A stretch of 64,000 nt of DNA. It comes from Candidatus Sungiibacteriota bacterium (GTDB lineage: Bacteria; Patescibacteriota; Minisyncoccia; Sungbacterales; SURF-37). The position numbers were made by a program, and so were the translations under genes. A model generated the notes under the pieces. That model did no database searches. It was given only the letters and a program-made list of their open reading frames with translations, and was not told the origin of the DNA. Positions 1 to 64,000 of the stretch are shown in pieces (within the stretch, counting starts at the first letter, position 1; the number at the start of each line of letters is the position of its first letter). The stretch is from positions 345-64,344 of the forward strand of contig JACPMF010000004.1 in NCBI GenBank assembly GCA_016186145.1, read 5' to 3'.

Positions 1-872
1 GGTGCTGCGAACCGCATTTTTCAGCTCTTCGCGCCTCCGCTCGCCCTCTTCATCCGAAACCCCGGTATCCGCGGTAGACTCAAGAACACTAAAGTAAACT
101 CGGATACCAAGCATTCTGGTAAACTGCACCATCGTAAGCGGGTCGATACCGGCGTTATTCACGCCGTCCGTAAAAAGCACGATGATCATATTCCGCATTC
201 GTCCGATTTTCTTCACAACGAGTTCCGGATATCTCCAATTACCCTTCTCCAAGCCTTCGCGCAAAAGAAACCGGTCAATGTCATGATTCTGAAATTCCTG
301 ATCAAGCATGGAAGAAAGACAGGTAAAAATTCCTTCGCCGATTGATGTATAATTTCCTACAACACCGGGATTCGCTCCCTTGATTTGCTGTTTGATAAAA
401 TCGGCATTTTGGGTAGGCCGGACCAGAATCGTTGCATCTCCGTTTTCCGGACCATAATCCTTCCCGCCGTAGACCGTGACCGTGATGAAATCGGTTGTAG
501 CGCGTTTTTCAACAAATGGCATGGTAACCTCTTTAATCACCTCAACCGAAGAACGGCCTGTTTTACTACGGGTTGTTGCGCGCATGCTGTAAGAAAAATC
601 AAGCGAGATGCATTTGATTCTTCCCTCGATAGCGATCCCTTCCGTTGGAACACTTTTTACCGGTCCCGCGAGTGCTACAACCGCAAGAAATGCGACTGAA
701 AGCCAAAAAATTTTCGGAACAATCCTGGTAAAAAAGAAAAGAACCGATTTTGATTTCCCGATACTGGTACTCGAAACAGATACCGCCCTCGCCCGCTCCA
801 TCCTCTTTAAGAAAAAAAAGAGGAGGAGAAACGGGACGGTCGCAAGAAGCACGAGGCTCTGCGAAAACGCCA
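1..872 (-). CDS. VWA-domain protein, BatA-like (partial; continues past window start)
   Basis: Reverse-strand frame is open from the ATG at 872 to position 1 (checked by hand; absent from the ORF track because it lacks a stop). N-terminal hydrophobic TM segments, then a VWA-like metal-ion-dependent adhesion site DFSYS, then a TDG motif; lies downstream of MoxR/DUF58 genes. Confidence 0.6.
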
Positions 873-968
873 TATTCTCCTCCTTTTCAAAGGACGATAT
901 TTAACTTAAGCTCTACATTATTTTTAGTAAGTAGTCAACCCCTTTTAGAGATCCGGTTCTTCTTTGGG

Positions 969-2483
969 TTAAAAAGGCACTGGGGGCCAAACGGATTCTG
1001 AAGAAGAACGCCAGGACGACTTGCTTCGCAAAAAAGAACCGGCTTTCGAGATCATCCCCTCCGGAAGCGAAACAAATTTGTCGCCAGTCTCCGAAAGCGA
1101 GAGCGCCCGATCGCACCACCGAAGAAGATCGGTTACCGGCAAAACGTAATCCTTCCCGAACTTTTCCTCAAGCAGTGCCGCCATTTCATCGGCGCTTTTG
1201 GCCTGCGCTTCTTCATTCAGCATGCCGAGACCAGACCCTACAAGAGCAACAAGGCGTTCGCGGAAGATTTTCACCCCCCGCTCGCTCAAATTTCCGCCAT
1301 TCCATACCGGATTAAGAAAGGACACGAGCTCTCGGGAGGCCCTGCGAAAAGAAACGGGTTTCACTCTTTTCGTTTTTTCTCCGCGAAAAACACCGGCTCT
1401 CCTGCCAAAGAGCAACACTGCTCCCAGAAGGAAAAACCCGATGCTGGCGGCAAAGAGTCCATAATCAAAAAAGTAGACGGTGAACGCATTCCGCTCTCTC
1501 CGCTTCGGAAACACCGGGCCGTCAAGACGCCGGTCATTTCCGGAGAGACGGGAAGCGATAAAAAATTCTGGTACGGCGGCGGAAACCGACTTCGGCTCCG
1601 CATATCCGCCGGTCGATCCTGCGCCAGCGCCTGAAGCAACATACCAGACCTTAACAGGGGGGAGCCGAACCGGTTTCCCGGCAGTCTCATAGTAAGCGAT
1701 GCGATATCGGTAAAGCGCGAGAGCGTAATTTCCAGAACGAACCTCTTCGCTGCTCCGCCCAAGAACCGTAAAGGGCTTGACGTCAGGAGCTTCCGGATTG
1801 AACGCGGAATCCTTTCTTGCCTCAAGCGACTTCAGCCATCGCTTTACTTCCGCTTTCGCCGCTTCAGAAGCTTTCTCATCTTTCAAAACGCCGATAAATT
1901 GATTCAAAATCTTTACGCCATCGCTTGCGATACGGGCAGTCAATTCGACTTCTTCTCCAAGATGAAGGACTTTCGGAGAAGCAGAAACCGAAACTTTGAG
2001 CAAAACCCGCTCAACTTTCCACGGTCCGATTTTTGCTTTTTTCGTCACTACCCGTTCGCCGTCTTGCCAAGAATAGGAAACGGCGAACGCAGGAATAGCC
2101 ACTAACCCGGAAAGCTTTTTGTCTTCAAGCTGAAGAACAATACTAACCGGCCGTTCGTTCACGAATGCTTCTCTGCTTCTCCAACTCGGCTGCTCGGGAC
2201 CGACGTTTGCTTTTACGACCTTGAAGGGCGCCAGCTTCAGCTTTTCAGGAACAAGCTCGTCCCAATGAACATTAAAAAGCTGATCATACGCAATAACCCC
2301 GTCAAGCATAATGAGTTCTCCCGATACAAAACGTTCCGGCCGTGCGGACAGATCGACCTCAAAAAACTTGGGAACGAACCGTTCCGCCCCCGGCTGTCTC
2401 TTGTCATCGGTTTCCGCCGCCAAAACGGAGGTGGCTGAAGCAAGAAGCAACAGTGCTCCGCAAAGCGCCCTCAACCCACCCAT
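969..2483 (-). CDS. hypothetical secreted/membrane protein in the MoxR-DUF58-VWA (Bat-like) operon
   Basis: 504-aa ORF with an N-terminal signal peptide (LLLLASATSVLAAE) and a C-proximal TM helix; same strand as, and contiguous with, moxR/DUF58. Confidence 0.5.
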   Translation of the reverse strand: MGGLRALCGALLLLASATSVLAAETDDKRQPGAERFVPKFFEVDLSARPERFVSGELIMLDGVIAYDQLFNVHWDELVPEKLKLAPFKVVKANVGPEQPSWRSREAFVNERPVSIVLQLEDKKLSGLVAIPAFAVSYSWQDGERVVTKKAKIGPWKVERVLLKVSVSASPKVLHLGEEVELTARIASDGVKILNQFIGVLKDEKASEAAKAEVKRWLKSLEARKDSAFNPEAPDVKPFTVLGRSSEEVRSGNYALALYRYRIAYYETAGKPVRLPPVKVWYVASGAGAGSTGGYAEPKSVSAAVPEFFIASRLSGNDRRLDGPVFPKRRERNAFTVYFFDYGLFAASIGFFLLGAVLLFGRRAGVFRGEKTKRVKPVSFRRASRELVSFLNPVWNGGNLSERGVKIFRERLVALVGSGLGMLNEEAQAKSADEMAALLEEKFGKDYVLPVTDLLRWCDRALSLSETGDKFVSLPEGMISKAGSFLRSKSSWRSSSESVWPPVPF

Positions 2484-2485
2484 GG

Positions 2486-3325
2486 CTATCTCCTTTCACG
2501 CTCTCGTGCCGCAAAAAACTCCTCAAAGGCCTCGTCCCAATCTTCCCGGGAAGCAGAGGCGCTGACAGCAATAAAGGGCAGATTCAGCGAGCGGAATACG
2601 CCTTCAATTTCATTTCCATTCGCGGAGCCGGAAACAAAACAGCGCTCTCCCGACTCGGATGAATAAAGAAGAATGTCTCCAAAAAACCATGGAAGCCTGC
2701 CTTCTCGCGCATCCGCCACAACAACGGGGACGATATCAAGACCGGAAATCAGGCACCGCCTCAACTCTTCTTTGAAATCTCCCGTGTCATACCAGTCTGA
2801 AAATACGAAAGTGATCTGGGGTTTCCGGCCCATGGTACGAAGATATTCAAACAGTTTCGCCGGCCTCGTTGGAGGAACAGCGGCGGGAAGAATGGAAAGA
2901 TCGGCAAGCCGCTTTCGGGCCCTTACGCTACCGCTCAACGGCGGGAGATACGAGTCAACCTTCGAAGACCAAAGAAGAAATCCAACCTCGTTTGCGCCTT
3001 CCGAAAACCCCTCAGCAAGTTCACTGACGATTGCAAGCATCGCCAACCGTCGCGTCTCGTCTCCGAGGCTCGCTTCCATTGACGGAGTCCAGTCAAGCGC
3101 AAAGAGAATCCGCAGAGTGCGCTCCGCTCGCTTTACCCGAAGAAAAAATCTTTTATAAAGAGCGCTTCGCAGCGGATCAAAAGATGAGGAGGCAGGATGG
3201 TCTCCGGGCTGGAGCCGCCTTACCTCCTCAAGGTCGAAACCAACAAGCTCTTTTTGGTTTGACGGAAAACGCCCGGTTACCGATGTCTCTGCAAACCTCT
3301 TGAGCCGAAGCCGCGTTCTCTTCAC
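2486..3325 (-). CDS. DUF58 family protein (VWA-like, MoxR partner)
   Basis: 279 aa with LDWTPSM (DxSxS-like MIDAS); GTG start overlaps the moxR stop (gTGAag), indicating translational coupling. Confidence 0.7.
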   Translation of the reverse strand: MKRTRLRLKRFAETSVTGRFPSNQKELVGFDLEEVRRLQPGDHPASSSFDPLRSALYKRFFLRVKRAERTLRILFALDWTPSMEASLGDETRRLAMLAIVSELAEGFSEGANEVGFLLWSSKVDSYLPPLSGSVRARKRLADLSILPAAVPPTRPAKLFEYLRTMGRKPQITFVFSDWYDTGDFKEELRRCLISGLDIVPVVVADAREGRLPWFFGDILLYSSESGERCFVSGSANGNEIEGVFRSLNLPFIAVSASASREDWDEAFEEFFAARERERR

Positions 3326-4329
3326 GGCGAACTCCGTGATACCGGGACGCTCGCGAGGGCGGCCGCAATAACTTTATCGTTAGTTAGGCCCTTGCCCACG
3401 GCATCGGTATTCAAAAAGAACTTGCCGCGAAGAGCGGGATACGCCGCCTGCTTCACATGCCGCGGCAGCACCACAGACTCGCCTTCCAAAAAAGCGTAAA
3501 TCCGGCTTACCGTCTTAATGTCCTCAACACCGCGAACCGACGGGCTCGCCGGCATGCCGTTGATATCAAGAACAACGAAACCGGACTTGCGAATCCACTC
3601 GACAATTGCGCTTGCATACTCGACAAGCCAAGAACCCTCGTGAAAGTACGGGCGATACCAGTCAAAAATTCTGCCGGCGTACTCCAGAAGCTCCTCTGGC
3701 GTGAAAACCTTCTCAATCACGATCTCGCGCATCTTGCGATCTTCGGACGAGGCCGCGATTTTAAGGAGTTCAATATGGACAGGAAAATCGACACGAATCT
3801 TCACCAGGAAACGCTCGGCGAGCGCTTCGGGAATTTGGTACGTTCCGGTCGTCTCAATCGGATTAATGTCGGCTACCACGAAACGAAAATCAGGGAGACG
3901 GACAAGATCGCCTCGATAAGAAGAAACCCCTTCTTCCATGGCCGACATGAGATAGCTTTGGGTTTTTTCCGCTCCGCGGTTAAGCTCGTTTGCAAAGAAA
4001 ATTTCTGCATCAAGAAGCGGGCCGGGATCGATCCGCAGCCCCACTTCATGAGGCGAAACGGTGTGCGTCAGGTCATCTGGCATAAGGTTTGCATTAAATG
4101 GCAGCTTTCTAAAACGAGCTGAGACAACCGCGGCAATCGCCTCGATTGTCGTGGTCTTGCCAAGCCCCGGAGCGGACTCTACGAGAGCGTGCCCCTTGCC
4201 AAGCATCGCGACAAACGCATCGCGGACGAAATCATCGAGACCAATCACCACTTTCCCGATTTCTTTTCTTGCGCGCGAATATTTCTCCTGGAATTCTTCA
4301 CACATGCGGCGGAAATCTGCCTCATCCAT
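3322..4329 (-). CDS. moxR: MoxR-family AAA+ ATPase
   Basis: Walker A ESAPGLGKTT, typical MoxR length of 335 aa, GAAGGAG Shine-Dalgarno upstream. Confidence 0.85.
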   Translation of the reverse strand: MDEADFRRMCEEFQEKYSRARKEIGKVVIGLDDFVRDAFVAMLGKGHALVESAPGLGKTTTIEAIAAVVSARFRKLPFNANLMPDDLTHTVSPHEVGLRIDPGPLLDAEIFFANELNRGAEKTQSYLMSAMEEGVSSYRGDLVRLPDFRFVVADINPIETTGTYQIPEALAERFLVKIRVDFPVHIELLKIAASSEDRKMREIVIEKVFTPEELLEYAGRIFDWYRPYFHEGSWLVEYASAIVEWIRKSGFVVLDINGMPASPSVRGVEDIKTVSRIYAFLEGESVVLPRHVKQAAYPALRGKFFLNTDAVGKGLTNDKVIAAALASVPVSRSSP

Positions 4330-4440
4330 GGCCTTCTCCTTCTTTCAATGTTTTTTCAAAGTGCTCCCTTGTGAAAAAGCCCCGGAAGGACCCAAAAGAG
4401 GCGGCGAAAAGCCGGCTCCTTAGGGATAGAGTCGACTCCT

Positions 4441-4506
4441 CCGCGACTTACAACTTACAACCCGCGACTCACAACTTGTTGTTGGTCGTTAGTTGTTGGT
4501 TGTTAG
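4441..4506. repeat. hairpin/palindromic element with TACAACCAACAAC-type arms (copy 1)
   Basis: acttacaacttacaacc...gttgttggtcgttagttgttggttgt forms an imperfect inverted repeat; a related copy lies at 27236-27300 in opposite orientation. Confidence 0.5.
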
Positions 4507-4585
4507 TCACGAAGGTTTGCCCTTTCCTTTCCAGGACCCTTTGAACAAGGTTATTTGCCACAAGCATACCCCAACATACGGTTAT

Positions 4586-4716
4586 GTCAACCCCGTTAGA
4601 AGTAGTGCGCGTGCTCGTGGATTCATCGATATGCATTACTACCGGATGTATTTACCAGCTTCGTTTTATCGGTTTTGTGAAAAGAATTCGCGCACGCGAC
4701 TTCTAACGGGGTCAAC
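4586..4716. repeat. MITE-like element, CCCGTTAGAAG terminal-inverted-repeat family (divergent copy A)
   Basis: Left end gtcaaCCCCGTTAGAAGT and right end ACTTCTAACGGGGtcaac; sub-terminal GC-rich inverted repeats (gtgcgcgtgc / gcgcacgcgac). Confidence 0.6.
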
Positions 4717-4775
4717 CCATCCCCGTCATCCTTGTTGCTTCCCAAACCCGCATATTGTATAGGTATGAATAACCA

Positions 4776-5873
4776 ATGACAAAAGACAGCGACCAGAAAA
4801 AATTTCTCAATGCCCTGCTTTCAATTCCTGGAGTCGGGTACGATACGATCCAAAAAATAAAAGAGCGATTCCACTCTTATGAGAAAGCGTGGAATGCGTC
4901 CGGAGGAAAACTGACGAGCGCGGCAGTCGATGAAAAAACGGCCGACGCCATTGAGCGCGGAAAGAAAACAATCAATCCGGACCAAGAAATGCTGCGGCTT
5001 GAGAAAACAAAGATTATCCTTTTAGAAAAAGATGATCCCGCTTTCCCGAAAATCCTCCGGGAAATACCGTCGCCTCCGCTTTGGCTCTATAAAAAAGGGG
5101 CTGTTCCGGAAGATGAAGAAATGGTCGCAATTGTCGGCAGTAGAAAAGCAACATCATATGGAAAAGAAGCAACGGGAAAAATTATCTCCGGGCTTGCGGC
5201 AAAAACGTCGGTGGCCGTCATAAGCGGCCTTGCAATAGGAATTGACGGAGAAGCGCACCGCGCCGCAATCAAACACGGCCTTCGCACCATTGCCGTTATC
5301 GGCACGGGGCTTGATGAGAACTCGTTTTTTCCGCCTCAGCACTTAACGCTTGCGCGTGAAATTGTAGAACGGGGCGGAGCAATACTTTCCGAATATCCGC
5401 TTGGCATGCCGGCCCTCAAACAAAACTTTGTACAAAGAAACCGGCTCATCGCCGGACTTGCAAAAGGGACGCTCGTAATCGAGGCGGCTGAAAAATCGGG
5501 GGCCCTCATTACCGCTCGTTTTGCCCTTGAACAGGGAAAATCGGTGATGGCGGTTCCCGGATCGATCTTCTCTCCGTATTCAATCGGAACGAATTCTCTT
5601 ATTCGGGAAGGAGCCCGCGTCGTTATCTCGGCCGATGACGTAATAGACGAGTTGAATCTCGAAACCAAGGCCGAAGACATCCGGACAAACAATAAAAACC
5701 GGTTGACAGATGATAAAGAAAAGACTATTTATGAAAGCTTGGACAGGCCGCTAAAACTCGACGAACTTATTGAAAAACTCAATTTTCCCCTTTCCGATAT
5801 TATTTCCGGTCTTTCAATGCTAGAATTGAAAGGAATGGTCAAGAACGTCGGCGGAGAGTGGATCAGAATGTGA
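4776..5873 (+). CDS. dprA: DNA processing protein DprA (Smf)
   Basis: Rossmann-like DprA core (GSRKATSYG...AVISGLAIGIDGEAHRAA...) plus a C-terminal winged helix. Confidence 0.85.
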   Translation: MTKDSDQKKFLNALLSIPGVGYDTIQKIKERFHSYEKAWNASGGKLTSAAVDEKTADAIERGKKTINPDQEMLRLEKTKIILLEKDDPAFPKILREIPSPPLWLYKKGAVPEDEEMVAIVGSRKATSYGKEATGKIISGLAAKTSVAVISGLAIGIDGEAHRAAIKHGLRTIAVIGTGLDENSFFPPQHLTLAREIVERGGAILSEYPLGMPALKQNFVQRNRLIAGLAKGTLVIEAAEKSGALITARFALEQGKSVMAVPGSIFSPYSIGTNSLIREGARVVISADDVIDELNLETKAEDIRTNNKNRLTDDKEKTIYESLDRPLKLDELIEKLNFPLSDIISGLSMLELKGMVKNVGGEWIRM

Positions 5874-5931
5874 GCGCAAAATCAAAACACAAAAATTAAA
5901 CACAAAAATTTTACATTTTTGAATTTATTTT

Positions 5932-8169
5932 ATGAAGCTCCTCATTGTCGAATCTCCCGCTAAAGCAAAAACTATTTCAAAATATCTGCATGGAGAATAT
6001 ACCGTCCGCGCAAGCATCGGGCATATTCGAGATTTACCAAAATCAAACAAAAAAGCCATAGACGTAGCCGCCGGTTTTATTCCCCACTACGAAATTGTAA
6101 AAGGAAAAGAGCGGGTCGTGGACGAGCTTTCCTCTCTTTCGAAGGAAGCCGATGAGATAGTACTGGCAACCGACCCTGATCGCGAAGGAGAGGCCATCGC
6201 GTGGCATGTAGCCCAGGCTCTTGGCCTTGAAAACTCTAAGCCCGCCCCTCAGGTCCCGAACCCCGGGTCGAGGAAAACCCCAAACCCCAAACCGAAAGTG
6301 GAGCGAGTTGTTTTCAACGAAATAACCCAACGAGCTGTTCAAGAAGCAATGACCCATCCGCGTTCAATAGATATGAAGCTCGTTAGCGCCCAACAAGCGC
6401 GCAGAGTTCTCGATCGCCTCTTCGGGTACGACCTCTCCGGCCTCATATGGAAAAAAGTCCGTTACGGTCTTTCTGCGGGCCGGGTGCAATCGCCCGCACT
6501 TCGCATTATTGTCGAGCGCGAACGGGAAATCCGCGCCTTCGTACCGGAAGACTACTGGGTCATCTCCGGACAGTTCCAAACACCCCGGAAAGAAATTCTT
6601 GTTCTCATGTGCGCCGAAGAACCGAAAACCGAGAAAGAGGCCCTGCGCATAGTCAGCGCCGCAAAAGAAGGCTCATGGCATATTATTTCCGTGACGGAAA
6701 CAGAAACGAAACGCTCACCGCGACCGCCCTTTATAACCTCAACTCTCCAACAGACCGCAAGTTCTCGTTTTGGGTTCTCTCCTTCATACACCATGTCAAT
6801 TGCGCAAAAGCTCTATGAACAAGGGCATATCAGCTATATGCGGACCGACAGCCCGATTTTAAGCCAGGACGCCCTACCCGCGATTTACGCCGAAATTGAA
6901 AAAGCATATGGCGCCAACTTTCTTTTGCCGAGAACCTACACCGCAAAGTCAAAAACGGCCCAGGAGGCGCATGAAGCAATCAGGCCGAGCAATATAAAAG
7001 CAAAAACAGCAGGGTCGACTCCCGAACAAAAAAAACTTTATGCGCTCATTCGCGAACGAACTCTCGCCTCACAGATGGCGGACGCAAAAATTCTTCGAAC
7101 AAAAATATCAGCCAACATCGCCGAATCCAAAGAATCAATACCGGATTTTTCGATAAACGGCAGTATCATGGCTTTTCCGGGATGGCTGCAGGCCGACCAA
7201 ACAGCCAAAGGCGAGGAACTTGAACTTCCGAAATTGAAGGAGGGTGACCCGCTTATACTGCAAGACATCGCGAGTGAAGCAAAAAAAACAGAACCGCCGG
7301 CGCGTTATACAGAGGCCGGACTCGTAAAAGAACTTGAACGGCGAGAAATCGGGCGCCCTTCAACCTACGCAACGATATTAAAAACCCTTCAGGACCGCGG
7401 CTATGTAGAAAAATTGGGCAGGGCGTTAAAACCAACGGACACCGGCGAGGTGGTAAGCACGTTCCTCGAAGAAAATTTTTCTTCTTATATCAGCGACTCT
7501 TTCACGGCGGAAATGGAAAATGACTTGGACGAAATTGCCGACGGTAAACGAGAGTACGCCAAAACCCTGCGTGATTTTTACGGCCCGTTCACGAAGGAGG
7601 TTAAATCAAAAGAGAAAATAGCAAAGCTCACAAACCTCGGAGAAGCTCCGAAAGAATTCCCCTGCCCGGTCTGCGGGAGCCCTATGATAATAAAACTTTC
7701 CCGGACCGGAAAATTCTTGAGCTGCAGCCGCTTCCCAAAGTGTCATGGCGCAAGGAAAATAGATGGCACGGTGCTCGAAGCGCCGAAAGAAACCGGCGAG
7801 ATGTGCCCTGAATGCACGGAAGGCAAACTGATTGAACGCGAAGGACGTTTCGGAAAATTCATCTCTTGCAGCAACTATCCAAAATGCAAATACATTAAAA
7901 AGAGCGCCGAGGAAGAGGCGCGGGCAAAAACCGGAGTCCAATGCCCGAAGTGCAAAGACGGTGAAATCGTTGAACGAAGGGGCCGCTTTGGACCGTTTTT
8001 CAGCTGTTCAAATTATCCAAAATGCGACTTCGCCATAAAAGCGCGGCCAACCGGAACCGTTTGTCCGCTTTGCAGTTCGCTCATGATGGAAGGAACCAAA
8101 ACAATTCCTGAAAGATGTAGCAGCAAAAATTGTCCGAATCACAATCCACACTTGGCTCAAAAAACTTAG
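5932..8169 (+). CDS. topA: DNA topoisomerase I
   Basis: TOPRIM N-terminus (MKLLIVESPAKAKTISKYL...TDPDREGEAIAWH), catalytic core, and multiple C-terminal C4 zinc ribbons (CPVCGSP, CPECTEG, CPKCKDG, CPLCSS). Confidence 0.9.
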   Translation: MKLLIVESPAKAKTISKYLHGEYTVRASIGHIRDLPKSNKKAIDVAAGFIPHYEIVKGKERVVDELSSLSKEADEIVLATDPDREGEAIAWHVAQALGLENSKPAPQVPNPGSRKTPNPKPKVERVVFNEITQRAVQEAMTHPRSIDMKLVSAQQARRVLDRLFGYDLSGLIWKKVRYGLSAGRVQSPALRIIVEREREIRAFVPEDYWVISGQFQTPRKEILVLMCAEEPKTEKEALRIVSAAKEGSWHIISVTETETKRSPRPPFITSTLQQTASSRFGFSPSYTMSIAQKLYEQGHISYMRTDSPILSQDALPAIYAEIEKAYGANFLLPRTYTAKSKTAQEAHEAIRPSNIKAKTAGSTPEQKKLYALIRERTLASQMADAKILRTKISANIAESKESIPDFSINGSIMAFPGWLQADQTAKGEELELPKLKEGDPLILQDIASEAKKTEPPARYTEAGLVKELERREIGRPSTYATILKTLQDRGYVEKLGRALKPTDTGEVVSTFLEENFSSYISDSFTAEMENDLDEIADGKREYAKTLRDFYGPFTKEVKSKEKIAKLTNLGEAPKEFPCPVCGSPMIIKLSRTGKFLSCSRFPKCHGARKIDGTVLEAPKETGEMCPECTEGKLIEREGRFGKFISCSNYPKCKYIKKSAEEEARAKTGVQCPKCKDGEIVERRGRFGPFFSCSNYPKCDFAIKARPTGTVCPLCSSLMMEGTKTIPERCSSKNCPNHNPHLAQKT

Positions 8170-8245
8170 AAAAAATTTTGTGTCAAAAATCTTGCTATAG
8201 CAGGATTTTTGACCACTGAAAATTTTGCTGTGGGATAAATAGAAA

Positions 8246-8270
8246 AACGCCCGATAAATGGGCGCTTTGT
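8246..8270. terminator. rho-independent-terminator-like hairpin downstream of topA
   Basis: aaacgcccgataaatgggcgcttt: GC stem with a T-run. Confidence 0.45.
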
Positions 8271-8349
8271 GACTTTTATGTCCGTTCCAGACGTGACGGA
8301 ATTTGATTTCTCCTTGATTCAAGAAAAAACGCCCCTCGGGCGTTTTCGA

Positions 8350-8568
8350 CTATCGAGACAACACAAACCCTTTCCATTCGTCGCTTAGTCCCCCGCCAAG
8401 CTCGGGCGGAAAGACAACCATTCGGCTTCTGTCGGCATACTTACGAAGATAGCCCTCATAAGAAACCTCTTCAGTGTAACCGCATCGGGTATTTGTACAG
8501 CGCGCACCACGAGCCCTCGCATCATGAACTAAATACCATTCTTGGCATCTCGGACAACGATCAGTCAT
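8350..8568 (-). CDS. small zinc-ribbon protein (hypothetical)
   Basis: 72 aa with CPRC...C..C.. cysteine pairs; followed by a terminator hairpin at 8327-8348. Confidence 0.35.
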   Translation of the reverse strand: MTDRCPRCQEWYLVHDARARGARCTNTRCGYTEEVSYEGYLRKYADRSRMVVFPPELGGGLSDEWKGFVLSR

Positions 8569-8583
8569 GGCATCTCCCGACTT

Positions 8584-8877
8584 TCACTTTCCATCGCCGA
8601 CAAAATGCCTCACGAACTTTATGAAAAACGCTTTCTGACGAGCGGCCGTCATAAGAAGAAGATGATATTTCTTTGCATCGAGGGGGCCCGGCTCCAATCC
8701 AAGCGCCTTAGGAATGACAAAATCACACCCCAAAACCGGACAGTAGTTCAACTCTCCACAGCCGAAATTATTGTCGAGTTCCTCATCATAAACCCTTTCC
8801 AGTGGCTGGGGGTTTGAATGACGACCACAGTGACCTCGAGTGCCACCCACAGTTATCCTGACCATCACTCCCCCCAT
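8584..8877 (-). CDS. hypothetical small protein
   Basis: ORF 8584-9033, trimmed to the internal Met (MGGVMV) so that it does not overlap the upstream gene; Cys-rich. Confidence 0.3.
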   Translation of the reverse strand: MGGVMVRITVGGTRGHCGRHSNPQPLERVYDEELDNNFGCGELNYCPVLGCDFVIPKALGLEPGPLDAKKYHLLLMTAARQKAFFIKFVRHFVGDGK

Positions 8878-8878
8878 T

Positions 8879-9991
8879 TTAGAACCTAGTTGACGGAACA
8901 ATAATGTGCGGGTCGGGACTATTTCTACCGGCAAGCCATAAAGGATAGTCCTCTTCAACTTTAGTATAAGGATCAAGCCCAGCCGCTTTCCGAATTTGGT
9001 TAACGCTTTCTTGAAAAACTTCGCCAAGCTCAACGGTAGCCAGACGAGTCTCTACCACCATGGCGCTTCCATCTTCCAAAACTTCTTGGTTACGAATCTT
9101 TTGCTGCAATTCCGGGGAAAACTTCAATGCCCCGATTTCTGGACTCGACAGAGCTTTCGGCAACTCGTAGTCGGCAGGAAGAATAAGAAATTCCGTACCC
9201 TTTAACCGCGTAAGCACTGAAGACGAGCGAGCTCTTCCTTCATACATCTGCGCAAAAAGATGCGCTCGCTTAAAGAACGGAAGCGGCGGGCCAAACCCTC
9301 CGCCGGGAAGCGGAAGACTTGTGTATACATCATAGAACGACTCAAAACTAGCGATGACCTCAACCACTCCCCTGCCGTTATCAAAAGCCCTGAACGAAGA
9401 GCCGCGAAAGACGTTTATCCATTGGTCGTCAAAATCCTGAAGCCGCAACGCGCTTTCGTAAAGCAACGACCGCCGCTCTCGCAACATGGGAATTACATTA
9501 AGCGGCGGGACGCCACGAAAGACGTTCGCCGCGCGCTTCAAATTCCATTCCCTTAAATCTCGAAGAAACTTCGGATCAGTAATCGGCAATCCCTCTTTAA
9601 GCGCGCGCCTTAAGCAAGCGGTCATAGCGGTGGCACCGCTGTGAAGACGCGCCGGCTGCTCATGGATCAAACAGCGATACACTCTCTTTTTCTCATCAAC
9701 CTTTTCGTAATGTCGAAGATCCTGCCCACAGGCCCGGCATTCCGGCCACAGGGTCTGAAACTTGGTCTTTGTAACCGCATCGGTGAAATAAAAATTGATG
9801 GTATCAACCATGCCAAGAAACTGTACAAACTCAAGATCGTCTTCCGGGTAAATACCATCGCGCCACGACGGAGCCACGAGTTCCTGCAAGGCAATCTTTT
9901 CGGCAAACTCCCGCATCTTGTCAAAGTGCGGCCACGCATAAAAACGCGGGTAGTTTGAATAAGCGCTCAGCCGCAAAAGATATGGATTCAT
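8879..9991 (-). CDS. hypothetical protein (start placed at MNPYLL; the ORF-track N-terminal extension is spurious)
   Basis: The long ORF has a 5-prime extension that runs into MITE copy B. The ATGAAT start sits exactly at the element boundary. Confidence 0.5.
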   Translation of the reverse strand: MNPYLLRLSAYSNYPRFYAWPHFDKMREFAEKIALQELVAPSWRDGIYPEDDLEFVQFLGMVDTINFYFTDAVTKTKFQTLWPECRACGQDLRHYEKVDEKKRVYRCLIHEQPARLHSGATAMTACLRRALKEGLPITDPKFLRDLREWNLKRAANVFRGVPPLNVIPMLRERRSLLYESALRLQDFDDQWINVFRGSSFRAFDNGRGVVEVIASFESFYDVYTSLPLPGGGFGPPLPFFKRAHLFAQMYEGRARSSSVLTRLKGTEFLILPADYELPKALSSPEIGALKFSPELQQKIRNQEVLEDGSAMVVETRLATVELGEVFQESVNQIRKAAGLDPYTKVEEDYPLWLAGRNSPDPHIIVPSTRF

Positions 9992-10115
9992 CCCGTTAGA
10001 AGCAGGTCGCGGTAACGCCTCATTTCTATTGCTCCTATCTGTCATTGTTTTGCCTCCTGTCTTCCATATCCCGCTGATTTTTAGAGCTGCGACCGCGGCT
10101 TCTAACGGGATTCAT
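9984..10115. repeat. MITE-like element, CCCGTTAGAAGC family (copy B)
   Basis: ggATTCAT|CCCGTTAGAAGCaggtcgcggt ... accgcgGCTTCTAACGGG|ATTCATcc; terminal inverted repeats with ATTCAT direct flanks. Confidence 0.7.
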
Positions 10116-10236
10116 CCGAAACCCCCTCTCGGTTTTGTCTCAAAAAAATTTTAAAAGAGCAACAATAAACTACTGTATAATAAGGATTCGCTGCTTAAAT
10201 TGCAATCATTAAAAAAACGGCATACAATGAAATCCT

Positions 10237-11985
10237 ATGGGTGTCAAATCTGATGCGGAACAACTATTTTTCAAGCTTTCCAGCACGCTCCAAGAACAAG
10301 CGCGCGAACCGAAAGAAATCAAGTTAATCAGCAACGCATACAACTTTGCGGTTATTGCGCATGACGGGCAAAACAGAAAATCAGGAGAACCTTACATCAT
10401 CCACCCTCTCGCCGTGGCAAACCGTCTTGCCGCGATGCGTCTTGACGCGGAAACAATCGCCGCCGGGCTTTTGCATGACGTCTGCGAAGACACCGCGGCG
10501 ACAATTCAGGATATTCAAAAAGAGTTCGGCGAGAACATCGCGTTTCTCGTGGACGGCGTCACAAAGTTAGGACTCCTCCGGTACCGCGGCAGCGAGCGCG
10601 GCGCGGAAAACCTAAGGAAGATGTTCCTCGCCGTAGCCGAAGACATCCGCGTCGTACTGATTAAGCTCGCGGACCGGCTGCATAATATGGAAACCCTCGA
10701 ACATGTCGCTCTCGAAAAACAAAAACGCATAGCAATTGAAACTCTCGAAATTTATGCGCCGCTTGCATATCGCCTCGGGATCGGAGAATTTAAAGGGCGG
10801 CTCGAAGACCTCGCGTTTCCCCACATCTACCCGGAAGAACACCGCTGGCTGGTACACCACGTCCAGGAAACTTTTGAAGACCGCAAGTTATACACCGAAC
10901 GCCTCATTCCCCAAATCGGCAGCGAGCTTCGTGAAGAAAAACTGACCCCCCTCGACATTCACGCCCGCGCCAAGCACCACTACTCTCTCTATAAAAAACT
11001 GCTCGCCCACGATATGGACCTGGGAAAAGTTTATGACTTGGTCGCCGTGCGGATAATCGTCAAAAATATGGAGGATTGCTATCGCGCCCTCGGGGTCATA
11101 CACGCCCGTTGGAAACCCCTCCCCGGGCGCATCAAAGACTATATTGCGATGCCAAAGCCGAACGGTTATCGATCGCTTCATACCACCATCTTTGGCCCGG
11201 AAGGAAAGATCACCGAAATCCAAATTCGAACACCGGACATGCACGAAGAAGCTGAAAACGGCATTGTCGCGCACTGGGCATACAGCGAGGCAAAGGTAAG
11301 ACCGGAGTTCAAAAAACGTAACGGCGAAAACACGCGAAGCAAAAACCTTGCCTGGGTAAAACAGCTTCGGGAATGGCAAAAAGAATTCCAAAATCCGGAC
11401 GAATTTCTCGAGTCCCTGAAAATCGATTTTTTCAAAGACCGGATTTTTGTTTTCACGCCGAAAGGCGACGTCATTGACCTTCCCGAAGAATCGACGCCGA
11501 TTGATTTTGCATACCAAATCCACTCGACCATTGGAGGCACTGCGATTGGGGCGAAAGTAAACGGCAAAATCGCAGCCCTCGATTACCGGCTCTCTTCGGG
11601 CGACATGGTCGAAATACTTACCCAAAAAAACAAGATACCAAGTCGCGATTGGCTCGGATTCGTCAAAACCGCATCGGCCAGAAAAAAAATAGCGTCCATC
11701 CTCCGAAGGCGGCGGGAAGAAATTTCATTTTCACAAAAAAGCGGCACGGCCGTTGAACTTCGGCTGACCGCAAAAGACAGAATAGGGCTCCTAAAAGATG
11801 TCGCGCGCGTGATTGCCGACCACCGGATCAACATGAAAAACATTTCATCGGAAACAAAAAACCGCCTCTTTCCGGCGATCACGATCCAAATTACTCCGCG
11901 CTCAAAACAATCTCTTGAAAAGCTGCTGGTCCGCCTGAAAGCAATAAAAGGGGTAGAGGAAGTCGAGTATAAACTACTTAGTTAA
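10237..11985 (+). CDS. rel: bifunctional (p)ppGpp synthetase/hydrolase, RelA/SpoT family
   Basis: HD domain (HPLAVA...HDVCED), RelA/SpoT synthetase core (YRSLHTTI), TGS and C-terminal ACT (RLTAKDRIGLLKDVARVIADHRINM). Confidence 0.9.
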   Translation: MGVKSDAEQLFFKLSSTLQEQAREPKEIKLISNAYNFAVIAHDGQNRKSGEPYIIHPLAVANRLAAMRLDAETIAAGLLHDVCEDTAATIQDIQKEFGENIAFLVDGVTKLGLLRYRGSERGAENLRKMFLAVAEDIRVVLIKLADRLHNMETLEHVALEKQKRIAIETLEIYAPLAYRLGIGEFKGRLEDLAFPHIYPEEHRWLVHHVQETFEDRKLYTERLIPQIGSELREEKLTPLDIHARAKHHYSLYKKLLAHDMDLGKVYDLVAVRIIVKNMEDCYRALGVIHARWKPLPGRIKDYIAMPKPNGYRSLHTTIFGPEGKITEIQIRTPDMHEEAENGIVAHWAYSEAKVRPEFKKRNGENTRSKNLAWVKQLREWQKEFQNPDEFLESLKIDFFKDRIFVFTPKGDVIDLPEESTPIDFAYQIHSTIGGTAIGAKVNGKIAALDYRLSSGDMVEILTQKNKIPSRDWLGFVKTASARKKIASILRRRREEISFSQKSGTAVELRLTAKDRIGLLKDVARVIADHRINMKNISSETKNRLFPAITIQITPRSKQSLEKLLVRLKAIKGVEEVEYKLLS

Positions 11986-12043
11986 AACAAGCCGCATATA
12001 AAAATCTTTCATTAACGGCGATGTAACGAAAAAACCCGAACGA

Positions 12044-12206
12044 GCCATATCCTAAAATTTTCCATTGCAAAGATGTGAATACAAATTGACGAGCGAGCGA
12101 AACAAAATAACGGAAATTCGCTTATTTCGAATTTCCGTTATTCATTTTGTAAGGCTCGCGAGAATAATTTGCTCACATCGCTGCCTGGAAAATTTTAGGA
12201 TATGGC
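12044..12206. repeat. element bounded by 21-bp perfect inverted repeats (GCCATATCCTAAAATTTTCCA) with an internal 37-bp palindrome
   Basis: Inverted repeats at 12044-12064 and 12186-12206; inner palindrome aataacggaaattcgcttatttcgaatttccgttatt at 12106-12142. Lies between the convergent rel and parB genes. Confidence 0.55.
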
Positions 12207-12209
12207 GAG

Positions 12210-13328
12210 TCAGACTTCTCTGATAATCTTCCCGAGAATTGCCTGCAACTCTTCTTCCGAATAAAACTCAACGACTATTTTTCCGCGGGATCCGTCTTTT
12301 TGTAAAAGCACCTTGGTGCCAAGCGTTTCTTCAAGACGCGACTGCGCCACGCGTATTTCCGGGTCCATAAACATGGCATTCCGGCGCTTTGTAGGGCGGC
12401 GGGCGCCCAAGATGGCGCGAGTGGCAAGTTCTACATCCCGGACCGAAAGATTATTTGCTAGAGTCTCTTCAAAAAGCTTTGCCTGGTTTTCAGGAAGATC
12501 CTGAAGAGTCAAAAGCGCCCTTGCGTGACCTTCGGTTATGAGCCCGCCCCCCACCGCTTCTTGAATATTCCCGGGCAACGCCACCAAACGCACCGCATTT
12601 GCGACATATTCACGGGATTTACCAATACGCTCGCCCACCTGTTTATGGGTCAATTTGAATTCTTCAGAAAGCTGTTTGAACGCCTTGGCCCGTTCTATCG
12701 GATTAAGATCTTCGCGCTGAACATTTTCAATCAGAGCCAATTCCAACTTCTGCCGCTCCGGCGTCTGTCCGCGTTTGATTATGGAGGGAATCTCACGAAG
12801 CCCAGCCATAACTGACGCCCGCCATCTCCGCTCCCCAGCTATAATTTGATAGCGAACATCGAAGCCGCGCGGGGTTTCGAGCTCAACTTTCGATACCACA
12901 ATGGGCTGGAGTACGCCATGAACTTTTATTGAGTCAGCAAGGCTTTTTAGCGCCTCAATATCAAATTCCCGGCGCGGCTGAAAAGGATTTGGTTCTATTT
13001 TATCGATATCAATCCAGAAAACGCTCTCGCCTTTCGACCGGGCAAATTTCATTTCTTGATCGTAAGGGCCAACCGGAACCCCTGCCGGTATCTGTTGATT
13101 TAAAACTGGTTCTTGTTTAGGAAGAGTGTCGGCAACTGCAAAAACCGCGGGTTTTTGTTCTCCGGCCGGATCACCCGCATGCATAATTTTATAACTCGGC
13201 TCCAAAAGGTTTTCCTGCTCGCCAAGGACATCAAGCGGCTCTTTAATTACATAGCCGTTGAGTTCAGCACCCAATGGATTTAAATTGCCTTCAAAATTGT
13301 GTTGATTGTCGCTCGACATATCTACCAC
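12210..13328 (-). CDS. parB: ParB/Spo0J family partition protein
   Basis: ParB box (QPRREFD), GERRWRA, HTH; N-terminal extension of about 100 aa. Confidence 0.85.
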   Translation of the reverse strand: MVDMSSDNQHNFEGNLNPLGAELNGYVIKEPLDVLGEQENLLEPSYKIMHAGDPAGEQKPAVFAVADTLPKQEPVLNQQIPAGVPVGPYDQEMKFARSKGESVFWIDIDKIEPNPFQPRREFDIEALKSLADSIKVHGVLQPIVVSKVELETPRGFDVRYQIIAGERRWRASVMAGLREIPSIIKRGQTPERQKLELALIENVQREDLNPIERAKAFKQLSEEFKLTHKQVGERIGKSREYVANAVRLVALPGNIQEAVGGGLITEGHARALLTLQDLPENQAKLFEETLANNLSVRDVELATRAILGARRPTKRRNAMFMDPEIRVAQSRLEETLGTKVLLQKDGSRGKIVVEFYSEEELQAILGKIIREV

Positions 13329-13407
13329 AGCTTAAGATATTTTTTAAAAACGCGCAAGATGAGGTGTTGAAAACAGTAACTTTTTAATTTATAGTTGCAT
13401 GAGATCA

Positions 13408-13491
13408 GGGCATGTGGCGGAACTGGTTTACGCGCACGACTCAAAATCGTGTGGCCTCACGGCCGTGTGGGTTCGACTCCCACCATGCCCA
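13408..13491 (+). tRNA. tRNA-Leu (anticodon CAA)
   Basis: Hand-folded class II tRNA: acceptor GGGCATG/CATGCCC, anticodon loop CTCAAAA, long variable arm, T-arm GTGGG-TTCGACT-CCCAC; 84 nt. Confidence 0.8.
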
Positions 13492-14200
13492 TTTTGTACC
13501 CAAAACGAAACTAACATTTAAAGAATTCGAATGGACGCCGCAACTTGCTTATGTTGTAGGACTTTTAGTAACCGACGGTAATTTATCTAGTGACGGTCGA
13601 CATATAATAATGCGCTCGTCAGATGTAGAATTGTTGAACACTTTCAAAAATTGCCTTAATATCAATAACAGAATTGGAAGAACACAAAACGGCAAAACGA
13701 TTTCTTATAGAGTACAATTCGGAAGTATACAATTTTACAACTGGCTGAAGAAGATAGGACTATTCCCCGCAAAAAGTTACACGATCGGTGAAATAGATAT
13801 TCCAGATAAATTTTTTAGAGATTATCTTCGTGGATGTATAGACGGCGATGGCAATATTTGTACGTACAAAGATTTATATAACGTATATAAAGGAAGAAAA
13901 TACGTCACTCAGCGACTATTTATAAAAATTGTGTCTGCAAGTAAAAAACATATCGTTTGGCTTCGGAATAAAATTACTGCCCTTAACGGCAGTAACGGAG
14001 CAATAATTAAAGACAGCCCGGCAGATAAACAACGGGTTCCAATGTGGATACTGAAATTTGCCAAAAAGGAATCACTACGGCTTCTCAGTTGGATTTACTA
14101 TCAACCAGACATCCCTTGCCTTGAACGTAAACATATGACAGCTGTGTATGCCATCGAAGAGATTAGCAAACAAAAACGGCGTGTATATTCTAGAATATAA
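13492..14200 (+). CDS. LAGLIDADG homing endonuclease (double-motif), free-standing; start codon uncertain
   Basis: Motif 1 LAYVVGLLVTDGNL and motif 2 YLRGCIDGDGNI. The reading frame is open back into tRNA-Leu and there is no canonical start between the tRNA end and motif 1. Confidence 0.65.
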
Positions 14201-14260
14201 ACACTTGAAGGCAACCTCGTGAGAGTTCAACTCTCTCCCGCGGCATTACGAACCTACTTA

Positions 14261-14290
14261 AACCCCGGCAAAGGCCGGGGTTTAAAATTT
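14261..14290 (+). terminator. rho-independent terminator after the homing-endonuclease gene
   Basis: aaccccggcaaaggccggggtttaaaattt. Confidence 0.6.
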
Positions 14291-14587
14291 ACCCTTTTAA
14301 ACAGGTTTTGGGCAAACGCAATAAAATAATGGGCGCGTCTGGATTCGAACCAGAGTTCCCGGGTGTAGAACTGCGCAGCCGCTTCGCGGCTTGCTCGTTA
14401 CACCCGCGAAAAGTCACCGCACCATCCCGAACAAATTGAGGTTAGGGTGCGCGATCCCGTACTTCCGCGATACTGACTCTGTACCATTACGGGTCAGCAG
14501 TTCGGGAGATGCGGGATCTGCGCCAACTTCTCGCTCCCTCTGGTCGCGGAAGTTGCGGGACTATTTAAACGCTTTTCGCCCTTCTCA

Positions 14588-14706
14588 ATTCATCCCGTTG
14601 GATTTTATAAAAATGGGCACTGCAGGGATCGGACCTGCGGCCTTCACAATGTCAATGTGACGCTCTACCACTGAGCTAAGTGCCCTAGAAAATCTAACGG
14701 GATGTC
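14588..14706. repeat. 16-bp inverted repeat (CATCCCGTTgGATTTT / AAAATCTAACGGGATG) bracketing tRNA-Val; ends resemble the MITE terminal inverted repeats
   Basis: Left 14588-14603 and right 14691-14706; 15/16 matches; the left end is preceded by ATTCAT. Confidence 0.6.
14614..14685 (-). tRNA. tRNA-Val (anticodon GAC)
   Basis: GGGCACTTAGCTCAGTGGTAGAGCGTCACATTGACATTGTGAAGGCCGCAGGTCCGATCCCTGCAGTGCCCA; cloverleaf folds, but the T-loop is TCCGATC (C at position 55, unusual). Confidence 0.75.
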
Positions 14707-14865
14707 AACGAGACGCTCTAACCGGCCTCGGCTACGCGCCCTTAAAACGAATCGGACGATGCTGAACGACGTTAGAACCTACTTTCAGGGTATCAAAAAC
14801 TACGAAATGTTTCCAGATTTCAGCAGGATTTCAAAATAAAATCGGCTCTTTATGGAAGCCGATCT

Positions 14866-15456
14866 CTAACTTTCTGCTTTGGTAAGCAGTAATTGATAAG
14901 TTTCGCGACGATTGTCGTCGACTTTTCGGGGCAGGAACGGCAAGGCTTTTTCGTAAGTTTGTGCCAGGCTGCCATTTGCGTTCGAATACATCCGATCAAA
15001 TCTTTGGATAATCTCATGTGCAACGCTTTGAATAAGCGGCATCCGTGAAGAACGGTATCTGCTTCCGAATTTTGATGTCCACGCAGGCCCCTGCGTGTTT
15101 CTGATATTTTCCTTGAGTTTCGGGAAATCAGTTTCTCCCTCCATATTGATAAGGAGCGGTGCTTGTTCGTAGCAAAATGGCATTGAGGGTTGCCATCTGG
15201 CTTCCACGACATTTTCATGCACTAAAAGTTTAACTGAAGGGGAAAGATATACCAATCTCGTGCCTGCTTTTCCGCCTTGGGCAAAAGCGAAGCGACAACC
15301 TTCAATTTCACGGATCCTTTTTGGGTGCATGATATTCCTTCCATGGCAGCCAGTAAGCCCGAAGCTGCCAAATTCCCAAAATGGATCACGTCGCGTATCG
15401 TTCGGATCATTCAACCGCGGCCTTCTCAGGTGGATAAGTATGACCTTGTCTTTCAC
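14866..15456 (-). CDS. hypothetical protein
   Basis: 196-aa ORF (the longer of two overlapping frames); no recognisable motif. Confidence 0.4.
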   Translation of the reverse strand: MKDKVILIHLRRPRLNDPNDTRRDPFWEFGSFGLTGCHGRNIMHPKRIREIEGCRFAFAQGGKAGTRLVYLSPSVKLLVHENVVEARWQPSMPFCYEQAPLLINMEGETDFPKLKENIRNTQGPAWTSKFGSRYRSSRMPLIQSVAHEIIQRFDRMYSNANGSLAQTYEKALPFLPRKVDDNRRETYQLLLTKAES

Positions 15457-15609
15457 TTAAACCTCCACAATCACAATAAAGACCTGCCCGGATTCTATGG
15501 TGGACAGAGAGCGATTGTCAATATCACACACCCTGCCGCGTCATTCCTATTTCTGGATAGATTCTCTCACCTCTCTCACAAAAAACAGCCCCATAAAATA
15601 AGGCTGCTT

Positions 15610-15849
15610 TTATGACAAAAAATGTCTTTTCAAGAACGCCCTGCCGGAGCCTGATTTTAGATATTTTTCGAAATTGAAAGCAACATATTTATTTTGAAAA
15701 GCGAAATAAGAAATTAATTTGATCGGCAATCTATTTTTTGTGGCTGGAACTTGCGCTTTATTATGTCTTACGATTCTGTCTTTTAGATCAGAAGTACATC
15801 CAATATAAAATCTTCTATCACAACATTCTAAAATATAGACATAGTTCAT
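15610..15849 (-). CDS. GIY-YIG nuclease superfamily protein (small, UPF0213-like)
   Basis: YVYILECCDRRFYIGCTSDLKDRIVRHN matches the GIY-YIG core; terminator hairpin downstream. Confidence 0.7.
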   Translation of the reverse strand: MNYVYILECCDRRFYIGCTSDLKDRIVRHNKAQVPATKNRLPIKLISYFAFQNKYVAFNFEKYLKSGSGRAFLKRHFLS

Positions 15850-15927
15850 AATAACGGGTTTTACCTCGCCGAAGCCAAGCCGAGTCCCGCCTTCGTTTTG
15901 CGGAGCAAAACTTCGGCGAGGCGAAGG

Positions 15928-15998
15928 CGGGAGTGGCAGGAGTCGAACCTGCAGTCACGGTTTTGGAGACCGTTGGTTTGCCATTAACCGACACTCCC
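15928..15998 (-). tRNA. tRNA-Trp (anticodon CCA)
   Basis: GGGAGTG...ACGGT-CTCCAAA-ACCGT...GCAGG-TTCGACT-CCTGC-CACTCCC; immediately downstream of rpmG, a conserved arrangement. Confidence 0.85.
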
Positions 15999-16014
15999 AC
16001 AAAAAAACGAGAGA

Positions 16015-16200
16015 TCATTTTTTCGTTTCTTTGTGACCGGTGTGTTTTCTGCACCAATTGCAAAATTTCTTCAGCTCAATCTTTTTCTCGACCGTTTTCT
16101 TGTTCTTGCGCGACCAGTAATTAACGCGCTTGCACTTCGTGCATTGCAACTTTATTAAATTTGGTTGCGGCATATTTTTATCTCTTTCAGCTAAACGCAA
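16015..16200 (-). CDS. rpmG: 50S ribosomal protein L33
   Basis: 61 aa: KRVNYWSRKNKK...LELKKFCNWCRKHTGHKETK, the L33 signature. Confidence 0.85.
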   Translation of the reverse strand: MRLAERDKNMPQPNLIKLQCTKCKRVNYWSRKNKKTVEKKIELKKFCNWCRKHTGHKETKK

Positions 16201-16239
16201 AATTAAAAACTAAAATGCGAAACTGACTAAAAGAAATCC

Positions 16240-16479
16240 TTATCTAGTTCTTTTCAGGAGTTTTAAAAACTCTTTTACTGAAAATTTTGCTTGCTTCAAA
16301 ATTTCATTCAATAACCACCGGGGTATATCAGCATTGTGATAAGGAATCGTGGTTTGGCGAGTTACATCACGAAAGTGTTGCAAACGAATATGACTTCCGC
16401 CCTGTCTTACAATTTTAAATCCCGCCTTAAGCAGGACACGAAGCAACGCTCTTGAGCTTATCATCGGCAAAATGCTCAT
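16240..16479 (-). CDS. hicA: HicA-family toxin (mRNA interferase)
   Basis: 79 aa; GFKIVRQGGSHIRLQH motif; overlaps hicB by 4 bp. Confidence 0.7.
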   Translation of the reverse strand: MSILPMISSRALLRVLLKAGFKIVRQGGSHIRLQHFRDVTRQTTIPYHNADIPRWLLNEILKQAKFSVKEFLKLLKRTR

Positions 16480-16754
16480 GGAACTGGCGCAAACAACCTT
16501 GATTTTGGCAGTCTGCCTACCGCCTTTCTCGTTTCATCAACAACGATTTTTCCATCTTCTATCACGCAGTCGCAATAAATTTCTATAGCGTCCTTGGCCA
16601 TTTTTTTTGCTTCAGTAAGCGTTTTTCCAAACGTTGCTACTTCGGGAAGAGAAATTCCCTTCACAAGGTAAACTCCTTCTTTAGCATCACGCCAAATAAG
16701 CACCTTGTAAGTACCATTTCGCGTCTGGATGGTAAATTCCCTTTTATTTTTCAT
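16476..16754 (-). CDS. hicB: HicB-family antitoxin
   Basis: 92 aa, UPF0150-like N-terminal domain (YKVLIWRDAKEGVYLVKGISLPEVATFGKTLTEAKKMAKDAIE). Confidence 0.65.
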   Translation of the reverse strand: MKNKREFTIQTRNGTYKVLIWRDAKEGVYLVKGISLPEVATFGKTLTEAKKMAKDAIEIYCDCVIEDGKIVVDETRKAVGRLPKSRLFAPVP

Positions 16755-16856
16755 GTGTATACAATAACAAACCTTACCGGATTATTCAATCGTTCGTTCA
16801 TCTACAAACCGTGGGCTTATGATTTTGAGTCGGCAGGTTACACACTTACGTTTTTT

Positions 16857-16928
16857 AGCCTAGGGGGAGGATCGAACTCCCGACCTACTACTTACCATGC
16901 AGTTGCTCTACCACTGAGCTACCTAGGC
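16857..16928 (-). tRNA. tRNA-Thr (anticodon GGU)
   Basis: GCCTAGGTAGCTCAGTGGTAGAGCAACTGCATGGTAAGTAGTAGGTCGGGAGTTCGATCCTCCCCCTAGGC. Confidence 0.8.
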
Positions 16929-17505
16929 AATAATTCACAAGTATATTCCGAAGTTTTGTGTTATTAAAATAAACAGTCATAACACCATATTTTGTTTTCT
17001 CTCTGTAAGTTCCAATACTCCTAGCCGGAGTAATTGTTGGTTTCATAAACTGTTTTCTGCCAACACCTAATTGATTCTGCCAAAATACTATAGCATGATT
17101 TGGCTTAATATCGCTAAAAATTTGTAAGCCAAATTTTAATTTCGCCTTAGAAACACCACAGCATCTATGCAAAAACTTAATAAATATTTTAATTAGTGCT
17201 GGGTCTGTATTTCCAAGCCGTACCTGATTTTTACTCTTTTTACTTCCTTCACCCCAGTATAGTCCGACGCCGAGTCCAAATAATTTTGCATCTTCTAAGG
17301 TTGTGGGGATACGAATAATAAACGGGTCTCCCTTCGGATTATGCTTTATATACATTGCCTGAGAGATTGATCGTTTTTTAATTTTATGTTTCGCAAACCA
17401 GTAATTAACCTTGTGTTCTGAGCACTTAAGAAAAGAGGCGATTTCATGAACAGATTTTTTGTCGGCTTCATAAAGTTTTTTCAATTGTTTTGCCGGAAAC
17501 GACAT
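16888..17505 (-). CDS. LAGLIDADG-like homing endonuclease / HTH protein (single motif); 3-prime end overlaps tRNA-Thr by about 40 nt
   Basis: N-terminal HTH-like region, LFGLGVGLYWGEGSKK resembling a LAGLIDADG motif, and basic patches. Confidence 0.45.
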   Translation of the reverse strand: MSFPAKQLKKLYEADKKSVHEIASFLKCSEHKVNYWFAKHKIKKRSISQAMYIKHNPKGDPFIIRIPTTLEDAKLFGLGVGLYWGEGSKKSKNQVRLGNTDPALIKIFIKFLHRCCGVSKAKLKFGLQIFSDIKPNHAIVFWQNQLGVGRKQFMKPTITPARSIGTYREKTKYGVMTVYFNNTKLRNILVNYCLGSSVVEQLHGK

Positions 17506-17566
17506 TAACTTAATTATAAACCATACATTAAGGTGGTCAACAACAACCTTTAAAAGGTACTACTTA

Positions 17567-17650
17567 TGCCGAGGGTGGGATTTGAACCCACAAGTCCTTG
17601 CGGACACAGACTTCTAAGGCCTGCGCGTATTCCATTTCCGCCACCTCGGC
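17567..17650 (-). tRNA. tRNA-Leu (anticodon UAG)
   Basis: Class II tRNA GCCGAGGTGGCGGAAATGGAATACGCGCAGGCCTTAGAAGTCTG...GTGGGTTCAAATCCCACCCTCGGCA; 84 nt. Confidence 0.8.
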
Positions 17651-17703
17651 AAATTTCAACAGATACTTATACCATTCCGCCAGCCGCCCGCCGTAAACGA
17701 ATT

Positions 17704-19101
17704 CTAATTGAGTATTAAATTAAAATCAAACGCGGGAAGACCGTAAGTAAAACGGGCGTAGGTAACAAATCCGCCAATAACGGCAAGCGCGACGATGGAA
17801 AAAAATGCGATCTGCCGTTTTGGCGAAGATGCAAAAAACTTATGAGCAGATATTTTTTCAACTCCTAAAGCAAGAAGCCCTATGCCAAAAAGATACGCCG
17901 GGAAATAATGATAAAGGAATGTGCTCCTGTGGACTATGGTCGCAAAAGGAAGAAGCGAGCCGATGTAGCCGGCAAGCAGTATCAACACGATCGATGGCAA
18001 TACATTTTTTTCTTTACGGACGAGGCTGTAAATAAAGCGGCGTACGGCGGCAACCGCAATAATCACCGAAAGAGTCGCGCCAAACCAAACGGACGGATTG
18101 CCGTAGAGAGTAAGCGAACGGCTTTCATCGCCGTAGTAAAGCATCGGAAGCTGCATCGCTGGCCATAAATACCACGGACTTTGCAAATAATGGATGCCGC
18201 CCAACGTATAGTTTCCGAATGAAAGAAACCATTGAACAAGGGTTGCTGCCATGAATTGCACAGCAGCGCTGGATGCAGTAACGCTGGCAGGAGGAAAAAA
18301 CCGCTCCCCCATAAACCCATCTCTATAGAACACCGCTAAAAGTTCGACCGGCGAGAAAAAAAGGAAATTTGCGAGATAACCAAAAAAAAGCAGCGCTACC
18401 GCAACCGTACAAAAAACTTTCAGACGGCTCCAGAAGATTTTATCGCCCGTTTTCCCGCTAAGAAACGCGGCCACAAGAGCCGGAGCTAAAAACGTTATAG
18501 CAGTCAGCTTGACGCTCAAAGAAAGCCCAAACATGGCCCCGGCAAGATAAGGACTCTTATTTCTGTCAAAAAATAACCATAGGGCCGCGAAACCAAATGC
18601 AAGGAACATGCCGTTTAACAATATAAGGCGCGTTTCGAGAATAAACGCGTTCTCAAAAGTAACCATAAAAGCGCCGAAAAGCGCGCCGGCCTCTCCAAGG
18701 CCAACCGACCGGAGAAAAAGGTAAAAAAAGAGCGCGAGGGCGACGCCGAAAAGCGAAGCAAAAATCCGAAGCGCAACATAAGGATAGCTGCCGAAAGAAC
18801 GATCAAGTTTATTGACCCAAGGGCCGCCGTCTTTCGCGTGTTCAAAGGATATAAAATTCGCGCCAGCAAATTTGTCGTTCGGAAAAAAAGAGAGCGCTCC
18901 GGCAAACAAAATCTTACCGAGCGGCGGATGGATATCCCAAAACGGACGATCGTTTAAATAGTATGCGGCGTAACTTGCAAAATGCGCCTCGTCAAAAACG
19001 GGAGAAGCCGGATATGAGATACGATAAAAGTGCAGTCCGGCGCTAAGAATTAAAATTGCGGCGAGAATATAAACCTTTGGTTTGAAAGAAAAAATAGCCA
19101 T
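17704..19101 (-). CDS. PMT/ArnT-type (GT39/GT83-like) membrane glycosyltransferase
   Basis: Multi-TM protein with the conserved N-terminal DE...HPPLGK motif; start moved to the internal MAIFSF (the ORF-track 5-prime extension overlaps junk). Confidence 0.75.
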   Translation of the reverse strand: MAIFSFKPKVYILAAILILSAGLHFYRISYPASPVFDEAHFASYAAYYLNDRPFWDIHPPLGKILFAGALSFFPNDKFAGANFISFEHAKDGGPWVNKLDRSFGSYPYVALRIFASLFGVALALFFYLFLRSVGLGEAGALFGAFMVTFENAFILETRLILLNGMFLAFGFAALWLFFDRNKSPYLAGAMFGLSLSVKLTAITFLAPALVAAFLSGKTGDKIFWSRLKVFCTVAVALLFFGYLANFLFFSPVELLAVFYRDGFMGERFFPPASVTASSAAVQFMAATLVQWFLSFGNYTLGGIHYLQSPWYLWPAMQLPMLYYGDESRSLTLYGNPSVWFGATLSVIIAVAAVRRFIYSLVRKEKNVLPSIVLILLAGYIGSLLPFATIVHRSTFLYHYFPAYLFGIGLLALGVEKISAHKFFASSPKRQIAFFSIVALAVIGGFVTYARFTYGLPAFDFNLILN

Positions 19102-19320
19102 GCTCCGCAAATCTGCGTATATATAAGAATTGTAATTGAGTAGCGAAGTGAAATCAATTCTATCTGATTGCTGTAAAATCCAGCGATCGCTGGAAAATAC
19201 GGCAACGATAAAAAGTGGAAGATTAAAAAGGTGAAAGGGATAAAAATGGCAAATTAAATTGCCCTCCCCTGCGACCGCGTCTGCGATCTGCAAGGGAGGG
19301 CTGCTGCTGGCCGTCGGCGC

Positions 19321-19740
19321 CTATTGAGTCACGATCACCCGACGGCCGTTCGGGTAATCGCAGAAAACGCGGCCGGTCTTGACGAACCATCCCGGACCCC
19401 CGTTGGGGTCCGACATATTCGTCCACTCCTCCGACATCCTGCCCGGAGGCATGCAAATGACCGGCCTACGGAGGGGCGGCGCTGGGATCACGGTGATCAC
19501 CGGCTGGCTCACCACTTGCGGCCCGCCGGGCACCCAGATCACCGGCTGGCCGTTGGCGGCACGGTTGAAGTCGTAAATCGCGCCGGCACCGCCGCCGATC
19601 GCGGCACCGATCGCGGCTCCATGGCCGCCGCCGATCGCAGCACCCACACCAGCGCCGATCGCGCCGCCGACGAGAGTCCCGCAACCGGCAAGCGCAACCA
19701 CAGAAAGAAGAAGAACAGAAACGAGCAAGCGGCTCTTCAT
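19321..19740 (-). CDS. glycine-zipper lipoprotein (Rick_17kDa/YMGG-like) encoded in a high-GC island
   Basis: Lipobox LAGC; GAIGAGVGAAIGGGHGAAIGAAIGGGAG glycine zipper; local GC about 65% versus about 47% background. Confidence 0.6.
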   Translation of the reverse strand: MKSRLLVSVLLLSVVALAGCGTLVGGAIGAGVGAAIGGGHGAAIGAAIGGGAGAIYDFNRAANGQPVIWVPGGPQVVSQPVITVIPAPPLRRPVICMPPGRMSEEWTNMSDPNGGPGWFVKTGRVFCDYPNGRRVIVTQ

Positions 19741-19931
19741 GTTTGGCCCTCCTTTGGCCTTTATTCACGAGGCGAAATTGTCAGCGATCTTATAGCGCTT
19801 TGAGTATAGCATATTTTTACTCCGAAGTCAATATCCAAAAAGCCCGTAGATACTGCGCTTTTGTACTACAGAAAAACAAAATCCCGGGATCACCCGGGAT
19901 TTTATTGTTTCCTTGATCAAAGAAAAATCTA

Positions 19932-20267
19932 TTAACCGCCGAGAAAAGACGCAACAAAACTCTTGGCAACTCGGGCAAAAAGCGCTACCGCAATACCAAC
20001 CAACCCCCAAATAAGAGATTTTCGGGCAGTCGCCACTTTCTCTTCATTCCCGGCCGCAGTCAAAAATTGAAACGCGGCAACCAATATCATGATTATCGCA
20101 AGAATGAAAACAATTGCCTCAAACCATGTGGCGATTTGGTTAATTAAGTTGATAAGCTGTGAAACGCTCGACGGACCGGCGCCAGTTTGCGCAAGGGCAA
20201 CAAGCGGAAGTATCGTTACTCCGCCTGCAGCCGCTCCGATATAAGCCTTCTTAAATAAATTATACAT
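19932..20267 (-). CDS. TrbC/VirB2-like pilin-family small membrane protein (paralog 1)
   Basis: Signal/TM segment, then a conserved core (W/F..I.F..AIIMILVAAF.F.TAAGN.E.V...R.L...L.G.A.AL.A) shared by four tandem paralogs. Confidence 0.55.
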   Translation of the reverse strand: MYNLFKKAYIGAAAGGVTILPLVALAQTGAGPSSVSQLINLINQIATWFEAIVFILAIIMILVAAFQFLTAAGNEEKVATARKSLIWGLVGIAVALFARVAKSFVASFLGG

Positions 20268-20379
20268 ATGATGATGGATCTTTATGATATTACCAACCTC
20301 GACCTTTTATGTTAAAAAAATAATTCGCGTCGACCAACTTATGGAGTACGCGGAGGAATAATGTTTGTTATTTTGGTTT

Positions 20380-20727
20380 TTATATTTTTAATTTTGGTTC
20401 CGGTACCCCCAGAACATTAGCTACGAAACTTGCCGCAAGCTGGGCAACAAGTGCTACCGCGATGCCGAGGAGCGCATAAAGAAGCGTCCTCCTTGCCATA
20501 TCAACCCGTTCTTGATTTCCTGCTGCGGTGATGAAAAGAAAGGCGGCAACTAATATCATTATTATCGCAATGATAAAAATGATGGCCGTAAACCAACGCA
20601 CAATCTGGTCAAGCTGAACAGCTAAATCAGTAACTGACGTCAGCGCCGCAAACGCAAAAAAAGGAAGCACCAGCACCGTTGCTATCCCAAATACCGCGAT
20701 GTTCAAAAAGACCTTTTTTCTCAACAT
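20380..20727 (-). CDS. TrbC/VirB2-like pilin-family small membrane protein (paralog 2)
   Basis: Same conserved core (RWFTAIIFIIAIIMILVAAFLFITAAGNQERVDMARRTLLYALLGIAVAL). Confidence 0.55.
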   Translation of the reverse strand: MLRKKVFLNIAVFGIATVLVLPFFAFAALTSVTDLAVQLDQIVRWFTAIIFIIAIIMILVAAFLFITAAGNQERVDMARRTLLYALLGIAVALVAQLAASFVANVLGVPEPKLKI

Positions 20728-20743
20728 ATTTCACTTCTCAATC

Positions 20744-21130
20744 CTATGGCTGACCGCCTTTTAACACATCTTGAATTATATAGATAAATCCCTGGCCAAT
20801 CAAGACAATCGCAAGCCCAACCAATGCCCATGTCAATGCTTGCCGCGCCTTCTTAACCTTCTCCGGGTTCCCTGCGGAAAACATGTACAAAAGCCCTGCA
20901 TAAAGTATCACGAGAACCGATACGGGTGTTACGATCTTTGTGGCAAAGACAGTTATAGCTCCGACTATTTCAGTAAAACTCTCGGCTTTAATAGGGTTCG
21001 CAATCTTTCCCTGGGCATAAGAAATTCTTGAAAAAAAGAAAGAGCCCGCATAAACGGCAAACCGGACACCGTCAAGAACTCTAAAGCGGCTCATCATTTT
21101 CGAATCGCGCGCGCAAGAGGTATTGACCAC
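20744..21130 (-). CDS. TrbC/VirB2-like pilin-family small membrane protein (paralog 3, divergent)
   Basis: Related core (ILYAGLLYMFSAGNPEKVKKARQALTWALVGLAIVL). Confidence 0.5.
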   Translation of the reverse strand: MVNTSCARDSKMMSRFRVLDGVRFAVYAGSFFFSRISYAQGKIANPIKAESFTEIVGAITVFATKIVTPVSVLVILYAGLLYMFSAGNPEKVKKARQALTWALVGLAIVLIGQGFIYIIQDVLKGGQP

Positions 21131-21283
21131 TCAAAAATAACCGTGCCGACAAAATACAATAACGCCGCGATAAATCTTGTGTCTATTGCTTCCATATTGT
21201 TTAGTATAGCATAACAACCGACGTAAGTTATACACACCCAGCAACCGGAAACTCTAAACTCTAAAATTACCGGCCTAAAGAAT

Positions 21284-21748
21284 TTACAGCCTACACGCTC
21301 CTGAAGGAAGCTCGTTCCACGGAGCAAGCGTGCCAATGAATTTGCCGGCCGAACTTGTATCAAGATTGCCGGTAAGAACCTTAATTATAGTGCTAACTAA
21401 AAGCCATGAAATAAACACTATAACAACTCCGATAATGGCATTGGTAAGAATTTTCTTTCCTGCCGTCACTCGCGACTCCGAGGCCGCGCCAAACATAATC
21501 ATAAGGCCGCCGACGACTATCATCAACCCGGCAAGAGGAATGGCTATATTCGTAATAAGAAATTTGGTGATGCGTATTCCGAGAACCGCGAGGTCACAAA
21601 TAGTACACGCCGGCTGTATCGTACCGTCAGGGTTCGTGCCACCGCAATGAACAAGGCCTTGGGCAAGGACAATAGAGGGTAGAGCAAATAATACAACTAC
21701 TAAAGCCGAGGCCAGTAAAATATAATTGCTATGACTTAAAAACTTCAT
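21284..21748 (-). CDS. TrbC/VirB2-like pilin-family membrane protein (paralog 4, longer, Cys-containing)
   Basis: Signal peptide, two Cys pairs, then the core (GLMIVVGGLMIMFGAASESRVTAGKKILTNAIIGVVIV). Confidence 0.5.
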   Translation of the reverse strand: MKFLSHSNYILLASALVVVLFALPSIVLAQGLVHCGGTNPDGTIQPACTICDLAVLGIRITKFLITNIAIPLAGLMIVVGGLMIMFGAASESRVTAGKKILTNAIIGVVIVFISWLLVSTIIKVLTGNLDTSSAGKFIGTLAPWNELPSGACRL

Positions 21749-21853
21749 GCTATATCATCAGCGAATTGCGAATCGGTCGCGAATATGCGAATCTTACGAT
21801 TCATTATTATTCGCAAATTCGAAGGGATTCGTTATTCGCTGATTTATCTCATA
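21749..21853. promoter_or_regulatory. about 100-bp imperfect palindromic intergenic element rich in GCGAAT/ATTCGC hexamers (copy 1)
   Basis: atcagcgaattgcgaatcggtcgcgaatatgcgaatc...gattcgttattcgctgat; about 85% identical to 23716-23808; sits directly upstream of a minus-strand gene start. Confidence 0.5.
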
Positions 21854-23164
21854 TTACCGCGTCGGATTTAATAAACTATTAACCCTTACATTCGCCCTCC
21901 CAACAGCATCTCCGGCCGATGCTGACTTATTTACCACGGAATTGATCATTTCTTTTAAAATTTCGCTGACCTTCACGTCATCCGGAACCAACCACGTACG
22001 CGCGGCAAGCACTTGGCCATAGAAAACTTCGAGATAATCTTCTGTAGGGCGTCCACCAACAAGATCGCGGCGGCTGGGAGCAAGACCAAGGGAATCCGCA
22101 AAGAATTTATTGTTGTCGCGATCAGCCAACCAAAACAAAAACCTCCACGCCTCAACCGGATTCCTTGATTGTTTTGCAACACCGTTAAACCGATACCGGC
22201 CGTAGTAAACCTTGACCGTCGTATCTTTCGGCTGCGGGAACGAAGAAATATCAAAAGCGAGATGAGGATTTTTCCCCTCAATCCGAGGCACGTCTTCCGC
22301 ATACCCGAAAACGATCGCTGTCTTCCCTTGCGCAAACGCATCAAGAGAGTTCGGGAAAAAACTTGACCATGAATAGGTCCGCTTAACGCTATCCGCAAAC
22401 GCAGTGTAAAAACTAAGCGCTGATTCGGCCGGCCCCACGAAGTCGCCGGGAGATCGCAAACCCGCAAGTCCGCTTGTTAAATTCTTCCTATTCACAAGCT
22501 CAACACCCGATTGGGCCAAAAGCGCAGAAAGAATATCAACCGCATGTTCTACGTTTGCTGCCGTGCCGAGGGCGATACCGGAACGAGAGACCGTACCCAC
22601 CTCTGAATAACTCGTAAGGCGCGCTGCAACATCAACAAGCTCTTCCCATGTTTTAGGGGGCAGGGCGATATTAGCGGAATTGAAAAAATCGCGATTATAA
22701 AAAAGCGCCAGCGTATCAACGGTAAGCGGAAGTCCAATAATGTTGCCGTCGGGTGTTATCAAATCTTCTTCGGCAGCGCCAAAAAAAGTGCTGCGAAAAT
22801 CCCGCGGGCGGAACAAAAGTACTTCTTGCGGCAAAAGCGAAAGCTTATCTTTATGCTTAACAATTTGAGTGTTTGAGAGCGTAAAAATATCAGGTCCCGT
22901 TCCGGAAGCAAGCGCGTTTAAGAGCTCCTGCTCATAGGTTTCCTGGTTTTTCTTTACGTATGCGATCCTAACATTCGGGAACGCCGCGGTATAGCGCGCG
23001 AATGCTTCTTGCCAAAGCCGGCCCTCTTCGAGACTCCATACGGTAAGAGCAATAGAGGGCGGCCTTTGTCTGCGACCGAGCGGAATAATGTCAAAAACAA
23101 CAAGAAGGGCCGTGAGCACGATAACGCCTATAACACCGAACATTATAATCTGGGCTCTGTTCAT
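21854..23164 (-). CDS. extracellular solute-binding protein (ABC transporter family 1), membrane-anchored
   Basis: N-terminal TM anchor plus SBP_bac_1-like fold motifs. Confidence 0.7.
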   Translation of the reverse strand: MNRAQIIMFGVIGVIVLTALLVVFDIIPLGRRQRPPSIALTVWSLEEGRLWQEAFARYTAAFPNVRIAYVKKNQETYEQELLNALASGTGPDIFTLSNTQIVKHKDKLSLLPQEVLLFRPRDFRSTFFGAAEEDLITPDGNIIGLPLTVDTLALFYNRDFFNSANIALPPKTWEELVDVAARLTSYSEVGTVSRSGIALGTAANVEHAVDILSALLAQSGVELVNRKNLTSGLAGLRSPGDFVGPAESALSFYTAFADSVKRTYSWSSFFPNSLDAFAQGKTAIVFGYAEDVPRIEGKNPHLAFDISSFPQPKDTTVKVYYGRYRFNGVAKQSRNPVEAWRFLFWLADRDNNKFFADSLGLAPSRRDLVGGRPTEDYLEVFYGQVLAARTWLVPDDVKVSEILKEMINSVVNKSASAGDAVGRANVRVNSLLNPTR

Positions 23165-23169
23165 ATAAA

Positions 23170-23715
23170 CTACTTTTTATAAAGTAACCCGTAATGATGG
23201 GACCCCGCCTCAAATTCTCGGTCGTAAGAAAACCCGGCTCGCGAAAGAAAAGATTGCACGGCCCTCTTGTTTAACCGCATATCCGAAGGTGGACCGCCGG
23301 GAAACGGAGTTTCATCCCACTCAATAACCGCGACCCGGGCTCCTATTTTCAAGATTCGATGCGCTTCCATCAAAACTTCAAACTTTTTTTCAACCTGAAA
23401 AAGAATATTAGAAATCACGACAAGATTCACGGACTCGGCCGGCAAATGCGTTCCCTCCGAAAGTTCGAGATCAGCCCACACGGTCTCAACATTCAACAAA
23501 TGCTCAAGCCGCGCCCTTGATTTAACCAGATCAAGCGCCCGCTTTTGGACATCGAATGCAAAAACTTTTCCTTCCTCCCCGACCCGTCGCGCAAGAGGAA
23601 GTGTGTAAAAACCCGCCCCCGCTCCGAAATCGGCGACATGCATTCCTTTAATCACCTCGAGGTAACTAACGACACGCTCCGGGTTTAAGAAAGATGTGGG
23701 TTGAGAAATATTCAT
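23170..23715 (-). CDS. class I SAM-dependent methyltransferase
   Basis: Motif I VADFGAGAGFYTLPLA; 181 aa. Confidence 0.8.
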   Translation of the reverse strand: MNISQPTSFLNPERVVSYLEVIKGMHVADFGAGAGFYTLPLARRVGEEGKVFAFDVQKRALDLVKSRARLEHLLNVETVWADLELSEGTHLPAESVNLVVISNILFQVEKKFEVLMEAHRILKIGARVAVIEWDETPFPGGPPSDMRLNKRAVQSFLSRAGFSYDREFEAGSHHYGLLYKK

Positions 23716-23808
23716 GTTATATCATCAACGAATTACGAATCAATCGCGAATGTACGAATCTTACGACCCATTGCTATTCGTAAAAGATTCGTTATTCGTT
23801 GATTTGCT
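23716..23808. promoter_or_regulatory. GCGAAT/ATTCG-rich palindromic intergenic element (copy 2)
   Basis: atcatcaacgaattacgaatcaatcgcgaatgtacgaatcttacg...gattcgttattcgttgat; paralog of 21749-21853. Confidence 0.5.
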
Positions 23809-26277
23809 TCAGAGCACTATTACTGAAGCTACCGCATCTCCCTCGTCGAGCCTCATGACCCGCACACCCTGTGTGGCGCGCGAGAGAACCGGAATCGCAG
23901 AAAGAGGTGTGCGAATAACTTGTCCTCTTCGCGAGATAGCGATAAGCTCCGTTTCTTCAGAAAGAGCGTGCATGCTCACAATGATGCCGTTTTTCGGGGT
24001 AACCTTCGCGGTCTTTATACCGGATCCCCCTCGATGCTGGCGTTTATAGTCACTGATCGGCGTCCGTTTGCCATACCCGCGCTCGGACATAACAAGAAGT
24101 TCTTTGGCCTTTTTTCCAACGTCAGTAATAACATCAAAACCAATAACCTCATCGCCTTTCTTAAGCCGAATCGCCTTCACGCCCGATGCTGTCCTTCCCA
24201 TGGGCCGAATATCGCGCTCTGAAAACCGTATCGCCTGCCCGAACTTTGTCACCATCGCAATTTCATCTTTCCCGCGAGTAATTTTTACCCAGCGAAGCGA
24301 ATCGTCCTTCTTTAAAGTAATCGCCGCGAGCCCGGAACGGCGCACATTTTCAAACGCGCTGCCGGCAACTTTTTTAATAATACCATTCCTCGTCGCCATC
24401 ACTAAATAACCCTCATTCTTCTGGTCTTTAGAACGCTTCGGAGCGGCAAGAATCGAATGCACGGCATCGCTGCCTCCTATAGAAATGAAATTGTGGACCG
24501 CCTTACCTTTTGAGACCCTGGATCCTTCCGGAATTTCGTATGCTTTAATCTGGTACACCCTCCCTCCGGCAGTGAAAAACAAAAGATCGGAATGAGTATT
24601 CGCGGTGATGAAATGTTCTACCACGTCTTCTTCTTTTGTTTCGATCCCGATCGTCCCCTTCCCGCCGCGTTTCTGAAGCCGATAGCTTTCCGGACTAACC
24701 CGCTTCACATACCCGCCCCTGGTCAAAACGACAACCGTCTCTTCTTCCGGAACGATATCTTCTTCTGCAATTTCTTTGGCAGCGTTCCTTACCACCATAG
24801 TCCTCCGTTCGTCTGCATATTTTTCTTTGACTTCTGCGAATTCCTTTTTCACAACGTTAAGGATTTTTCTACGGTCTTTCAAAAGCGCCTCAAGTTCTTT
24901 AATAAGCGCTATTTTTTCTTTCAGCTCGTCTTCTATTTTTTGCTTCTCGAGCGCAGCGAGCGTTGAAAGCCTCATCTCCAAAATAGCCGATGCCTGCGCA
25001 TCGGAAAACTTGAAGCGCGCCATTAAATTCTTATGGGCGTCCTCGCGATCGCGTGATTTTTTTATCAGCTGTATTACGGCATCAATGTGATCGAGCGCCT
25101 TTTTCAGGCCTTCAAGGATATGCGCGCGTTCTTTGGCCCGAGCAAGATCGAATTCGGACCGGCGGCGAACCACAACCTCCCGATGCTTCAAGTACTCTTC
25201 AAGCGCGCTCTTAACGGACAACACCTGCGGCTGGATGCCGTCGACGAGTGCAAGCATATTCAAATTAAACTTCTTCTCGAGATCGGTAAATTTATAAAGC
25301 CCGTTTAAGACTTTTTGCGGAAAAGCGTCCTGCTTCAAATCAATAACAACCGAAAGCCCGTCTTTGTCGGATTCGTCCCGAATATCTTTTATTCCGTCTA
25401 TTTTTTTGTCTTTGACAAGTTCGGCGACTCTCATGACCATTTCGGCTTTATTCACCTGATACGGGATTTCGCTTATAACGATCTGTTTTGCGGCCCTGCC
25501 CTCTTGCCCTGAGCCTGTCGAACGGGTTTTTTCAACAATCTCCGCCCTGCCGCGCGTCAGAATGGCCCCACGCCCCGTTGCATAGGCCTGACGGATTTCC
25601 TTTTCGTTGAAGATAAAACCGCCGGTTGGAAAATCCGGCCCTTTGATAAAATCCATGAGTTCATCGACGGAAGCATTCGGATGGTCGGCCAGAAAAACAA
25701 GCGCATCAATAACCTCTCCGAGGTTATGCGGAGGAATATTGGTCGCCATGCCGACCGCAATCCCAAGCGTCCCGTTCAAAAGCAAATTCGGGAGAGCCGC
25801 GGGGAGCACCACGGGCTCTTTTCGGGTAGCGTCATAATTCTCCGTAAAATCAACCGTGTCCTTATCGATGTCTTTCAAAAGCTCTTCGGCAATCCTCGTC
25901 ATTTTTGCTTCGGTGTAACGCTGGGCCGCAGCGGCGTCTCCGTCAACCGACCCGAAATTCCCTTGTCCATAAACAAGGGGATAGCGAAGCGAAAATTGCT
26001 GGGCCATTCTTACTAAAGCATCATAAACCGCAAGGTCTCCATGCGGGTGATATTTACCAAGCACCTCGCCGACAATCCTTGCCGACTTTACAAACTTCAC
26101 GTTCGGCCGCAATCCCAACTCATGCATGGCATACAAAATCCTGCGGTGCACCGGTTTTAACCCATCGCGCACATCCGGCAAAGCGCGTGCGACAATAACC
26201 GACATTGCATAGTCAAGGTAAGACTCCCGCATCTCGTCGATTATTTCTCGATTTTGAATTTTACCTATGTCTGCCAT
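23809..26277 (-). CDS. gyrA: DNA gyrase subunit A
   Basis: Active-site region [20 protein letters not shown], six-bladed C-terminal domain; start set at [12 protein letters not shown]. Confidence 0.95.
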
Positions 26278-26321
26278 TTTTGTCAGCGAGCCCCGCGGGC
26301 GAGATGCTACAAAAATGAGCA

Positions 26322-26425
26322 CCCAGCACTAAAATTTTCGCGACTCGTTTTAAAACCAACCCTTCACCATTGACGCCAACACATCGAATCAATAATTACC
26401 ATCGATATAAATTTTAGTGCTGGGC
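26322..26425. repeat. short element bounded by 16-bp perfect inverted repeats (CCCAGCACTAAAATTT) in the gyrA upstream region
   Basis: Inverted repeats at 26322-26337 and 26410-26425; they share the CTAAAATTTT core with the 12044-12206 element. Confidence 0.5.
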
Positions 26426-26440
26426 GCCATACTTCAATAC

Positions 26441-27247
26441 TTACTCCGTAAGGTATTCAAAAAAATCACTCATTGCCTGACCCATGATCGCGAAATTACT
26501 GGAAAGTACGGAAACGGGGCTAAATTTTTTAACGGGCTTCACTGCGACCCCCTGGTTACTCTGCCAATCCGCCCTATTTGTCTGGGACATATCGTTCATT
26601 TCAACAAAAACAAGTTGTAAAACATCACCTTCTCCGCCAGAAGCTTCGGGGTCTCCAGAGCCCTCTGACTCGCTCTTCGCCTCATCGCCGACTGAAACTT
26701 CCGATCCTAAAACAAGAACCGCCTCATTCCCGGAGGACGCAAAGACATCAACGGGTTCTTCCTCCAACAAACCGGGTTTATCAGAAAGCGGCTGAACTAC
26801 AGGCGGAAGTTTCTCTTCCGGTCCGCTGCCCTCCTCCGGCAAAACAGGCGACAACTCTGTCATAGCAGGAAGGCTCTGAAGAAAAGGAGAAAGCGCGGAA
26901 AAAAGATTTGCCGTGCCCTCTCTCACAAGCTGAACATTTTCTCTAAAAATACCAAGCGGCCCTTTTAATCCACCCGCGTCTTCCGAAAAAGAATCCTGCC
27001 GCCCCGTTCCGCCGGCAAATGAAATACCGCCCACCCCCGCTTCTCTGCTTTGGTTCACAAAAGCAACACCAAATCGGTTATACATATGACTCGCCCACAA
27101 AGAAAGTATGGTGGTACCAAAAATCAAAAAGCACGCAAGAAACATAGCCCTCCGTTCATAAAGGGGCCGGCCATGAAGTTGGGACATTCCACTTTGAATT
27201 TTAACAACGGTTTTTGCAATCATGCCCACGAAACCTACAACCAACAA
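26441..27247 (-). CDS. hypothetical membrane-anchored acidic protein
   Basis: N-terminal TM, then an Ser/Glu/Gly/Pro-rich low-complexity region. Confidence 0.4.
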   Translation of the reverse strand: MLVVGFVGMIAKTVVKIQSGMSQLHGRPLYERRAMFLACFLIFGTTILSLWASHMYNRFGVAFVNQSREAGVGGISFAGGTGRQDSFSEDAGGLKGPLGIFRENVQLVREGTANLFSALSPFLQSLPAMTELSPVLPEEGSGPEEKLPPVVQPLSDKPGLLEEEPVDVFASSGNEAVLVLGSEVSVGDEAKSESEGSGDPEASGGEGDVLQLVFVEMNDMSQTNRADWQSNQGVAVKPVKKFSPVSVLSSNFAIMGQAMSDFFEYLTE

Positions 27248-27300
27248 CCTACAACAATCCGTCCATATTGTCAGTTATTGGTTGTTGGTTGTTGGTCAAG
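27236..27300. repeat. hairpin element with TACAACCAACAAC-type arms (copy 2)
   Basis: ctacaaccaacaacctacaac...ttattggttgttggttgttgg; related to 4441-4506 in reverse orientation. Confidence 0.5.
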
Positions 27301-27303
27301 CGC

Positions 27304-27945
27304 CTATGCCGGCTGCAACACGACGACTTTTGTCTCTTCCTCCGGCAAATCTTTCTTTTTTATCACAAATTTCTCAAGCGAATCAGCTTCTTTCACGCCC
27401 ATTTCCTTCAAAAACGATTCTTTCCCAGCAAGAGAGGCCCCAAGCTTCGGAATTTTGTAATGCATCGGTATTACGACCCTCGGTTCAATCTGGCTGACAA
27501 CAAAAGCGGCCTGTTTGCCGTCAATCGTATAGGTGCCGCCGATCGGAACCATAAGAATATCTACATCTCCAATTTCTTCCAGAACGTCCTGACGAAGCCG
27601 CTCTTCTCCAAAGTCGCCAAGATGACAAATTTTTGCATCTTCAAGATTGATGATATAGACCGTATTTACACCCCGCTCTTTTCCCGATGCCGAGTCGTGA
27701 AATGTGCGCACACCGCGGACACCAATCCCTTTCACTTCGTATTCTCCGGGCCCGTCTATAATAAATGGTTCTCCTTGAATAGCATTCTGATTTTGATGAT
27801 CAAAATGAGCGTGGGTGATCAGTACCAAATCCGCCTTAAAACGCGGCGGAGTAAGGCCGATTTCTTTTCCAAAGGGATCAATAGCTAAAACAGCCCCGCG
27901 GGACTCGATTTTGAAACATGACTGGCCGTACCACGTGATGACCAT
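27304..27945 (-). CDS. MBL-fold metallo-hydrolase
   Basis: VLITHAHFDH metal-binding motif. Confidence 0.8.
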   Translation of the reverse strand: MVITWYGQSCFKIESRGAVLAIDPFGKEIGLTPPRFKADLVLITHAHFDHQNQNAIQGEPFIIDGPGEYEVKGIGVRGVRTFHDSASGKERGVNTVYIINLEDAKICHLGDFGEERLRQDVLEEIGDVDILMVPIGGTYTIDGKQAAFVVSQIEPRVVIPMHYKIPKLGASLAGKESFLKEMGVKEADSLEKFVIKKKDLPEEETKVVVLQPA

Positions 27946-28088
27946 AATGAGGAATTATGAATAACGAATTATGAATCAGGGACAATTGAGGCACTCTCCG
28001 CATTCTTAATTCATAATTCCTGATTCCTAATTCAGTTCTAGAATAACATTTTTTTGTAAAGAATAAAAGCTCTTTCCCCTGGCGGGGC

Positions 28089-29372
28089 TTGCAAAAGCAC
28101 GCCCAAATGGGTACTATGCCACTTATGACCGAAGTCGATACAACAAGCTCCGCCGTTGCACCCACTGTCGCCGAAAAAGGGCAACACCCCCTAGAACTCC
28201 TTCTCAAAGAACGGGGTGGCCGCGACTACGCCCTGAAAGAAGGGGACCTTATCGAAGGAACAATTATGGAAAAACGAGGCAGCCGCCTCTTTATAGACTT
28301 GAAAAACCGGGGTACCGGAATTGTCTACGGGCGGGAATTTTACGACGCGCAGAACGTTATAAAAACACTGAAGCCGGGAGACCGAGTGAGCGCAAAGGTT
28401 GTCGACCTAGATAACGACGATGGATTCATAGAACTTTCGCTTTCCGAAGCGGGCAGAGAAAAAGAATGGCAGGAAATAAAACACGCGATAGACGAAAACA
28501 CGGTACTCACATTAAAAGTTGCCGACGCAAACCGGGGCGGACTCATTATAAACTACAAGGGGGCATCGGGATTTTTGCCGGCCTCGCAGCTCTCTTCAGA
28601 ACATTACCCCCGCGTTGACGGTGGCGACAAAAAGAAAATATTCACCGAGTTAAAAAAACTTGTGGGCACCGAACTTCAATTAAAAATCATCGACGCCAAC
28701 CAAGAGGAAGGAAAGCTGATTTTTTCTGAAAAAACAATGGGAGGAGCCGGTGCCCAAGAGAAGCTTTCGGCATATAACGTGGGGGACACGGTCGAAGGAG
28801 AAATAACCGGAGTTGTCACCTTCGGAGCATTCGTAAAATTCGACGAGGGACTGGAGGGCCTTGTGCACATCTCCGAAATTGATTGGCAACTTATCGAAAA
28901 TCCAACCGATGTCTTGAAAGTCGGTGAAAAAGTAAAGGCAAAAATAATCGACATCTCAGGAGACCGCGTATCACTTTCCCTTAAGGCCCTCAAAAGCGAC
29001 CCGTGGCTGAAGGCGCCGGAGCGCTATAAAAAAGGCGACCTTGTCCACGGGAAAGCCGTGAAGTACAACCCATTTGGGGTTTTCATAAAACTTGACCCGG
29101 AAATTCAGGGTCTTCTCCACATTTCTGAATTCGGAACAGAACAAAAAATGCGCGAAAAAATAAGGCTGAACGAAGAATATCAACTCAGAATTCTCTCGGT
29201 TGACGCAAAGGACCACCGCCTCGCCCTTGGCCTGACCGAACGTCACCCGGACAAGGAAACCCGGGAAGAACAGGAGGAAGAGGTCTCAAAAACACCAGCA
29301 ACCGAAGAACCAAAAGAAGTTCCTCCCGCCCCGGAAGAAAACCCGGAAAAAGCGCTTCCTGAAGGAACCTAA
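28089..29372 (+). CDS. S1 RNA-binding domain protein (ribosomal protein S1-like, four S1 repeats)
   Basis: Repeated GD.V.G.V..V..FGAFV...EGL.GLVHISE modules; acidic/Pro-rich C-terminal tail. Confidence 0.8.
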   Translation: MQKHAQMGTMPLMTEVDTTSSAVAPTVAEKGQHPLELLLKERGGRDYALKEGDLIEGTIMEKRGSRLFIDLKNRGTGIVYGREFYDAQNVIKTLKPGDRVSAKVVDLDNDDGFIELSLSEAGREKEWQEIKHAIDENTVLTLKVADANRGGLIINYKGASGFLPASQLSSEHYPRVDGGDKKKIFTELKKLVGTELQLKIIDANQEEGKLIFSEKTMGGAGAQEKLSAYNVGDTVEGEITGVVTFGAFVKFDEGLEGLVHISEIDWQLIENPTDVLKVGEKVKAKIIDISGDRVSLSLKALKSDPWLKAPERYKKGDLVHGKAVKYNPFGVFIKLDPEIQGLLHISEFGTEQKMREKIRLNEEYQLRILSVDAKDHRLALGLTERHPDKETREEQEEEVSKTPATEEPKEVPPAPEENPEKALPEGT

Positions 29373-29374
29373 AC

Positions 29375-29403
29375 AATCCCGCCGAAGGCGGGATTTTGGT
29401 TTG
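29375..29403 (+). terminator. rho-independent terminator
   Basis: aatcccgccgaaggcgggattttggttt. Confidence 0.6.
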
Positions 29404-29670
29404 TTTATCCGCCTTCGCAGAAAACCGCGGGCGTTAGCCCGCGGGATGAATGCGGGGCGGACCCTCCGAAGCCTTGGCGAAGGAGGGTGGAATGCTACGG
29501 CGGATTCCACTCCGCGGTCAATCTTTGAGAGAAGATACCGCGGGCGTGAGCCCGCGGAGCTTCATAAACCGGATGCAATAATTCTCGGTTTTGACCTTTG
29601 GGTCGCCTTCTATGAATTACCGCGCTGCAAACAGCGCGGTATCTTACCCCAGCCCCAATTTTGCTGTTTT

Positions 29671-29835
29671 GACGAGGCGAAGCGCTTCGCCCATATACAG
29701 GATGCGCTATTCGCGCACGCGCTTCGCTTTGTTTATTATAGGTTTTTGCTTACCTCATGATTCACCTGTTTTACAAAGGCACAATTGGAGCGGGGTTAAT
29801 TTCGTACTCCGCAATTCACCCCACACATAACTATA
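29671..29835. repeat. direct repeat (left copy) flanking the lipoprotein gene; contains GAAGCGCTTCGCCC and GGAGCGGGGTTA blocks
   Basis: About 75-80% identical to 30911-31070 with the same block order and spacing. Confidence 0.5.
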
Positions 29836-29943
29836 AGTTATGTGTGGGGTTCATCCGTCCCGCTTCAAGCGGGACGGAATTCTTGCGGACGAAATTAAAA
29901 AAATAAACCCGCCAAGATAGCTTGGCGGAAAATTTCCTCATCA

Positions 29944-30753
29944 CTACGGAATAAACATATTAACTCCCCTACTTACTCCGCTCTTGAAAAGATCGCCGAT
30001 AAACCCGGCAGGACACTTGAATAAAGCGCTTTCCTTTTTCGGATTATTGATCAATCCGCCTTTGATCAGACGGCTCAACACGTAATCTCCGCGCCAGACG
30101 ATAATGAAAGAAAAATCGTTCCCGATCTCAAGCGACTCGTCATTGTTTATACAAATGCGATCCGTAACCTTTTTAAGGCCGCGCTCAAAATACTGTTCGC
30201 CATAGTGACTCTTCATAAATTCGGTGTAGGCCTTGATCTCTTCGGGCTTCTGGAGCGGCGGCGGGCTTACGGACATACCGACCTCGGCAAGCGCGTCATT
30301 CCCGGAGAGCACCCGCGTATTCTGCCGATGAACCCTCTCTGTCTCGTCAGAATAAATGGTAAAACCCTTTTTTCTTACCTCGGCTCGGGTATCCCCTAAA
30401 ATGCCACTTTTCTCATCCGTTTCCCGAATCGACTTGAAAACTTCAACCATGCGCTCAATATCAGGAATCGTACAATCGTTTACAGTTGTTTGAAGTTTTT
30501 CAACTCGCTCTTTTGGATCCGACTTAAACAAAGAAACCGGATTAAGCTTCGCAAGAAATCCCTTCTTCGGTGGAGACTCTATTTCGCGTTCTGCCTGTTT
30601 AAGTTCCTGACACGACTTTACAAAAAGCCCGGTGGTCCTGAAATCAAACGACTCTTTTTTGATAATGGACAAGCCTGTTGAAGCGCATCCGGAAAGAAAA
30701 ACCGCCAAAACAATAATGCCGGCAAAAAAAACGGCGTCCCGACGAACCATCAT
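29944..30753 (-). CDS. hypothetical lipoprotein
   Basis: Signal peptide plus lipobox (LSGCAS). Confidence 0.5.
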   Translation of the reverse strand: MMVRRDAVFFAGIIVLAVFLSGCASTGLSIIKKESFDFRTTGLFVKSCQELKQAEREIESPPKKGFLAKLNPVSLFKSDPKERVEKLQTTVNDCTIPDIERMVEVFKSIRETDEKSGILGDTRAEVRKKGFTIYSDETERVHRQNTRVLSGNDALAEVGMSVSPPPLQKPEEIKAYTEFMKSHYGEQYFERGLKKVTDRICINNDESLEIGNDFSFIIVWRGDYVLSRLIKGGLINNPKKESALFKCPAGFIGDLFKSGVSRGVNMFIP

Positions 30754-30910
30754 GGCTGTACCTCTTTTCAGATTTCAAAAAACTATTGTTGTATTTACCC
30801 CAACATTAGTTCTCTCGTCACCCCTTGTCAATACGATACGATTCTGAACTATGCGAAGGCAAGCCCCCGCGGTTCTTAAGGATAACTACCCAGCTCAAAT
30901 TTTGCTTCAC

Positions 30911-31070
30911 GGGCCAAAGCGAAGCGCTTCGCCCGAATGCGGGATGTGCCTATTCGGCACGCGCGCTTCGCTCTGTTTTCAGACGACATTCCTTTGATAA
31001 AAACAGCACTGCGGGATAATGGCAAAATTTGAGCGGGGTTAGCCCTCGTGCTCCGCCATTCATCGCGGCG
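30911..31070. repeat. direct repeat (right copy) flanking the lipoprotein gene
   Basis: See 29671-29835. Confidence 0.5.
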
Positions 31071-31101
31071 GCAAGCCGCCGCGGTTTCTGGCGGACTCGG
31101 G

Positions 31102-31611
31102 CTAAAAAGCGCCAGCAACACGCCCAATCGCAACGCCAACCGCTATCGCAATTCCCCCAATCGACGCCATCCGAAGACTACCTTTCCAGATATTCGTCTT
31201 GGAAAGTTTCGCGCCGATAATGCCGAGAACGAAAAGAGCGGCAAGCGAAAGACCGATTGAATACCATAGTGCGTTTCCCGGCGTCAAAAAAATATAAGGA
31301 AAAAGGGGTATGAAACCGGAGAAAAAATAAGAAACAAACATTATGCCCCCGCTGGTGATCGGGAACGCGAACGGCGCTTCGGTTTGGCGCAAATACCCTT
31401 CTGCGGAGTGCTCGGAAAGAAAACTCCCGACAGCCATAGAAAACGCTTCGACAAAAACAAGAATAATGCCCGTGATAAGAATTGCCCGCGCCCCCACTCC
31501 GGCAATAGAAACCCCGGAAAGCAGCCCAACGGTCGACACCAAGCTGTCTTCAACCCCGAAAACGAAATTTCGGAGATAGGACGCAGAATATAAATTTTGT
31601 TCGCGAGCCAT
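31102..31611 (-). CDS. VIT1/CCC1 (DUF125) family membrane protein
   Basis: EDSLVSTVGLLSGV motif and multiple TM segments; start moved to MAREQNLY. Confidence 0.65.
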   Translation of the reverse strand: MAREQNLYSASYLRNFVFGVEDSLVSTVGLLSGVSIAGVGARAILITGIILVFVEAFSMAVGSFLSEHSAEGYLRQTEAPFAFPITSGGIMFVSYFFSGFIPLFPYIFLTPGNALWYSIGLSLAALFVLGIIGAKLSKTNIWKGSLRMASIGGIAIAVGVAIGRVAGAF

Positions 31612-31630
31612 ATTCTTTAAAAGAGTTGTG

Positions 31631-32398
31631 TTACTGGGCAAGCCATCCCCCGTCCGCATAAAATGTCGCGCCGGTAACATAGCTTGCCTCGGATGACGCC
31701 AAGAACACAACCAGTGCTGAAATTTCTTCCGGCCTCCCGATTCTTTTCAAAGGAACCCGTTCCAAAATTTCTTTCAACATCTCCTTCCCAAGTTTCTTTC
31801 CTGACGCGCGAACCATCGGCGTATCAATCGCTCCGGGGGCGATTGCATTGACCGTAATGCCGAACCGCGCAAATTCCACCGCCATGCTTTCCGTCATGCC
31901 GATTATCCCGCCCTTTGAAGCCGCATAATGCACAGCCCCTTCAAAACCGATGCCGACCCCGCCCGAGGCGATCGAAGAAATATTAATGATCCGGCCCCAT
32001 TTCCTTTTTGCCATTTCCTTGGCCGCGCGCTGGGCGCATAAAAACTGGCCCTTCAAGTTGATATCGACGGTTCGGTCCCAATCCGCTTCAGTAAGCTTCA
32101 GGGCGGATTTCGGGGAATAAATGCCGGCATTGTTAACAAGGATATCCAGACGCCCAAACTGTTTTATCACACGGTCAAAAACCTGATCAACGGCAGTTTT
32201 ATTCGAGACGTCCATTTCGAAACACGCTGCCCGTCCCCCTTTTGACCTTACCTCTTTGACAACCCGCAAACACTCTTTTGCATCAATATCCGTTATAACA
32301 ACCCGTGCGCCCTGTCGCGCCAGCGCAAGCGCATGGGTCCGGCCCATCCCGCGCCGTGCGCCGGTAATAAATGCAACCTTATTTTTAAGTTCAAACAT
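31631..32398 (-). CDS. SDR-family oxidoreductase
   Basis: TGARRGMG Rossmann motif; YAASK catalytic motif. Confidence 0.9.
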   Translation of the reverse strand: MFELKNKVAFITGARRGMGRTHALALARQGARVVITDIDAKECLRVVKEVRSKGGRAACFEMDVSNKTAVDQVFDRVIKQFGRLDILVNNAGIYSPKSALKLTEADWDRTVDINLKGQFLCAQRAAKEMAKRKWGRIINISSIASGGVGIGFEGAVHYAASKGGIIGMTESMAVEFARFGITVNAIAPGAIDTPMVRASGKKLGKEMLKEILERVPLKRIGRPEEISALVVFLASSEASYVTGATFYADGGWLAQ

Positions 32399-32408
32399 AT
32401 TTTTATTT

Positions 32409-32789
32409 TTAGCGGAACCACTCTCTTAATGTCCTAGGCCAACCGACCACAAGAAACAACGCCAACGGCGCTCCCCAGTTTGCCCAACGTTCTACAAAAT
32501 CCCAAACCGGCATGCCAACAAGCGGCCGCACCAGCGCAGTCCAAAACCCCCAAAACGCCATCCACAACAGCACGATCCGAACCGGCTTTACTAAAATAAG
32601 CAGGGCGAGAATAACGTCAATAACGCCGACGAAAAACAAAAGCTGCGTCGCTGTTACAGAATCCGCAACCCCGAATCGGGCAAACCACCCGATCCATTCC
32701 TTTTTACCCTGAAGCGCAAAAACACCGTGGCCGATAAATTCTCCGGCGACCGAAATTCTTAAGACCCATTCAACAAATTTTGTATTCAT
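32409..32789 (-). CDS. DoxX-like membrane protein
   Basis: Four-TM small protein. Confidence 0.45.
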   Translation of the reverse strand: MNTKFVEWVLRISVAGEFIGHGVFALQGKKEWIGWFARFGVADSVTATQLLFFVGVIDVILALLILVKPVRIVLLWMAFWGFWTALVRPLVGMPVWDFVERWANWGAPLALFLVVGWPRTLREWFR

Positions 32790-32896
32790 AGTGCTTTTAC
32801 AATAACTTTTTTAACCAGTAAAGCATCTTTCGACCAACGGATGCCGGATTAAAATCAAATAATAAGAGGTTTTCCGCATACAATTTTATTGTACCA

Positions 32897-33898
32897 CTAT
32901 ACGCCGCATCCTCCGCCGCTGGGCGTCGGAGCAGGTGTGATTTCGTTCAAAATCTGCCGATAACCAGACGCGCTTGAGTAGCGGGCGCCTAGGACCTCTT
33001 TCGGATCGGCGCTCCCCCATGAAACACCTTTCATTTCGAGATATTTTGCAATGGTAAGATACGTCCCGGGAAACCAATACGCATTCACCTGCAGAGCAAC
33101 TTTGTACATTTCGTTTTCGCTCACCCCCTGCGACGCCAAAAGTTCAAGAAGACCGAGCATTGCCATGCCGTGATTGCAATCGGGGAAATGAGTCGGGTTA
33201 TTACAGCACGGGCGATAGATATTTTTACTTACTCGTTCAACAATTTTCTGCTGAAGAGGCGTGAGGACAACAAAGGGGTGCCGGGAATAATGATCCATTG
33301 CGTCCCCCTTTGCGAGCGTCCATCCGCCGGTTGATGCAAAATTAGCCGCCTTTGCGAGCGCCTCCTCCGGCGAAGCGGGCGCTCTGCCGTCATAAGTCAC
33401 CATCGGTCCTCTGTCCAAAACGTCATTCTTATTTCCGAGGCCGAGGGCCCAAAAAAGGTTCAAAAGAAATCCCGAATTTTCCGGTGTGATTTTAATATTG
33501 CCGTTATCCGACCGCTCTAGAAACCGCAAATATTCATCACTAAGCCCTCCGCGACTCGCGTAAACGGATTTAAACCTCTCCCCGTCAATCACTCCGACAC
33601 TCACCATCTTAACGCCGAGATCCCCCCACCGAACCGGCAAAATTATCCCCGACGAAGGCAGAACTTTTTCTTCAAACGCGTCTCGCGCCGGCGCCTGCCC
33701 GTTTAAAGGAGGTTGAAATTCTGCCCGGCCCTGCCATGACTTTGGATCTGCTGTATAAAGCCAGGCCCCAACCAAGATAACCGCGGAAATCACTACGCTT
33801 GCAGGCAACAGATAACCCTCTTCCGCACCCCTTTCACTCTCTTCAGATTTTTCCACCAAGGGCGGATCCGTCTTAAACGAAAAGTTTTGGTTTGCCAT
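32897..33898 (-). CDS. hypothetical membrane-anchored protein with CCNNPTHFPDCNHG Cys/His motif
   Basis: N-terminal TM; Cys/His cluster suggests metal or redox function; adjacent to CcdA. Confidence 0.45.
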   Translation of the reverse strand: MANQNFSFKTDPPLVEKSEESERGAEEGYLLPASVVISAVILVGAWLYTADPKSWQGRAEFQPPLNGQAPARDAFEEKVLPSSGIILPVRWGDLGVKMVSVGVIDGERFKSVYASRGGLSDEYLRFLERSDNGNIKITPENSGFLLNLFWALGLGNKNDVLDRGPMVTYDGRAPASPEEALAKAANFASTGGWTLAKGDAMDHYSRHPFVVLTPLQQKIVERVSKNIYRPCCNNPTHFPDCNHGMAMLGLLELLASQGVSENEMYKVALQVNAYWFPGTYLTIAKYLEMKGVSWGSADPKEVLGARYSSASGYRQILNEITPAPTPSGGGCGV

Positions 33899-33948
33899 AA
33901 TATTCTTCCCATTAGAACCAGACTATCACTGTGTGGTCTAACAAGAAC

Positions 33949-34413
33949 CTAACAACAATCCTCCATCTTTTTTTCAAGCTCCCCAACCGCCTTTCCACTC
34001 TCCTTCCCGGACCCGGCCAACCAATAGGGTTTCTTAAAAAACCATACTGCCAACAAAAGAAGAAACACTATTGATACGGCAAACGCAAATAACCAAGAAA
34101 GAATCAGGGCGTAAACAGCAATAAATCCGATGGGGATAAAAAGCGTTTTCCAGAGGAGCAAAGAAGAGCCTTGCGGCAGGCGTTTTTCCAATTGATACGC
34201 AATGCCCGCCACCGATCCGCCCATGGCTAACAAAGCTATCATCCTCCAACTCTCGGCTTCCAGCAAACCGGCGTACAGGCCAAAAAGAATCCAGAACCAC
34301 GTTCCGGAAACCCCGGCGCAAATCGGGCAAACGGTAAACGGCAGTATTTTATTCGACAACAACACCAGCCCCGTCAGGGCGAAAATCGAAACGGTTGCAA
34401 TAAAGATTTCCAT
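33949..34413 (-). CDS. hypothetical integral membrane protein (CPIC motif in the first TM region)
   Basis: Four predicted TM segments. Confidence 0.4.
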   Translation of the reverse strand: MEIFIATVSIFALTGLVLLSNKILPFTVCPICAGVSGTWFWILFGLYAGLLEAESWRMIALLAMGGSVAGIAYQLEKRLPQGSSLLLWKTLFIPIGFIAVYALILSWLFAFAVSIVFLLLLAVWFFKKPYWLAGSGKESGKAVGELEKKMEDCC

Positions 34414-34421
34414 ACTTGGAT

Positions 34422-35213
34422 TTATAACAAAAAAATAATTACTCCCAGAGCAACCATCGCAAGGCCCCCCCCGAAACGCATCAATCCTTTTTCTTTCTGC
34501 TGCCAGCCCCTCACTTTCTCAACAAGCGTTGCGTTGCCGGCAACCAAAAGAATAATCACAAGCGGCAATATGAAAATGGCATTGTAAAGAAGCAGATAAC
34601 CAAGTCCTCTAAAATATGTCGCTTGGTCGTGCAAAAGCCCCAACACCATCAGATATGGTCCGCCGGTACACGGAAATTCGCAAAGCCCCACGAGACCGCC
34701 AAGAAAAAATGCCGTCGGCACCGATCCCTTTTCCATAAGCTCTGCCATTTTTCGATGGGCGGCAGAGGGAATCCGAAGCTTGATCGGAAATGAAGGGAAA
34801 AATTCATTTATGAGATTTATGAGTCCAAGAAGAACAAGAAGGAACGCCCCGACCCGCGCCATGAAATGAGGCGTGTTAAAGATATGGAGTGTTTGCAGAA
34901 CCCCAAGCCCGATCAGAATGTATATAACGAAAATGCCGGCAATATAAGCGCTGCCGATTTTCAGAACGCTTGAACGAACTTTCCCGATGCTGAAGAGAAA
35001 CGCGATCGTAAGAATCAAAATCGAGAACGCGCACGGATTTATGCTATCGATGAGTGCCGCAACACCGACAAGAGGCAAAAGCCACCTCCCGCCGTCTGAT
35101 AACTTCCACAGCGTCTCGGTCCCGATTCCGCTGAAACGGAAAAAAATAAATGTCGCAAGGAGAACAACGCCAACGGCAATAAGAACGGTAATTTTGAGTT
35201 TTGACTTTTCCAT
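34422..35213 (-). CDS. ccdA: cytochrome c biogenesis CcdA / DsbD-beta family thiol:disulfide transporter
   Basis: Six TM segments with conserved Cys in NPCAF and CEFPCTGGP. Confidence 0.8.
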   Translation of the reverse strand: MEKSKLKITVLIAVGVVLLATFIFFRFSGIGTETLWKLSDGGRWLLPLVGVAALIDSINPCAFSILILTIAFLFSIGKVRSSVLKIGSAYIAGIFVIYILIGLGVLQTLHIFNTPHFMARVGAFLLVLLGLINLINEFFPSFPIKLRIPSAAHRKMAELMEKGSVPTAFFLGGLVGLCEFPCTGGPYLMVLGLLHDQATYFRGLGYLLLYNAIFILPLVIILLVAGNATLVEKVRGWQQKEKGLMRFGGGLAMVALGVIIFLL

Positions 35214-35222
35214 TTTAGATCG

Positions 35223-35720
35223 CTACGGAGTGACAAGGACTGTGAATCCGAGCTTGAGCGGCTCTCCGGCATTATTCTCTATAATTATTGCCCTATGAAT
35301 TCGACCGATCCCCGCAGGACCGTGGGCCGCCGGGTCAAAAACGACGTTAACAACGGCTTCCGCACCCGAAGCTATCGCTTCTTTAATGCTCGGCGAAAAT
35401 CCGTGCCCCGGCATGCCGTACGGACCGAAAACCTTACCCCCCACTTCAAGCGTGGCGCTGGTGCACATGCACGAGGTATACATTTTTTCTATAACCACCG
35501 ATTCTTGCCCGGTGTTTTTGATCCGAAACAAATGACTAACATTCCCGGCCGCCATCGAAACCGTACCAAAGTCAAAATCTTTCTCTTCTGCGCTTATTGC
35601 GCCGGTGGAACCCGAAACCGAAGGGGTGACAATACCACCCTCCGGAGAAGGACGCATGGCCCAAACAATCCCGGCAAAAGCAATTACTCCCGCCGCGATT
35701 CCAATAGTTATTTTATTCAT
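35223..35720 (-). CDS. DUF1573-like secreted/anchored protein
   Basis: FDFGTV...NTG motif; ATGAAT start directly abuts MITE copy C. Confidence 0.55.
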   Translation of the reverse strand: MNKITIGIAAGVIAFAGIVWAMRPSPEGGIVTPSVSGSTGAISAEEKDFDFGTVSMAAGNVSHLFRIKNTGQESVVIEKMYTSCMCTSATLEVGGKVFGPYGMPGHGFSPSIKEAIASGAEAVVNVVFDPAAHGPAGIGRIHRAIIIENNAGEPLKLGFTVLVTP

Positions 35721-35862
35721 CCCGTTAGAAGCAGATCGCGATTAAATATCCACAATCTGCCTTTTTAATTATTTAAGCGTTAATAAAGATTTGTGAATCC
35801 CGAATAATCTCACAAGCAATCGCACCTGCCTACCGACAGGCAGGGCTTCTAACGGGATTCAT
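35715..35862. repeat. MITE-like element, CCCGTTAGAAGC family (copy C)
   Basis: ATTCAT|CCCGTTAGAAGCagatcgcg...cagGGCTTCTAACGGG|ATTCAT; internal hairpin cctgcctaccgacaggcagg. Confidence 0.75.
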
Positions 35863-35953
35863 ATGTTTTTAGGTTAGAGATTGGAATTAACAACAAGCCC
35901 CTTTTAAGGGACAAAGAAAAGACGCTCGACAAGCTAGTTACTGGTAACTAGTT

Positions 35954-36364
35954 TTATCGGCGCAGAAGAAAAGAGGCCGGACTGTTTTCGTGCAATGCAA
36001 GCCAATGGGTTAGTTCCCGTCGAACCAACCACGAAGAATCTAAAAATCGGTATGCCGCAAACGGCCGATTGAATAGAAAGTAAAACTGGAATCTTGGTAT
36101 TACGCCAAACCAAAAAACAATAAAAAACAAAAGCAAAAGAAGCCCGCCGATGCTGTCGCTAAAAATGGCCGCTGAAAAACTTCTAAAAGTGTCGAGATGA
36201 AACTTCGCAAATGAAAAAGTATTCCACCCTTCAGGACAATCTATTCCTTTGGCGATCGCCACGATACATCCGCCGTGGTCGTTTCCATGCCCCATAATCA
36301 TAAACCCAAAAACGGCAATTCCGACAAAACCGATAAGCACAAAAAGTGTAAAGAGTGGCTTCAT
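35954..36364 (-). CDS. hypothetical small membrane protein
   Basis: 136 aa, two or three TM segments; ATGAAG start abuts MITE copy D. Confidence 0.4.
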   Translation of the reverse strand: MKPLFTLFVLIGFVGIAVFGFMIMGHGNDHGGCIVAIAKGIDCPEGWNTFSFAKFHLDTFRSFSAAIFSDSIGGLLLLLFFIVFWFGVIPRFQFYFLFNRPFAAYRFLDSSWLVRRELTHWLALHENSPASFLLRR

Positions 36365-36584
36365 CCCGTTAGAGACCCGCCTGCCATCGCCTTTGTGTGA
36401 AGAAAGGAGGCGGTTCTATACTTTAACTTACTAATGTGTGATTTCTCAACTCTATAGAAGGGCATATGGCGGGCAGGTAGGACGCGGACGCACAAAACAC
36501 CCAACGCCCTATATTGTTATTGCTTACAAATTTTTACTCTTCTATAAAATTTTATTCGCGTCCGCGATCTCTAACGGGATTCAT
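36360..36584. repeat. MITE-like element, CCCGTTAGAG/CTCTAACGGG family (copy D, 225 bp)
   Basis: cTTCAT|CCCGTTAGAGacccgcctgcc...gcgtccgcgatCTCTAACGGG|ATTCAT. Confidence 0.7.
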
Positions 36585-36752
36585 CCCGTTAGAAGCAGAT
36601 CGCAATCGCATAATTGCTATCTGAATACATTATTGTTCTATATCCCAATAATATTTTATGAATCTCGTAACTTCTACAAGCGATCGCGCCTGCCTGCCTA
36701 CTGGCAGGCAGGCCGACAAGCAGGGCTTCTAACGGGATTCATAACCACAGTA
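36578..36752. repeat. MITE-like element, CCCGTTAGAAGC family (copy E, tandem to D, sharing the ATTCAT junction)
   Basis: ATTCAT|CCCGTTAGAAGCagatcgcaatcgc...gcctgcctgcctactggcaggcaggc...GGCTTCTAACGGG|ATTCAT. Confidence 0.75.
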
Positions 36753-36829
36753 TAGCAAAGCGTGAGAAAAACACAAAAAGGAAATGGACCTCGTCCGTGC
36801 CAGTTGGAACCAGGTTATACAGTTTCTGC

Positions 36830-37239
36830 TTACTTGGCAGAAACTGCCAACTCTTGGAGTTTCTTCAGAGCTTCTTCTACAGAGTTGACTATAAAACCAG
36901 TTTTCTTTACGAACTCAATAGACCATTTCGGGTTCCTGTCTTCATGCCAAATGATAATCAGTTTATTACAAAAGTCACCAGGCATTTTCGTGTTGTTCGC
37001 ATAAAAATAACCTATTTCTATCCACGTTCCTTCCGAAGTCGCTAAACCAGGATTGGCAACCATAAAGTCAGCACTTTTTATTCCATTCAAATCATCAGGA
37101 AAAAATGTATCTGGAGAAGTTTGGTCTGAATCAAATTCATAATCGTGAAAATCAAAACTGTCTAACTTCTTGAATTCTTCCTTCCAATCATTTTCGTATT
37201 CGTTAGGTTGACCAGCAAGATATACTTTTTTCTTTTGCA
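36830..37239 (-). CDS. nucleoside 2-deoxyribosyltransferase-like protein
   Basis: KVYLAG...W...F..., then ADFMVANPGLATSEGTWIEIGYFYA; start placed at MQKKKVYLAG. Confidence 0.55.
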
Positions 37240-37544
37240 TAGATATACATGGATACAAGCATTTTAATATGGATTTGGTGGTCATTATACGATAAAATCA
37301 GAACCTTTTTTGAGCAAAATCCCGATTGATTTACCTAGTCATTCGGGTAGTCATTCACCCTACCTCGGAATGACTACCTTGCGTTTCTAAATCTGCCCAT
37401 CATTCCTATCTTTTCTGACTTAACTACCTCTAAAATCAAAGTCCGACTTTCCTCCTCCGGAGGACTGGCTCGCCGCCCTGCTGGTCGGCTCGCTTGGTCG
37501 CCGAAATTCCTCCCCTCAAACCCCTCCTTCCGGCTCCTTTTCCC

Positions 37545-38420
37545 CTAATTCTTGAGCCTCGAATTCAGGACTTCTTTAAGGGTAATCCCATCTTTGCTTT
37601 TCCATTCCAGTGGGCCAGAAGCAGATCTTCCTAATATGACACCACATGCTGCACTTGAGCTATCAAATACATAATCGTCAGTAAAGACAAGGGTGGTACC
37701 CTGGACACTTAATCGTTGCATTGCCACAAGTTCATCCTTGAGTTTTTTATACGGATGAGTCTGAAAAGACGGCGTTTCTTCTAATGAGGCCGTAGAAGAT
37801 TTCAAAACTTTCATTTTTCCGTCTTCTAAGAGATGGCCCGTAGCTATGATATTGGATCCTTTTTTGCAGATAAAAACCAAAGGGGTAACAGGTGTTTTCC
37901 CAGAAGTAAATTCACTTTGCACAAATATATCGTATCCGAGCAGAGGCATAATTGTTGCTAGGTTTTCATAAAACACCTCTAATCCACTTACATCTTCTTT
38001 TGGGATCGTAGGCACGCCAGGATTGTTAGCATTTTTTAGGTTACACTTCCCGATTTTCTTGAGACGTTCAATACAAACACTTTCGAGGTATTGAATTCCT
38101 GTTTTTGTTAATGATCCATCTTGACTTACAAAAACAACAACATCCTGCCACCAATCTTTTTTATAATCGTGATCTCTAATTCTTTCCTTGAAACCATCAG
38201 CTTCACCAACGTACACATTGAGCAATCCACCTTCATCAGAGCTACCAATGAGAAAGTAAACGCAAGCTCCACTTTCTATTTCAGGCAACGTAATGATTTC
38301 ATTTAAAGCGTTACGAGGGCCACAAATGGCTTTGCCACTCCACTGATCAATCCTCACTTCCCTTACTCCCTTCGGAAGTCCTGCTGCCAAAAAAATTGTG
38401 ATCTTCTTACCTTGATTCAT
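37545..38420 (-). CDS. GIY-YIG nuclease domain protein with a C-terminal DUF4357-like domain
   Basis: CVYFLIGSSDEGGLLNVYVGEADGFKERIRDH (GIY-YIG-like); overlaps the methyltransferase stop by 14 bp. Confidence 0.55.
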   Translation of the reverse strand: MNQGKKITIFLAAGLPKGVREVRIDQWSGKAICGPRNALNEIITLPEIESGACVYFLIGSSDEGGLLNVYVGEADGFKERIRDHDYKKDWWQDVVVFVSQDGSLTKTGIQYLESVCIERLKKIGKCNLKNANNPGVPTIPKEDVSGLEVFYENLATIMPLLGYDIFVQSEFTSGKTPVTPLVFICKKGSNIIATGHLLEDGKMKVLKSSTASLEETPSFQTHPYKKLKDELVAMQRLSVQGTTLVFTDDYVFDSSSAACGVILGRSASGPLEWKSKDGITLKEVLNSRLKN

Positions 38421-39603
38421 AAGTTTTTTTCGGTTTTAGAAGCAGCACTAGTTCTTCCGACTTTACTCTAGATTTCTTCTCGCGGTTATGTTTATTAAAC
38501 TTATTATTGCCACCTAAGGTACTGAATCTGCCAATCACATGCTTGTGAATGCGGCTTTTATTTTTATCCAGATTAAAATATTTTTTAGCCAATTCAATAA
38601 CCTTATCTCCAGACAATCCATTGCTAGATTTTCCTTTAGGAAAGGTAAAAATAACTTTAACCTTCTTTCTCGACAGGCCGGATAAGAGTTGCTCTAAAGC
38701 TTTATATGATTGTCCCGCATTACTAAATTCTGATTGTGGACGCTCAGATATATCCGGATAACGTCCAATACCGGTAACTTCTCCGCAGTAACCACGTGCA
38801 ATTGTTTCAAGTACATGATAAAAACGACTATATTGGACACCGGAATAGGGCGGATCAAGAAGAACCAAATCTCCTCTTTTTAATTTAGGTATTAATTTTT
38901 TAGCGTCTGAAACCATCGCCCTACCTTTTACTTTCGCGTGTAGAGGGACGAGTTCTTTTAACGCGCTATCGCAGGATTTAAAAATATCAGTGCGCCATGC
39001 AATTTCAATAAATTTTCCGGCCCCGGCAGTTGGCTGAAAAGGTTGGGCGGTATGTCCAGGAGCAGCAGCAGCCCTAGAAGCAGCAATTATGGTTGCTGCT
39101 AAGCAAATATCTCTGTATTTAGTTTGCTTAGGTAATGTATTTAAAAGATAGTCGATGGTAATGGCTTGTTTCGGACTAAAATAATGGCCTCCGTAAGCAC
39201 GCCAAACGGGACCAATCTTAGAGGGAGTTTTGCAAAGTTTCCTTGCCGCATTAACTCTCAACTTTATTTTTCCGGAATACTTTTGATCTACTCCATTGGC
39301 TTTATTTAGAAGCTTCGAAGTATTTAGTTTCTTTTTTGCTTTCTCTATCCAAGCTCTCTTTAAATATTCCGCATCGAATACCTTAGTGCGTCCAATTACG
39401 GCTCTTGCGAGAACAACAGCGTATTTTTGCAGATCACCTGCAATAATTTCGCCTTTAAAATTCAGATTTTTAGCAACAAAATTTATTACTCCTCCGGAAC
39501 CGCAAAATGGGTCAATGAATCTATTGGCATACGGAAGCTGCTCACGGAGTAAGTCTCCGAGACCATTGCTCAACATAAACCTTTTTGAACCCATGTATTT
39601 CAT
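38407..39603 (-). CDS. DNA N6-adenine methyltransferase, Dam-like (D12 class)
   Basis: Motif I FIDPFCGSGGV and motif IV LLDPPYSG; N-terminus KYMGSKRF as in Dam; ATGA overlap with the upstream gene. Confidence 0.85.
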   Translation of the reverse strand: MKYMGSKRFMLSNGLGDLLREQLPYANRFIDPFCGSGGVINFVAKNLNFKGEIIAGDLQKYAVVLARAVIGRTKVFDAEYLKRAWIEKAKKKLNTSKLLNKANGVDQKYSGKIKLRVNAARKLCKTPSKIGPVWRAYGGHYFSPKQAITIDYLLNTLPKQTKYRDICLAATIIAASRAAAAPGHTAQPFQPTAGAGKFIEIAWRTDIFKSCDSALKELVPLHAKVKGRAMVSDAKKLIPKLKRGDLVLLDPPYSGVQYSRFYHVLETIARGYCGEVTGIGRYPDISERPQSEFSNAGQSYKALEQLLSGLSRKKVKVIFTFPKGKSSNGLSGDKVIELAKKYFNLDKNKSRIHKHVIGRFSTLGGNNKFNKHNREKKSRVKSEELVLLLKPKKTYESR

Positions 39604-40940
39604 AGGCAAAGTTGCGAAAGAGCTATTCTTTCGCATCCCGATAGCGCCAACAGCTCTGTTGCGAAATTTGAACGCCATTGGTAGTGATTGTTTACAGAAG
39701 AAGAACTACTGCTCATACTTGCCAGCGCTTCTTCCACTTCAATCCACATATCAGAGATGGGATTTACTTGCCCGGGCTCCCATAGTCCATAATTTTCTCC
39801 TAATGTTTCCCACCAAAATTTTATGTCGTTTCTTGAGATACGAGCGTTTTCAATCATAGTCATCCCTGCTCCTGTTGCTAACCTTAAAAGTAGAGTCGCC
39901 CTGCTCAACATCTGAATATGATAATCAGGATCAGTCGTTTTCCCCTTTTTACTTGCTTCGACAATCAACATAGGATCTCTTTGCTGTGTTTTTCGACTAA
40001 AAATCTGAGTTAGGGTGGTTAGTTCAGGATCACTTATGCCAAGATCTGTAAGTATTTTTCTAATCTGAGATTGCGAGAGTTGCCCGTTATTATATTTTTC
40101 CCAGCTCAATCTTAATAAAAAGGTATCTGCGACAAAACCACCAGTTCCATTCATGCTACACATGCGCCATATATTTTCTACTATCCCCAAAGAATTCCTG
40201 ATCTGAATAGAATTCCTAAAACTAAGGTCGTTCAAAATACCGCTTGGTCTATAGCTTGCGTGTTCACGTGCAGATTGATCTATTCCCAATGTTGTTATGT
40301 CGTACCCCCAATGTTTAAGCCAATCTTTTGCTAAATAATTGAGTGGCGCTGTTGAGATCTCAGAAAACCAAGTTTCTAAAGTTATACTATTAGGCCGAAT
40401 AATTTTTTGAAATAGTCTTCCAGAATCAGGGCGACCGAGCCAATCAATAAATTGCTTTCTTACTAGTGCGTGGGTTTTTTCTGAAATCGGCCCGTAAATA
40501 TCTGAAGACTTTCCATTAGCACCCACTATTGAAAAATGTTTTGCACTGAAAACACCTATGCCATCACTTGCAAGTAAAGACATCACAGCTCTCAGTTGGG
40601 CATAATATGCAAAATGCTTACAAGCCTGGATGTCGCCAACGGCATGACTAATTATAGCTTTACCCAAGAAACTCCAACCATCCACGCAGTGTAAGGGAAC
40701 TGAAGCGGCTATGTACTCTGCTAATTGAGTTTTTTTAGGTCCCGTTATTCGGTGAGGTGCTCTTCTGGGACAATCCTTTTCTATTTTTTCCGTACAGTTT
40801 TTTGCATATCTATTTTGAACACCAAGCCAGCCACCCCTTACAAAGTGTCTTTTAAGACGATTAAAGGTTTCTTGGGTAGCTATCCGAGAATAATGTCTAG
40901 TTGAAAATTTATCTGGCATTCTTGGCATCTTCTTTAGCAA
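39600..40940 (-). CDS. hypothetical protein (446 aa) inside the defence cassette
   Basis: No recognisable motif; translationally coupled between the DGQHR and methyltransferase genes. Confidence 0.5.
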   Translation of the reverse strand: MLKKMPRMPDKFSTRHYSRIATQETFNRLKRHFVRGGWLGVQNRYAKNCTEKIEKDCPRRAPHRITGPKKTQLAEYIAASVPLHCVDGWSFLGKAIISHAVGDIQACKHFAYYAQLRAVMSLLASDGIGVFSAKHFSIVGANGKSSDIYGPISEKTHALVRKQFIDWLGRPDSGRLFQKIIRPNSITLETWFSEISTAPLNYLAKDWLKHWGYDITTLGIDQSAREHASYRPSGILNDLSFRNSIQIRNSLGIVENIWRMCSMNGTGGFVADTFLLRLSWEKYNNGQLSQSQIRKILTDLGISDPELTTLTQIFSRKTQQRDPMLIVEASKKGKTTDPDYHIQMLSRATLLLRLATGAGMTMIENARISRNDIKFWWETLGENYGLWEPGQVNPISDMWIEVEEALASMSSSSSSVNNHYQWRSNFATELLALSGCERIALSQLCL

Positions 40941-42444
40941 ATCCTAAAATCTTATATGTTTCTCTGGCAAGACTGCCAAAATCTTTACTAATAAAAAGGT
41001 GTTTTAACAGTTGACGCCTAAATTGTTTATAACCACTACCTCCTCGATAGGAAAGTTTAAGAACAAGATCATCTTCGCTTAATCCTTTCGCCGCTGAAGA
41101 TCTCCAATCAAATTTAGACAATTCTTTGGCAAGTTTAAATACAAAATCAGCAAGTATTTTTTTCTTCTTTAAATCTTTAAGTTCCGATGCTGAGCTCGAC
41201 TCCGCGTTCGGATTCCACTCTTGTAATCTCAACTTTTCTCGATTGATAAATAGTAGATCATTTGTAACATTTAAAACCACAGAAATTCCTTGGTCATTGT
41301 TAAGCATTGTGTAAGGACCAACAAACGCAGGATCTCCGCTGACTGCCTTTTTATATTCTTGTTTCTTGGCATCGCGCAACTCAAGAGCCCACTTTGCCTT
41401 AGATTTTCTAACAGCGTCCCTTAATTCGTTCCAGAGATAAATAAGCAGGGCCGCTTGTTGGCTTTTATTCCAAGGAATTGCAATTTTATCCTGACCAACC
41501 GGTGCTCCAAATAGTCCGCCGATAGATATGCCTCTACCCTCAAATGACTTAACGTATGTTTTTAATAAAGCTCTTACCCAAGCTGCTTGAGTAACAGAGG
41601 GACCACCACTTTCCCCAAGCATGTTGATTCTATCGTACCAAGCACTATCCTTTTCTGACCATAGTATCTCAACTAGCTCTTGTGCTCGAGTTTCTCGGTA
41701 AACCTTATGGCCTTCAAATCTCTCAAGCCAATCTTCTGTCCGAAGTAAGGGGTACAGATCAAAAGCAAGGCTTGGGTTAATTCTTTTGGGCTTAATATTG
41801 ATTGTCCAAAAAAGATACGCTTGCCAACTTATATCAAGACCGTAAAATGCAACAACTGGAAGTTCATAATCTTCAGCAATACTTTTATCCTCAAACGCTA
41901 ACAGTCGGTGTTGCCCATCAATAATCTCAATGGGAAGTCTCTGTTTGGCCTGCCAGGTATTTGAATTATTAAAAGAAGCTGGCAACTGAACCTCGGCTAT
42001 GTTTCCTGCTAAATCCCTTACAGTCACTAGATCGTTCGGATCAACCCTTTCTCCATCACGCGTATCTTTGGCAGCTAAAATATTTACAACGATAGCTGTA
42101 GGTAACCAGCCTGGCTTTTGTAAATCATCAAACCTTTTCTCCTTACGTTGGGAATCAGTCAAATCTGACCAGGGATATCCGTATTTTATGTATTTCGCAA
42201 TTTTTTCTGATCGTGACGGTTCGTGAGCTCGTTGTAAACCGGTCCGCGACGCTAGACTCCTGCGATAGACACCTGAGAGTACCTGAAGTTGACGGGCGGA
42301 AAGTGAAAAAACGTAAAAATGATTTTGAGGCTCTCTACGATGCTCATTATTACTCCACTGAACAGAATCCCAGCCTTTAAGCCATTGGTTCACTTTTAAG
42401 GCCTGTATCTTATTTGGTTTGCGAGGCTGGGACTTCTTTTTCAT
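40909..42444 (-). CDS. DGQHR-domain protein (DndB-like, ParB-like nuclease superfamily)
   Basis: Exact IIDGQHRLLAF motif; 511 aa. Confidence 0.8.
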   Translation of the reverse strand: MKKKSQPRKPNKIQALKVNQWLKGWDSVQWSNNEHRREPQNHFYVFSLSARQLQVLSGVYRRSLASRTGLQRAHEPSRSEKIAKYIKYGYPWSDLTDSQRKEKRFDDLQKPGWLPTAIVVNILAAKDTRDGERVDPNDLVTVRDLAGNIAEVQLPASFNNSNTWQAKQRLPIEIIDGQHRLLAFEDKSIAEDYELPVVAFYGLDISWQAYLFWTINIKPKRINPSLAFDLYPLLRTEDWLERFEGHKVYRETRAQELVEILWSEKDSAWYDRINMLGESGGPSVTQAAWVRALLKTYVKSFEGRGISIGGLFGAPVGQDKIAIPWNKSQQAALLIYLWNELRDAVRKSKAKWALELRDAKKQEYKKAVSGDPAFVGPYTMLNNDQGISVVLNVTNDLLFINREKLRLQEWNPNAESSSASELKDLKKKKILADFVFKLAKELSKFDWRSSAAKGLSEDDLVLKLSYRGGSGYKQFRRQLLKHLFISKDFGSLARETYKILGFAKEDAKNAR

Positions 42445-42515
42445 ATAATTTATTTAGATTTTCTACATCTATATAATAGCAAGTTGAGATCTGCTAAGCA
42501 TGTTTCTTTATAATA

Positions 42516-42731
42516 TTAAAATTTGGCAAAAAAGTTTCCGATTTTTAAATTTAAAGCCTTCGCAATTTTTTCTATATTTTCCAATGTTATATTTTTCTCG
42601 GCTCTCTCAATCATGCCGATGTAAGTCCTATGAACGCCAGCGCGGGTGGCTAGTTTTTCTTGAGATAATCCTAATTTAGTTCGCTCCTCACGAACTCTTT
42701 TGCCAAATTTGATTAAGATTTCTCGTTTCAT
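42516..42731 (-). CDS. XRE-family HTH transcriptional regulator (controller-protein-like), first gene of the cassette operon
   Basis: 71 aa; canonical XRE HTH (LGLSQEKLATRAGVHRTYIGMIERAEKNITLENIEKIAKAL). Confidence 0.8.
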   Translation of the reverse strand: MKREILIKFGKRVREERTKLGLSQEKLATRAGVHRTYIGMIERAEKNITLENIEKIAKALNLKIGNFFAKF

Positions 42732-43032
42732 AGTTGATAACTATAGTATATGCACTTGCTAACTTTGGTGCTACATACTATAGTTAGCATAGTTTGAGGG
42801 GAGGAATTTCGGCGACCAAGCGAGCCGACCAGCAGGGCGGCGAGCCAGTCCTCCGGAGGAGGACTTTGTGGAAAACAGTAGAAGTGTGGAATGGGGGCGT
42901 AGCGTAGTGAAGTCGGACTTTGATTTTAGAGGTAGAAACGCAAGGTAGTCATTCCGAGGTAGGGTGAATGACTACCCGAATGACTAGGTAAATCAATCGG
43001 GATTTTGCTCAAACGGCGTCCGAACAGTCTCA

Positions 43033-43098
43033 TAAAGACACCACAATTCAAAACTTTTCGACTTGTCCCCGGTGAAAAAGGCGAAAAGTTTTGAATTG
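43033..43098. repeat. long hairpin (ccacaattcaaaacttttcg ... cgaaaagttttgaattgtgg) between tRNA-Ala and the right repeat of the cassette
   Basis: 20-bp perfect inverted repeat around a 26-nt loop. Confidence 0.5.
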
Positions 43099-43170
43099 TG
43101 GACCGGATGGGATTCGAACCCACGGTCTCCTCAATGCCATTGAGGCGCTTTACCACTAAGCTACCGGCCC
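43099..43170 (-). tRNA. tRNA-Ala (anticodon GGC)
   Basis: GGGCCGGTAGCTTAGTGGTAAAGCGCCTCAATGGCATTGAGGAGACCGTGGGTTCGAATCCCATCCGGTCCA. Confidence 0.85.
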
Positions 43171-43234
43171 TAGAATAATTTCGCAGAAATTATTCGGGCG
43201 ATCCCGCCATTGGCGGGATTTAGCCCAAAAATTC

Positions 43235-43759
43235 TTATTTTCTCAATTTCTTAACAACTTTATTTATCTGCGGCAGGAGCGATCGCGCATTGTTGATAAC
43301 AAAACCCGGTTTTAATTGCAATTTCTTTTTCTTGCGATGCAGGGCTCTTCGTAGATAGTGAACACGAATGGCCTCTTCGGCGCTCTGAAAAAGGTCCTTT
43401 CGTGAATACCGATGTTCCCTCAATCTTTTCAAGATTAACCTTTCCGGAGTCAGCACCCTGATAAACAAAGTCCCCGCACCGAATTGTTTTGCAAAACGAA
43501 CAAGCTCTTTTTGCCTTTGCGGCCGGACCGCGTCGAAATCAAGCACAACGGATTTTCCGGAGCAAAAAGCTTTTTGCGCCATCTGTTTTGCAATCAGCGG
43601 CGCCCGTGAATACGGCTTTCCTTTTTTGCGAAGGAGTACGCGGATATCGTCGGTTCTTATATGAACGGCTCCAATTCTTCGGGCAACAATTCGCGCAACA
43701 TGCGTCTTGCCTGACCCTACCGGCCCGATAAACGCAATAAGAAAGAGTCTCATTGTCAC
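43235..43759 (-). CDS. P-loop NTPase / predicted kinase (AAA_33/zeta-toxin-like)
   Basis: Walker A IGPVGSGKTHVAR; 174 aa. Confidence 0.6.
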   Translation of the reverse strand: MTMRLFLIAFIGPVGSGKTHVARIVARRIGAVHIRTDDIRVLLRKKGKPYSRAPLIAKQMAQKAFCSGKSVVLDFDAVRPQRQKELVRFAKQFGAGTLFIRVLTPERLILKRLREHRYSRKDLFQSAEEAIRVHYLRRALHRKKKKLQLKPGFVINNARSLLPQINKVVKKLRK

Positions 43760-44103
43760 TCCTTGCTATCTGCTAATACGCCCCCAACCTCCTGCAGGCG
43801 TCCAATGAAATCGTCTCGCTCTCCTTCGGAAAAATTTTCTCCGTCTCGCTGTAGTTTTAGCCGGTTGACGTCTTCGCGAAGCTGCTTCAGTAAATCAAGG
43901 GCCTGAAAGTACCGTTCTCTCCCCAACTCGCGCTCTAGACGCGGATCATAAACACCCGCCTCCACGCGGAAGAGAACGCCGTCAAACGCATTAAGCCAAC
44001 CGGCTTTTTCTCCAGCATCTTTTTCGGCGATTTCACGGACTGCGCTTATTATCTCTCTGATTTCAGAAAGACGGCTTGTTTCTTGTAAAAATTCTTTGCT
44101 CAT
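43756..44103 (-). CDS. hypothetical protein
   Basis: 115-aa ORF with a 4-bp overlap on the kinase gene. Confidence 0.4.
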   Translation of the reverse strand: MSKEFLQETSRLSEIREIISAVREIAEKDAGEKAGWLNAFDGVLFRVEAGVYDPRLERELGRERYFQALDLLKQLREDVNRLKLQRDGENFSEGERDDFIGRLQEVGGVLADSKE

Positions 44104-44185
44104 ATATTTTTACCAGCACGCTGCAGTAAGACTGAATCATTAAAGCCAACTTATAATAGTTTTAAAAACGAGAACCCGCCACTTG

Positions 44186-44464
44186 CTACTGCAATTTTAC
44201 ATCAGGCCGTTTTAATGCAACCTCTTCACGCAACACTTCACTCGCTTGCATATTAAAACCGAACGAATCTAATTTGGTTTGAATTTCTTTTTGAGTACCC
44301 TGCTCAACAAGAAACTTTCTCATAGCGTCGCGCTCCTCTGTTGTAATACTTCCCTCATTTCCTTTTAGGTAACTTTCCCATTTATCTTTTGCGGCCTCGC
44401 GAAACCAACGGCCGAAACTTTCGTCGTTTTCTTCATATGGCAACTTTTTTACTCCTTCTTCCAT
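44186..44464 (-). CDS. hypothetical protein
   Basis: 92-aa acidic ORF. Confidence 0.35.
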   Translation of the reverse strand: MEEGVKKLPYEENDESFGRWFREAAKDKWESYLKGNEGSITTEERDAMRKFLVEQGTQKEIQTKLDSFGFNMQASEVLREEVALKRPDVKLQ

Positions 44465-44480
44465 GAGCCGTAATTATCTG

Positions 44481-44552
44481 ACGCCCTCGAAGGGAATCGG
44501 ACCCCCATCTGCCCCTTAGGACGGGGCCGTTCTATCCATTGAACTACGAGGG
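44481..44552 (-). tRNA. tRNA-Arg (anticodon CCU)
   Basis: GCCCTCGTAGTTCAATGGATAGAACGGCCCCGTCCTAAGGGGCAGATGGGGGTCCGATTCCCTTCGAGGGCG; T-arm has G-U pairs and an unusual TCCGATT loop. Confidence 0.6.
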
Positions 44553-44679
44553 CAATGAATGGTTATTATCATAATAATATAGCGCATTGTTTCCCTTTTT
44601 TCCACACTTTCGGTATAATATAATTCGTTACCGAAATTTCCTAAATAAACTAAAAACTATAAACTAATATCTATTTTTT

Positions 44680-45729
44680 ATGACCCACGAAGAACAAGTC
44701 ATCCGAACGGTTCAAAAAGCAATGCCGGCGGTAGTAAGCGTTGTGGTCGCCAAAGATCTCTCATCGCTTGAAGCGCAGGGATTTCCTTTTTTCGGCATGC
44801 CCGAAGAGCTTTTTGAAGAATCGGAAGACGAAATCATCGACCGCCTCCCCAAAACCGATGACGGCAAGATACGCATCGGCGGGGGCTCGGGGTTTGTTGT
44901 TGATTCATCGGGAATTGTCCTGACGAACAAACACGTGGTTACCGACAAAGATGCCGAATATACGGTCGTAACCCAGGACGAAAAAAAGTACAGCGCCCGC
45001 GTTGTGGCGCGCGACCCGATCAACGATGTCGCTATTTTAAAAGTTGAAGCAAAAGATATGCCGATACTGGAGCTTGGCGATTCAAACAACATAATACTTG
45101 GGCAAACGGTAATCGCGGTCGGCAACGCTCTGGGAGAATTCAAAAACACGGTATCAACAGGAATTGTTTCGGGGCTTTCCCGGCTCATCAGCGCCGTCAC
45201 CGATATGAAAGGAAACGTCGAACGCCTCCGAGGACTGATCCAAACAGACGCGGCAATCAACCCCGGAAACTCCGGCGGCCCGCTCGTGAACTTGAGAGGC
45301 GAAGTAATCGGCATTAACTCGGCCGTCGTCTTTGGCGCGCAAAATATCGGATTCGCAATCCCGATAAACAAAGCAAAAGAGGATTTGGAAGACGTGAAAA
45401 AATACGGCCACATCAGGAAACCGTTTTTGGGCGTCCGATATCTCATGCTCAATAAAGCGATCCAGCGGAAACTCAATCTAATCACCGATCACGGCTGTCT
45501 GGTGCTTCGCGAAAAACATGGCCATGGCATTGTAAAGGGAAGTGCCGCTGATCTTGCCGGCATCCGCGAGGGCGACGTGATCATTGAAGCGGCCGGCACG
45601 AAACTTGACGAAAAAACAACGCTGGAAGACATCCTCGATAAAATGAAAATCGGCGACGCCCTCCAAATGAAAATATGGCGAGCGGGAAAAGAATTTGAAG
45701 CAGAAGTTAAACTTGGAGAACGATCTTGA
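44680..45729 (+). CDS. htrA: HtrA/DegP-family serine protease with a PDZ domain
   Basis: Catalytic Ser in GNSGGPL, His in TNKHVV, C-terminal PDZ. Confidence 0.9.
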   Translation: MTHEEQVIRTVQKAMPAVVSVVVAKDLSSLEAQGFPFFGMPEELFEESEDEIIDRLPKTDDGKIRIGGGSGFVVDSSGIVLTNKHVVTDKDAEYTVVTQDEKKYSARVVARDPINDVAILKVEAKDMPILELGDSNNIILGQTVIAVGNALGEFKNTVSTGIVSGLSRLISAVTDMKGNVERLRGLIQTDAAINPGNSGGPLVNLRGEVIGINSAVVFGAQNIGFAIPINKAKEDLEDVKKYGHIRKPFLGVRYLMLNKAIQRKLNLITDHGCLVLREKHGHGIVKGSAADLAGIREGDVIIEAAGTKLDEKTTLEDILDKMKIGDALQMKIWRAGKEFEAEVKLGERS

Positions 45730-45867
45730 TAAATTAACCTAATTATTCTAATTGACCTAATCAAATCCTAATGCTCAAATATCTAATGTCTAAAACTTTT
45801 GGTATTTAGTCATTGGGTATTGGGAATTTTTTAGAGTAATTAGAGCAATTAGAATAATTAGACTTTT

Positions 45868-47442
45868 TTAGCGGCTTTCCGGCTTCTGGTGGCGATACTT
45901 CGGCGTTACCCAAAAACCGAGGCGCCATCCGAACATAAGCCGTGTTTGCGCCTCAAGGCCGGGAAGAGAGCCAAAGAGAACTATCGTGAAAGGCAATAAT
46001 ACCCACTGCAAAACCATCCAAAGCCGCGTCCGGATGGGTTTCGACACCGGCCTCTTGGGAAGAAGCGAAACGGAAATAATGGCTGAGGTAACAAGCCCGA
46101 ACATCGCAAGCGTCATAATGCTTCTCGTGATCCGCGGCAGGTTATGAGAAAGCACCGTTGTCCCGAAACGCGTTCCTCCCAAAATCACCGGCAGCCAGCC
46201 GAGAAAGAACAGAATAAACGCATTCGTCGCCCACGCCCAAAATCCTTCAAGCTGATTGAACGCGAAATAAATTTTTTTCTGAAGCGGAATTTTTTTGTTT
46301 TTCCAAAACCCGAAAAGCGTGTAGGGCACATTCTCAACCCCCCACCCCCACCGCCGCTGCTGAATGTATACGTTCTTCGCGGTTTCGCGAAGAGTCGGCC
46401 CGACATTCGCATCCATGGAAACCGGATAGAAAAGCGGAACCGTGCGCCAATCGCCGTCGTAAAAAAGAAAAGCCTGCCAAAAAATCCGGGAATCTTCGGA
46501 AACGATATTCGTCTGCCAATATCCGATCTCAACAAGCGCTTTCATCGGCATGGAGTGAGAAGAAAAAGTAGTAAGCCGTTCTGGCCGGGACTGCTGCATC
46601 GTCTGCCAAAATGTTCCGGAGACCGCAACGACCCGGGAGAAAGCCGGCGAATCCCAAATGTTATTATTATAAACCGGAATCGGTTGATACGAAGAACGAA
46701 GCGGTTTTGAGGACGTCAGGTATTCATGGGTCAGGACAGAAAAGTATCCGGGAGGAATCTGGGTATCGATATCCAAAGAAGAAACAAGGACATGCTCGAG
46801 CGGAACGCTTTCTTTGTCGAGAATTTCTTCCTTTGCCCGCCGGGCCGCCCATGTCTCATTCGAACCTTTTCCGGGCATTTCGCCCGGAAGATTTGCCGGA
46901 TGGACAACCGCAAGGATCCTCCCGAAAAAAGCAGAGTTCTCCTTTTCTATATTTTCTGCTACCACCCGCGCCTCATCCCCCGCCCGTTCTTCGGCCGCAA
47001 GAACAACCCAAAGATTCTCATGCGGATAGTCCGAATTCCGTATCGCCTCTACAGCCTCGCTCACAACCACATACGACTCTTTATAGAACGGCAAAATAAC
47101 GAGATGGCGTATATCGCGCCATGAGCGCACCCCGAGTTCTGAAGGATACTCGGTTATCCCGTCAAGCTTTTCCCGCCAATTTATTTTCATCCTGCGACGC
47201 ATCTCGCGATACCCGGCGCGCAGATGAATCGACAAAAATACGGTTTTAAAAAGCCAGTAAAGATCAAAAGCGATTATAAAAAAACTGGTAAACACCGGGA
47301 GAAGCCATGAAAAAACAAAAATCCCCGCGATGGTAAACCACGCGACCCCTCCGGGCAGAACCTCAAAAAAACGATACAACAACCGATCTCCCTGACTTTT
47401 TATATCCGCGGCCCCGACCGCCTTCAAATAAGAGTCGTCCAT
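45868..47442 (-). CDS. family 2 glycosyltransferase, processive (cellulose-synthase-like)
   Basis: D,D,D and QQRRW(GWG) motifs plus multiple TM segments. Confidence 0.8.
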   Translation of the reverse strand: MDDSYLKAVGAADIKSQGDRLLYRFFEVLPGGVAWFTIAGIFVFSWLLPVFTSFFIIAFDLYWLFKTVFLSIHLRAGYREMRRRMKINWREKLDGITEYPSELGVRSWRDIRHLVILPFYKESYVVVSEAVEAIRNSDYPHENLWVVLAAEERAGDEARVVAENIEKENSAFFGRILAVVHPANLPGEMPGKGSNETWAARRAKEEILDKESVPLEHVLVSSLDIDTQIPPGYFSVLTHEYLTSSKPLRSSYQPIPVYNNNIWDSPAFSRVVAVSGTFWQTMQQSRPERLTTFSSHSMPMKALVEIGYWQTNIVSEDSRIFWQAFLFYDGDWRTVPLFYPVSMDANVGPTLRETAKNVYIQQRRWGWGVENVPYTLFGFWKNKKIPLQKKIYFAFNQLEGFWAWATNAFILFFLGWLPVILGGTRFGTTVLSHNLPRITRSIMTLAMFGLVTSAIISVSLLPKRPVSKPIRTRLWMVLQWVLLPFTIVLFGSLPGLEAQTRLMFGWRLGFWVTPKYRHQKPESR

Positions 47443-47787
47443 AACTTCAAGATTAACGCATGGGGAAGGAAATGAAATACCTCACCGCGAGTCCTTGGGG
47501 TGTATAACAATAAACATATTTAGGCATCAATTTAGCAAATTCGTCAATATTGACTACAACTAAGATGCTTCTACAGTTGGTATTAAGATATTGATGCTGG
47601 AAAGAAAAGGGCAACCAAACACTTAACGCGGTTAAGTGCTCGGCCAGTCTATTCCTAGGCAACATACCATCGCCGGTTTTTTGTTTACCAGTGCGATGAT
47701 CTTGTTCCTTAATAAAATTTCCAGTAGGGAAAACGTATCGAGGCTCAAACTTCTGACTTTGAATTCTGAAAAAAAGGAGGGTGCGAA

Positions 47788-49845
47788 ATGGAAATCCGAG
47801 ACAACGAACGACTCGCCTTCCACATTGGCGAAGTCGTGCGTGGAAGCAGAAAGTTTGAAAATGCTGCCACAAGCGTATCGCGGATGATTTTGGGACGAGG
47901 AGTAAAGAAAAGCACAAGAGCCGGGCAGACTACATTTGAGTTCGGCTTCTTCCGTGGAGGCCGCAAGCACGTTGTCGGCTGGTTCGATGAGATCAACGAC
48001 CTCGTTAACTTCGTGAAGGATGCCGCCGAAGGCGGGTCCTCGCAGGAAATGGCATTCGTGCTCGTTGGCGAACCCGGCAACGGAAAAACCTTCTTTGTTG
48101 AAAGCCTCTGCTCCGCGTACCGACAGTTCATTGCGCAACCGGAAAACAGAAGGTACACGTTCGAATTCGTCGGCTTGGAAGAACTGGGGCGCTACGGAAA
48201 TATTGGGGTCATCCAATCCCAAACCTTTGAAGACCCGCTCGTCTTGGCCATGAACCTTGGCGTGTCAAAAGATCAGAACAAGGAACGCCTGGCAAAGACG
48301 GGATTCGAAGACCACGACATCGACCGGCTCTATGGAGACTATCGCCCGCTTGGGGCATGCACGGAATTCATCTGGAACGATATTCTCACCCACTGCGACG
48401 GCGATGTGGAACGGGCGCTCGGATTCGTACGGATTGTGCCCGTACCGATCGCCGAAAGCCTGGGAACCGTTACCGGCAAATACTCGGCTCGCGACAAAAT
48501 CACTTCTTCCGCAACCGACCTCCTCGGAGAAGAAGACCTGTCGCGTCTTTTGAACCTTAAGGATACGTCCAATCCCTATAAGTACAACATCCGGAGGGGC
48601 GCGATCGCGCGTGTCGCCGGTGGCGGCATTCACTTTTCAGACGAGCTTTTCAAGAACAAAAAAGACCTTGTTCAGATTTACCTTCAGGTTATTCAGAACC
48701 GAACGATCGAACTCGACGGGTACCGCTGGCCCATTGATACGCTCATCATCGCAACCAGCAACAACTGGGAATACAACCGCTTTACCGGCGAACGAGAAGA
48801 GGCTCCGATCAAAGACCGCTGCCGCATTTGCTACGTTTCCCACAACACCGACTACAGGCTTCAACAAGTGCTGAACCGGTACGCGATCGGAAGCGAAAAG
48901 AAAGTCACCGTAACCGGCGAGGGGCTCCATGAGGATCCTAACCTTGTGTACGCCCTTTCGGTCGCCGTAACACTGACTCGTCTTCCGCATAGCGACAAGC
49001 TCACCCCGATTGAAATGATGAAGCTTGAAGCCGGAGAAACTGCCGGAGAGAAAAATGTCAAGACGCTGGCTGAAATAAAGGGAATGCTGAATGCCAACCC
49101 TGACGTTACAAAGCGTTGGGGGCAAAAAGGAATCGGACACCGCGGCCTCGGAAGAGTCGTCCAGATCATGCTTGCTATGCCGGAGACGCACGAAGGCAAA
49201 TGCCTTTTTGCGAAAGACTGCTTTGAGGCCGCTGAAAGAGAAATTCTTGACTATATCCCCGATGCGGTCGACCGCGAAAAATTCATGAAGGACCTGAAGG
49301 TTGCCCGGAAACTCTACCGAGGCGAGATCAAGACCTCGATCTTCAACGCTTATCGCGACGACCCGGAAGCCATCCGCAAGGATGTCATCGCCTATGTCAA
49401 CATGATCATCGGTATGGACTCCGACCAGCTGGGTCCGGACAAGATTTGGCGGTATCGTGATCCGCAAACCGGCGAGATGAAGGCGATCAAGGTTGAAGAA
49501 CGCTTCATCGACAGCGTTGAAAGCCGTCTCGGCCTTTCAACGAGAGAACGGAAAGAAACGTTCCGCACGTCCATCCGGAAGATTTACGGCCAGAAGGTTT
49601 CTACGGAACCGAACTACGACTTTATGGATAACGAGGCGCTCGTGAAAGCCGTAACCGACGTCCGCCTCGAATCCGACGTCGCCGGAGCCGCGAGTCTCGT
49701 CGGAGCGCTCGCAAACCGCGCGAATGAAGAAAACGTGCGCATCTACAACAGGATGATTGAAACCATGCTCAACAAGCTGAACTACTGCAGGACATGCGCG
49801 CAAAAAACCATTGAGTACTTCTGCGAAAAAACGGATGAGGACTAA
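47788..49845 (+). CDS. prkA: PrkA-family serine protein kinase (YeaG-like), paralog 1
   Basis: Walker A LVGEPGNGKT, 685 aa; collinear with YeaG (GGIHFSDE...IIATSN); strong Shine-Dalgarno AAGGAGG. Confidence 0.85.
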   Translation: MEIRDNERLAFHIGEVVRGSRKFENAATSVSRMILGRGVKKSTRAGQTTFEFGFFRGGRKHVVGWFDEINDLVNFVKDAAEGGSSQEMAFVLVGEPGNGKTFFVESLCSAYRQFIAQPENRRYTFEFVGLEELGRYGNIGVIQSQTFEDPLVLAMNLGVSKDQNKERLAKTGFEDHDIDRLYGDYRPLGACTEFIWNDILTHCDGDVERALGFVRIVPVPIAESLGTVTGKYSARDKITSSATDLLGEEDLSRLLNLKDTSNPYKYNIRRGAIARVAGGGIHFSDELFKNKKDLVQIYLQVIQNRTIELDGYRWPIDTLIIATSNNWEYNRFTGEREEAPIKDRCRICYVSHNTDYRLQQVLNRYAIGSEKKVTVTGEGLHEDPNLVYALSVAVTLTRLPHSDKLTPIEMMKLEAGETAGEKNVKTLAEIKGMLNANPDVTKRWGQKGIGHRGLGRVVQIMLAMPETHEGKCLFAKDCFEAAEREILDYIPDAVDREKFMKDLKVARKLYRGEIKTSIFNAYRDDPEAIRKDVIAYVNMIIGMDSDQLGPDKIWRYRDPQTGEMKAIKVEERFIDSVESRLGLSTRERKETFRTSIRKIYGQKVSTEPNYDFMDNEALVKAVTDVRLESDVAGAASLVGALANRANEENVRIYNRMIETMLNKLNYCRTCAQKTIEYFCEKTDED

Positions 49846-49930
49846 AAACTGAAACATGGTGTCCCTCTCTCTAGAGAGGGACTTATTTCCAAGGAAGTAT
49901 TTAAAAGCTATCTTAAAAATCATTTTTTCC

Positions 49931-50027
49931 GCGTTTTTCCGCGTAGCATTCCGCACTTATCCGCGGAGTCTCCGCGGAAGTGTGCAGATTGCAACGCAGA
50001 TTTATGCGGAAATTGAATTTTGAGATG
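49931..50027. repeat. about 95-bp inverted repeat, left arm, flanking the yeaH-like gene
   Basis: About 88% identical to the reverse complement of 51638-51728; contains the palindrome ccgcggagtctccgcgg. Confidence 0.7.
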
Positions 50028-50099
50028 AATTCTAGAATGAAATGCTTCTTAGGAAATGAGTAAAATCAATCTTTAAAATCTCTTTTTTCCGCATCTATA

Positions 50100-50212
50100 A
50101 TGCGAAACACGCTGATGATTTATGCGAATAAGACTAACTGTTCGCATAATTCGCATCATGTATTCGCATCGTTCGCATTGTAATGACACGGAAATTGAAA
50201 TTTGGGATGCTT
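50100..50212 (+). promoter_or_regulatory. array of TTCGCAT heptamers (2 inverted plus 4 direct) and a third partial copy of the repeat end, upstream of the yeaH-like gene
   Basis: aatgcgaaac, tatgcgaataag, then gttcgcataattcgcatcatgtattcgcatcgttcgcattg, then acggaaattgaaatttgggatg. Confidence 0.5.
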
Positions 50213-50268
50213 ACTCAGAGCACTTTTAAAATTTAAATTCCACACGACGAAAAGGGGGGAAGACCGCA

Positions 50269-51630
50269 ATGCGGAAAGACAGCAAGAAAGAAACGGCTGG
50301 AAATGAACACGCCACCAATCTTGATGTTCTCGGCATGGAACTCGCGCTTAAAGCGAGAATTGAAAGACGTATTGCGAACTGGAACGGACAAGGAGTTACC
50401 GGCGCTATCACCTCTTTGGAGTCCCTCCAGGACCTCTTGAAGAGGGACAAAGAAAGACAGCAGGACGGTTTTCCTTCCAAAATAAAATTCAGAAGGGTTC
50501 TCGCGGCAAATAATCGAGTAGTCAACGTTCCGTATGTCGACGAAGAAAAGCTGTTCCATGGACCATTTGAACCGAAGGGCGCAAAGCTTGTCGCCCAAAC
50601 CGCTGATTTTCTCGAGCTTCCGGACATTGACGAAGCCACCGGACACGGAGACGGCGATGTCGGCGACGTAATCGGTGAAGTGCCGATGCCCGGCAGGGGC
50701 GGTGGCGGCGATGACGGCGACGAAGGCGATGGAAACGGATCACAGCCCGGCGCCGGAGATGAAGACGCGGATCACGCGCTTGAAGAAGAAGCGTATGAGT
50801 TGGGAAGACGGCTGATGGAACAACTCAAGCTCCCCAACCTCAAAGACAAGGCAAGAAAAGTTCCTACCGATGAATACACCTACGATCTTACCGACCGCCA
50901 TCGCGGTTCGGGACAGGTTCTCGACAAAAAAGAAACATTGCGGCGCGTTGTCAAAACAAACCTGATTCTCGGCAGAATAGAAAAAGACGCCGTCGATACG
51001 AGAAAAATGATCGTCAGCCCGGGAGATCTGGTATTTCGAGTTCTTTCCCGAGAACGGGTCTGGAAAGCGCAAGCCTTGGCATGTTTTCTCCGAGACTACT
51101 CCGGTTCAATGTGGGGGGATCCTACAAAAGCCCTCGTATCCCAGCACCTTATGATTTACGCGTGGCTTCTGGTTCAATATGAAAAACGCGTTATCCCGCG
51201 ATTCTTCGTTCACGACCATAACGCGCGCGAAGTGAGCGCAAAAGAATACTTCGGACTCGGGTCTTACGGCGGAACACTTATCGCTTCCGGCTACAAAAAA
51301 ATCAACGAAGTAGTTGAGGGTGAAGGCCTTGAGAACGACTACAACATTTATGTCTTCCAAGGCACGGACGGCGATGACGGCGACGAAGGCGAATTCGCCC
51401 TTCCGGAGCTCAACAAAATCCTGAATTATGTAAGTCGCATGGGAGTCACCCTGTTTAAACATCCTTACTACACAAGCCAGGGCCAGAAAACAATCTTTGA
51501 GCAATACATTGAAAAAGGCGGCATCCTGGAAAGAAAGGATGTCTTCCGCATGCATACCATGCCGCGATATACCAACGTGACCGAAGAGATGAATGTTGAA
51601 GCGCTTCGCACGCTCATTGCCCAAGACTAA
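50269..51630 (+). CDS. DUF444 family protein (YeaH/YhbH-like, vWA-type), PrkA partner
   Basis: Position between prkA and spoVR; Gly/Asp-rich low-complexity segment typical of YeaH. Confidence 0.75.
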   Translation: MRKDSKKETAGNEHATNLDVLGMELALKARIERRIANWNGQGVTGAITSLESLQDLLKRDKERQQDGFPSKIKFRRVLAANNRVVNVPYVDEEKLFHGPFEPKGAKLVAQTADFLELPDIDEATGHGDGDVGDVIGEVPMPGRGGGGDDGDEGDGNGSQPGAGDEDADHALEEEAYELGRRLMEQLKLPNLKDKARKVPTDEYTYDLTDRHRGSGQVLDKKETLRRVVKTNLILGRIEKDAVDTRKMIVSPGDLVFRVLSRERVWKAQALACFLRDYSGSMWGDPTKALVSQHLMIYAWLLVQYEKRVIPRFFVHDHNAREVSAKEYFGLGSYGGTLIASGYKKINEVVEGEGLENDYNIYVFQGTDGDDGDEGEFALPELNKILNYVSRMGVTLFKHPYYTSQGQKTIFEQYIEKGGILERKDVFRMHTMPRYTNVTEEMNVEALRTLIAQD

Positions 51631-51637
51631 ACCTAAT

Positions 51638-51728
51638 CTCAAATTCAATTTCCGTGTAAATCCGCGTTGCAATCTGCGTGTTTCCGCGGAGACTCCGCGG
51701 ATCAATGCGGAATGCTACGCGGAAAAAC
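51638..51728. repeat. about 95-bp inverted repeat, right arm, flanking the yeaH-like gene
   Basis: See 49931-50027. Confidence 0.7.
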
Positions 51729-51829
51729 GCTGATATAGAACTTTTGAGATGGCTTCAAGAAGCCAAGGTTGAGCCGGGCCCCGACTCCGTCGGGGCTTTT
51801 CTATAACGGTTACAGAAAGAAAGGAGGAG

Positions 51830-53551
51830 GTGATGGAGCTTTTGAGCCAAAGCATGAAAGGTGAAATGGAAGCGTGCAAGAGGCGGGCAAGAGAAGCCGG
51901 TCTCGTGTTTCAAGACAACACCCTCGAATATGTCGTAACCAACCAAGACATGCTGGAGTTAAGCCCTCGAGTGATGATCCCGACCCTCTACGACTATTGG
52001 GCGTTTGACGTCGAAGTCCACCAAAACCGATGGATGTATGACATCCATCCGCACAATCCCTATGAGACCGTAATCAACACGAGACCTCCGATTTCCTTCT
52101 ACAACCAGGATAATGCGGACTGGTTTAACGTGATGATTTTCTATCATGTCCTGGGACACATCGACTTCTTCCAGAACAATACGTTCTTCCGCAGGACATG
52201 GGACGACGATTTCTGCGGGCAAGCCCTCGCGGATAAACGGCTCATCAACCGGATCCGCGCGGAACACGGAGACCAAAAACGATGGGTCGACTATCTGATT
52301 GAATTTGCGCGCGCTATCGACAATTTGGTGGGATACCACCAGGAGCTCAAAGAAGGCGACGAAGCGGAACAACCGGAAATTTTCGGCGCATTTTCTGAAA
52401 AAGCGGATTTTTACTTCGGGCAATTCCTGAAAGAGCTCTACGAAGCAAAAAGAGTCAAGCTCGAATTCTACTACGAAGAAATCGAACGCTACAACCGCTG
52501 CGTGAGGACATTCGGGAAAAAGCAGGGCGAACTCGCCTTCTTCGAAGACAACACGTTCAGAAGCAAGCTCCCCGAATTCAACGATGTATTCAAGAAACGG
52601 AAAGAAAAGGGCGAGAAACCGAAGCCCAAAGACATTTTTGAGCACCTCGCGGAGCGTTCGGACTCCCTGAACCAGGAAGAGAACCGGTGGATGAAAGAAG
52701 TGCTGCAGGTAATCAGAAGAACGTCTCTCTACTTCCAGCCGCAGATGAGAACTAAGATCGCGAACGAAGGTTGGGCAAGCTTATGGCACCAAACCCTCTT
52801 CATGGCAGATGAACGAATGAGCACCCATGAAGTAGATTTCGCAAGAGTAGATTCGGCGGTCACTTTTGATCCGCGGCTCGGAATCAATCCGTACGCCGCA
52901 GGCAAGCACCTTTTTGAATTCATCGAGGCGCTTGCCCGAAAGGGACGCCTTTCACCGGAATACCGTCTGCTCAAAAACATAGATACGCGAAAGAAGTACG
53001 ACCGGGATTGCGGACAAGCTGCCGGGCGAAAAGCGCTCTTTGAGGCACGGAGGCATTTTGACGACTATCTCCTGGTCAACTTCCTTTCTGATGAAGACTT
53101 CCAGGATTTTGTGGATGAACACAAGCTATTCATTGCAGGAGTCCGGCCAAGCCGCGAAAGATGGGACAGGGCTGAAATCTACATCAAATCGCGGAGCGGA
53201 AAAGAATACCGACGCCTTCTCAACCGAATGCTCTACCATCCGCCATATGTTGATTTCTCCGGAGCGAAAGCAAAAGACGGAGAACTGTATCTTGATCATG
53301 TGTACGAAGGCAGGTCGCTCTTCAGAAAGTACATCGGCCCGGTCCTAATCGGACTCGAATTCCTTTGGGGACGTCAGGTAAAACTCGAAACGACGGAATA
53401 TGAAGAAACCCAACCGAAAAACTGGTGGGAGTGGAGAAGTTCCCAGTACCAGCCGGAATACAAAAAAATCAGGGTCCTTTACGCCTGTGACAAGCGAAAA
53501 ATAACGAGAACGATTCTCGACCAAACTACCACGGATTCCTATGGAGGCTAG
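51830..53551 (+). CDS. spoVR: SpoVR/YcgB family protein
   Basis: N-terminal region with HVLGHIDFF-type motif; 573 aa. Confidence 0.85.
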   Translation: MMELLSQSMKGEMEACKRRAREAGLVFQDNTLEYVVTNQDMLELSPRVMIPTLYDYWAFDVEVHQNRWMYDIHPHNPYETVINTRPPISFYNQDNADWFNVMIFYHVLGHIDFFQNNTFFRRTWDDDFCGQALADKRLINRIRAEHGDQKRWVDYLIEFARAIDNLVGYHQELKEGDEAEQPEIFGAFSEKADFYFGQFLKELYEAKRVKLEFYYEEIERYNRCVRTFGKKQGELAFFEDNTFRSKLPEFNDVFKKRKEKGEKPKPKDIFEHLAERSDSLNQEENRWMKEVLQVIRRTSLYFQPQMRTKIANEGWASLWHQTLFMADERMSTHEVDFARVDSAVTFDPRLGINPYAAGKHLFEFIEALARKGRLSPEYRLLKNIDTRKKYDRDCGQAAGRKALFEARRHFDDYLLVNFLSDEDFQDFVDEHKLFIAGVRPSRERWDRAEIYIKSRSGKEYRRLLNRMLYHPPYVDFSGAKAKDGELYLDHVYEGRSLFRKYIGPVLIGLEFLWGRQVKLETTEYEETQPKNWWEWRSSQYQPEYKKIRVLYACDKRKITRTILDQTTTDSYGG

Positions 53552-53667
53552 TTTCTAAGACGCCGGCAATTCGTACGCGCGAAACCCGCAAGCGCGGGGC
53601 AGCGCATGCGAATTGCTGGCTTTTCTAAAAGACCGGCGGCCGTTAGTAAAACGAAAGGAGGAAAACC

Positions 53668-55869
53668 ATGCCCGCGGTGAAAGACGCCCTGACATATCTC
53701 GGATCTGAAATCGGAAAAACGGAAAAAGTGGTAACCTTAAGCTTCGAAGAATATCTTGACCTTGCCGCACGAGAACCGGGACGAGTATTGCGAAATATCT
53801 TCCAACTCTTTTACGACATGGTCAACGAATGCGTGGACAAAGGGACCGATGAGTACCCTGATGATCCGGAATCAATCGGTTTTGTAAAATACGATTGCAC
53901 CCGGCTTTTTGCCGAAAGAGCGGACAATCCATTCTTCGCCGACCGGCTTTTCGCGAACCGGTTCATACGCCAGATTGAAAGTCTTCGGCAGGGTTTCCAG
54001 CAAAACCGCATCTATGCCTACGAAGGCCCTTCCGGCTGCGGCAAAAGCACATTTCTGAACAATCTTTTGAGAACCTTTGTCGCTTACACCAACACAAGAG
54101 CGGGACAAATCTTCGAGCTTGTCTGGGAGATAGACGGAACTCTTTTTTCTCAAGATGCCGGAGCCTCCAAGAAACTGGTTGTTCCGTGCCCGAGCCATGA
54201 CTACCCGATTTTGGTCGTCCCGAAAGAACACCGGCCTGAATTCTTGAGAAAACTCCTCCCGGACGGGGAAGCCAAGCAAAAGATTCTCGGAAGCAAGGAA
54301 TACGAATGGCTTTTCACCGGAGAAGTGTGCACCGTTTGTAAGTCAATTTTTGAGCTCGCGCTCGAAAAACTCGGTTCTGTCGAAAAAGTATTCACAATGC
54401 TCCGGGCGAGAACCTATAAATTTGATCGGCGCCTCGGGGAAGGCATTAGCGTCTTCAATCCGGGCGACCAATCGGTATGGGTCGGAAACGACGGCAAACC
54501 GACCGGCGGCGTTTTCACCAACAAACCTCTACAACAAGATCTCGATCGGCTATTCGGCGCAGGAAGGGTCAAGTATGTCTTCTCTTCTCTCGCGCAGACC
54601 AACAACGGCATCCATGTGCTGATGGATGTAAAGGGATACAACAAGGCGCGGCTTCTCGAGCTTCACAATGTCATCAGCGAAGGCGTACATAAAGTGGGCG
54701 GTGTAGAAGAAGGCGTTACGGCCCTTTTCTTTGCCCTCATGAACCCGGAAGACAAACGAGTCATCACCGACGAGAAAATGGAGTCCTTTGAAGGAAGAAT
54801 CCAATACAACAAAATCCCCTATGTACTGGCACCCGACACCGAAGTGGATATCTATCGCAGCATTTTCGGATCCTCGATCGTGGCAAGCTTTCTCCCGCGA
54901 GTCCTTGAAAACTTCGCGCGCGTAATTATTTCTTCCCGCATGAACATGGAGTGCAAGCCGCTGAAAGAGTGGATCCCGGATGTCGCAAAATACAAAAAGT
55001 ACTGCGATGAAAGCGGCTTATTGCTTCGCATGGCAATCTATATGGGAGTTATCCCGAACTGGCTTTCCGAAGAAGACAGAAAAAAATTCGCCGCTCCGGT
55101 ACGCCGGGCATTGATCGCAGAGGGCGAAAACGAAGGTGGCAAAGGATTTTCCGGCAGAGACTCTTTGCGTCTCTTTGGCGAATTTTTCAGCCGCTACAGC
55201 GGGCGGCCAAGCTTGATTACCATGGAGAATGTTGAAGACTTCTTCAAGCACCGCATCGGAAGAGAACGTCGCGATGAATTCATACCGAAAAACTTCCTTG
55301 CGGCACTCATCGGAGCATATGATTATGCGATCTTGAACGAAATGAAAGAAGCCATGTACTTCTACAACAAAGAACGGATCTCGAGAGATATCCTGAACTA
55401 TCTCCATGCGGTCAATTACGAAGTCGAGACAAAGATACAATGCCCCTTTACCGGCGAAGAAATGGAAGTAACAATGGTCTTCCTCAAGCTTATGGCAAGC
55501 CGTATTGCCGGAAGAGAAATGAGCGATTCCGACGCCTTGAAATTCGCGCAGGATATCCAGAAGAAGTTTACGGTCGCTGCCGCCAAAGGAGGCGGCATAA
55601 CGGAAACAGAACTTTATAATGATCTTTTTGCCGCTTACGTGAGAAATCTTAAGGAAAAAGTGCTGCAACCGTTTGCCAAGAATGCAAATTTCCGCGAAGC
55701 CATCAGGGCGTTCGGAACAAGAGAGTTCGAAACGTTCGATACCCGGCTGAAAGAACACGTAATCGCTATGATCAAAAACATGATGGAGAAGTTCGGGTAC
55801 ACCGAACAGGGAGCAAAAGAAATCTGTCTTTACGTGATAGACAAAAACCTAGCAGAAAAGTATTCATAA
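53668..55869 (+). CDS. PrkA-family serine protein kinase, paralog 2
   Basis: Walker A YEGPSGCGKSTFLNNLL (compare YeaG LLGPVGGGKSSL); 733 aa; collinear PrkA core. Confidence 0.75.
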   Translation: MPAVKDALTYLGSEIGKTEKVVTLSFEEYLDLAAREPGRVLRNIFQLFYDMVNECVDKGTDEYPDDPESIGFVKYDCTRLFAERADNPFFADRLFANRFIRQIESLRQGFQQNRIYAYEGPSGCGKSTFLNNLLRTFVAYTNTRAGQIFELVWEIDGTLFSQDAGASKKLVVPCPSHDYPILVVPKEHRPEFLRKLLPDGEAKQKILGSKEYEWLFTGEVCTVCKSIFELALEKLGSVEKVFTMLRARTYKFDRRLGEGISVFNPGDQSVWVGNDGKPTGGVFTNKPLQQDLDRLFGAGRVKYVFSSLAQTNNGIHVLMDVKGYNKARLLELHNVISEGVHKVGGVEEGVTALFFALMNPEDKRVITDEKMESFEGRIQYNKIPYVLAPDTEVDIYRSIFGSSIVASFLPRVLENFARVIISSRMNMECKPLKEWIPDVAKYKKYCDESGLLLRMAIYMGVIPNWLSEEDRKKFAAPVRRALIAEGENEGGKGFSGRDSLRLFGEFFSRYSGRPSLITMENVEDFFKHRIGRERRDEFIPKNFLAALIGAYDYAILNEMKEAMYFYNKERISRDILNYLHAVNYEVETKIQCPFTGEEMEVTMVFLKLMASRIAGREMSDSDALKFAQDIQKKFTVAAAKGGGITETELYNDLFAAYVRNLKEKVLQPFAKNANFREAIRAFGTREFETFDTRLKEHVIAMIKNMMEKFGYTEQGAKEICLYVIDKNLAEKYS

Positions 55870-55885
55870 CCGTGAATGACTAAAA

Positions 55886-55915
55886 CACAAAACACCGGCA
55901 CGCCGGTGTTTTTTA
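55886..55915. terminator. bidirectional rho-independent terminator
   Basis: aaaacaccggcacgccggtgttttttatt; T-runs on both strands. Confidence 0.6.
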
Positions 55916-56160
55916 TTGGGTGCGCCTGGATTTGAACCATCAACCTAAAATAAAAATGGGTCAGGATGGACTCGGACCATCGATCCCCAAGGTACCGCGC
56001 CCGACTTCGCCTTGACGAATAAATTTTGCGAGCGCCTGGATTCGAACCAGGAACCCCGGAGGTATAAGCTCCGTGCTCTAACCGTTGAGCTACGCTCGCG
56101 TAGCGGCGAAGTCAAGGCGGGCGGGTAAGCTCGATGCTTTAGCCGCTAAGCTACTGACCC
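55916..56160 (-). pseudogene. tRNA-like half-fragments bracketing an intact tRNA-Ile(UAU): 5-prime half at 56101-56160, 3-prime half at 55957-56026, and an extra 3-prime fragment at 55916-55956
   Basis: 5-prime half GGGTCAGTAGCTTAGCGGCTAAAGCATCGAGCTTACCC... and 3-prime half ...GATGGTCCGAGTCCATCCTGACCCA have complementary acceptor strands. Their inner ends also base-pair with each other (GACTTCGCC with GGCGAAGTC, CGCCC with GGGCG). Fragment GGTTGATGGTTCAAATCCAGGCGCACCCA duplicates the tRNA-Ile 3-prime end. Confidence 0.45.
56027..56099 (-). tRNA. tRNA-Ile (anticodon UAU)
   Basis: GCGAGCGTAGCTCAACGGTTAGAGCACGGAGCTTATACCTCCGGGGTTCCTGGTTCGAATCCAGGCGCTCGCA; anticodon loop CTTATAC. Confidence 0.8.
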
Positions 56161-56255
56161 TCTTTTATTGCACTTAACATTAAACACAAAAGCGAGCATA
56201 TCCTTTTCTCGCACAATAGCGGAGGTTTTGGAAAATATGTGGAAAGATATGCGAG

Positions 56256-58070
56256 CTAATCCTTCACCAACTTTTCAAATTCTTCCCGCTCAATGGTTTC
56301 TTTCTCAATAAGAATTTTTGCAATTTGTTCAAACTTCCCACGGCGTCTTATCAAAATTTCTTTTGCGCGACGGTTTGCGGCGTCCACCAGTTTTTTAACT
56401 TCCTGGTCAATAAGCCGCGCTGTCTCTTCGGAATATTGACGACCGGTGGAAAAATCTCGGCCAAGAAAAACCGCCTCCTCCTTTTCACTCCAAACGCTTG
56501 GGCCTAATTTTTCCGACATACCAAACCGCGCGACAACGCTTCTCGCAATATCTGTTGCTTTTTCAAGATCATTGTGCGGTCCGGTGGTAACTTCATTAAA
56601 TATCAACTTCTCAGCGGCATATCCACCGAGAGCTACCGCCAACTCATCTAAAAACTGTGAATAAGAAAACAAATGGCGCTCCTCTATCGGAATCTTTAAC
56701 GTGTAGCCGCCGGCGCGTCCACGGGACACAATAGTAATTTTATGAACGGGATCTGCGTGCTCAACCGAGGCCGCAACCAGAGCATGCCCGGCTTCGTGGT
56801 AAGCCGTTATTTTTTTCTCCTCGACGGTCAGAAGACGCGACTTTCGTTCCGGTCCTAACATTACTTTCTCTATAGACTTTATAAGATCGATCTGCGAAAC
56901 CTTTTTCCGATTTTCGCGCGCGGCAAGAATCGCCGCCTCGTTCATAAGATTCTCAAGGTCCGCGCCGGAAAAACCAGGCGTGCGCTCGGCAATCACCCGT
57001 AGTCGCACATCATCCGTAAGCGGCTTATTCCGGCCGTGGATATGAAGAATTTCCTCCCGGCCATTAATATCCGGCAAATCCATCACCACCCTCCGGTCAA
57101 ACCTGCCGGGCCGCAAAAGCGCGGGATCCAAAACATCGGGTCGGTTGGTCGCGGCAATGACAATAACGCGATCGTCCGTTTCCATGCCGTCCATTTCAAC
57201 GAGAATTTGATTGAGCGTCTGCTCTCTCTCGTCATGTCCACCGCCAAGCCCGGCCCCACGCACCCTTCCTACCGCATCAAGCTCATCGACAAAAATTATC
57301 GCCGGCGCGGCTTTTTTGGCAAGACGAAAGAGGTCCCTGACTCTCGAAGCCCCTACCCCGACAAACATTTCAATAAATTCCGAAGCCGACATGTGAAAAA
57401 ACGGAACGCCGGCCTCGCCCGAAACCGCTTTTGCAAGAAGCGTTTTCCCGCATCCTGGCGGCCCCATTAACAAAACTCCTTTTGGAATTTTTGCGCCGAT
57501 ATCCAAAAACTTCTTGGGGTTCTTCAAAAAATCAACAACTTCTTTCAGCTCTTCTTTCGCCTCTTCCGCTCCCGCGACATCTTTGAAGGTAACCTGCTCT
57601 TTCTGGCCGGGCGAAATAAGCCGCGCCCGCGACTGGCCGAAGGTAAATGCCTGCATAGAGCCGCGCTGAACCTGGCGCGCCGTCCACCAGATAAAAAACC
57701 CGATCAACAAAATCGGTAAAAGAATCGGCAACAAAGCGCCGAGCCAAAACGAAATCCCGCCTTCGGTTTTCACTTCTATCGTAATCTCCCGAAGGCGTTC
57801 TTCCGAAACCCCGTAATCCCGCAGAATTTCAATCAAGCCGACCCCGGTTTCTTTTCGTGAAGTAACAATAACGCCGTCTTTTCGCAATGCCTCGAGCTGG
57901 CTTTCTGCAATGGTAATTTTTTGGAGTTCGCCTTGATTAACCGCGCTCACCAATTCAGAAAGCGAAACTTCTTTCTTCTCTTGCAGTGATTCGGTTATAA
58001 GGGCGTAAACCCCTGAAACCAAAACAAGAATGATAAGGGCGTAAATAATATGTTTGGAAAAATCGCGCAT
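56256..58070 (-). CDS. ftsH: ATP-dependent zinc metalloprotease FtsH
   Basis: N-terminal TM segments, AAA module (GPPGCGKT), HEAGHAL zinc-binding motif. Confidence 0.95.
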
Positions 58071-58189
58071 AATTAAAATCGTACTATATTTTCGTCACGC
58101 ATTCAAGAGGGCGACTCTTCTCCTGCAAAACGAAGGCCGATCAATAAAACGGAGATCGATCAATTCTCTCATTTCTCTCATCCCCGCCA

Positions 58190-58225
58190 AATAAAACCTA
58201 TCGGTTTTATTTGGCGGAAAAGGCA
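58190..58225. repeat. perfect 15-bp-stem palindrome ccgccaaataaaacc-tatc-ggttttatttggcgg; a related half copy at 58850-58880
   Basis: These flank the 58235-58831 gene. Confidence 0.45.
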
Positions 58226-58234
58226 AAACCCGTA

Positions 58235-58831
58235 TTACCAGACTCTGAAATGACGGCGGATGGCAACCTCCCCATTCCCGAGTGACGAGGTTTCGAAAAA
58301 GCAAACATGGCGATTAATATCTAAAAATTGAACAAGAAAATCAATTTCATCCTCACAGGGGTAGGGGTACGCGAAAACGCTTTTTTGTAAACCGAATAGC
58401 CCCAAATCTTTGAGCCGGTCGCTAAAAATTCTCCTCTCCTTCTTCTTATTTTCCGGGATGTCGAAAATGACCACCCGCCACTTCTTATCCCACCGCCGCG
58501 GTTTTTCCGGTAACCGCAACGCATCAAATTCAAATTTACGCAGTTTCTTCCGACCGCTTTCCGTAATTACAATATATGTTTCATTTCCGCGTTGTTCGTA
58601 TTCCACATATCTTCTCTTCCGTAGACGCTCAATACCCCTTTGGAGCTGCCATTGCCCGTATTCGCGACGCAATCGCGCCGGATCACTCCGAAGAATCGGC
58701 GCAAGCAATATTCCCATATTCGGCGCCACCAACATTGATGCCACAACCGCACCGCCGCCGACAATCTTCAAAATATCCAGCGCAATAGATCCGTAATGAA
58801 TATCTCTCCCCATACAAAACGAACCTATCAA
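58235..58831 (-). CDS. membrane-anchored winged-helix plus Cas2-fold-like (PaaX-C-like) domain protein
   Basis: KKWRVVIFDIPENKKKERRIFSDRLKDLGLFGLQKSVFAYP resembles the Cas2/PaaX C-terminal pattern; N-terminal TM. Confidence 0.4.
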   Translation of the reverse strand: MIGSFCMGRDIHYGSIALDILKIVGGGAVVASMLVAPNMGILLAPILRSDPARLRREYGQWQLQRGIERLRKRRYVEYEQRGNETYIVITESGRKKLRKFEFDALRLPEKPRRWDKKWRVVIFDIPENKKKERRIFSDRLKDLGLFGLQKSVFAYPYPCEDEIDFLVQFLDINRHVCFFETSSLGNGEVAIRRHFRVW

Positions 58832-59064
58832 ACACTTTCTATCGTGTCAAATAAGTCCTATAGGATCTATTTGGCGGATGTGAAAGTTCGAAAAAAACGG
58901 AGCTCTTTCGACGGAGTTCTTGCGGAGGAAATTAAAAAACGGGCTCTGGCGAATCGCTCGATAGCGATCACCAGAACCCGCGCTTGTCCTCCGAAGCGCC
59001 TGTGCGCGTAGGAGGATGTTACTTGCCCGCCCCGCTTAGAAGCGGGACGGGGCTAATTGTTGAA

Positions 59065-60405
59065 CTACTCGTCGTCCTGGCGGCTCGAATCGCCGCGGCG
59101 ACCGCGACCACCCTTGCCACCCTTGCGACCCTTGGCCTGGCGGGGTCCCCGGTCCTCGTCGGACCGGTGGTAGCGCGGCGTCTGCGGCTTGAACTGCCGC
59201 TGGTCGCCGGCCGGGGTCTGCGACTGGAACTTCCAGCCGCCGGCCTTCCGGAAGAGAACCATCAGGAAGACCATCGGCCTCCCGTCTTCCATGGCCTGCA
59301 TGCCGTCGAAGCTGTACTTGAGCTTCCACTGGAAGAGCGTTGCGGCTCGCGCCTCACGCTCCTCTGTCGCCGGCTTCGCAGTGAACCGGGCGAGCCCAGG
59401 CCACACCGAGCCCACCGCGCCGAGGAGCTCGCCCTTGGCGATCCCCTGGCCGTCCACGCCGTGGTACCGAACCCACCCGGTGCCCTCGAGCTGATAGCCC
59501 GACCGCGTGTCTTTGAAGTCTTGCTCACGCTTGAGCACGAACTCCACGACATCACCGATGTTGAGCTGGCCGGCGTCCAGATCGGCGAGCGTCTTGCCCT
59601 CGACGGGCTTGAACTGCTCGCGGTACTTCGCGAGAAGCGCTTCGCTCGCCTCACGCTTCTCAGCGTAAGTCTCCTTGGTCACCCTCTGATGCGTGACCCA
59701 CGCGCCGATCAGCGTATCCGCGACCTTCGGGTCATACCCTTCGGGCTTCGGCTCGTCCTTCCCGAAGTACCTCTTCGCGAAGTGCCGATAGGCTCTGGTG
59801 TTGCCGACGACCGGCAACGACCAGATCGTCTGCGGCTTCGCGGGCGGCCGCGGGGCATCCGGGATGTCCGCCTCTTCGTCGCCCTTCTCGACGACGGCGC
59901 CGTACATGGCGTCGTAGTCGGCCTTCTCGGCCTCGTACTTCACCATCTTCGGCTTCCATTCGTCCCAGGCCGTGCGATTGGCCTGCTTTTCCGCATCGTC
60001 CACCCCACGCATGATGCCGCGGGCGATGAGGTCGTCGATGACCTCGTGCGCCTCGGGCAAGGTGTAGAGCCCGGCGATGAACGCCGAGTACACCTCCGGA
60101 AGCGAACGGATCTTGGCCATCACGACGGCGATCTGCTCGCGGAACGACACCGCTGCGGCATCGTCGTGCTTCTTCTCGGCCTCGCGGAGGCCGTTCTTCC
60201 TCTCGGCAAGAGCCGTGAGGAACTTTTCCGTCAGCGCATCCCGCTTGACTTCGTCAGCGAGGACGCGCTTCACCGGCGCCGGCTTCGGCGTTCCGGTGGT
60301 CACCTGCTGGGCCGCTGGCCGCGGCCTCTCCACGATCGCGATCGTCGGCAGTGCGACGACCGCTTCGAACGCCTTCTCGATCTCCTTCAGGTCCATCAGG
60401 TCCAT
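59065..60405 (-). CDS. hypothetical protein with a C-terminal RG-rich tail, in a high-GC (about 65%) island
   Basis: 446-aa ORF with normal amino-acid composition; the overlapping plus-strand ORF is R/L/P-rich antisense junk. Confidence 0.5.
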   Translation of the reverse strand: MDLMDLKEIEKAFEAVVALPTIAIVERPRPAAQQVTTGTPKPAPVKRVLADEVKRDALTEKFLTALAERKNGLREAEKKHDDAAAVSFREQIAVVMAKIRSLPEVYSAFIAGLYTLPEAHEVIDDLIARGIMRGVDDAEKQANRTAWDEWKPKMVKYEAEKADYDAMYGAVVEKGDEEADIPDAPRPPAKPQTIWSLPVVGNTRAYRHFAKRYFGKDEPKPEGYDPKVADTLIGAWVTHQRVTKETYAEKREASEALLAKYREQFKPVEGKTLADLDAGQLNIGDVVEFVLKREQDFKDTRSGYQLEGTGWVRYHGVDGQGIAKGELLGAVGSVWPGLARFTAKPATEEREARAATLFQWKLKYSFDGMQAMEDGRPMVFLMVLFRKAGGWKFQSQTPAGDQRQFKPQTPRYHRSDEDRGPRQAKGRKGGKGGRGRRGDSSRQDDE

Positions 60406-60447
60406 CTTTCCCCTCCTGGGAATGGCGCATTGCTACGCCGGTTATGT

Positions 60448-61044
60448 TTAGGTTTCAGCCAAGAGAGCGCGAATTTCTTCGGCACCCCGCTCGGCTCTCA
60501 TCAAAAGCTCGCTCTTCCCCCCTTTCGGTTCTTCCGACACGCAATCACCGTTTGACCGGCAATGCGCATCGAGTTTTTCGATTTCCTCTTCGGACAACCT
60601 GTAAGCGCCCTTCCCAAGAGGAAAGAGCACCAGCTCTTCCGCCCAGCACTCCGCAAACCTCCCGTTGTTGATAAAAAGCGTTGCCTTGCCGAGCTGGTCA
60701 ACTTCCCACACCCCGACAATGCGTTGCCAGTCGCTATCAAAAAAAACTGCGTGTTCGCCAATCGGAGATCGTGAAGAACCGACTATATCCTTTGCCTTGT
60801 AAGCAGAAGAAGGTACGAAAAAGTTCTCACCGACGAAACCGAGGACCTGCTCGTTCGGAACATCCTCGTCCGAATAACCTCTCGGGCCGAGAAACCGAAC
60901 CTTGACGGACTCGCCGCCGTTGTCATCAGAAAAAAGAAGGAATCCAAACCTTCGTCCTTCCACTCCCTTGGTTGCCGTTCCGCAATGCGCGCAAACCTCG
61001 TCGGCTGGCACGCGGACGGCGACCCGCTTCAGTCCGTGAACCAT
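60448..61044 (-). CDS. hypothetical protein (GC-rich island, second gene)
   Basis: 198 aa; CAHCG motif. Confidence 0.45.
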   Translation of the reverse strand: MVHGLKRVAVRVPADEVCAHCGTATKGVEGRRFGFLLFSDDNGGESVKVRFLGPRGYSDEDVPNEQVLGFVGENFFVPSSAYKAKDIVGSSRSPIGEHAVFFDSDWQRIVGVWEVDQLGKATLFINNGRFAECWAEELVLFPLGKGAYRLSEEEIEKLDAHCRSNGDCVSEEPKGGKSELLMRAERGAEEIRALLAET

Positions 61045-61293
61045 CGCATAACCACCATCCTTTCTTTGATGTAGTCTCGATTTTTAAGGATCAACTCGGG
61101 TTGTTACCCCGAAATAACAAACCTTGATTACTTATTTTCGGCTCCAGATCTGTTATTTCAGAATACTTGCCTACATTATATCATTTCTGTATAACTTGTC
61201 AACCCCACTAAAGAAACGCTAAAAAACCAGCTATTGCTGAACTTAATAGCTGCGGCAAAATAAGCCGCTTTACCCCTTTTCGGCTTTTAGTCT

Positions 61294-61890
61294 TTAACGG
61301 GCCAAATAGTTATGAGCTATCCCGAATTCACTAAGACGATGTGCAAGAAGGTCGAGCGGCAAGCCCAGCACATTAAAATAGTCCCCTTGAATACGGTCAA
61401 CAAAAAGACCCGCCAAACCCTGTACCGTGTAACCGCCGGCCTTGCCGAACGGCTCCTGTGACTTAACGTATGCGTCTATTTCTGCGTCGGAAATCGGTTT
61501 AAAAGAGACGAACGTTTCAACGGCATCCACGACAAATTGGTGCGTATCGGCATCATACAAAGAAAGACCGGTTATGACGCTGTGCGTGTCGCCGTTCAGC
61601 TTCTTTAGCATTTCTTTGGCATGCGCCGCGCTTTGGGGCTTGCCAAAAATCTCGCCATTATGAAACACAACGGTGTCTGCGCCGACAACAAGAGAACCCG
61701 AAAACCTCTCGGCAACGCCCTTTGCTTTTGCGAGCGCCAGGGTCTTCACTAATTTCTCCGGGTCCCCGATTTCAACTGCCCGCTCGTCAAAATCGCTCGG
61801 TTGAACGATAAACTCAAAACCGAACTTTTTAAAAAGTTCCTGGCGTTGAAGTGACGACGATGCAAGTATGATTTTTTTACTAATCGGCAT
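61294..61890 (-). CDS. maf: Maf-like nucleoside triphosphate pyrophosphatase
   Basis: ILASSSLQRQELFKKFGFEF..., GADTVV; start set at MPISKK. Confidence 0.85.
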   Translation of the reverse strand: MPISKKIILASSSLQRQELFKKFGFEFIVQPSDFDERAVEIGDPEKLVKTLALAKAKGVAERFSGSLVVGADTVVFHNGEIFGKPQSAAHAKEMLKKLNGDTHSVITGLSLYDADTHQFVVDAVETFVSFKPISDAEIDAYVKSQEPFGKAGGYTVQGLAGLFVDRIQGDYFNVLGLPLDLLAHRLSEFGIAHNYLAR

Positions 61891-62025
61891 ACTTAATAGT
61901 TTAACAAAAATCTTGGTGCTGTAATTATACACTTCGCGCGAACCTTTTTTGAGAAGAACTGACCGCCTCCGCTTCGCTCCGACGGAACGCTCGGGCGCGG
62001 CGGAATTCCCCCCACACCCCCCTTC

Positions 62026-62065
62026 CGCCGCGCCTTCGCGGGAAGCCACAATTTTTTCGCCGCCA
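62026..62065. repeat. 40-bp perfect inverted repeat (left arm), CGCCGCGCCTTCGCGGGAAGCCACAATTTTTTCGCCGCCA
   Basis: Reverse complement is identical to 63961-64000 at the window end; this GC-rich repeat sits in AT-rich DNA. Confidence 0.75.
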
Positions 62066-62067
62066 AA

Positions 62068-63681
62068 TCAAATAATTTTAGCTTCTCTCAAAACCTGTCT
62101 AACGCTTTTATTACAGTTATGAATTTTCTCCAAAGCCAGCTTTGCTTGTTTCTTGCTGATAAAGCCCACCGTAACTTCGCGCGCTAGACGCGTAGCGTCT
62201 GGATGAAAACCGAGCATTCGTCTTGCTTTATTTTCTGCCGCTTTCGCAAAAAGACAAGAGTTCGCATTTGATTCAATCAACCTTTCGCCTCGTGGAATTT
62301 TCCACCCCAATTTCCTTAAAATCTTCTCCGTATCTTTAATTGTTCTTTGCAAAAGAAAGGGCAGGTGAACGATATAGACAGGCGGCTTGTTTTTGAATGG
62401 TTGTAATTTCCGAGTTGCCGAAAAAACAAACTTTTTTGACTCACCATCTTGGCTTAATCCAGCCCATTCGTTAATACCTAAAATAATCACACCAACACCA
62501 TGTTTTTGCGCCTCTCCGTAGTATGAACGAATAACAAGCCGCCTGCATAATTGGCAAGTTCTTATAAATGGAATTTTGTGCTGACATTTTGCCGAATAGT
62601 GCCTCCTGCCCTCCACATACCATTTTCTAAATTTTTCTTTTAACTCTAGCGAATCACGTTCATCGTATAAGTCAGCCGTTTTTTCGAAACAAATACGATC
62701 AACTGGTCGCATATATTTTCTCGCATCGATTTTTTCGTAATCAACATCAAGCTGTTTTGCTACTTGTTTTGCCCTCTGAAAAATATGTTTTGGGTAATAG
62801 CGTGTATCAAGTGAAAAAGCCAAAGGCGTAAATCCCATACGTTTAGCTTCATGGAGAGTGGCAGTGCTGTCTTTGCCGCCAGATATACCAACCATTGCAT
62901 CGTATTTGCCACGACCAGAACTCCTAAGCGAAAGTAGAAATTCTAACTCTTTTCTCAAATGTTCTTTGCTAAAGTTTTTTTCGTATCTTTCACAAACATC
63001 ACATAAACCGGATTTCTCTATCGTGCTAGACATATTAGTGCTGACATTTACGCATTTCTTGCACTCTACCGCTTCAACCAATGCTTTGATTTGATTAACG
63101 ATTTCTTTCTTGATTGTAACAGCCGTGTTGAAAGAAATATGAGCGATTTTTTCTACTTTATTTGTCGAAAAAAGACGCTCCTCAATTTGCCGTTCTTTTT
63201 CTGCTTCTTTTTGTGAGAAACTTTCTCGCTTGGAGACACGCACCGAAAGATGTTTGTCGGGAGTTTTCAAATAAACAACAAGGTAGCCATTCTTTTTGAA
63301 ATGAGTTGAATTTTTATAACCCCTGATTCCTGCGATTACAATAAACTTTTTAGAAAATGTTTTTTGATGAATATGAATTATTGTTTTCGCAATAACCGAC
63401 GAGGAATAACGGTTTTTGAGATGAGAGAAAAAATTGCGAGCTTCCTCGCGATCAATTTTCTGTTTAATCTTTTTCCCGTAGAGTTTATTTATTTGTTGGA
63501 TAAAACCACTTTCATTTTCTGACAACTTTTCCTTAATGGAAGCGGCGGGGTTTATAACCGTATTAAACGCCTCGATATATTTTGCATCAAGAAAAGAAGC
63601 CAAGAACAATTTGGCTATGGTTGTCTTGCCGCTTCCGGGGGCTCCAAAAACCGCTATTCCTTTGTATTTTCTTTTTATCAT
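62068..63681 (-). CDS. fusion protein: N-terminal P-loop kinase-like domain plus zinc ribbon plus TtcA/TtuA(Ncs6)-like PP-loop ATPase
   Basis: Walker A GAPGSGKTT; CKKC...CDVC zinc ribbon; PP-loop VGISGGKDS; then CQLCRRL (compare TtcA CSLCSRL). Confidence 0.65.
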   Translation of the reverse strand: MIKRKYKGIAVFGAPGSGKTTIAKLFLASFLDAKYIEAFNTVINPAASIKEKLSENESGFIQQINKLYGKKIKQKIDREEARNFFSHLKNRYSSSVIAKTIIHIHQKTFSKKFIVIAGIRGYKNSTHFKKNGYLVVYLKTPDKHLSVRVSKRESFSQKEAEKERQIEERLFSTNKVEKIAHISFNTAVTIKKEIVNQIKALVEAVECKKCVNVSTNMSSTIEKSGLCDVCERYEKNFSKEHLRKELEFLLSLRSSGRGKYDAMVGISGGKDSTATLHEAKRMGFTPLAFSLDTRYYPKHIFQRAKQVAKQLDVDYEKIDARKYMRPVDRICFEKTADLYDERDSLELKEKFRKWYVEGRRHYSAKCQHKIPFIRTCQLCRRLVIRSYYGEAQKHGVGVIILGINEWAGLSQDGESKKFVFSATRKLQPFKNKPPVYIVHLPFLLQRTIKDTEKILRKLGWKIPRGERLIESNANSCLFAKAAENKARRMLGFHPDATRLAREVTVGFISKKQAKLALEKIHNCNKSVRQVLREAKII

Positions 63682-63935
63682 ACGAAAAAATCTAGACTTT
63701 TCTTGTAGAGTCGCGCAAAAGCCTTAAGTTCTACAACATCAACTCTACGCTCTCCACGCTCGATTTTTGAAATATATGATTGAGGCTTGCCTAGCTTTTG
63801 CGCGACGTCTTCTTGTCTCAAACCAGCGTTTTCTCGCGCTTTTCGTAGGTTTTCCACAACCTTTTTGTATTCTGCTCCGTAAATACTCTTTGGCATATTG
63901 AATATATCATAGTATCCTATTGTGGTATATACCAA
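63678..63935 (-). CDS. XRE-family HTH regulator
   Basis: LRKARENAGLRQEDVAQKLGKPQSYISKIERGERRVDVVELKAFARL; 4-bp overlap with the downstream gene. Confidence 0.6.
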   Translation of the reverse strand: MVYTTIGYYDIFNMPKSIYGAEYKKVVENLRKARENAGLRQEDVAQKLGKPQSYISKIERGERRVDVVELKAFARLYKKSLDFFV

Positions 63936-63960
63936 AACGGGTTATGCTTATTTTATGAAT

Positions 63961-64000
63961 TGGCGGCGAAAAAATTGTGGCTTCCCGCGAAGGCGCGGCG
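63961..64000. repeat. 40-bp perfect inverted repeat (right arm, truncated by the window end)
   Basis: See 62026-62065. Confidence 0.75.

Follow-up and report, generated by a model that had tools for sequence, protein, structure and literature searches.

A candidate restriction-modification-like defence module beside tRNA-Ala in Candidatus Sungbacteria

Several described systems for handling modified DNA are built on a common fold. In SspE, DndI and GmrSD/BrxU (DUF262 ParB-fold NTPase and DUF1524 HNH nuclease) a ParB/Srx-fold DGQ(Q/H)R domain is coupled to a modification writer, and for DndI and SspE it has been demonstrated experimentally that detection of a DNA modification by the ParB-fold NTPase gates a nuclease, which restricts phage DNA lacking that modification (PMC11662687). 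Canonical DndB has been reported to be a regulator of modification and not a restriction factor (PMC4507180; PMC10853773). ParB-like COG1479 proteins are often fused to HNH, PD-(D/E)xK or HEPN domains (PMC3632139). In addition, the part of a 2013 survey that concerns the HEPN family MAE_28990 lists a ParB nuclease and a DNA methylase as its operon partners (PMC3710099). Modification and restriction genes may also be enclosed by long imperfect inverted repeats in units with no transposase (Furuta, Abe and Kobayashi 2010; PMC2853133).

The locus described here shares features with all of these. It is a 5.7-kb cassette of Candidatus Sungbacteria, in which five co-directional, overlapping genes lie between two inverted repeats of approximately 215 nt adjoining tRNA-Ala (Table 1); the window, i.e., the whole stretch of DNA analysed, comprises 64,000 nucleotides. 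A first-pass annotation of the same DNA had delineated the five genes as one operon with overlapping stops and starts, and the gene calls agree, all being on the minus strand. The overlaps of 14 nt (methyltransferase/DUF4357) and 4 nt (ATGA, 439-aa/methyltransferase) were confirmed, whereas the third (DGQHR/439-aa), earlier put at about 30 bp, is now 11 nt; the XRE gene is followed by a 71-nt gap. For the 439-aa protein the start at 40919 was preferred over a TTG at 40940 (446 aa), and for the 398-aa methyltransferase the start at 39603 was preferred because of its ATGA overlap with the preceding gene. No named system of PADLOC 2.0 matched the gene set, and an experimental description of it was not found in the searchable literature. 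To that extent the module is undescribed, as first proposed, but the PADLOC candidate PDC-S14 and the 2013 HEPN listing are partial precedents.

Table 1. Features of the cassette and its surroundings (positions in the window).
Feature	Position	Strand	Basis or remark
XRE/HTH_3 controller (C-protein-like) regulator, 71 aa	42516..42731	-	family and PADLOC matches
DGQHR-domain (ParB/Srx-fold) protein, 511 aa	40909..42444	-	family match
Unclassified protein (UNK), 439 aa	39600..40919	-	start chosen at 40919
D12-class N6-adenine DNA methyltransferase, 398 aa	38407..39603	-	family match and motifs
GIY-YIG-like (motif level only) and DUF4357 protein, 291 aa	37545..38420	-	DUF4357 and PDC-S14 matches
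Left inverted-repeat arm, 213 nt	37309..37521	+	unit of MITE-like repeat family
Conserved repeat core	37330..37378	+	three TAGTCATTC copies, two direct and one inverted
Right inverted-repeat arm, 222 nt	42792..43013	-	
Putative operator, two ACTATAGT palindromes	42735..42789	.	sequence
Hairpin, 24-bp stem	43041-43101		between right arm and tRNA-Ala(GGC)
tRNA-Ala(GGC)	43098-43170	-	anchors variable region; 43041..43170 with the abutting hairpin
Variable region flanking tRNA-Ala, 12.4 kb	30754..43097	.	missing from closest relatives here

The DGQHR domain recognised in the first-pass annotation is borne out by TIGR03187 (76.2 bits, cutoff 58.85) and by a full set of the three signature motifs. 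The protein therefore shares domain and motifs with the DndB/DGQHR proteins, but it scores far from the equivalog models (DpdB, 22 against a cutoff of 300; DGQHR_dnd_1, 58 against 450), gives only a weak DpdB match in PADLOC, and has a helical C-terminal half matching no assigned domain. The canonical form of DndB has no 439-aa partner; the 511-aa cassette protein has an obligate one, and dnd and dpd genes are absent from the 64-kb window, as had been stated. SspE, DndI and GmrSD differ in having DGQQR instead of DGQHR and an HNH/DUF1524 nuclease, which the cassette lacks, its putative effector being a separate helical protein. The mark is phosphorothioate in SspE and DndI and presumably m6A in the cassette.

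Homologues of the 439-aa protein define a set of 83 loci from approximately 18 phyla, with the archaeon Methanoregula among the hosts. In 82 of the 83 the 439-aa gene is immediately preceded by the DGQHR gene in the same direction, and a methyltransferase gene adjoins the pair in about 68. Methyltransferases of a long D12 clade follow the pair in 51/83 loci and a true Dam-family enzyme (TIGR00571, 240 bits) adjoins it in 17/83. Three of the 83 loci (on a Pseudanabaena plasmid, L007 and L030) have the pair inside a dnd phosphorothioation cluster; on the plasmid it is located between dnd_assoc_4 and DndC/DndD (equivalogs, 684 and 579 bits). The pair is thus portable between modification writers, and the evolutionary unit, which is widespread, consists of the DGQHR protein, the 439-aa protein and an N6-adenine methyltransferase. 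Co-occurrence of the cassette genes, which the first-pass annotation had proposed to survey, holds for this triad but not for all five: the DUF4357 gene is found in 5/83 loci and the XRE gene in 4/83. The DUF4357 nuclease candidate is accordingly an accessory gene outside the core and the XRE controller a rare, lineage-specific add-on.

The 439-aa protein matched nothing in the family libraries or among solved structures. Its family comprises 1,221 representatives at 50% identity, and the best 150 of these are approximately 420-475 aa long, a few being shorter, and match over the full length, so that the family appears discrete and of a single architecture. The protein is also the fastest-evolving component of the triad: its homologues have a median identity of 32% with the copy in the window, compared with 49% for the DGQHR protein and 45% for the methyltransferase. 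Many polar residues are nevertheless invariant in the family; conserved positions include H77, D80, W82, H102, YY105-106, R110, TH149-150 and D207, as well as R218-N-x-x-S-Y-R-P, R340 and E430. An AlphaFold2 model (pLDDT 88.7, pTM 0.91) is all-alpha except for one beta-hairpin and tentatively suggests a HEPN-like helical bundle; a conserved Rx4-6H motif and a match to Pfam HEPN models were both lacking. The MAE_28990 family, as far as its description in the 2013 survey goes, resembles the triad in combining ParB-like, HEPN-type and DNA methylase partners (PMC3710099). Compared by that description only, MAE_28990 is listed as keeping Rx4-6H, which is not conserved in the 439-aa protein.

The methyltransferase matches MethyltransfD12 (55.9 bits, cutoff 22) and carries motif I as DPFCGSGG and motif IV as DPPY. 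The earlier designation of a Dam-like N6-adenine methyltransferase was right as to the adenine methyltransferase, but the enzyme falls in the long (approximately 385 aa) D12 clade and is no Dam orthologue. Similarly, of the GIY-YIG/DUF4357 assignment, DUF4357 was upheld (59.2 bits, cutoff 38.4), while GIY-YIG is limited to motif residues, the Pfam match being under cutoff (E = 0.12, 13 bits). The 291-aa protein matches PDC-S14 over its full length (E = 4.8e-82). The XRE protein matches the PADLOC Control_protein (E = 8.5e-22), and directly upstream of its start codon lies a putative operator with two C-box-like ACTATAGT palindromes, at a distance of 37 bp from one another and enclosed by 15-nt inverted arms, in keeping with the proposal of one operon headed by a controller.

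These features raise the question whether the cassette is a C-regulated Type II restriction-modification system of the usual kind, with the D12 methyltransferase as M, the GIY-YIG-like/DUF4357 protein as R, and the DGQHR and 439-aa proteins as accessory, DndB-like modification limiters. A small XRE gene at the operon head, paired palindromes upstream and a D12-class adenine methyltransferase are shared with such systems, and GIY-YIG restriction enzymes such as Eco29kI and Hpy188I are known. The nuclease candidate is directly downstream of the methyltransferase gene, overlapping it; the two recur in a distant lineage (L060, DUF4357 protein 31% identical), and elsewhere DUF4357 is fused to restriction-type nucleases, McrB or GmrSD proteins. 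However, the cassette encodes no recognised Type II endonuclease family, and more than 90% of the triad loci have neither a DUF4357 gene nor another recognisable nuclease at a conserved position; the triad must therefore work without DUF4357. PDC-S14 in PADLOC is a single-gene defence candidate that usually stands alone, whereas here its match is translationally coupled to a methyltransferase in a larger operon. Moreover, C-regulated systems normally have the C gene ahead of R, and here it stands ahead of the DGQHR gene. We therefore regard the Type II explanation as unlikely.

Another explanation concerns the pair itself. Since canonical DndB regulates modification, the DGQHR protein could merely tune methylation, and the pair would be a regulator or housekeeper limiting or targeting methylation or phosphorothioation within an epigenetic module on mobile DNA. 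The role described for DndB is that of an ATP-modulated repressor limiting phosphorothioate modification, genuine dnd clusters have the pair where dndB would be, and no recognisable DNase domain was found in the DGQHR protein or the 439-aa protein. This explanation nonetheless seems improbable to us, as the controller and the closely coupled translation point to toxic products, the 439-aa partner evolves fast in an arms-race-like manner, and defence genes typically show the broad but patchy distribution across phyla that is found here. Neighbours, too, are often defence or mobile genes: Type I hsdR/hsdM genes, a Tn7-like TniB gene and a recombinase, and two tyrosine recombinases occur at other loci.

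The inverted repeats, described earlier as near-identical over their terminal blocks, are indeed so: complementarity is 98% over the outer 86 nt and 100% over a 26-nt block and the inner 72 nt, while the middles differ through unrelated inserts of approximately 29 and 46 nt. Each block has two copies only in the 64-kb window (0 expected by chance), and the 9-mer TAGTCATTC occurs 7 times against 0.3 expected. The core includes an 11-bp-stem hairpin, GGTAGTCATTC-N11-GAATGACTACC. The two arms share an identical 33-nt hairpin with contigs L085 and L084, and the 55-nt core is near-identical in all four, with two mismatches upstream of the hairpin. The same core flanks unrelated cargo in another contig, and no such repeats were found around homologous cassettes elsewhere. 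The repeats are thus a separate MITE-like family, independent of the gene system, and not a part of the module as first thought.

Alternatively, the repeats might be recombination sites of an invertible, phase-variable cassette, or long terminal repeats of a single transposon, and not two MITE-like insertions. FRT-like sites have a recombinase binding-site layout resembling the three TAGTCATTC copies of each arm, the blocks are near-identical between arms, and the family bounds a second cassette in inverted pairs too. Transposon-like insertion of restriction-modification units with long inverted repeats is documented (PMC2853133), but those repeats measure 26-65 nt against approximately 215 nt here, and the family here bounds other cargo. 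The operator and promoter region lies inside the repeats, so inversion is not obviously a switch. Furthermore, no recombinase or transposase was found in or adjoining the cassette, and neither a target-site duplication nor a clean empty site was seen. Each arm ends in short inverted repeats of its own and is self-folding, which fits separate units: the left arm carries its own 7-bp repeats, (G)TTTGAG...CTCAAAC, and the ends of the right arm (reverse-complement) pair (RNA fold z = -3.97). We consider a recombination or single-transposon origin quite unlikely; two MITE-like copies are preferred. The unit they bound may be mobile, although the missing target-site duplication, clean empty site and transposase speak against this.

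The setting agrees with the earlier description, with one hairpin between the right arm and tRNA-Ala(GGC) and a cassette GC of 0.38-0.43, the wider flanks being mostly at 0.45-0.55. Low GC extends from about 36.5 to 43.0 kb and so begins approximately 0.8 kb outside the left arm. The comparison of orthologous loci called for in the first-pass annotation revealed that the closest relatives lack the 12.4-kb segment at the corresponding position, and the tRNA-Ala flank is a hypervariable site.

Taken as a whole, it is about an even call that a MITE-like repeat has captured a controller-regulated defence module of restriction-modification-like type at a variable tRNA flank, the locus being a composite in which core, lineage-specific additions and packaging each have a separate history. 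The N6-adenine methyltransferase would mark host DNA with m6A as the self mark, and the DGQHR protein would read the modification state in an NTP-dependent manner. Its 439-aa partner may act as effector or co-sensor, damaging nucleic acid when unmarked, foreign DNA is encountered. The logic would be that of SspE, DndI and GmrSD, in which a nuclease domain is gated by a ParB-fold NTPase domain, but with sensor and effector split over two proteins and an effector that is not an HNH domain. The XRE protein and operator could hold back or restrain the toxic genes once they have been transferred, in the manner of C-regulated Type II systems, and the GIY-YIG-like/DUF4357 protein may add a second nuclease layer. 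The operon is packaged between two inverted MITE-like copies in the hypervariable region beside tRNA-Ala, and the module would serve in defence.

Five genes, all on the minus strand, lie between two inverted-repeat arms in the window, as the first-pass annotation had described, and were taken there to form one module: an XRE regulator, a DGQHR-domain protein, a partner protein without a family, an N6-adenine methyltransferase and a DUF4357 protein. The ORFs of 83 loci (80 genome loci with relatives of the partner protein, drawn from 203 confirmed matches, and three Logan contigs) were searched with these five proteins, and the module held for some of its genes but not for others. The DGQHR gene is directly upstream of the partner gene and co-directional with it in 82 of the 83 loci, the sole exception being a contig edge; the pair is followed by a long D12 methyltransferase in 51 loci and has a bona fide Dam-family methyltransferase next to it in 17. 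DUF4357, on the other hand, follows this triad in five loci, of which two are Logan contigs from the identical set of three, two belong to other Patescibacteria and one to Ignavibacteria, and XRE is present in four. The loci span approximately 18 phyla, Methanoregula included.

Where the triad is annotated, its genes appear as [quoted passage not shown]; such examples come from plasmids, namely pZZM405 of Zymomonas mobilis and one of Rhizobium tumorigenes, and in the second TniB and recombinase genes are a few kb away. A phosphorothioation cluster instead surrounds the pair in three loci; the order on a Pseudanabaena plasmid is DndD-like, 224-aa protein, dnd_assoc_4, DGQHR, partner protein, DndC and DndD, with DndC and DndD scoring above their equivalog cutoffs. 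The claim that this is not a named system stands, as PADLOC 2.0 lacks the triad and the literature searched gave neither an experimental nor a named description. The functional logic of the triad is that of known modification-based defence, and its core protein is unclassified.

Several neighbourhoods deserve mention (L-numbers denote the homologous loci or contigs compared with the window). Type I hsdR-like and hsdM-like genes, with families assigned by eye, are directly upstream of the triad in L005, L038, L075 and L076, and such neighbours in several unrelated genomes are a defence-island context. Two tandem tyrosine-recombinase genes precede the DGQHR triad directly in L088, the partner protein of which is 75% identical to that of the window. 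On pZZM405 (L089) a DUF4433 and macro-domain gene pair, which we take to be DarT/DarG-like, follows the triad at a distance of about 2 kb. The Zymomonas ZM4 methylome was rejected as evidence for or against methyltransferase activity, because the triad is on pZZM405 and its presence in the assembly of the methylome study (GCA_003054575.1) is unconfirmed; no other record of the plasmid collection was found to carry it.

Positions of the features discussed, in the window and in the compared loci
Sequence	Feature	Position	Strand	Remark
Window	Gene with orthologue near tRNA-Ala in closest relatives	29944-30753		
Window	REP-like repeat TTCATCCCGTTAGAAGC	9987-10114, 35716-35861, 36360-36376, 36580-36741		7 copies
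Window	Small ORF flanked by TTCATCCCGTTAGAAGC pairs	35954-36364		
Window	ORF just beyond left arm	36830-37285	minus	151 aa
Window	Left inverted-repeat arm	37309-37521		
Window	DUF4357 gene	37545-38420	minus	291 aa
Window	Methyltransferase gene	start 39603	minus	398 aa, ATGA overlap
Window	Partner gene	39600-40919	minus	439 aa, start 40919
Window	DGQHR gene	40909-42444	minus	511 aa
Window	XRE gene		minus	
Window	ACTATAGT palindromes	42735-42789		two, 37 bp apart
Window	Right inverted-repeat arm	42792-43013		
Window	Hairpin	43041-43101		24-bp stem
Window	tRNA-Ala(GGC)	43098-43170		
Window	Extra TAGTCATTC	55874		
Window	Segment compared with L023	37545-42444		
L023	Homologous cassette	8420-13433		
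L084	HTH + ImmA/IrrE and DUF4411 genes	849-2730		just outside arm
L085	Repeat-bounded cassette	11521-14742		194-aa and 597-aa genes
L088	Tandem tyrosine-recombinase genes	6612-8368		
L089	DUF4433 and macro-domain genes	9890-11613		

Independent gene calls were available from the three Logan contigs, which carry an identical cassette; they set the starts of the partner and methyltransferase genes, and the partner is accordingly 439 aa long instead of the 446 aa reported at first. All three contigs stop at the inner repeat edges, as expected where an assembler meets an inverted repeat. The DGQHR protein has a 100%-identical record from a Candidatus Sungbacteria (Patescibacteria) MAG, and exact-protein look-ups of the genes flanking the cassette in the window returned nothing on record. 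A promoter/terminator consensus scan gave an uninformative 20 sites against 14 expected. The cassette is AT-rich, as claimed, with a GC content of 0.38-0.43 against mostly 0.45-0.55 in the wider flanks, but the low-GC stretch already begins at about 36.5 kb, outside the left arm. Since the 151-aa ORF beyond that arm shares this stretch, foreign DNA may extend to the left of the repeat. The ORF has a sub-threshold match to nucleoside 2-deoxyribosyltransferase (Pfam E = 3.8e-5, 24 bits against a cutoff of 28.8).

The DGQHR protein scores above the TIGR03187 cutoff (76.2 bits against 58.85, E = 3.4e-21). The signature motifs of DGQHR proteins have been defined as a QR pair, the DGQHR pentapeptide and FxxxN (PMC4619093), and here Q71-R72, D176-G-Q-H-R180 and F212...N216 are invariant in 36 homologues. 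DndB proper was rejected, with a Pfam DndB match confined to model positions 11-159 of 338 (38.5 bits), no match to the DndB equivalog in NCBIfam and no dnd genes in the window; DpdB was rejected at 22.4 bits against an equivalog cutoff of 300, with no dpd genes in the window; and DGQHR_dnd_1 (TIGR04172) reached 58.3 bits against 450 and covered residues 173-232 alone. The absence of dnd and dpd genes agrees with the first-pass annotation. A purely regulatory, DndB-like role of the DGQHR protein is an alternative to a sensing one. SspE, DndI and GmrSD (DUF262 + DUF1524) differ in being defined by a DGQQR NTPase motif and a C-terminal HNH, which are lacking here. An AlphaFold2 model (pLDDT 80) gave weak matches to ParB-like proteins, sulfiredoxin and BrxU and has a helical C-terminal half that is unassigned, and a PDB sequence search returned nothing meaningful.

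For the 439-aa protein no match was found in Pfam, NCBIfam, PADLOC, PHROGs or PDB sequences, nor in phage genomes by tblastn, and a PDB sequence search with its profile gave nothing meaningful. A profile searched against 1.84 billion representatives yielded 1,221 members of its family (representatives at 50% identity); the best 150 listed match over their full length, most of them with 420-475 aa. The family is discrete and of a single architecture; none of Pfam, NCBIfam, PADLOC and PHROG has a model for it, and among its relatives there is no solved structure. The AlphaFold2 model (pLDDT 88.7, pTM 0.91) is all-alpha save for one beta-hairpin, and Foldseek found nothing significant for it in the PDB. 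A Pfam scan of 42 members retrieved no family at E <= 1, with no HEPN model among the hits; the R-x(4-6)-H motif of HEPN proteins is not conserved, its best candidate occurring in 16 of the 42 sequences, and the invariant motif is instead R218-N-x-x-S-Y-R-P. Because family and Foldseek matches as well as a conserved Rx4-6H are missing, we use "HEPN-like" for this protein tentatively. The HEPN family MAE_28990, a one-line table entry, has the same operon partners as the triad (Anantharaman 2013, PMC3710099), and the likeness is one of operon context alone.

The partner is the fastest-evolving component, with a median identity to the window protein of 32%, where DGQHR reaches 49% and the methyltransferase 45%. 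A related cassette in L023 is 82% identical to that of the window in the methyltransferase, 83% in the DUF4357 protein, 61% in DGQHR and 34% in the partner; judged by these identities it is mosaic, which points to a shuffling of modules or to accelerated evolution in the partner.

The methyltransferase belongs to the D12 class of N6-adenine enzymes (Pfam 55.9 bits against a gathering cutoff of 22), and its translation has the FxGxG motif as DPFCGSGG and the catalytic DPPY motif as LDPPYSG. This much of the earlier "Dam-like" assignment stands, but the Dam subfamily does not: TIGR00571 gives 28.5 bits against a cutoff of 114.85, compared with 240 bits for the short methyltransferases beside other triads, and by these scores the window enzyme is not a Dam orthologue. 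The XRE protein was correctly seen as controller-like and at the head of the operon. It is a small HTH_3 protein (E = 1.6e-17) that matches the PADLOC restriction-modification Control_protein model (E = 8.5e-22), and upstream of its own gene two C-box-like ACTATAGT palindromes lie within 15-nt inverted arms directly before the start codon. Such a layout is that expected of a controller protein operator, and the palindromes are a putative operator.

The 291-aa protein matches DUF4357 (59.2 bits against 38.4) and, over its full length, the PADLOC single-gene defence candidate PDC-S14 (273 bits). The GIY-YIG half of its first description holds at the motif level, whereas the Pfam match at the N-terminus is below the cutoff (E = 0.12, 13.1 bits against 22.6); the putative assignment is based on VYFLIG, VYVGEA, R80, E113 and N130, which are invariant in 4 homologues. 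PDB sequence searches with the protein or its profile gave nothing meaningful, and the idea that DUF4357 is a RAMA domain was dropped because there was no RAMA match. The methyltransferase and GIY-YIG could alternatively be an ordinary Type II pair that DGQHR regulates; across the 83 loci it is DGQHR and the 439-aa protein that are constantly adjacent, and DUF4357 is rare.

The inverted repeats of approximately 215 bp were borne out. The arms are 98% complementary over the outer 86 nt and 100% over a 26-nt block and the inner 72 nt, their middles diverge through unrelated inserts, and both conserved blocks occur exactly twice each in the 64-kb window against none expected by chance. Both arms carry 7-bp terminal inverted repeats of their own and are self-folding (z = -3.97 for the right arm, reverse complement). 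One metagenome scan with the hairpin core returned two further contigs, L085 and L084. The L085 arm, which has an inverted partner arm, is 82% identical to the left arm of the window over 128 nt and nearly identical in the hairpin core, and the shared core contains three TAGTCATTC repeats with an 11-bp-stem hairpin among them; an extra TAGTCATTC elsewhere in the window was rejected as a repeat copy. The L085 arms, the right one cut by the locus end, enclose an unrelated two-gene cargo without family matches (no significant Pfam or PADLOC match, one marginal AbiEi at E = 0.008). L084 stops within an arm identical to that of L085, of which it has the outer end, and just outside the arm it carries a gene pair, an HTH + ImmA/IrrE metallopeptidase gene (PADLOC RmrA, E = 3e-18) and a DUF4411 gene. 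Since the same repeat bounds unrelated cargo and the homologous cassettes L004, L023, L060, L086 and L088 have no flanking inverted repeats, the repeats are a MITE-like family in their own right, one that encloses variable cargo, and are no part of the putative defence system. Scans of viral contigs with both repeat blocks gave no match, and in an Rfam scan of 36.5-43.8 kb the tRNA was the sole match, so the repeats correspond to no known RNA family. A different, REP-like repeat, TTCATCCCGTTAGAAGC, was found in 7 copies against 0 expected by chance, mostly as inverted pairs approximately 110-145 nt apart that flank a small ORF; a 34-nt piece of it is 94% identical in the relative L094, and the repeat is therefore common to related genomes.

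Restriction-modification units with long flanking inverted repeats, inserted in the manner of non-autonomous transposons, are documented (PMC2853133). In the window inverted repeats are present; a target-site duplication was looked for at the repeat ends and none was seen. The right arm is separated from tRNA-Ala(GGC) by a hairpin that overlaps the last bases of the tRNA, is 96% complementary in its stem and is far longer than an ordinary terminator. In the closest relatives, whose HtrA gene shares 81% nucleotide identity, approximately 175 nt separate tRNA-Ala from the orthologue of window gene 29944-30753, and 12.4 kb of the window (30.75-43.1 kb) are therefore absent there. No relative examined has the cassette at tRNA-Ala, but the missing segment is larger than the cassette, and since it also holds the ordinary-looking genes VIT1, SDR, DoxX and DUF1573, there is no clean empty site. 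Three more distant relatives have different genes again after tRNA-Ala, and the flank is hypervariable. Two other four-gene cassettes are also near tRNA genes. Among the direct repeats there was no integrase att-type duplication of the 3' segment of tRNA-Ala.

The ParB-fold (DUF262) domains of DndI and SspE have been shown experimentally to be NTPases that sense phosphorothioate and gate a fused HNH nickase, so that unmodified phage DNA is restricted (PMC11662687), and ParB-like COG1479/DGQHR proteins are known as fusions to HNH, PD-(D/E)xK or HEPN beside modification systems (PMC3632139). From these precedents we infer that the methyltransferase would mark self DNA, that the DGQHR protein would be an NTP-dependent reader of the methyl mark and that the 439-aa partner would execute or co-sense the response. 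The controller XRE may time expression after transfer, and the DUF4357 nuclease may be an optional second layer. We further propose, with slightly less than even confidence, that DGQHR and the 439-aa protein are an uncharacterised two-protein restriction module, in which a ParB-fold NTPase sensor would be joined to a non-canonical effector of HEPN-like fold (RNxxSY instead of Rx4-6H) and which would be portable between chemically different self-marks (m6A in most genomes, DndC/DndD phosphorothioation in cyanobacteria), and, within the same tentative proposal, that the repeats of approximately 200-400 nt with a 55-nt hairpin core are a new non-autonomous cassette-bounding family shuttling defence cargo of Patescibacteria.

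If the triad works as defence, it would be a new and widespread restriction-modification-like family of approximately 18 phyla of bacteria and archaea, with an effector from no annotated protein family. The principle of SspE and DndI, a nuclease gated by a ParB-fold NTPase that reads a DNA modification, would then be widened from phosphorothioate to adenine methylation, and the reader pair inside dnd clusters would be a natural experiment of one reader module adapting to two marks. The repeat-bounded packaging hints at how Patescibacteria with their small genomes may swap defence cargo without transposases of their own.

Follow-up and report, generated by a model that had tools for sequence, protein, structure and literature searches.

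What is the role of a protein encoded between a gene for a DGQHR-domain protein and a gene for a DNA methyltransferase, with its reading frame overlapping both? We addressed this question for gene X, which lies on the minus strand at 39600..40928 of the window, the 64,000-nucleotide stretch of a Candidatus Sungiibacteriota contig analyzed here. The sequence-only reading of this DNA had described a 446-aa ORF at 39600-40940, without a strand, and this ORF is real: the longest version of X starts at TTG 40940 and encodes 446 aa, ATG 40928 yields 442 aa, and ATG 40919 yields 439 aa. In public gene calls, identical and near-identical proteins have lengths of 439 and 442 aa (P0001, P0002); we use the 442-aa form here. 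The stop codon of the DGQHR gene is TAA at 40911-40909, so that the overlap with X is 11 nt (ATG 40919), 20 nt (ATG 40928), or 32 nt (TTG). At its other end, X stops at TGA 39602-39600, and the methyltransferase ATG at 39603-39601 shares with it the sequence ATGA (39603-39600). Both junctions were as the earlier reading had proposed, the upstream overlap measuring 11-32 nt depending on the start codon.

The X reading frame goes well beyond chance. Full-length homologues match with E-values down to 1e-250, and the family profile finds 1222 clusters at 50% identity; there is no comparable homologue support for an overlapping ORF on the plus strand (39296..39859). We see virtually no chance that this ORF is spurious or encodes a housekeeping protein placed here by accident, for which the sole point in favor is the missing annotation; that idea is refuted by the roughly 1,200 full-length clusters, a confidently predicted fold, and synteny that is invariant across phyla and domains.

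To what family does X belong? The homologue sets that we collected, of 152 and 1222 members, are all unannotated and about 440 aa long. The family is sharply bounded, given that 1151 of the 1222 profile matches fall below 1e-10. Each of the best 150 of these 1222 matches is full-length, at ~440 aa, and on this basis we excluded fusions and remote annotated relatives. Searches with X against the HMMs of Pfam-A, NCBIfam, PADLOC v2, and PHROGs and against PDB sequences returned no matches at all, in line with the earlier statement that the protein has no recognizable motifs; nor did any confident homology to a housekeeping enzyme appear. Meaningful matches to the HMM libraries were equally absent for 49 family members (E ≤ 1) and for fragments of the N-core of X (E ≤ 10). 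The X family is undescribed and has no detectable relatives of known function.

An AF2 model of X (pLDDT 93, pTM 0.94) is mostly helical, with one beta-hairpin at residues 130-149, and finds no match in PDB or BFVD by Foldseek. The sequence-only reading had pointed to PD-(D/E)xK, HNH, or helicase folds; neither HMMs nor Foldseek gave a signal for any of these, or for His-Me, GIY-YIG, PLD, or HEPN folds. A HEPN assignment, for which a helix-pair motif (HFAYYAELRAAMSLLA..G) was considered, was rejected: there is no HEPN match at E ≤ 10 in 49 full-length members or 10 N-core fragments, and the conserved Rx4-6H motif of HEPN proteins is absent among the invariant residues of X. By analogy to GmrD, we considered a His-Me/DUF1524 nuclease as well, for which we found no Pfam match and a consensus without EHxxP. 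The model does contain a beta-beta-alpha element with H131 and T152-H153, which is not evidence for a His-Me finger. Kinship of X with the C-terminal part of the DGQHR protein was also dismissed (hhalign probability 0.3%).

What the family does conserve is a set of eleven residues, invariant in 250 of 250 sequences: H80, H105, Y108, Y109, L112, R113, H153, D210, R221, Y226, and R343, that is, three His, one Asp, three Arg, three Tyr, and one Leu. This set suggests that X is an enzyme.

The gene upstream of X (40909..42444, minus strand) encodes a 511-aa protein with the motif IIDGQHRL. Its scores exceed the cutoffs of both TIGR03187 (76.2 bits, cutoff 58.85, E = 3.4e-21) and PF14072, DndB (38.5 bits, cutoff 29.1, E = 9e-10), and by these models it belongs to the DGQHR domain family; the pentapeptide D176-G-Q-H-R180 is invariant in 40 homologues. 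NCBI names the identical protein 'DGQHR domain-containing protein [Candidatus Sungbacteria bacterium]'. Judged by equivalog models, it is neither DndB proper (TIGR04172, 58 bits against a cutoff of 450) nor DpdB (NF041060, 22.4 bits against a cutoff of 300; PADLOC DpdB, 22 bits). It is predicted to be a DndB-like member of the ParB/Srx-fold NTPase family, and its C-terminal part gave no sign of a nuclease or another catalytic fold.

The gene downstream of X (38407..39603, minus strand) encodes a D12-class (Dam-family) N6-adenine DNA methyltransferase of 398 aa (MethyltransfD12, 5.5e-15; PADLOC MTase_II, 2e-19). The longest ORF, starting at 39678, is an over-extension; the N-terminus MKYMGSK is kept in 51 homologues (K2 and G5 in 51/51, M1 in 37/51), and this conservation identifies ATG 39603-39601 as the correct start. 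The DPPY motif is present in 51/51 homologues and D-x-F-x-G is also conserved; the enzyme looks catalytically intact and active.

How constant is this arrangement? Of the 93 loci with contig sequence upstream of X, every one has a DGQHR gene of ~500 aa directly 5' of X on the same strand. The pairing occurs in 88 loci fetched via X from genomes and metagenomes, in 8 loci on viral contigs, including one branch that is 25-33% identical, on 2 plasmids, and in 2/2 loci fetched via DGQHR homologues. From the DGQHR stop to the start of X, the median distance is -1 nt, and it is ≤20 nt in 90/93 loci; the same limit holds between the X stop and the methyltransferase start in 67/71 loci. Across 51 unique triads, pairwise distances correlate far more closely between DGQHR and X (Pearson 0.865) than between X and the methyltransferase (0.44) or DGQHR and the methyltransferase (0.43). 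In the same triads, X is the fastest-evolving member, with a mean pairwise identity of 0.33 compared to 0.49 for DGQHR and 0.45 for the methyltransferase. These results show that DGQHR and X form an invariant, translationally coupled pair that is inherited as a unit. They support the earlier view of X as a co-expressed component of a methyltransferase cassette; X is tied chiefly to DGQHR, with which co-evolution had been proposed as a check.

The third position is far more fluid. A modification enzyme is adjacent in ~95% of loci, and a gene for one is absent nearby in only 3. In ~80 loci it is a D12 methyltransferase; other loci have MT-A70 (L038, L082, L101), N6_N4_Mtase (L078), or N6_Mtase (L086) instead. 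In three loci (L012, L017, L036), DndC and DndD fill the slot, and the DGQHR-X pair stands in the dndB position, immediately upstream of dndC-dndD and after dnd_assoc_4. A plasmid of Pseudanabaena biceps O153 carries a locus of this Dnd type. Compared to the window, locus L097 is 85% identical in DGQHR and 82% in X, but only 45% in the methyltransferase; the reverse is seen in L028, where the methyltransferase is 82% and the DUF4357 protein described below 83% identical, with DGQHR at 61% and X at only ~35%. The modification enzyme is thus a freely swapped member of the cassette. In L101, the methyltransferase has a nuclease partner, a BglII-like enzyme. In a single case, L074, the methyltransferase and DGQHR genes are both disrupted by insertions.

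The window also contains genes outside this core. A 291-aa DUF4357/PDC-S14 protein is encoded at 37545..38420 on the minus strand (Pfam DUF4357, 3.8e-16; PADLOC PDC-S14, 4.8e-82; PHROG 12629, 4e-57), its gene overlapping the methyltransferase stop by 14 nt. Elsewhere we found this gene only in L009/L099/L100, which are one Saccharibacteria cassette fetched three times, and in L028 and L066. Like the methyltransferase, it is highly identical to the L028 copy; it travels with the methyltransferase and not with DGQHR-X, and its product is unrelated to X. The homologues of this protein have sub-threshold GIY-YIG matches (E 0.1-0.18) at the same position in 3/4, and the protein is possibly a GIY-YIG-like nuclease encoded by an accessory fourth gene. 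On the other side of the cassette, 71 nt upstream of the DGQHR gene, a 71-aa ORF (42516..42731, minus strand) has an XRE-type helix-turn-helix, read by eye from the sequence, and may be a local controller resembling a C-protein. A related small ORF lies 5' of DGQHR in just 1/93 other loci (L053, opposite strand), which places this protein outside the conserved core and led us to reject it as a conserved controller. A tRNA-Ala(GGC) identified by ARAGORN (43098..43170, minus strand) borders the low-GC cassette, where GC is 0.39-0.42 across 36-42 kb compared to ~0.49 in the flanks. The tRNA is a possible insertion landmark; an island bounded by an att duplication was discarded, as no duplicated tRNA-Ala 3' end was found.

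X is present in the genomes of at least 203 species, from many bacterial phyla and from the archaeal Methanoregula. Cultured hosts of the cassette include Zymomonas mobilis (on the CP4 30.9-kb plasmid), Rhizobium tumorigenes, Pontibacter (P. aquaedesilientis JH31), Sphingomonas (S. colocasiae), Bradyrhizobium, and Herbiconiux. Searching 120 flanking ORFs yielded 154 Pfam families, the commonest being N6_Mtase, ResIII, Mrr_cat, integrase, and HSDR_N, and among these ORFs there was no further conserved neighbor such as a hidden nuclease gene. The sporadic distribution, the low-GC island by a tRNA, and the restriction-modification and mobility neighbors support the view that the cassette behaves like mobile defense DNA. 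A phage origin was rejected: none of 50,697 phage records matched, and among 2.9 million viral contigs there were only 8 matches. The methylome of Z. mobilis ZM4 is reported to have three motifs only (PMC8432527). We considered this as a sign that the cassette methyltransferase is silent and rejected the argument because the presence of the cassette in that sequenced strain is not established: the plasmid with the cassette is recorded as pZZM405/CP4-type (30,952 bp), and the plasmids of the study strain bear names such as pZM32. Our literature search found no publication on the DGQHR-X cassette, and PADLOC v2 has no entry for it.

Several known systems resemble parts of this arrangement. The partner of X belongs, like DndB itself, to the DGQHR/DndB family (TIGR03187, PF14072), and the pair is tied to a modification operon, to the point of occupying the dndB site in three relatives. 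DndB, however, is a lone protein of ~370 aa without an X-like partner; the place of DndCDE is usually taken here by an adenine methyltransferase; X resembles no Dnd protein; and the window proteins that we scanned had no match to DndC or DndD. The resemblance to DpdB consists of a DGQHR/DGQQR ParB-fold NTPase that is encoded beside a DNA-modifying enzyme and works with it, with the ParB fold N-terminal and a helical domain C-terminal. In contrast to X's partner, DpdB has no obligate X-like partner, and among the five cassette proteins that we scanned, none matched the DpdA or DpdC models of NCBIfam and PADLOC. Phosphorothioation is repressed and limited by DndB, and DpdB serves the modifying enzyme as a cofactor.

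In the GmrS/GmrD, GmrSD, SspE, and BrxU group (DUF262 NTPase plus DUF1524 nuclease), a ParB-like sensor is combined with a separate or fused effector, and SspE is coupled to a modification system. GmrS and GmrD may be separate proteins (PMC4619093); SspE joins a DUF262 NTPase to a nuclease, and DpdB is a ParB-like ATPase that works with DpdA on DNA (PMC10164549). X differs from this group in having neither a DUF1524 match nor EHxxP, and the DGQHR protein matches PF14072, not DUF262. Moreover, most of these systems target modified DNA (Type IV), whereas the cassette here brings its own methyltransferase. The GmrS/GmrD group offers the best functional analogy for a putative DGQHR switch and X effector. 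The cassette is also like a Type II restriction-modification system of the D12 kind: an active-looking alpha-class DPPY adenine methyltransferase shares its operon with genes for other kinds of protein, the cassette is mobile and sporadic, and in the window a small upstream HTH resembles a controller protein. However, there is no recognizable endonuclease fold, there are two large partners instead of one nuclease, and the methyltransferase is exchanged freely while its partners stay, a freedom not found in classical cognate pairs. With regard to PADLOC PDC-S14, the fourth gene of the window is a clear member (E 5e-82), but it is an accessory in few cassettes.

What, then, would X do? Our tentative answer, which we would put at somewhat under an even chance, is that X serves as the effector in a compact restriction-modification-like system, in partnership with a DndB-like NTPase acting as a switch. 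DGQHR-X would form the constant, non-modifying half of the cassette and an exchangeable modification enzyme the other half, with host DNA marked by the methyltransferase or by DndCD. The DGQHR protein would bind DNA, with NTP binding or hydrolysis serving as a switch, as in DndB, DpdB, and the DUF262 domains of SspE and GmrSD. X would be the DGQHR-controlled effector, most likely an enzyme acting on unmarked DNA, in parallel to the split GmrS (NTPase) and GmrD (nuclease). That several restriction modules may share one modification module has been described (PMC12707154). Given that the modification enzyme is exchanged with DGQHR-X unchanged, X is probably not where sequence specificity resides. 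Several observations speak against an effector. Neither X nor the C-terminal part of DGQHR has a nuclease or catalytic fold detectable by HMMs or Foldseek; the closest characterized DGQHR proteins, DndB and DpdB, belong to the modification side, and in three loci the pair sits in the dndB site; a nuclease partner is already present in L101 (BglII-like) and in the window (DUF4357/GIY-YIG-like); and at 3 loci DGQHR-X has no modification gene in view. A restriction module that accepts both m6A and phosphorothioate, and the complete replacement of its methyltransferase, would also be hard to square with sequence-matched restriction.

With both DndB and DpdB working on the side of modification, the pair may instead have a regulatory or cofactor role; we take this rival seriously, even if we consider it rather unlikely. 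DGQHR-X would then be a two-protein elaboration of DndB/DpdB that controls or assists the modification enzyme without attacking DNA, through transcriptional autoregulation, a limit on over-modification, or NTP-driven loading of the enzyme, and the cassette would be an 'orphan' epigenetic module. The match to DndB/DpdB-type models instead of DUF262, the dnd_assoc_4-to-dndC placement of the pair in L012, L017, and L036, the missing nuclease fold in either protein, and the separate nuclease for the same methyltransferase in some loci all fit such a role, as does a function indifferent to the chemistry of modification and to replacement of the methyltransferase. DndB is an ATP-modulated repressor and DpdB is an ATPase required by DpdA (PMC4507180, PMC10164549). 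On the other hand, canonical DndB acts alone at ~370 aa, whereas here a 440-aa protein is always added, with eleven invariant residues mostly of catalytic type. X evolves fastest of the three proteins, as expected under an arms race; a sporadic, horizontally mobile cassette among restriction-modification and mobility genes is not what one would usually expect of something that only regulates an orphan methyltransferase; and the insertions in both the methyltransferase and DGQHR genes of L074 also count against it, as one case only.

We regard as improbable a third role, in which DGQHR-X guards the modification enzyme or the modification state and responds to phage interference with growth arrest or with depletion of a nucleotide or NAD-type molecule instead of cleaving foreign DNA. 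Enzyme-like invariant residues without a nuclease fold and a module compatible with any modification chemistry would suit a guard, and ParB/DGQHR-type domains have been linked with abortive-infection families (PMC3632139). No toxin-like, NTP-depleting, or signaling domain was detected, however, nothing supports this role specifically, and the close translational coupling with the methyltransferase fits it less well. The sequence-only reading had also offered X as a specificity subunit. X would then provide DNA recognition common to the methyltransferase and a restriction activity, like HsdS of Type I systems. The position of X between both genes, overlapping each, and its standing as the most variable of the three proteins are in keeping with this idea, which we nevertheless find very improbable. 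D12 methyltransferases carry their own target-recognition region; Pfam scans of X and family members found no Methylase_S or other DNA-recognition domain; and differences among close relatives of X are spread out rather than gathered in one swappable domain. Distances of X follow DGQHR (0.87) rather than the methyltransferase (0.44), and the methyltransferase is replaced by one of 45% identity, by another family, or by DndCD with X nearly unchanged, or kept in L028 with a different X.

Returning to X as an effector, a bolder version, which we think unlikely in its entirety, is that DGQHR-X is a portable reader-effector module, not recognized before, for different marks, namely m6A made by four methyltransferase families and phosphorothioate made by DndCD. 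The ParB-like NTPase would switch X, which would itself be an enzyme of a new fold with His, Asp, Arg, and Tyr in its active site, and part of what is called DndB-type 'regulation' would be the restriction arm of a widespread three-gene defense system of bacteria and archaea.

Either as effector or as governor of modification, DGQHR-X is directly testable, given that the cassette occurs in cultured, tractable hosts. Always directly after a DGQHR gene and almost always beside a modification enzyme, X looks like one half of a restriction-modification-like cassette that is widespread and has gone unstudied. If the pair controls modification, orphan methyltransferases would have their first controller made of two proteins and containing an enzyme. 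If DGQHR-X is a restriction or effector module, the cassette would be a compact and widespread one, with ~1,200 clusters in at least 203 species of bacteria and archaea, and it would add an effector with a new fold and put the ParB-type nucleotide switch to a new use. Its ability to pair with adenine methylation or phosphorothioation would also bear on the true role of DndB-like proteins and on how a restriction arm comes to fit its modification module.

The gene for X, the unannotated protein encoded between the DGQHR and methyltransferase genes of the window, lies on the minus strand at 39600..40940, where its longest reading starts at a TTG (40940) and gives 446 aa. Starting instead from the in-frame ATG 40928 or 40919, the product has 442 or 439 aa, the same lengths as in the public gene calls for identical and 82%-identical proteins. 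Given that the TAA of the upstream DGQHR gene (40909..42444; 511 aa, containing IIDGQHRL) falls at 40911-40909, the start of X overlaps DGQHR by 11-32 nt. At the other end, the TGA of X (39602-39600) and the methyltransferase ATG (39603-39601) form an ATGA overlap; we take ATG 39603 as the true start, not the upstream ATG 39678, because the MKYMGSK N-terminus is conserved in 51 homologues. The fourth gene, encoding a DUF4357 protein (37545..38420, minus strand), is translationally coupled to the methyltransferase, whose stop it overlaps by 14 nt. The sequence-only reading had the X ORF and its overlaps with both neighbours right; strand and exact length are the sole additions.

Its statement that X has no recognisable motifs also held: there were 0 matches in Pfam, PADLOC, NCBIfam, PHROGs and PDB sequences, and none of the family and defence libraries that we searched contains X. 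A scan of 49 diverse members of the X family gave no match, nor did one of the N-terminal core, the best-conserved part, of ten members at E<=10; when PDB sequences were searched with the family profile, the only matches were chance ones to prion proteins. The AlphaFold2 model of X, from a 49-sequence alignment, is a single, confident body (pLDDT 93, pTM 0.94), mostly helical with one beta-hairpin (130-149), for which Foldseek found nothing in PDB and BFVD (best TM below 0.2). An HEPN-like N-terminal helix pair, which lacked support, and a His-Me nuclease were considered and dropped.

The X family is sharply bounded: its profile matches 1222 clusters (50% identity), and for 1151 the match is below 1e-10. 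Every one of the best 150 of the 1222 matches is full-length, about 440 aa, and none is a fusion. Mean overall identity is only 33%, and H80, H105, Y108, Y109, L112, R113, H153, D210, R221, Y226 and R343 are unchanged in 250 unique sequences, as is typical where a protein has an active site or binds a ligand precisely. Relatives occur in at least 203 of 185,579 species genomes, a lower bound from a single-pattern scan, and their hosts include Patescibacteria, Omnitrophota, Planctomycetota, Cyanobacteria, Acidobacteriota, Verrucomicrobiota, Chloroflexota, Actinomycetota, Bacteroidota, Proteobacteria and the archaeon Methanoregula. X is nearly lacking in viruses (8 of 2.9 million contigs, 0 phage records).

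We fetched 88 loci through X, called their ORFs and classified them by iterated HMMs from the window proteins. A DGQHR gene of ~500 aa lies directly upstream of X on the same strand at every locus reaching far enough, and X adjoins DGQHR at both loci reached from DGQHR homologues. In most of the 88 loci the D12 methyltransferase comes after X; in five it lies ahead of DGQHR, and eleven lack it. All eight viral-contig loci keep the three genes, including a branch of only 25-33% identity, with the methyltransferase after X on the same strand in six and convergent in two. Two annotated plasmids keep them too, as 'DGQHR domain-containing protein / hypothetical protein / Dam-family methyltransferase'. 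Among 120 immediately flanking ORFs we found 154 different Pfam families, restriction-modification and mobility genes being commonest. No other partner was conserved, which leaves DGQHR, X and an exchangeable modification enzyme as the core.

In three of the eleven D12-less loci, DGQHR-X immediately precedes DndC (E 1e-203) and DndD and follows dnd_assoc_4, with details that differ per locus; this is where dndB sits in a phosphorothioation cluster. DGQHR-X replaces dndB in a cyanobacterial MAG and a Pseudanabaena plasmid (L012, L017; 5391-13661) and in an unclassified MAG (L036; 1198-12924). In L036 dnd_assoc_4 (TIGR04062) comes before the pair and dndC-dndD immediately after it. In L012 X is separated from dndC by an AAA_16 ATPase gene (8388-9935), and a 156-aa ORF occupies the position that dnd_assoc_4 has in L036. 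Further upstream, L012 and L036 both carry a second DndD-like ABC ATPase (~690 aa), which is divergent and has a partner of ~220 aa. Four other D12-less loci carry an N6_N4 methyltransferase (one), an N6_Mtase protein (one) or an MT-A70 enzyme (two); the archaeal L053 has a convergent 663-aa SMC_N/AAA_23 ATPase, possibly DndD-like, and a Schlafen AlbA_2-domain gene; and three have no modification gene nearby.

Several single loci add detail. At L101 (7001-11295), a complete Type II pair, MT-A70 methyltransferase and BglII-like endonuclease, comes after DGQHR-X in convergent orientation, so DGQHR-X can adjoin a methyltransferase already having its own nuclease. In an Actinomycetota MAG (L088, 6950-9247), a second, much longer DGQHR-family gene (765 aa) directly follows the methyltransferase of a normal cassette. 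L074 (594-11091) is degenerate, with DGQHR split by a ~4.7-kb insertion, the methyltransferase split by a ~1.7-kb insertion plus a frameshift, and X intact; L026 has an in-frame stop within X. These two loci, each a single case, give a hint that DGQHR and the methyltransferase decay together. The cassette also occurs on plasmids of cultured, genetically tractable hosts: a Zymomonas mobilis plasmid (L103, NC_013788.1, 30,952 bp, 4322-7984), where it is close to a DUF4433 and macro-domain gene pair, and Rhizobium tumorigenes pRt932 (L104, 4327-8252). Records equal in length to the Zymomonas plasmid exist for strains ZM4=ATCC 31821, CP4 and NRRL B-12526.

Co-evolution of X with DGQHR, proposed earlier as a check, was borne out: across 51 unique triads their pairwise distances correlate at 0.865, and those with the methyltransferase at only 0.44 (X) and 0.43 (DGQHR). 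Compared with the window, L097 has 85% identity in DGQHR, 82% in X and only 45% along the whole methyltransferase, and L028 has 82% in the methyltransferase, 83% in the DUF4357 protein, 61% in DGQHR and about 35% in X; recombination therefore falls between X and the methyltransferase. The genes form two modules, DGQHR-X and the methyltransferase with or without DUF4357.

The DGQHR protein scores above DGQHR-domain thresholds and far below the equivalog cutoffs of DndB-type proteins and DpdB; it is a separate subfamily. Its pentapeptide is invariant among homologues, it is unrelated to X, and an identical protein is on record from a Candidatus Sungbacteria metagenome-assembled genome. Foldseek with its moderate model (pLDDT 78) gave only non-significant matches, SspE and ParB-like PadC among them. 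The methyltransferase has DPPY in 51 of 51 sequences and an intact SAM-binding motif, and is expected to be active. The DUF4357 gene, found in few cassettes, co-inherits with the methyltransferase and not with DGQHR-X. Its product is a strong PADLOC PDC-S14 member with sub-threshold GIY-YIG matches in the N-terminal half (E 0.1-0.18, three of four homologues), and could serve the same methyltransferase as a second nuclease arm.

GC content falls from about 0.49 in the flanks to 0.39-0.42 over 36000-42500, where the four-gene cassette and ORF 36830-37285 lie; this is consistent with horizontal acquisition. The cassette is just downstream of tRNA-Ala(GGC), which lies at the edge of the low-GC stretch. 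The 3' end of the tRNA continues into a perfect inverted repeat of 19 bp, CACAATTCAAAACTTTTCG ... CGAAAAGTTTTGAATTGTG (43100-43082 / 43060-43042; tRNA plus repeat 43042-43170, minus strand), that could be a terminator or recombination site. We found no duplicated att copy of the tRNA end in the window. A 71-aa XRE-type helix-turn-helix ORF (MKREILIKFGKRVREERTKLGLSQEKLA...; 42516-42731, minus strand), 71 nt upstream of the DGQHR gene, resembles a restriction-modification controller (C) protein; only one of 93 other loci (L053, opposite strand) has a related ORF upstream of DGQHR. Just downstream of the cassette, a 151-aa ORF (36830-37285, minus strand) weakly matches nucleoside 2-deoxyribosyltransferase (PF05014, E 3.8e-5) at 24 bits, below the cutoff of 28.8; such domains occur in nucleotide-targeting defence proteins. 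Around the small ORFs beside the cassette (35713-36743), an element of roughly 17-45 nt (TTCATCCCGTTAGAAGC...) recurs, as does its reverse complement (GCTTCTAACGGGATTCATA); these repeat families, D1-D3, look like a dispersed palindromic repeat. Beyond the tRNA, an AAA_33 kinase-like gene with a weak zeta-toxin match (43235-43759) and two small unannotated ORFs (43756-44103, 44186-44464), all on the minus strand, are possibly a toxin-antitoxin-like set.

Measured against the defining features of Dnd, Dpd, GmrSD/SspE and classical Type II systems, the cassette belongs to none of them, and we found no description of a DGQHR, X and methyltransferase system in the full-text literature searched on DGQHR, DndB-like, DpdB, PDC-S14 and Zymomonas restriction. 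DGQHR and X are established as a coupled, co-evolving gene pair, X with enzyme-like conservation, in a mobile cassette whose modification partner is exchangeable and active-looking. The main rival to a restriction or effector role, and somewhat less likely than that role, is that DGQHR-X controls modification or helps it along, in the manner of DndB and DpdB. A governor would fit the dndB-slot loci and the indifference to modification chemistry; an enzyme-like, fast-evolving 440-aa protein that is constantly added, and a cassette that behaves as mobile DNA among restriction genes, speak against it; speaking for it again are that no nuclease fold was found and that at some loci the methyltransferase already has its own nuclease (BglII-like at L101, putatively DUF4357 in the window). 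A guard or abortive-infection role for DGQHR-X seems improbable. Least plausible is the specificity subunit suggested from the sequence alone: the module split, with recombination between X and the methyltransferase, argues against an X matched to that enzyme.

The most likely reading, if a tentative one, is the effector role also named in that suggestion: the system would be compact and restriction-modification-like, and DGQHR-X its restriction or effector half. DndB is an ATP-modulated DNA binder (PMC4507180), DpdB an ATPase stimulated by DNA and its partner (PMC10164549), and SspE/GmrSD an NTPase coupled to a nuclease (PMC10164549, PMC4619093). By analogy with these ParB-fold relatives, the DGQHR protein would be a DNA-bound nucleotide switch and X the thing switched, and specificity would lie in the modification state or enzyme and not in X.

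Follow-up and report, generated by a model that had tools for sequence, protein, structure and literature searches.

A probable Parcubacteria version of the prkA1-yeaH-spoVR-prkA2 operon, with Shine-Dalgarno-led genes and a putative RNA ON switch

Why do four adjacent genes in a Candidatus Sungiibacteriota genome each carry a strong Shine-Dalgarno (SD) site when most genes around them have none? An initial annotation of the 64-kb stretch of DNA analysed here (the window) recognised a three-gene PrkA-YeaH-SpoVR module followed by a second, divergent PrkA-like gene. It offered two explanations for the SD sites, namely acquisition from an SD-using donor or a distinct expression regime. Pfam searches confirmed the three families at the annotated positions, and the HMM check placed the fourth gene in the PrkA family as well (Table 1).

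The two PrkA proteins are deep paralogues. BLASTP detected no similarity between them; profile comparison shows them to be homologous (hhalign 95.5%, 19% identity, 537 columns). The Walker A motif is GEPGNGKT in PrkA1, which has an invariant D285-E286 pair among the 59 homologues compared, and GPSGCGKS in PrkA2, where D320 is invariant and is followed by I or V. Both paralogues retain the P-loop lysine and an acidic Walker-B-like residue, and both match PDB 9xip, a ‘serine protein kinase’ (E = 4e-12 for PrkA1 and 2e-14 for PrkA2). PrkA2 scores 23 bits against PF08298, slightly below the 25-bit cut-off, and its sequence is 100% identical to that of an annotated protein in a Candidatus Sungbacteria MAG. 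An AlphaFold model of PrkA2 was of poor quality across the ATPase part and yielded no fold matches. The DUF444 protein scores 391 bits against NCBIfam NF003712 (cut-off 421) and contains acidic GD-rich repeats. Database annotation gives YeaH a probable vWA-like fold; a sequence search matched the DUF444/YeaH protein to no solved structure. For spoVR, ATG 51833 is a likelier start than GTG 51830, which makes the SD spacing 2-3 nt longer.

Earlier work connects the genes for PrkA, YeaH and SpoVR with starvation, stress and sporulation (PMC4664914, PMC9512850, PMC13001217). YeaG is needed during nitrogen starvation (PMC4664914), and yeaG, yeaH and ycgB show co-fitness in six bacteria (bioRxiv 10.1101/072470). 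Studies disagree on what PrkA does biochemically: one describes an ATP-dependent protease (PMC9512850), another detected neither protease nor kinase activity (PMC13001217).

Table 1. Features of the prkA module, its flanks and the MoxR operon, in window positions
Feature	Position	Strand	Details
MoxR operon: MoxR (AAA_3) 3322-4329, DUF58 2486-3325, 504-aa protein 969-2483	969-4329	-	Pfam
RNA motif copy B (riboswitch-like), upstream of MoxR operon	4412-4539	-	long P3 insert; covariance-model match 51.4 bits
Membrane GT2 glycosyltransferase	45868-47442	-	QxxRW motif (QQRRW), TM segments, no SD
RNA motif copy A (riboswitch-like), prkA1 leader	47592-47666	+	~75 nt; covariance-model match 52.8 bits, E ~2e-11
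T-run after copy A	47677-47682	+	preceded by weak hairpin, 3-bp stem only (folding)
prkA1 SD	47774-47781	+	AAGGAGGG, 6 nt 5' of ATG; -12.3 kcal/mol against CACCUCCUUU
prkA1	47788-49845	+	PrkA-family P-loop ATPase, 685 aa; PF06798 101 bits, PF08298 39 bits
Terminator-like hairpin after prkA1	49861-49882	+	GTCCCTCTC-TCTA-GAGAGGGAC, then TTATTTCC; -20.4 kcal/mol, z = -2.9
Imperfect palindromic repeat	49920-50030	+	~100 nt, centred on CCGCGGAGTCTCCGCGG; -50.4 kcal/mol, z = -7.1
Second palindromic element	50073-50209	+	ends shared with 49920-50030 element; interior differs, GCGAA/TTCGC-rich
DUF444 SD-like site	50254-50259	+	GGGGGG within AAAGGGGGG, 9 nt 5' of ATG; -11.4 kcal/mol, G-U pairs counted
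yeaH/yhbH homologue (DUF444)	50269-51630	+	453 aa; PF04285, 100 bits
Inverted (reverse-complement) copy of 49920-50030 repeat	51635-51750	+	-56.7 kcal/mol, z = -8.6
Terminator-like hairpin before spoVR	51778-51802	+	GCCCCGAC-TCC-GTCGGGGC, then TTTTCT
spoVR SD	51821-51830	+	AAGGAGGAGG
spoVR/ycgB homologue	51833-53551	+	572 aa from ATG 51833; PF04293 180 bits, PF24755
Long hairpin between spoVR and prkA2	53562-53626	+	hairpin 53562-53620, then TTTTCT (UUUUCU); -49 kcal/mol, z = -4.3
prkA2 SD	53655-53661	+	AAGGAGG, 6 nt 5' of ATG; -11.9 kcal/mol
prkA2	53668-55869	+	deep PrkA paralogue, 733 aa; PF06798 133 bits
Terminator hairpin at module end	55889-55918	+	AACACCGGC-ACGCCGGTGTT, then TTTTTATT

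The window comes from a genome of the Parcubacteria, which belong to the ultra-small CPR bacteria. We identified the gene order prkA1-DUF444-spoVR-prkA2 in 17 Parcubacteria loci and in about 60 loci from Desulfobacterota and other lineages. The two-PrkA layout is standard for this widespread operon variant, and this genome is not unusual in having it. For each of the four genes, the CPR copies group in a single clade, and they are more diverged from one another (CPR-CPR identity 0.59-0.65) than are the sampled non-CPR copies. The GC content of the module is host-like, and its codon use deviates only mildly. Monophyly, deep divergence and host-like GC thus do not support a recent acquisition from an SD-using donor, although the module may have passed long ago between Desulfobacterota-like bacteria and a Parcubacteria ancestor. 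The window also holds an obvious low-GC, foreign-looking island (37.5-42.4 kb), quite unlike the module in composition. The neighbouring GT2 gene accompanies the module only in CPR, adjoining it in 15 of 17 CPR loci versus none of about 60 non-CPR loci; 12 of the 15 orthologues match PF13632.

With a strong SD defined as a duplex of -9 or stronger with the canonical 16S tail, which may not be the host's, strong sites precede all four module genes versus 6 of about 46 other genes in the window (Fisher p = 0.0009, a test in which the four genes are not independent because they form one operon). The sites had been described as canonical AAGGAGG-type SDs; all four are strong, but the DUF444 site is G-rich and not canonical. 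The scarcity of SDs elsewhere in the window was correctly noted, and Pfam-confirmed genes without one encode DprA, TopA, RelA/SpoT, ParB, GyrA, HtrA, FtsH and Maf. Across Parcubacteria loci, strong SDs precede 44 of 67 module genes (66%) versus 23 of 193 flanking ORFs (12%; odds ratio 14), counts that are not phylogenetically independent and that use mechanically assigned start codons for DUF444 and the flanking ORFs. About 88% of ORFs neighbouring CPR modules therefore have no strong SD. Among CPR module genes, the distance from GGAG to the start is 6-10 nt in 46 of 52 cases, and several of their SDs are AAAGGAGGTG, which is complementary to the canonical 16S tail over 10 nt. In non-CPR operons (start codons again assigned mechanically), strong SDs occur mainly at the first gene and at only 7-12% of internal genes, versus 76-83% for CPR spoVR and prkA2. 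Since non-CPR internal genes mostly have no strong SD, the CPR sites were gained or strengthened and cannot be inherited relics. Reportedly, 52% of Parcubacteria have no detectable CCTCCT anti-SD (PMC9297842).

The module spacers are unusually long in this genome (423, 202 and 116 nt) and contain hairpins and palindromic elements. The 49920-50030 repeat has 93-nt arms that are 89% complementary, and its core occurs only twice within the 64 kb. The second palindromic element includes a promoter-like TTTAAA-N18-TATAAT, a match not above chance. The hairpin-rich leader reported ahead of prkA2 (53552-53667) is real. It amounts to one long hairpin followed by UUUUCU and so resembles a terminator, or an attenuator, placed behind spoVR. 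The U-tract hairpins after each gene and the two inserted palindromic elements would probably grade operon expression here.

The prkA1 leader contains an RNA motif that is essentially a single long, irregular hairpin whose internal loops are conserved. In this leader (copy A), the order is P1, GGAAA, P2, GCAA, a P3 hairpin (CACTTAAC-GCG-GTTAAGTG), CCAG, P2', CTA and P1'. The motif core also lies upstream of PrkA1 in four other CPR genomes (L009, L010, L017 and L018), and the motif occurs in 29 metagenomic contigs, where it precedes PrkA operons and secreted proteases. Because the search pattern fixed the core nucleotides of the 29 metagenomic instances, part of their invariance is circular; the unbiased sample consists of the five loci that were located through their proteins. 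Covariation is pronounced, with 85.9% of cells paired and a score of 0.495 versus 0.188 in shuffles (0/500) and at most 0.21 in slid controls, and a second run repeated this result. The pair R14:Y74 is A-U in 16 instances and G-C in 11, with 0 mismatches, under a pattern that allowed all four combinations. The motif model has only 6 matches in 1.23 Mb, and each of them lies immediately 5' of prkA1 or MoxR. An Rfam 15 search with the motif matched no family, even at E <= 10. Judged from sequence, the motif appears to be a conserved, uncatalogued and riboswitch-like RNA that is new here.

The motif overlaps an intrinsic terminator in 25 of 30 instances, making the two folds mutually exclusive, an arrangement that fits an ON switch. 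Folding of copy B places a terminator-like hairpin next to it, overlapping P1'. Folding of copy A gave no convincing terminator; the relative L010 has a good one at the position equivalent to the T-run. Only 5 of 18 CPR PrkA loci have the motif. The three closest relatives contain no copy even in an unfiltered search, so the module can do without it.

Copy B precedes the MoxR-DUF58 operon, which is the window's other SD-led operon (SDs GAAGGAGA and AAAGGAGA) and, like the prkA1 operon, has a long leader. On other Parcubacteria contigs, the motif precedes canonical PrkA operons and secreted proteases (HtrA-like, S41, M48-like and HExxH). Seven of the protein clusters downstream of the motif were looked up, and both of those with a source name derive from Parcubacteria. 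The conserved SDs of the Parcubacteria operons and the conserved riboswitch-like prkA1 leader lend support to the idea of a distinct expression regime.

Could the SDs instead be remnants of a horizontal transfer out of Desulfobacterota or another SD-using group, with no regulatory meaning today? The nearest non-CPR homologues are mainly from Desulfobacterota, to which PrkA1 is still 56-67% identical, and module GC3 (0.55-0.65) and RSCU correlation (0.35-0.55) are slightly off those of core genes. We nevertheless consider this improbable, as the CPR copies are monophyletic and deeply diverged, the internal non-CPR genes from which such sites would descend seldom carry them, the truly foreign-looking island in the window differs strongly in composition, and unselected 7-nt motifs would not last at the right spacing in 18 lineages. 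A second alternative is that cistrons behind long spacers or leaders, neither coupled nor leaderless, simply need an SD for structural reasons and imply no special regime or regulon. Genes without an SD have A/T-rich, G-poor upstream regions, often with a TATAAT-like word beside the ATG, which fits leaderless or short-leader starts, and the long module spacers and the long leaders of both SD-led operons point the same way. Against this, strong-SD frequency in the 18 CPR loci is 20-25% in every class of upstream-gene distance and orientation (module genes included), and SDs persist in relatives whose module genes overlap or are separated by 2-16 nt. A purely structural need is therefore rather unlikely, if more credible than leftover sites.

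Instead of a metabolite riboswitch, the RNA motif might be a site bound by an antiterminator or attenuator protein, or else a gene for a small RNA that ends in a terminator of its own. This is a real possibility, though not the one we favour. Many protein-binding leaders likewise form one long irregular hairpin in place of a multi-helix junction, the set of proteases and AAA+ ATPases behind the motif is reminiscent of heat-shock and envelope-stress regulons, which are usually under protein control, and a terminator directly after the motif would also suit a stand-alone small RNA. However, the motif is always on the same strand as the gene that follows and lies 60-135 nt 5' of it, two different terminator architectures compete with the conserved fold as is typical of riboswitch expression platforms, and no conserved regulator gene was seen near the module loci. 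That the four genes form an anti-phage defence island is effectively refuted and has a negligible chance of being correct. Their generic domain types (a P-loop ATPase, a vWA-like protein and a ‘kinase’) do occur in some defence systems, but no PADLOC model matched any of eight proteins, and gene order and context (FtsH, tRNA-Ile and RecG) are conserved across phyla, while defence islands are typically variable.

On balance, we favour the reading that the region is a Parcubacteria version of a widespread prkA1-yeaH-spoVR-prkA2 operon, led by SDs and equipped with a putative RNA ON switch. The motif would act in cis: a signal of stress or starvation, most likely a small molecule, would stabilise its fold, so that the terminator is blocked and the operon is read through. 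Each module cistron would be initiated by SD/anti-SD pairing because the mRNAs carry long structured leaders and spacers; housekeeping genes would use A/T-rich and possibly leaderless starts. The products may jointly form an ATP-driven proteostasis or signalling machine, consisting of a PrkA1/PrkA2 pair of AAA+-type ATPases, a YeaH partner and SpoVR, that helps the cell survive nutrient limitation.

The classical starvation/stress module, yeaG-yeaH with ycgB in E. coli and prkA-yhbH with spoVR in B. subtilis, is a sister type to this operon and comprises the same three Pfam families in the same order. Neither PrkA protein in the window is an orthologue of E. coli YeaG (NCBIfam PRK15455, 22 bits versus a cut-off of 576), and the match of PDB 9xip to YeaG (7.5e-51) is far stronger than its match to the two PrkA proteins of the window (1e-12 to 1e-14). 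Compared with these modules, prkA2 is integral to the window operon, and the CPR operons add a GT2 companion, SD-led cistrons and, in some lineages, an RNA leader. Four-gene operons of Desulfobacterota, Geobacter and others have the identical gene order and 45-67% protein identity, but carry a strong SD at the first gene only and have neither a GT2 neighbour nor a copy of the RNA motif. Haloarchaea have two paralogues per organism annotated as prkA1 and prkA2, a likeness at the annotation level only; prkA2 is among the highest-expressed genes of Haloquadratum (PMC9684190).

MoxR AAA+/vWA-type chaperone operons (DUF58, BatA-like) similarly place a P-loop/AAA+ ATPase beside a partner. The MoxR-DUF58 operon in the window shares the RNA leader and SD-led starts of the prkA module; PrkA differs from MoxR in its additional large C-terminal domain (PF06798). 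Transcriptional ON riboswitches (ppGpp/PRPP ykkC subtype 2 and glycine) likewise set a covarying aptamer-like fold against a downstream terminator, and they control varied genes of one theme, as the motif may do. Unlike them, the motif is a single irregular hairpin outside the Rfam 15 families; its GGAAAG..AAGGGCAA and CUCU words resemble the glycine aptamer by eye only, a likeness that the Rfam search does not confirm. In Bacteroidota, translation is SD-poor, upstream regions are A-rich and a few genes such as rpsU are SD-led. Most genes in the window similarly have A-rich upstream regions without an SD and a minority have a strong one, but the phylum is different and the SD-led set here consists of stress and accessory operons.

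The ORF list and Pfam matches bear out the three-gene PrkA-YeaH-SpoVR module proposed in the initial annotation, and HMM search confirms that the ORF following it is also PrkA-like. PF06798, the C-terminal PrkA domain, scores 101 bits in PrkA1 and 133 bits in PrkA2 (cut-off 25). The N-terminal AAA_PrkA domain (PF08298) reaches 39.1 bits in PrkA1, above the gathering score, and 23.2 bits against a cut-off of 25 in PrkA2, where just the last third aligns. The DUF444 (YeaH) protein scores 100 bits for PF04285 (cut-off 27) and 391 bits for the NCBIfam model NF003712, slightly below its cut-off of 421. SpoVR scores 179.8 bits for PF04293 and 30.4 bits for PF24755. Two tracts of 9-nt repeat units in the DUF444 gene encode acidic Gly/Asp-rich (GDDGDEGD-like) stretches. 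We also considered an anti-phage defence system and rejected it, as the eight proteins tested against PADLOC models gave no matches.

Features of the module and its surroundings (coordinates of the window)
Feature	Coordinates	Strand	Remarks
RNA motif, copy B	4412-4539	-	
RelA/SpoT homologue	10237-11985	+	HD, RelA_SpoT, TGS, ACT
Low-GC stretch	36000-43000		
GT2 glycosyltransferase	45868-47442	-	QxxRW motif
RNA motif, copy A	47592-47666	+	
prkA1	47788-49845		PF06798, PF08298
Hairpin after prkA1	49861-49882		
Palindromic element, inverted copies flanking DUF444 gene	49920-50030, 51635-51750		~100 nt, imperfect; z = -7, -8.6
Third, related palindromic element	50073-50209		
DUF444 (yeaH) gene	50269-51630		PF04285
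9-nt repeat tracts in DUF444 gene	50652-50738, 51360-51392		
Hairpin after DUF444 gene	51778-51796		followed by TTTTCT
spoVR	start most likely ATG at 51833		PF04293, PF24755
Hairpin after spoVR	53562-53620		followed by TTTTCT; z = -4.3
prkA2	53668-55869		PF06798 clear, PF08298 slightly below cut-off
Hairpin after prkA2	55889-55912		followed by TTTTTATT
tRNA-like fragments (two, degenerate)	55916-55985		
tRNA-Ile(UAU)	56027-56099	-	
PaaX_M protein	58235-58831	-	Cas2-like fold
High-GC ORF	59065-60405	-	no Pfam match
Low-GC stretch	62068-63681		

BLASTP found no similarity between PrkA1 and PrkA2, and hhalign aligned the two over 537 columns (95.5% probability, 19% identity). Together with a match of PrkA2 residues 25-613 to PDB 9xip (E = 2e-14), this alignment supports homology of PrkA2 to PrkA1 over its full length. 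PDB 9xip, the sole solved PrkA-like structure, is matched only weakly by both proteins (E = 1e-12 to 1e-14), compared with E = 7.5e-51 for Escherichia coli YeaG. The YeaG equivalog PRK15455 (NCBIfam, cut-off 576) gives 22.4 bits for PrkA1 and no match for PrkA2. The two proteins thus represent two PrkA subfamilies, both distinct from classical YeaG/PrkA. The lysine of the Walker A P-loop (GxxxxGK[ST]) is kept in all PrkA1 and PrkA2 homologues examined. K100/T101 and the acidic, Walker-B-like pair D285/E286 are invariant in PrkA1 (59 sequences), as are K126/S127 and the Walker-B-like D320 in PrkA2 (82 sequences), where D320 is followed by I or V and never by E. An AlphaFold model of PrkA2 built from 18 sequences has a pLDDT of 69.9, below 50 in the ATPase part, and a Foldseek search of the PDB with this low-confidence model returned no match below E = 0.27. 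YeaH and SpoVR matched no solved structure by sequence.

We identified a PrkA2-type gene in at least 581 species in a scan of one genome per species. Among the best 80 of these species' loci, the order prkA1-DUF444-spoVR-prkA2 hardly varies and recurs in 17 distinct loci of Parcubacteria, ultra-small bacteria of the CPR, and in ~60 non-CPR loci (Desulfobacterota, Geobacter, Gemmatimonadota, Anaerolineales and Chitinispirillaceae), more than 70 in all. The module genes, adjacent on a single strand in the window, are conserved as a unit across these loci. The second PrkA is thus a standard part, and the module an ordinary member, of a known and widespread operon type. PrkA2 is 100% identical to a protein annotated from a Candidatus Sungbacteria MAG, and its closest relatives (58-76% identity) come from Niyogibacteria, Yanofskybacteria, Nealsonbacteria and similar Parcubacteria. 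In some Desulfobacterota contigs (L022, L023 and L032 of the comparison set), prkA1 is immediately preceded by an additional PrkA2 or by an entire additional copy of the module, arranged in tandem. Genes annotated prkA2 also occur in haloarchaeal genomes (PMC9684190). The literature searched does not link PrkA or SpoVR with CPR bacteria; the one exception is a paper that names spoVR among the genes of a Patescibacteria MAG and calls it a 'sporulation gene' (PMC11484240).

Several neighbours of the module recur in CPR genomes. Of the 17 CPR loci, 15 have a membrane-bound GT2 glycosyltransferase beside the module, in varying position and orientation, and none of the non-CPR loci does. The enzyme carries QxxRW, a motif typical of processive synthases, and through it the module may be connected with the synthesis of envelope polysaccharides. 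Immediately downstream of prkA2 is a gene for tRNA-Ile (anticodon UAU), with two degenerate tRNA-like fragments next to it. The same tRNA adjoins PrkA operons in the comparison loci L001, L104 and L110, often with FtsH, and this synteny is thus conserved in CPR. A small PaaX_M protein is encoded near the module both in the window and in the Niyogibacteria locus L001 (13935-14525).

The module differs from its surroundings in how translation appears to start. As the initial annotation had noted, all four genes have strong Shine-Dalgarno (SD) sites (duplexes of -9 kcal/mol or stronger), with energies of -11.3 to -12.3 kcal/mol against CACCUCCUUU, from which the host 16S tail may differ. Its companion observation, that most other genes in the window have no SD, is also confirmed: strong sites precede only 6 of the 46 others (Fisher p = 0.0009) and are absent from the DprA, TopA, RelA/SpoT, ParB, GyrA, HtrA, FtsH and Maf genes. 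Upstream of such SD-less genes the sequence is ~80% A+T, and TATAAT-like words frequently precede the ATG by only a few bases; this suggests that leaderless or very short-leader mRNAs may be the default start mode. Across 18 CPR loci, strong SDs occur on 44/67 module genes and 23/193 flanking ORFs (odds ratio 14, with start codons assigned mechanically and shared ancestry ignored). The contrast is therefore a lineage-wide pattern, real and conserved in Parcubacteria. Of the 52 CPR module genes with a GGAG, 46 have it at a distance of 6-10 nt from the start codon, and some sites read AAAGGAGGTG, which is complementary to the canonical 16S tail over a full 10 nt. No rRNA lies within the window or any fetched locus; in Parcubacteria as a whole, only 48% of 16S genes carry the CCTCCT anti-SD motif (PMC9297842). 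We rejected the idea that long spacers require an SD, because SD frequency in CPR loci is independent of the upstream gap. About 23 SD-less genes in the window have almost no G at -10 to -4 (for example, 21749-21765, 23716-23732 and 58071-58090). One high-GC ORF with a strong SD (CAGGAGGGG) has a GC of 0.66 and a GC3 of 0.88 in a 0.48-GC genome, and is overlapped by a long ORF on the opposite strand; it may be foreign or mis-called.

Two origins had been proposed for this contrast: acquisition from an SD-using donor, or a distinct expression regime. A recent import is not supported. For every one of the four module proteins, the CPR sequences form a single clade, and they are divergent, with a mean identity of 0.59-0.65 among themselves versus 0.65-0.81 among the sampled non-CPR sequences. 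The GC of the module (0.49-0.53) equals the window average, although GC3 is somewhat higher. Its codon use correlates with the rest of the window at 0.35-0.55, slightly under the 0.58-0.77 of core genes, a mild deviation far from the correlation of ~0 seen for a low-GC island at 37.5-42.4 kb. Nor can the SDs of internal genes be relics of a putative donor, since homologous non-CPR operons have a strong SD at the first gene in 73% of cases and at internal genes in only 7-12%. Recent transfer thus does not explain the SD contrast; an ancient transfer of the module is possible. A distinct expression regime gains support from the conservation of the SDs in Parcubacteria and from a structured leader before prkA1. 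Elsewhere in the window, the two low-GC stretches (GC 0.38-0.40; codon-use r -0.2 to 0.13) are probably recently acquired islands.

Comparison of CPR leaders identified a ~75-nt element shared upstream of prkA1 by the window and the loci L009, L010 and L017. From 5' to 3', this RNA motif consists of P1, GGAAA, P2, GCAA, a variable P3 hairpin, CCAG or CGAC, P2', CUA and P1'; in P2, GRA.AGG pairs with UCU.AUYC. A pattern scan of metagenomes recovered 29 further contigs with the motif, in which the invariance of the core is imposed by the search pattern. Among 27 distinct motif sequences, 85.9% of cells are paired, and every pair of P1 (five) and of P3 (four) varies on both sides. The R14:Y74 pair is A-U in 16 sequences and G-C in 11, without mismatches, even though the pattern permitted every combination. 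The covariation score is 0.495, compared with 0.188 +/- 0.02 for shuffles (0/500 reach the observed value) and at most 0.21 for slid controls, and is equal on a model-based alignment. The RNA motif thus has a conserved secondary structure backed by covariation.

A covariance model of the motif found only six matches in 1.23 Mb of fetched loci. Five of these, in four CPR loci and the window (copy A), lie directly upstream of prkA1. The sixth (copy B) lies directly upstream of a MoxR (AAA_3)-DUF58-504-aa operon, the window's other SD-led operon. The motif is thus present in 5 of 18 CPR PrkA loci. Ten further CPR loci scanned with filters off contain no copy, weaker ones included, and the model found none in the non-CPR fetched loci. 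Rfam 15 has no family at the gathering threshold for the leader in the window, nothing relevant at E <= 10 on 47443-47800, and no family for the motif at E <= 1 in 12 motif-bearing loci; these searches gave only tRNAs and chance matches. Similar motif words had suggested kinship with the glycine aptamer, an idea we rejected because Rfam returned no riboswitch family. The searchable literature contains no native riboswitch or riboswitch-like RNA of CPR bacteria. The unexpected result is this uncatalogued, riboswitch-like leader, which links PrkA operons, MoxR and proteases in CPR.

On the metagenomic contigs the motif is always oriented as the next gene. Genes that follow it encode PrkA1 of the four-gene type; canonical PrkA/YeaG-type proteins, then SpoVR; HtrA-like serine proteases, S41 peptidases and an M48-like peptidase; HExxH (DUF4932-like) proteins and a DUF6647/6782 putative metallopeptidase; a MotA/ExbB-like protein; and a few unknowns. 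Downstream proteins with a named source come from Lloydbacteria and 'Parcubacteria group' MAGs, and several contigs share the FtsH and tRNA-Ile(UAU) synteny of the window. A T-run lies within 160 nt of the motif in all 30 distinct instances. In 25 of the 30, the 5' arm of a predicted terminator falls within the motif, on the conserved 5' core and P3 in 17 cases and on P2'/P1' in 8, so that the conserved fold and the terminator would be mutually exclusive. Such predicted competition is the layout of a transcriptional ON switch. Copy B fits this overlap; downstream of copy A there is a T-run (TTTTTT, 47677-47682) but no more than a weak hairpin.

Downstream of every module gene lies a hairpin that runs into a U-rich tract. 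The hairpin-rich leader reported in front of prkA2 (53552-53667) corresponds to the one after spoVR. The palindromic elements have folding energies of -50 to -57 kcal/mol. The core of the two inverted copies, TCCGCGGAG(A/T)CTCCGCGGA, occurs nowhere else in the 64 kb. In relatives, module genes overlap or are 2-200 nt apart, and the long spacers in the window are thus secondary insertions; the elements look like MITE/REP-type insertions that inflated them. A sigma-70 promoter scan gave no more matches than expected by chance. Other intergenic palindromes of short repeated words occur at 21760-21850, 23740-23810, 27232-27296 and 27946-28033 and in the P3 insert of copy B, with different words at each locus (for example, AACCAACAAC/GTTGTTGGTT, GAATTATGAAT/ATTCATAATTC and ATTCGC/GCGAAT).

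These observations suggest a mechanism in which a stress or starvation signal would stabilise the leader fold and permit read-through. Translation of each cistron on the long, structured mRNA would then begin through SD pairing, and internal hairpins may grade expression along the operon. The products probably form an ATP-driven machine. The gene for a full-length RelA/SpoT homologue lies 36 kb away from the module; the organism thus probably has the capacity to synthesise (p)ppGpp, one of the candidate signals to which the leader might respond. Tentatively, and at somewhat short of an even chance, the motif could represent a new riboswitch class, restricted to Parcubacteria/CPR, that senses a metabolite of starvation or proteotoxic stress, such as the alarmone (p)ppGpp. 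By antitermination it would switch on an SD-translated proteostasis regulon of PrkA-YeaH-SpoVR modules, MoxR modules and secreted proteases, in genomes where SDs otherwise find little use. The putative ligand would indicate which signal CPR bacteria perceive, and the element might be turned into a genetic tool for use in them. Retention of the module in genomes below 1 Mb, with SDs that its neighbours lack, suggests that it is important to these ultra-small, host-dependent bacteria if they are to survive. The division of genes into SD-led and SD-less also offers an entry to translation start in Parcubacteria, half of whose lineages reportedly have no recognisable anti-SD (PMC9297842).

PrkA/YeaG-YeaH-SpoVR is among the most widespread bacterial stress modules of disputed function: kinase, Lon-like protease or neither. 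Its induction by starvation, stress or sporulation, or a need for it under these conditions, has been established in E. coli, Bacillus and Rhizobium only (PMC4664914, PMC9512850, PMC3188799). In six bacteria, YeaG, YeaH and YcgB work together (bioRxiv 10.1101/072470), and YeaG is required in sustained nitrogen starvation (PMC4664914). Bacillus subtilis PrkA was reported to be a Lon-like ATP-dependent protease (PMC9512850), and Bacillus anthracis PrkA showed neither protease nor kinase activity in vitro (PMC13001217). The shared leader would place three PrkA-operon subfamilies in one regulon with MoxR and HtrA-, S41-, M48- and HExxH-type proteases. Such co-regulation favours a role in proteostasis, for which a predicted regulon defined by a leader would be independent and testable evidence. 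If the regulon is real, it would connect the long-enigmatic PrkA/YeaG module with proteolysis instead of kinase signalling.
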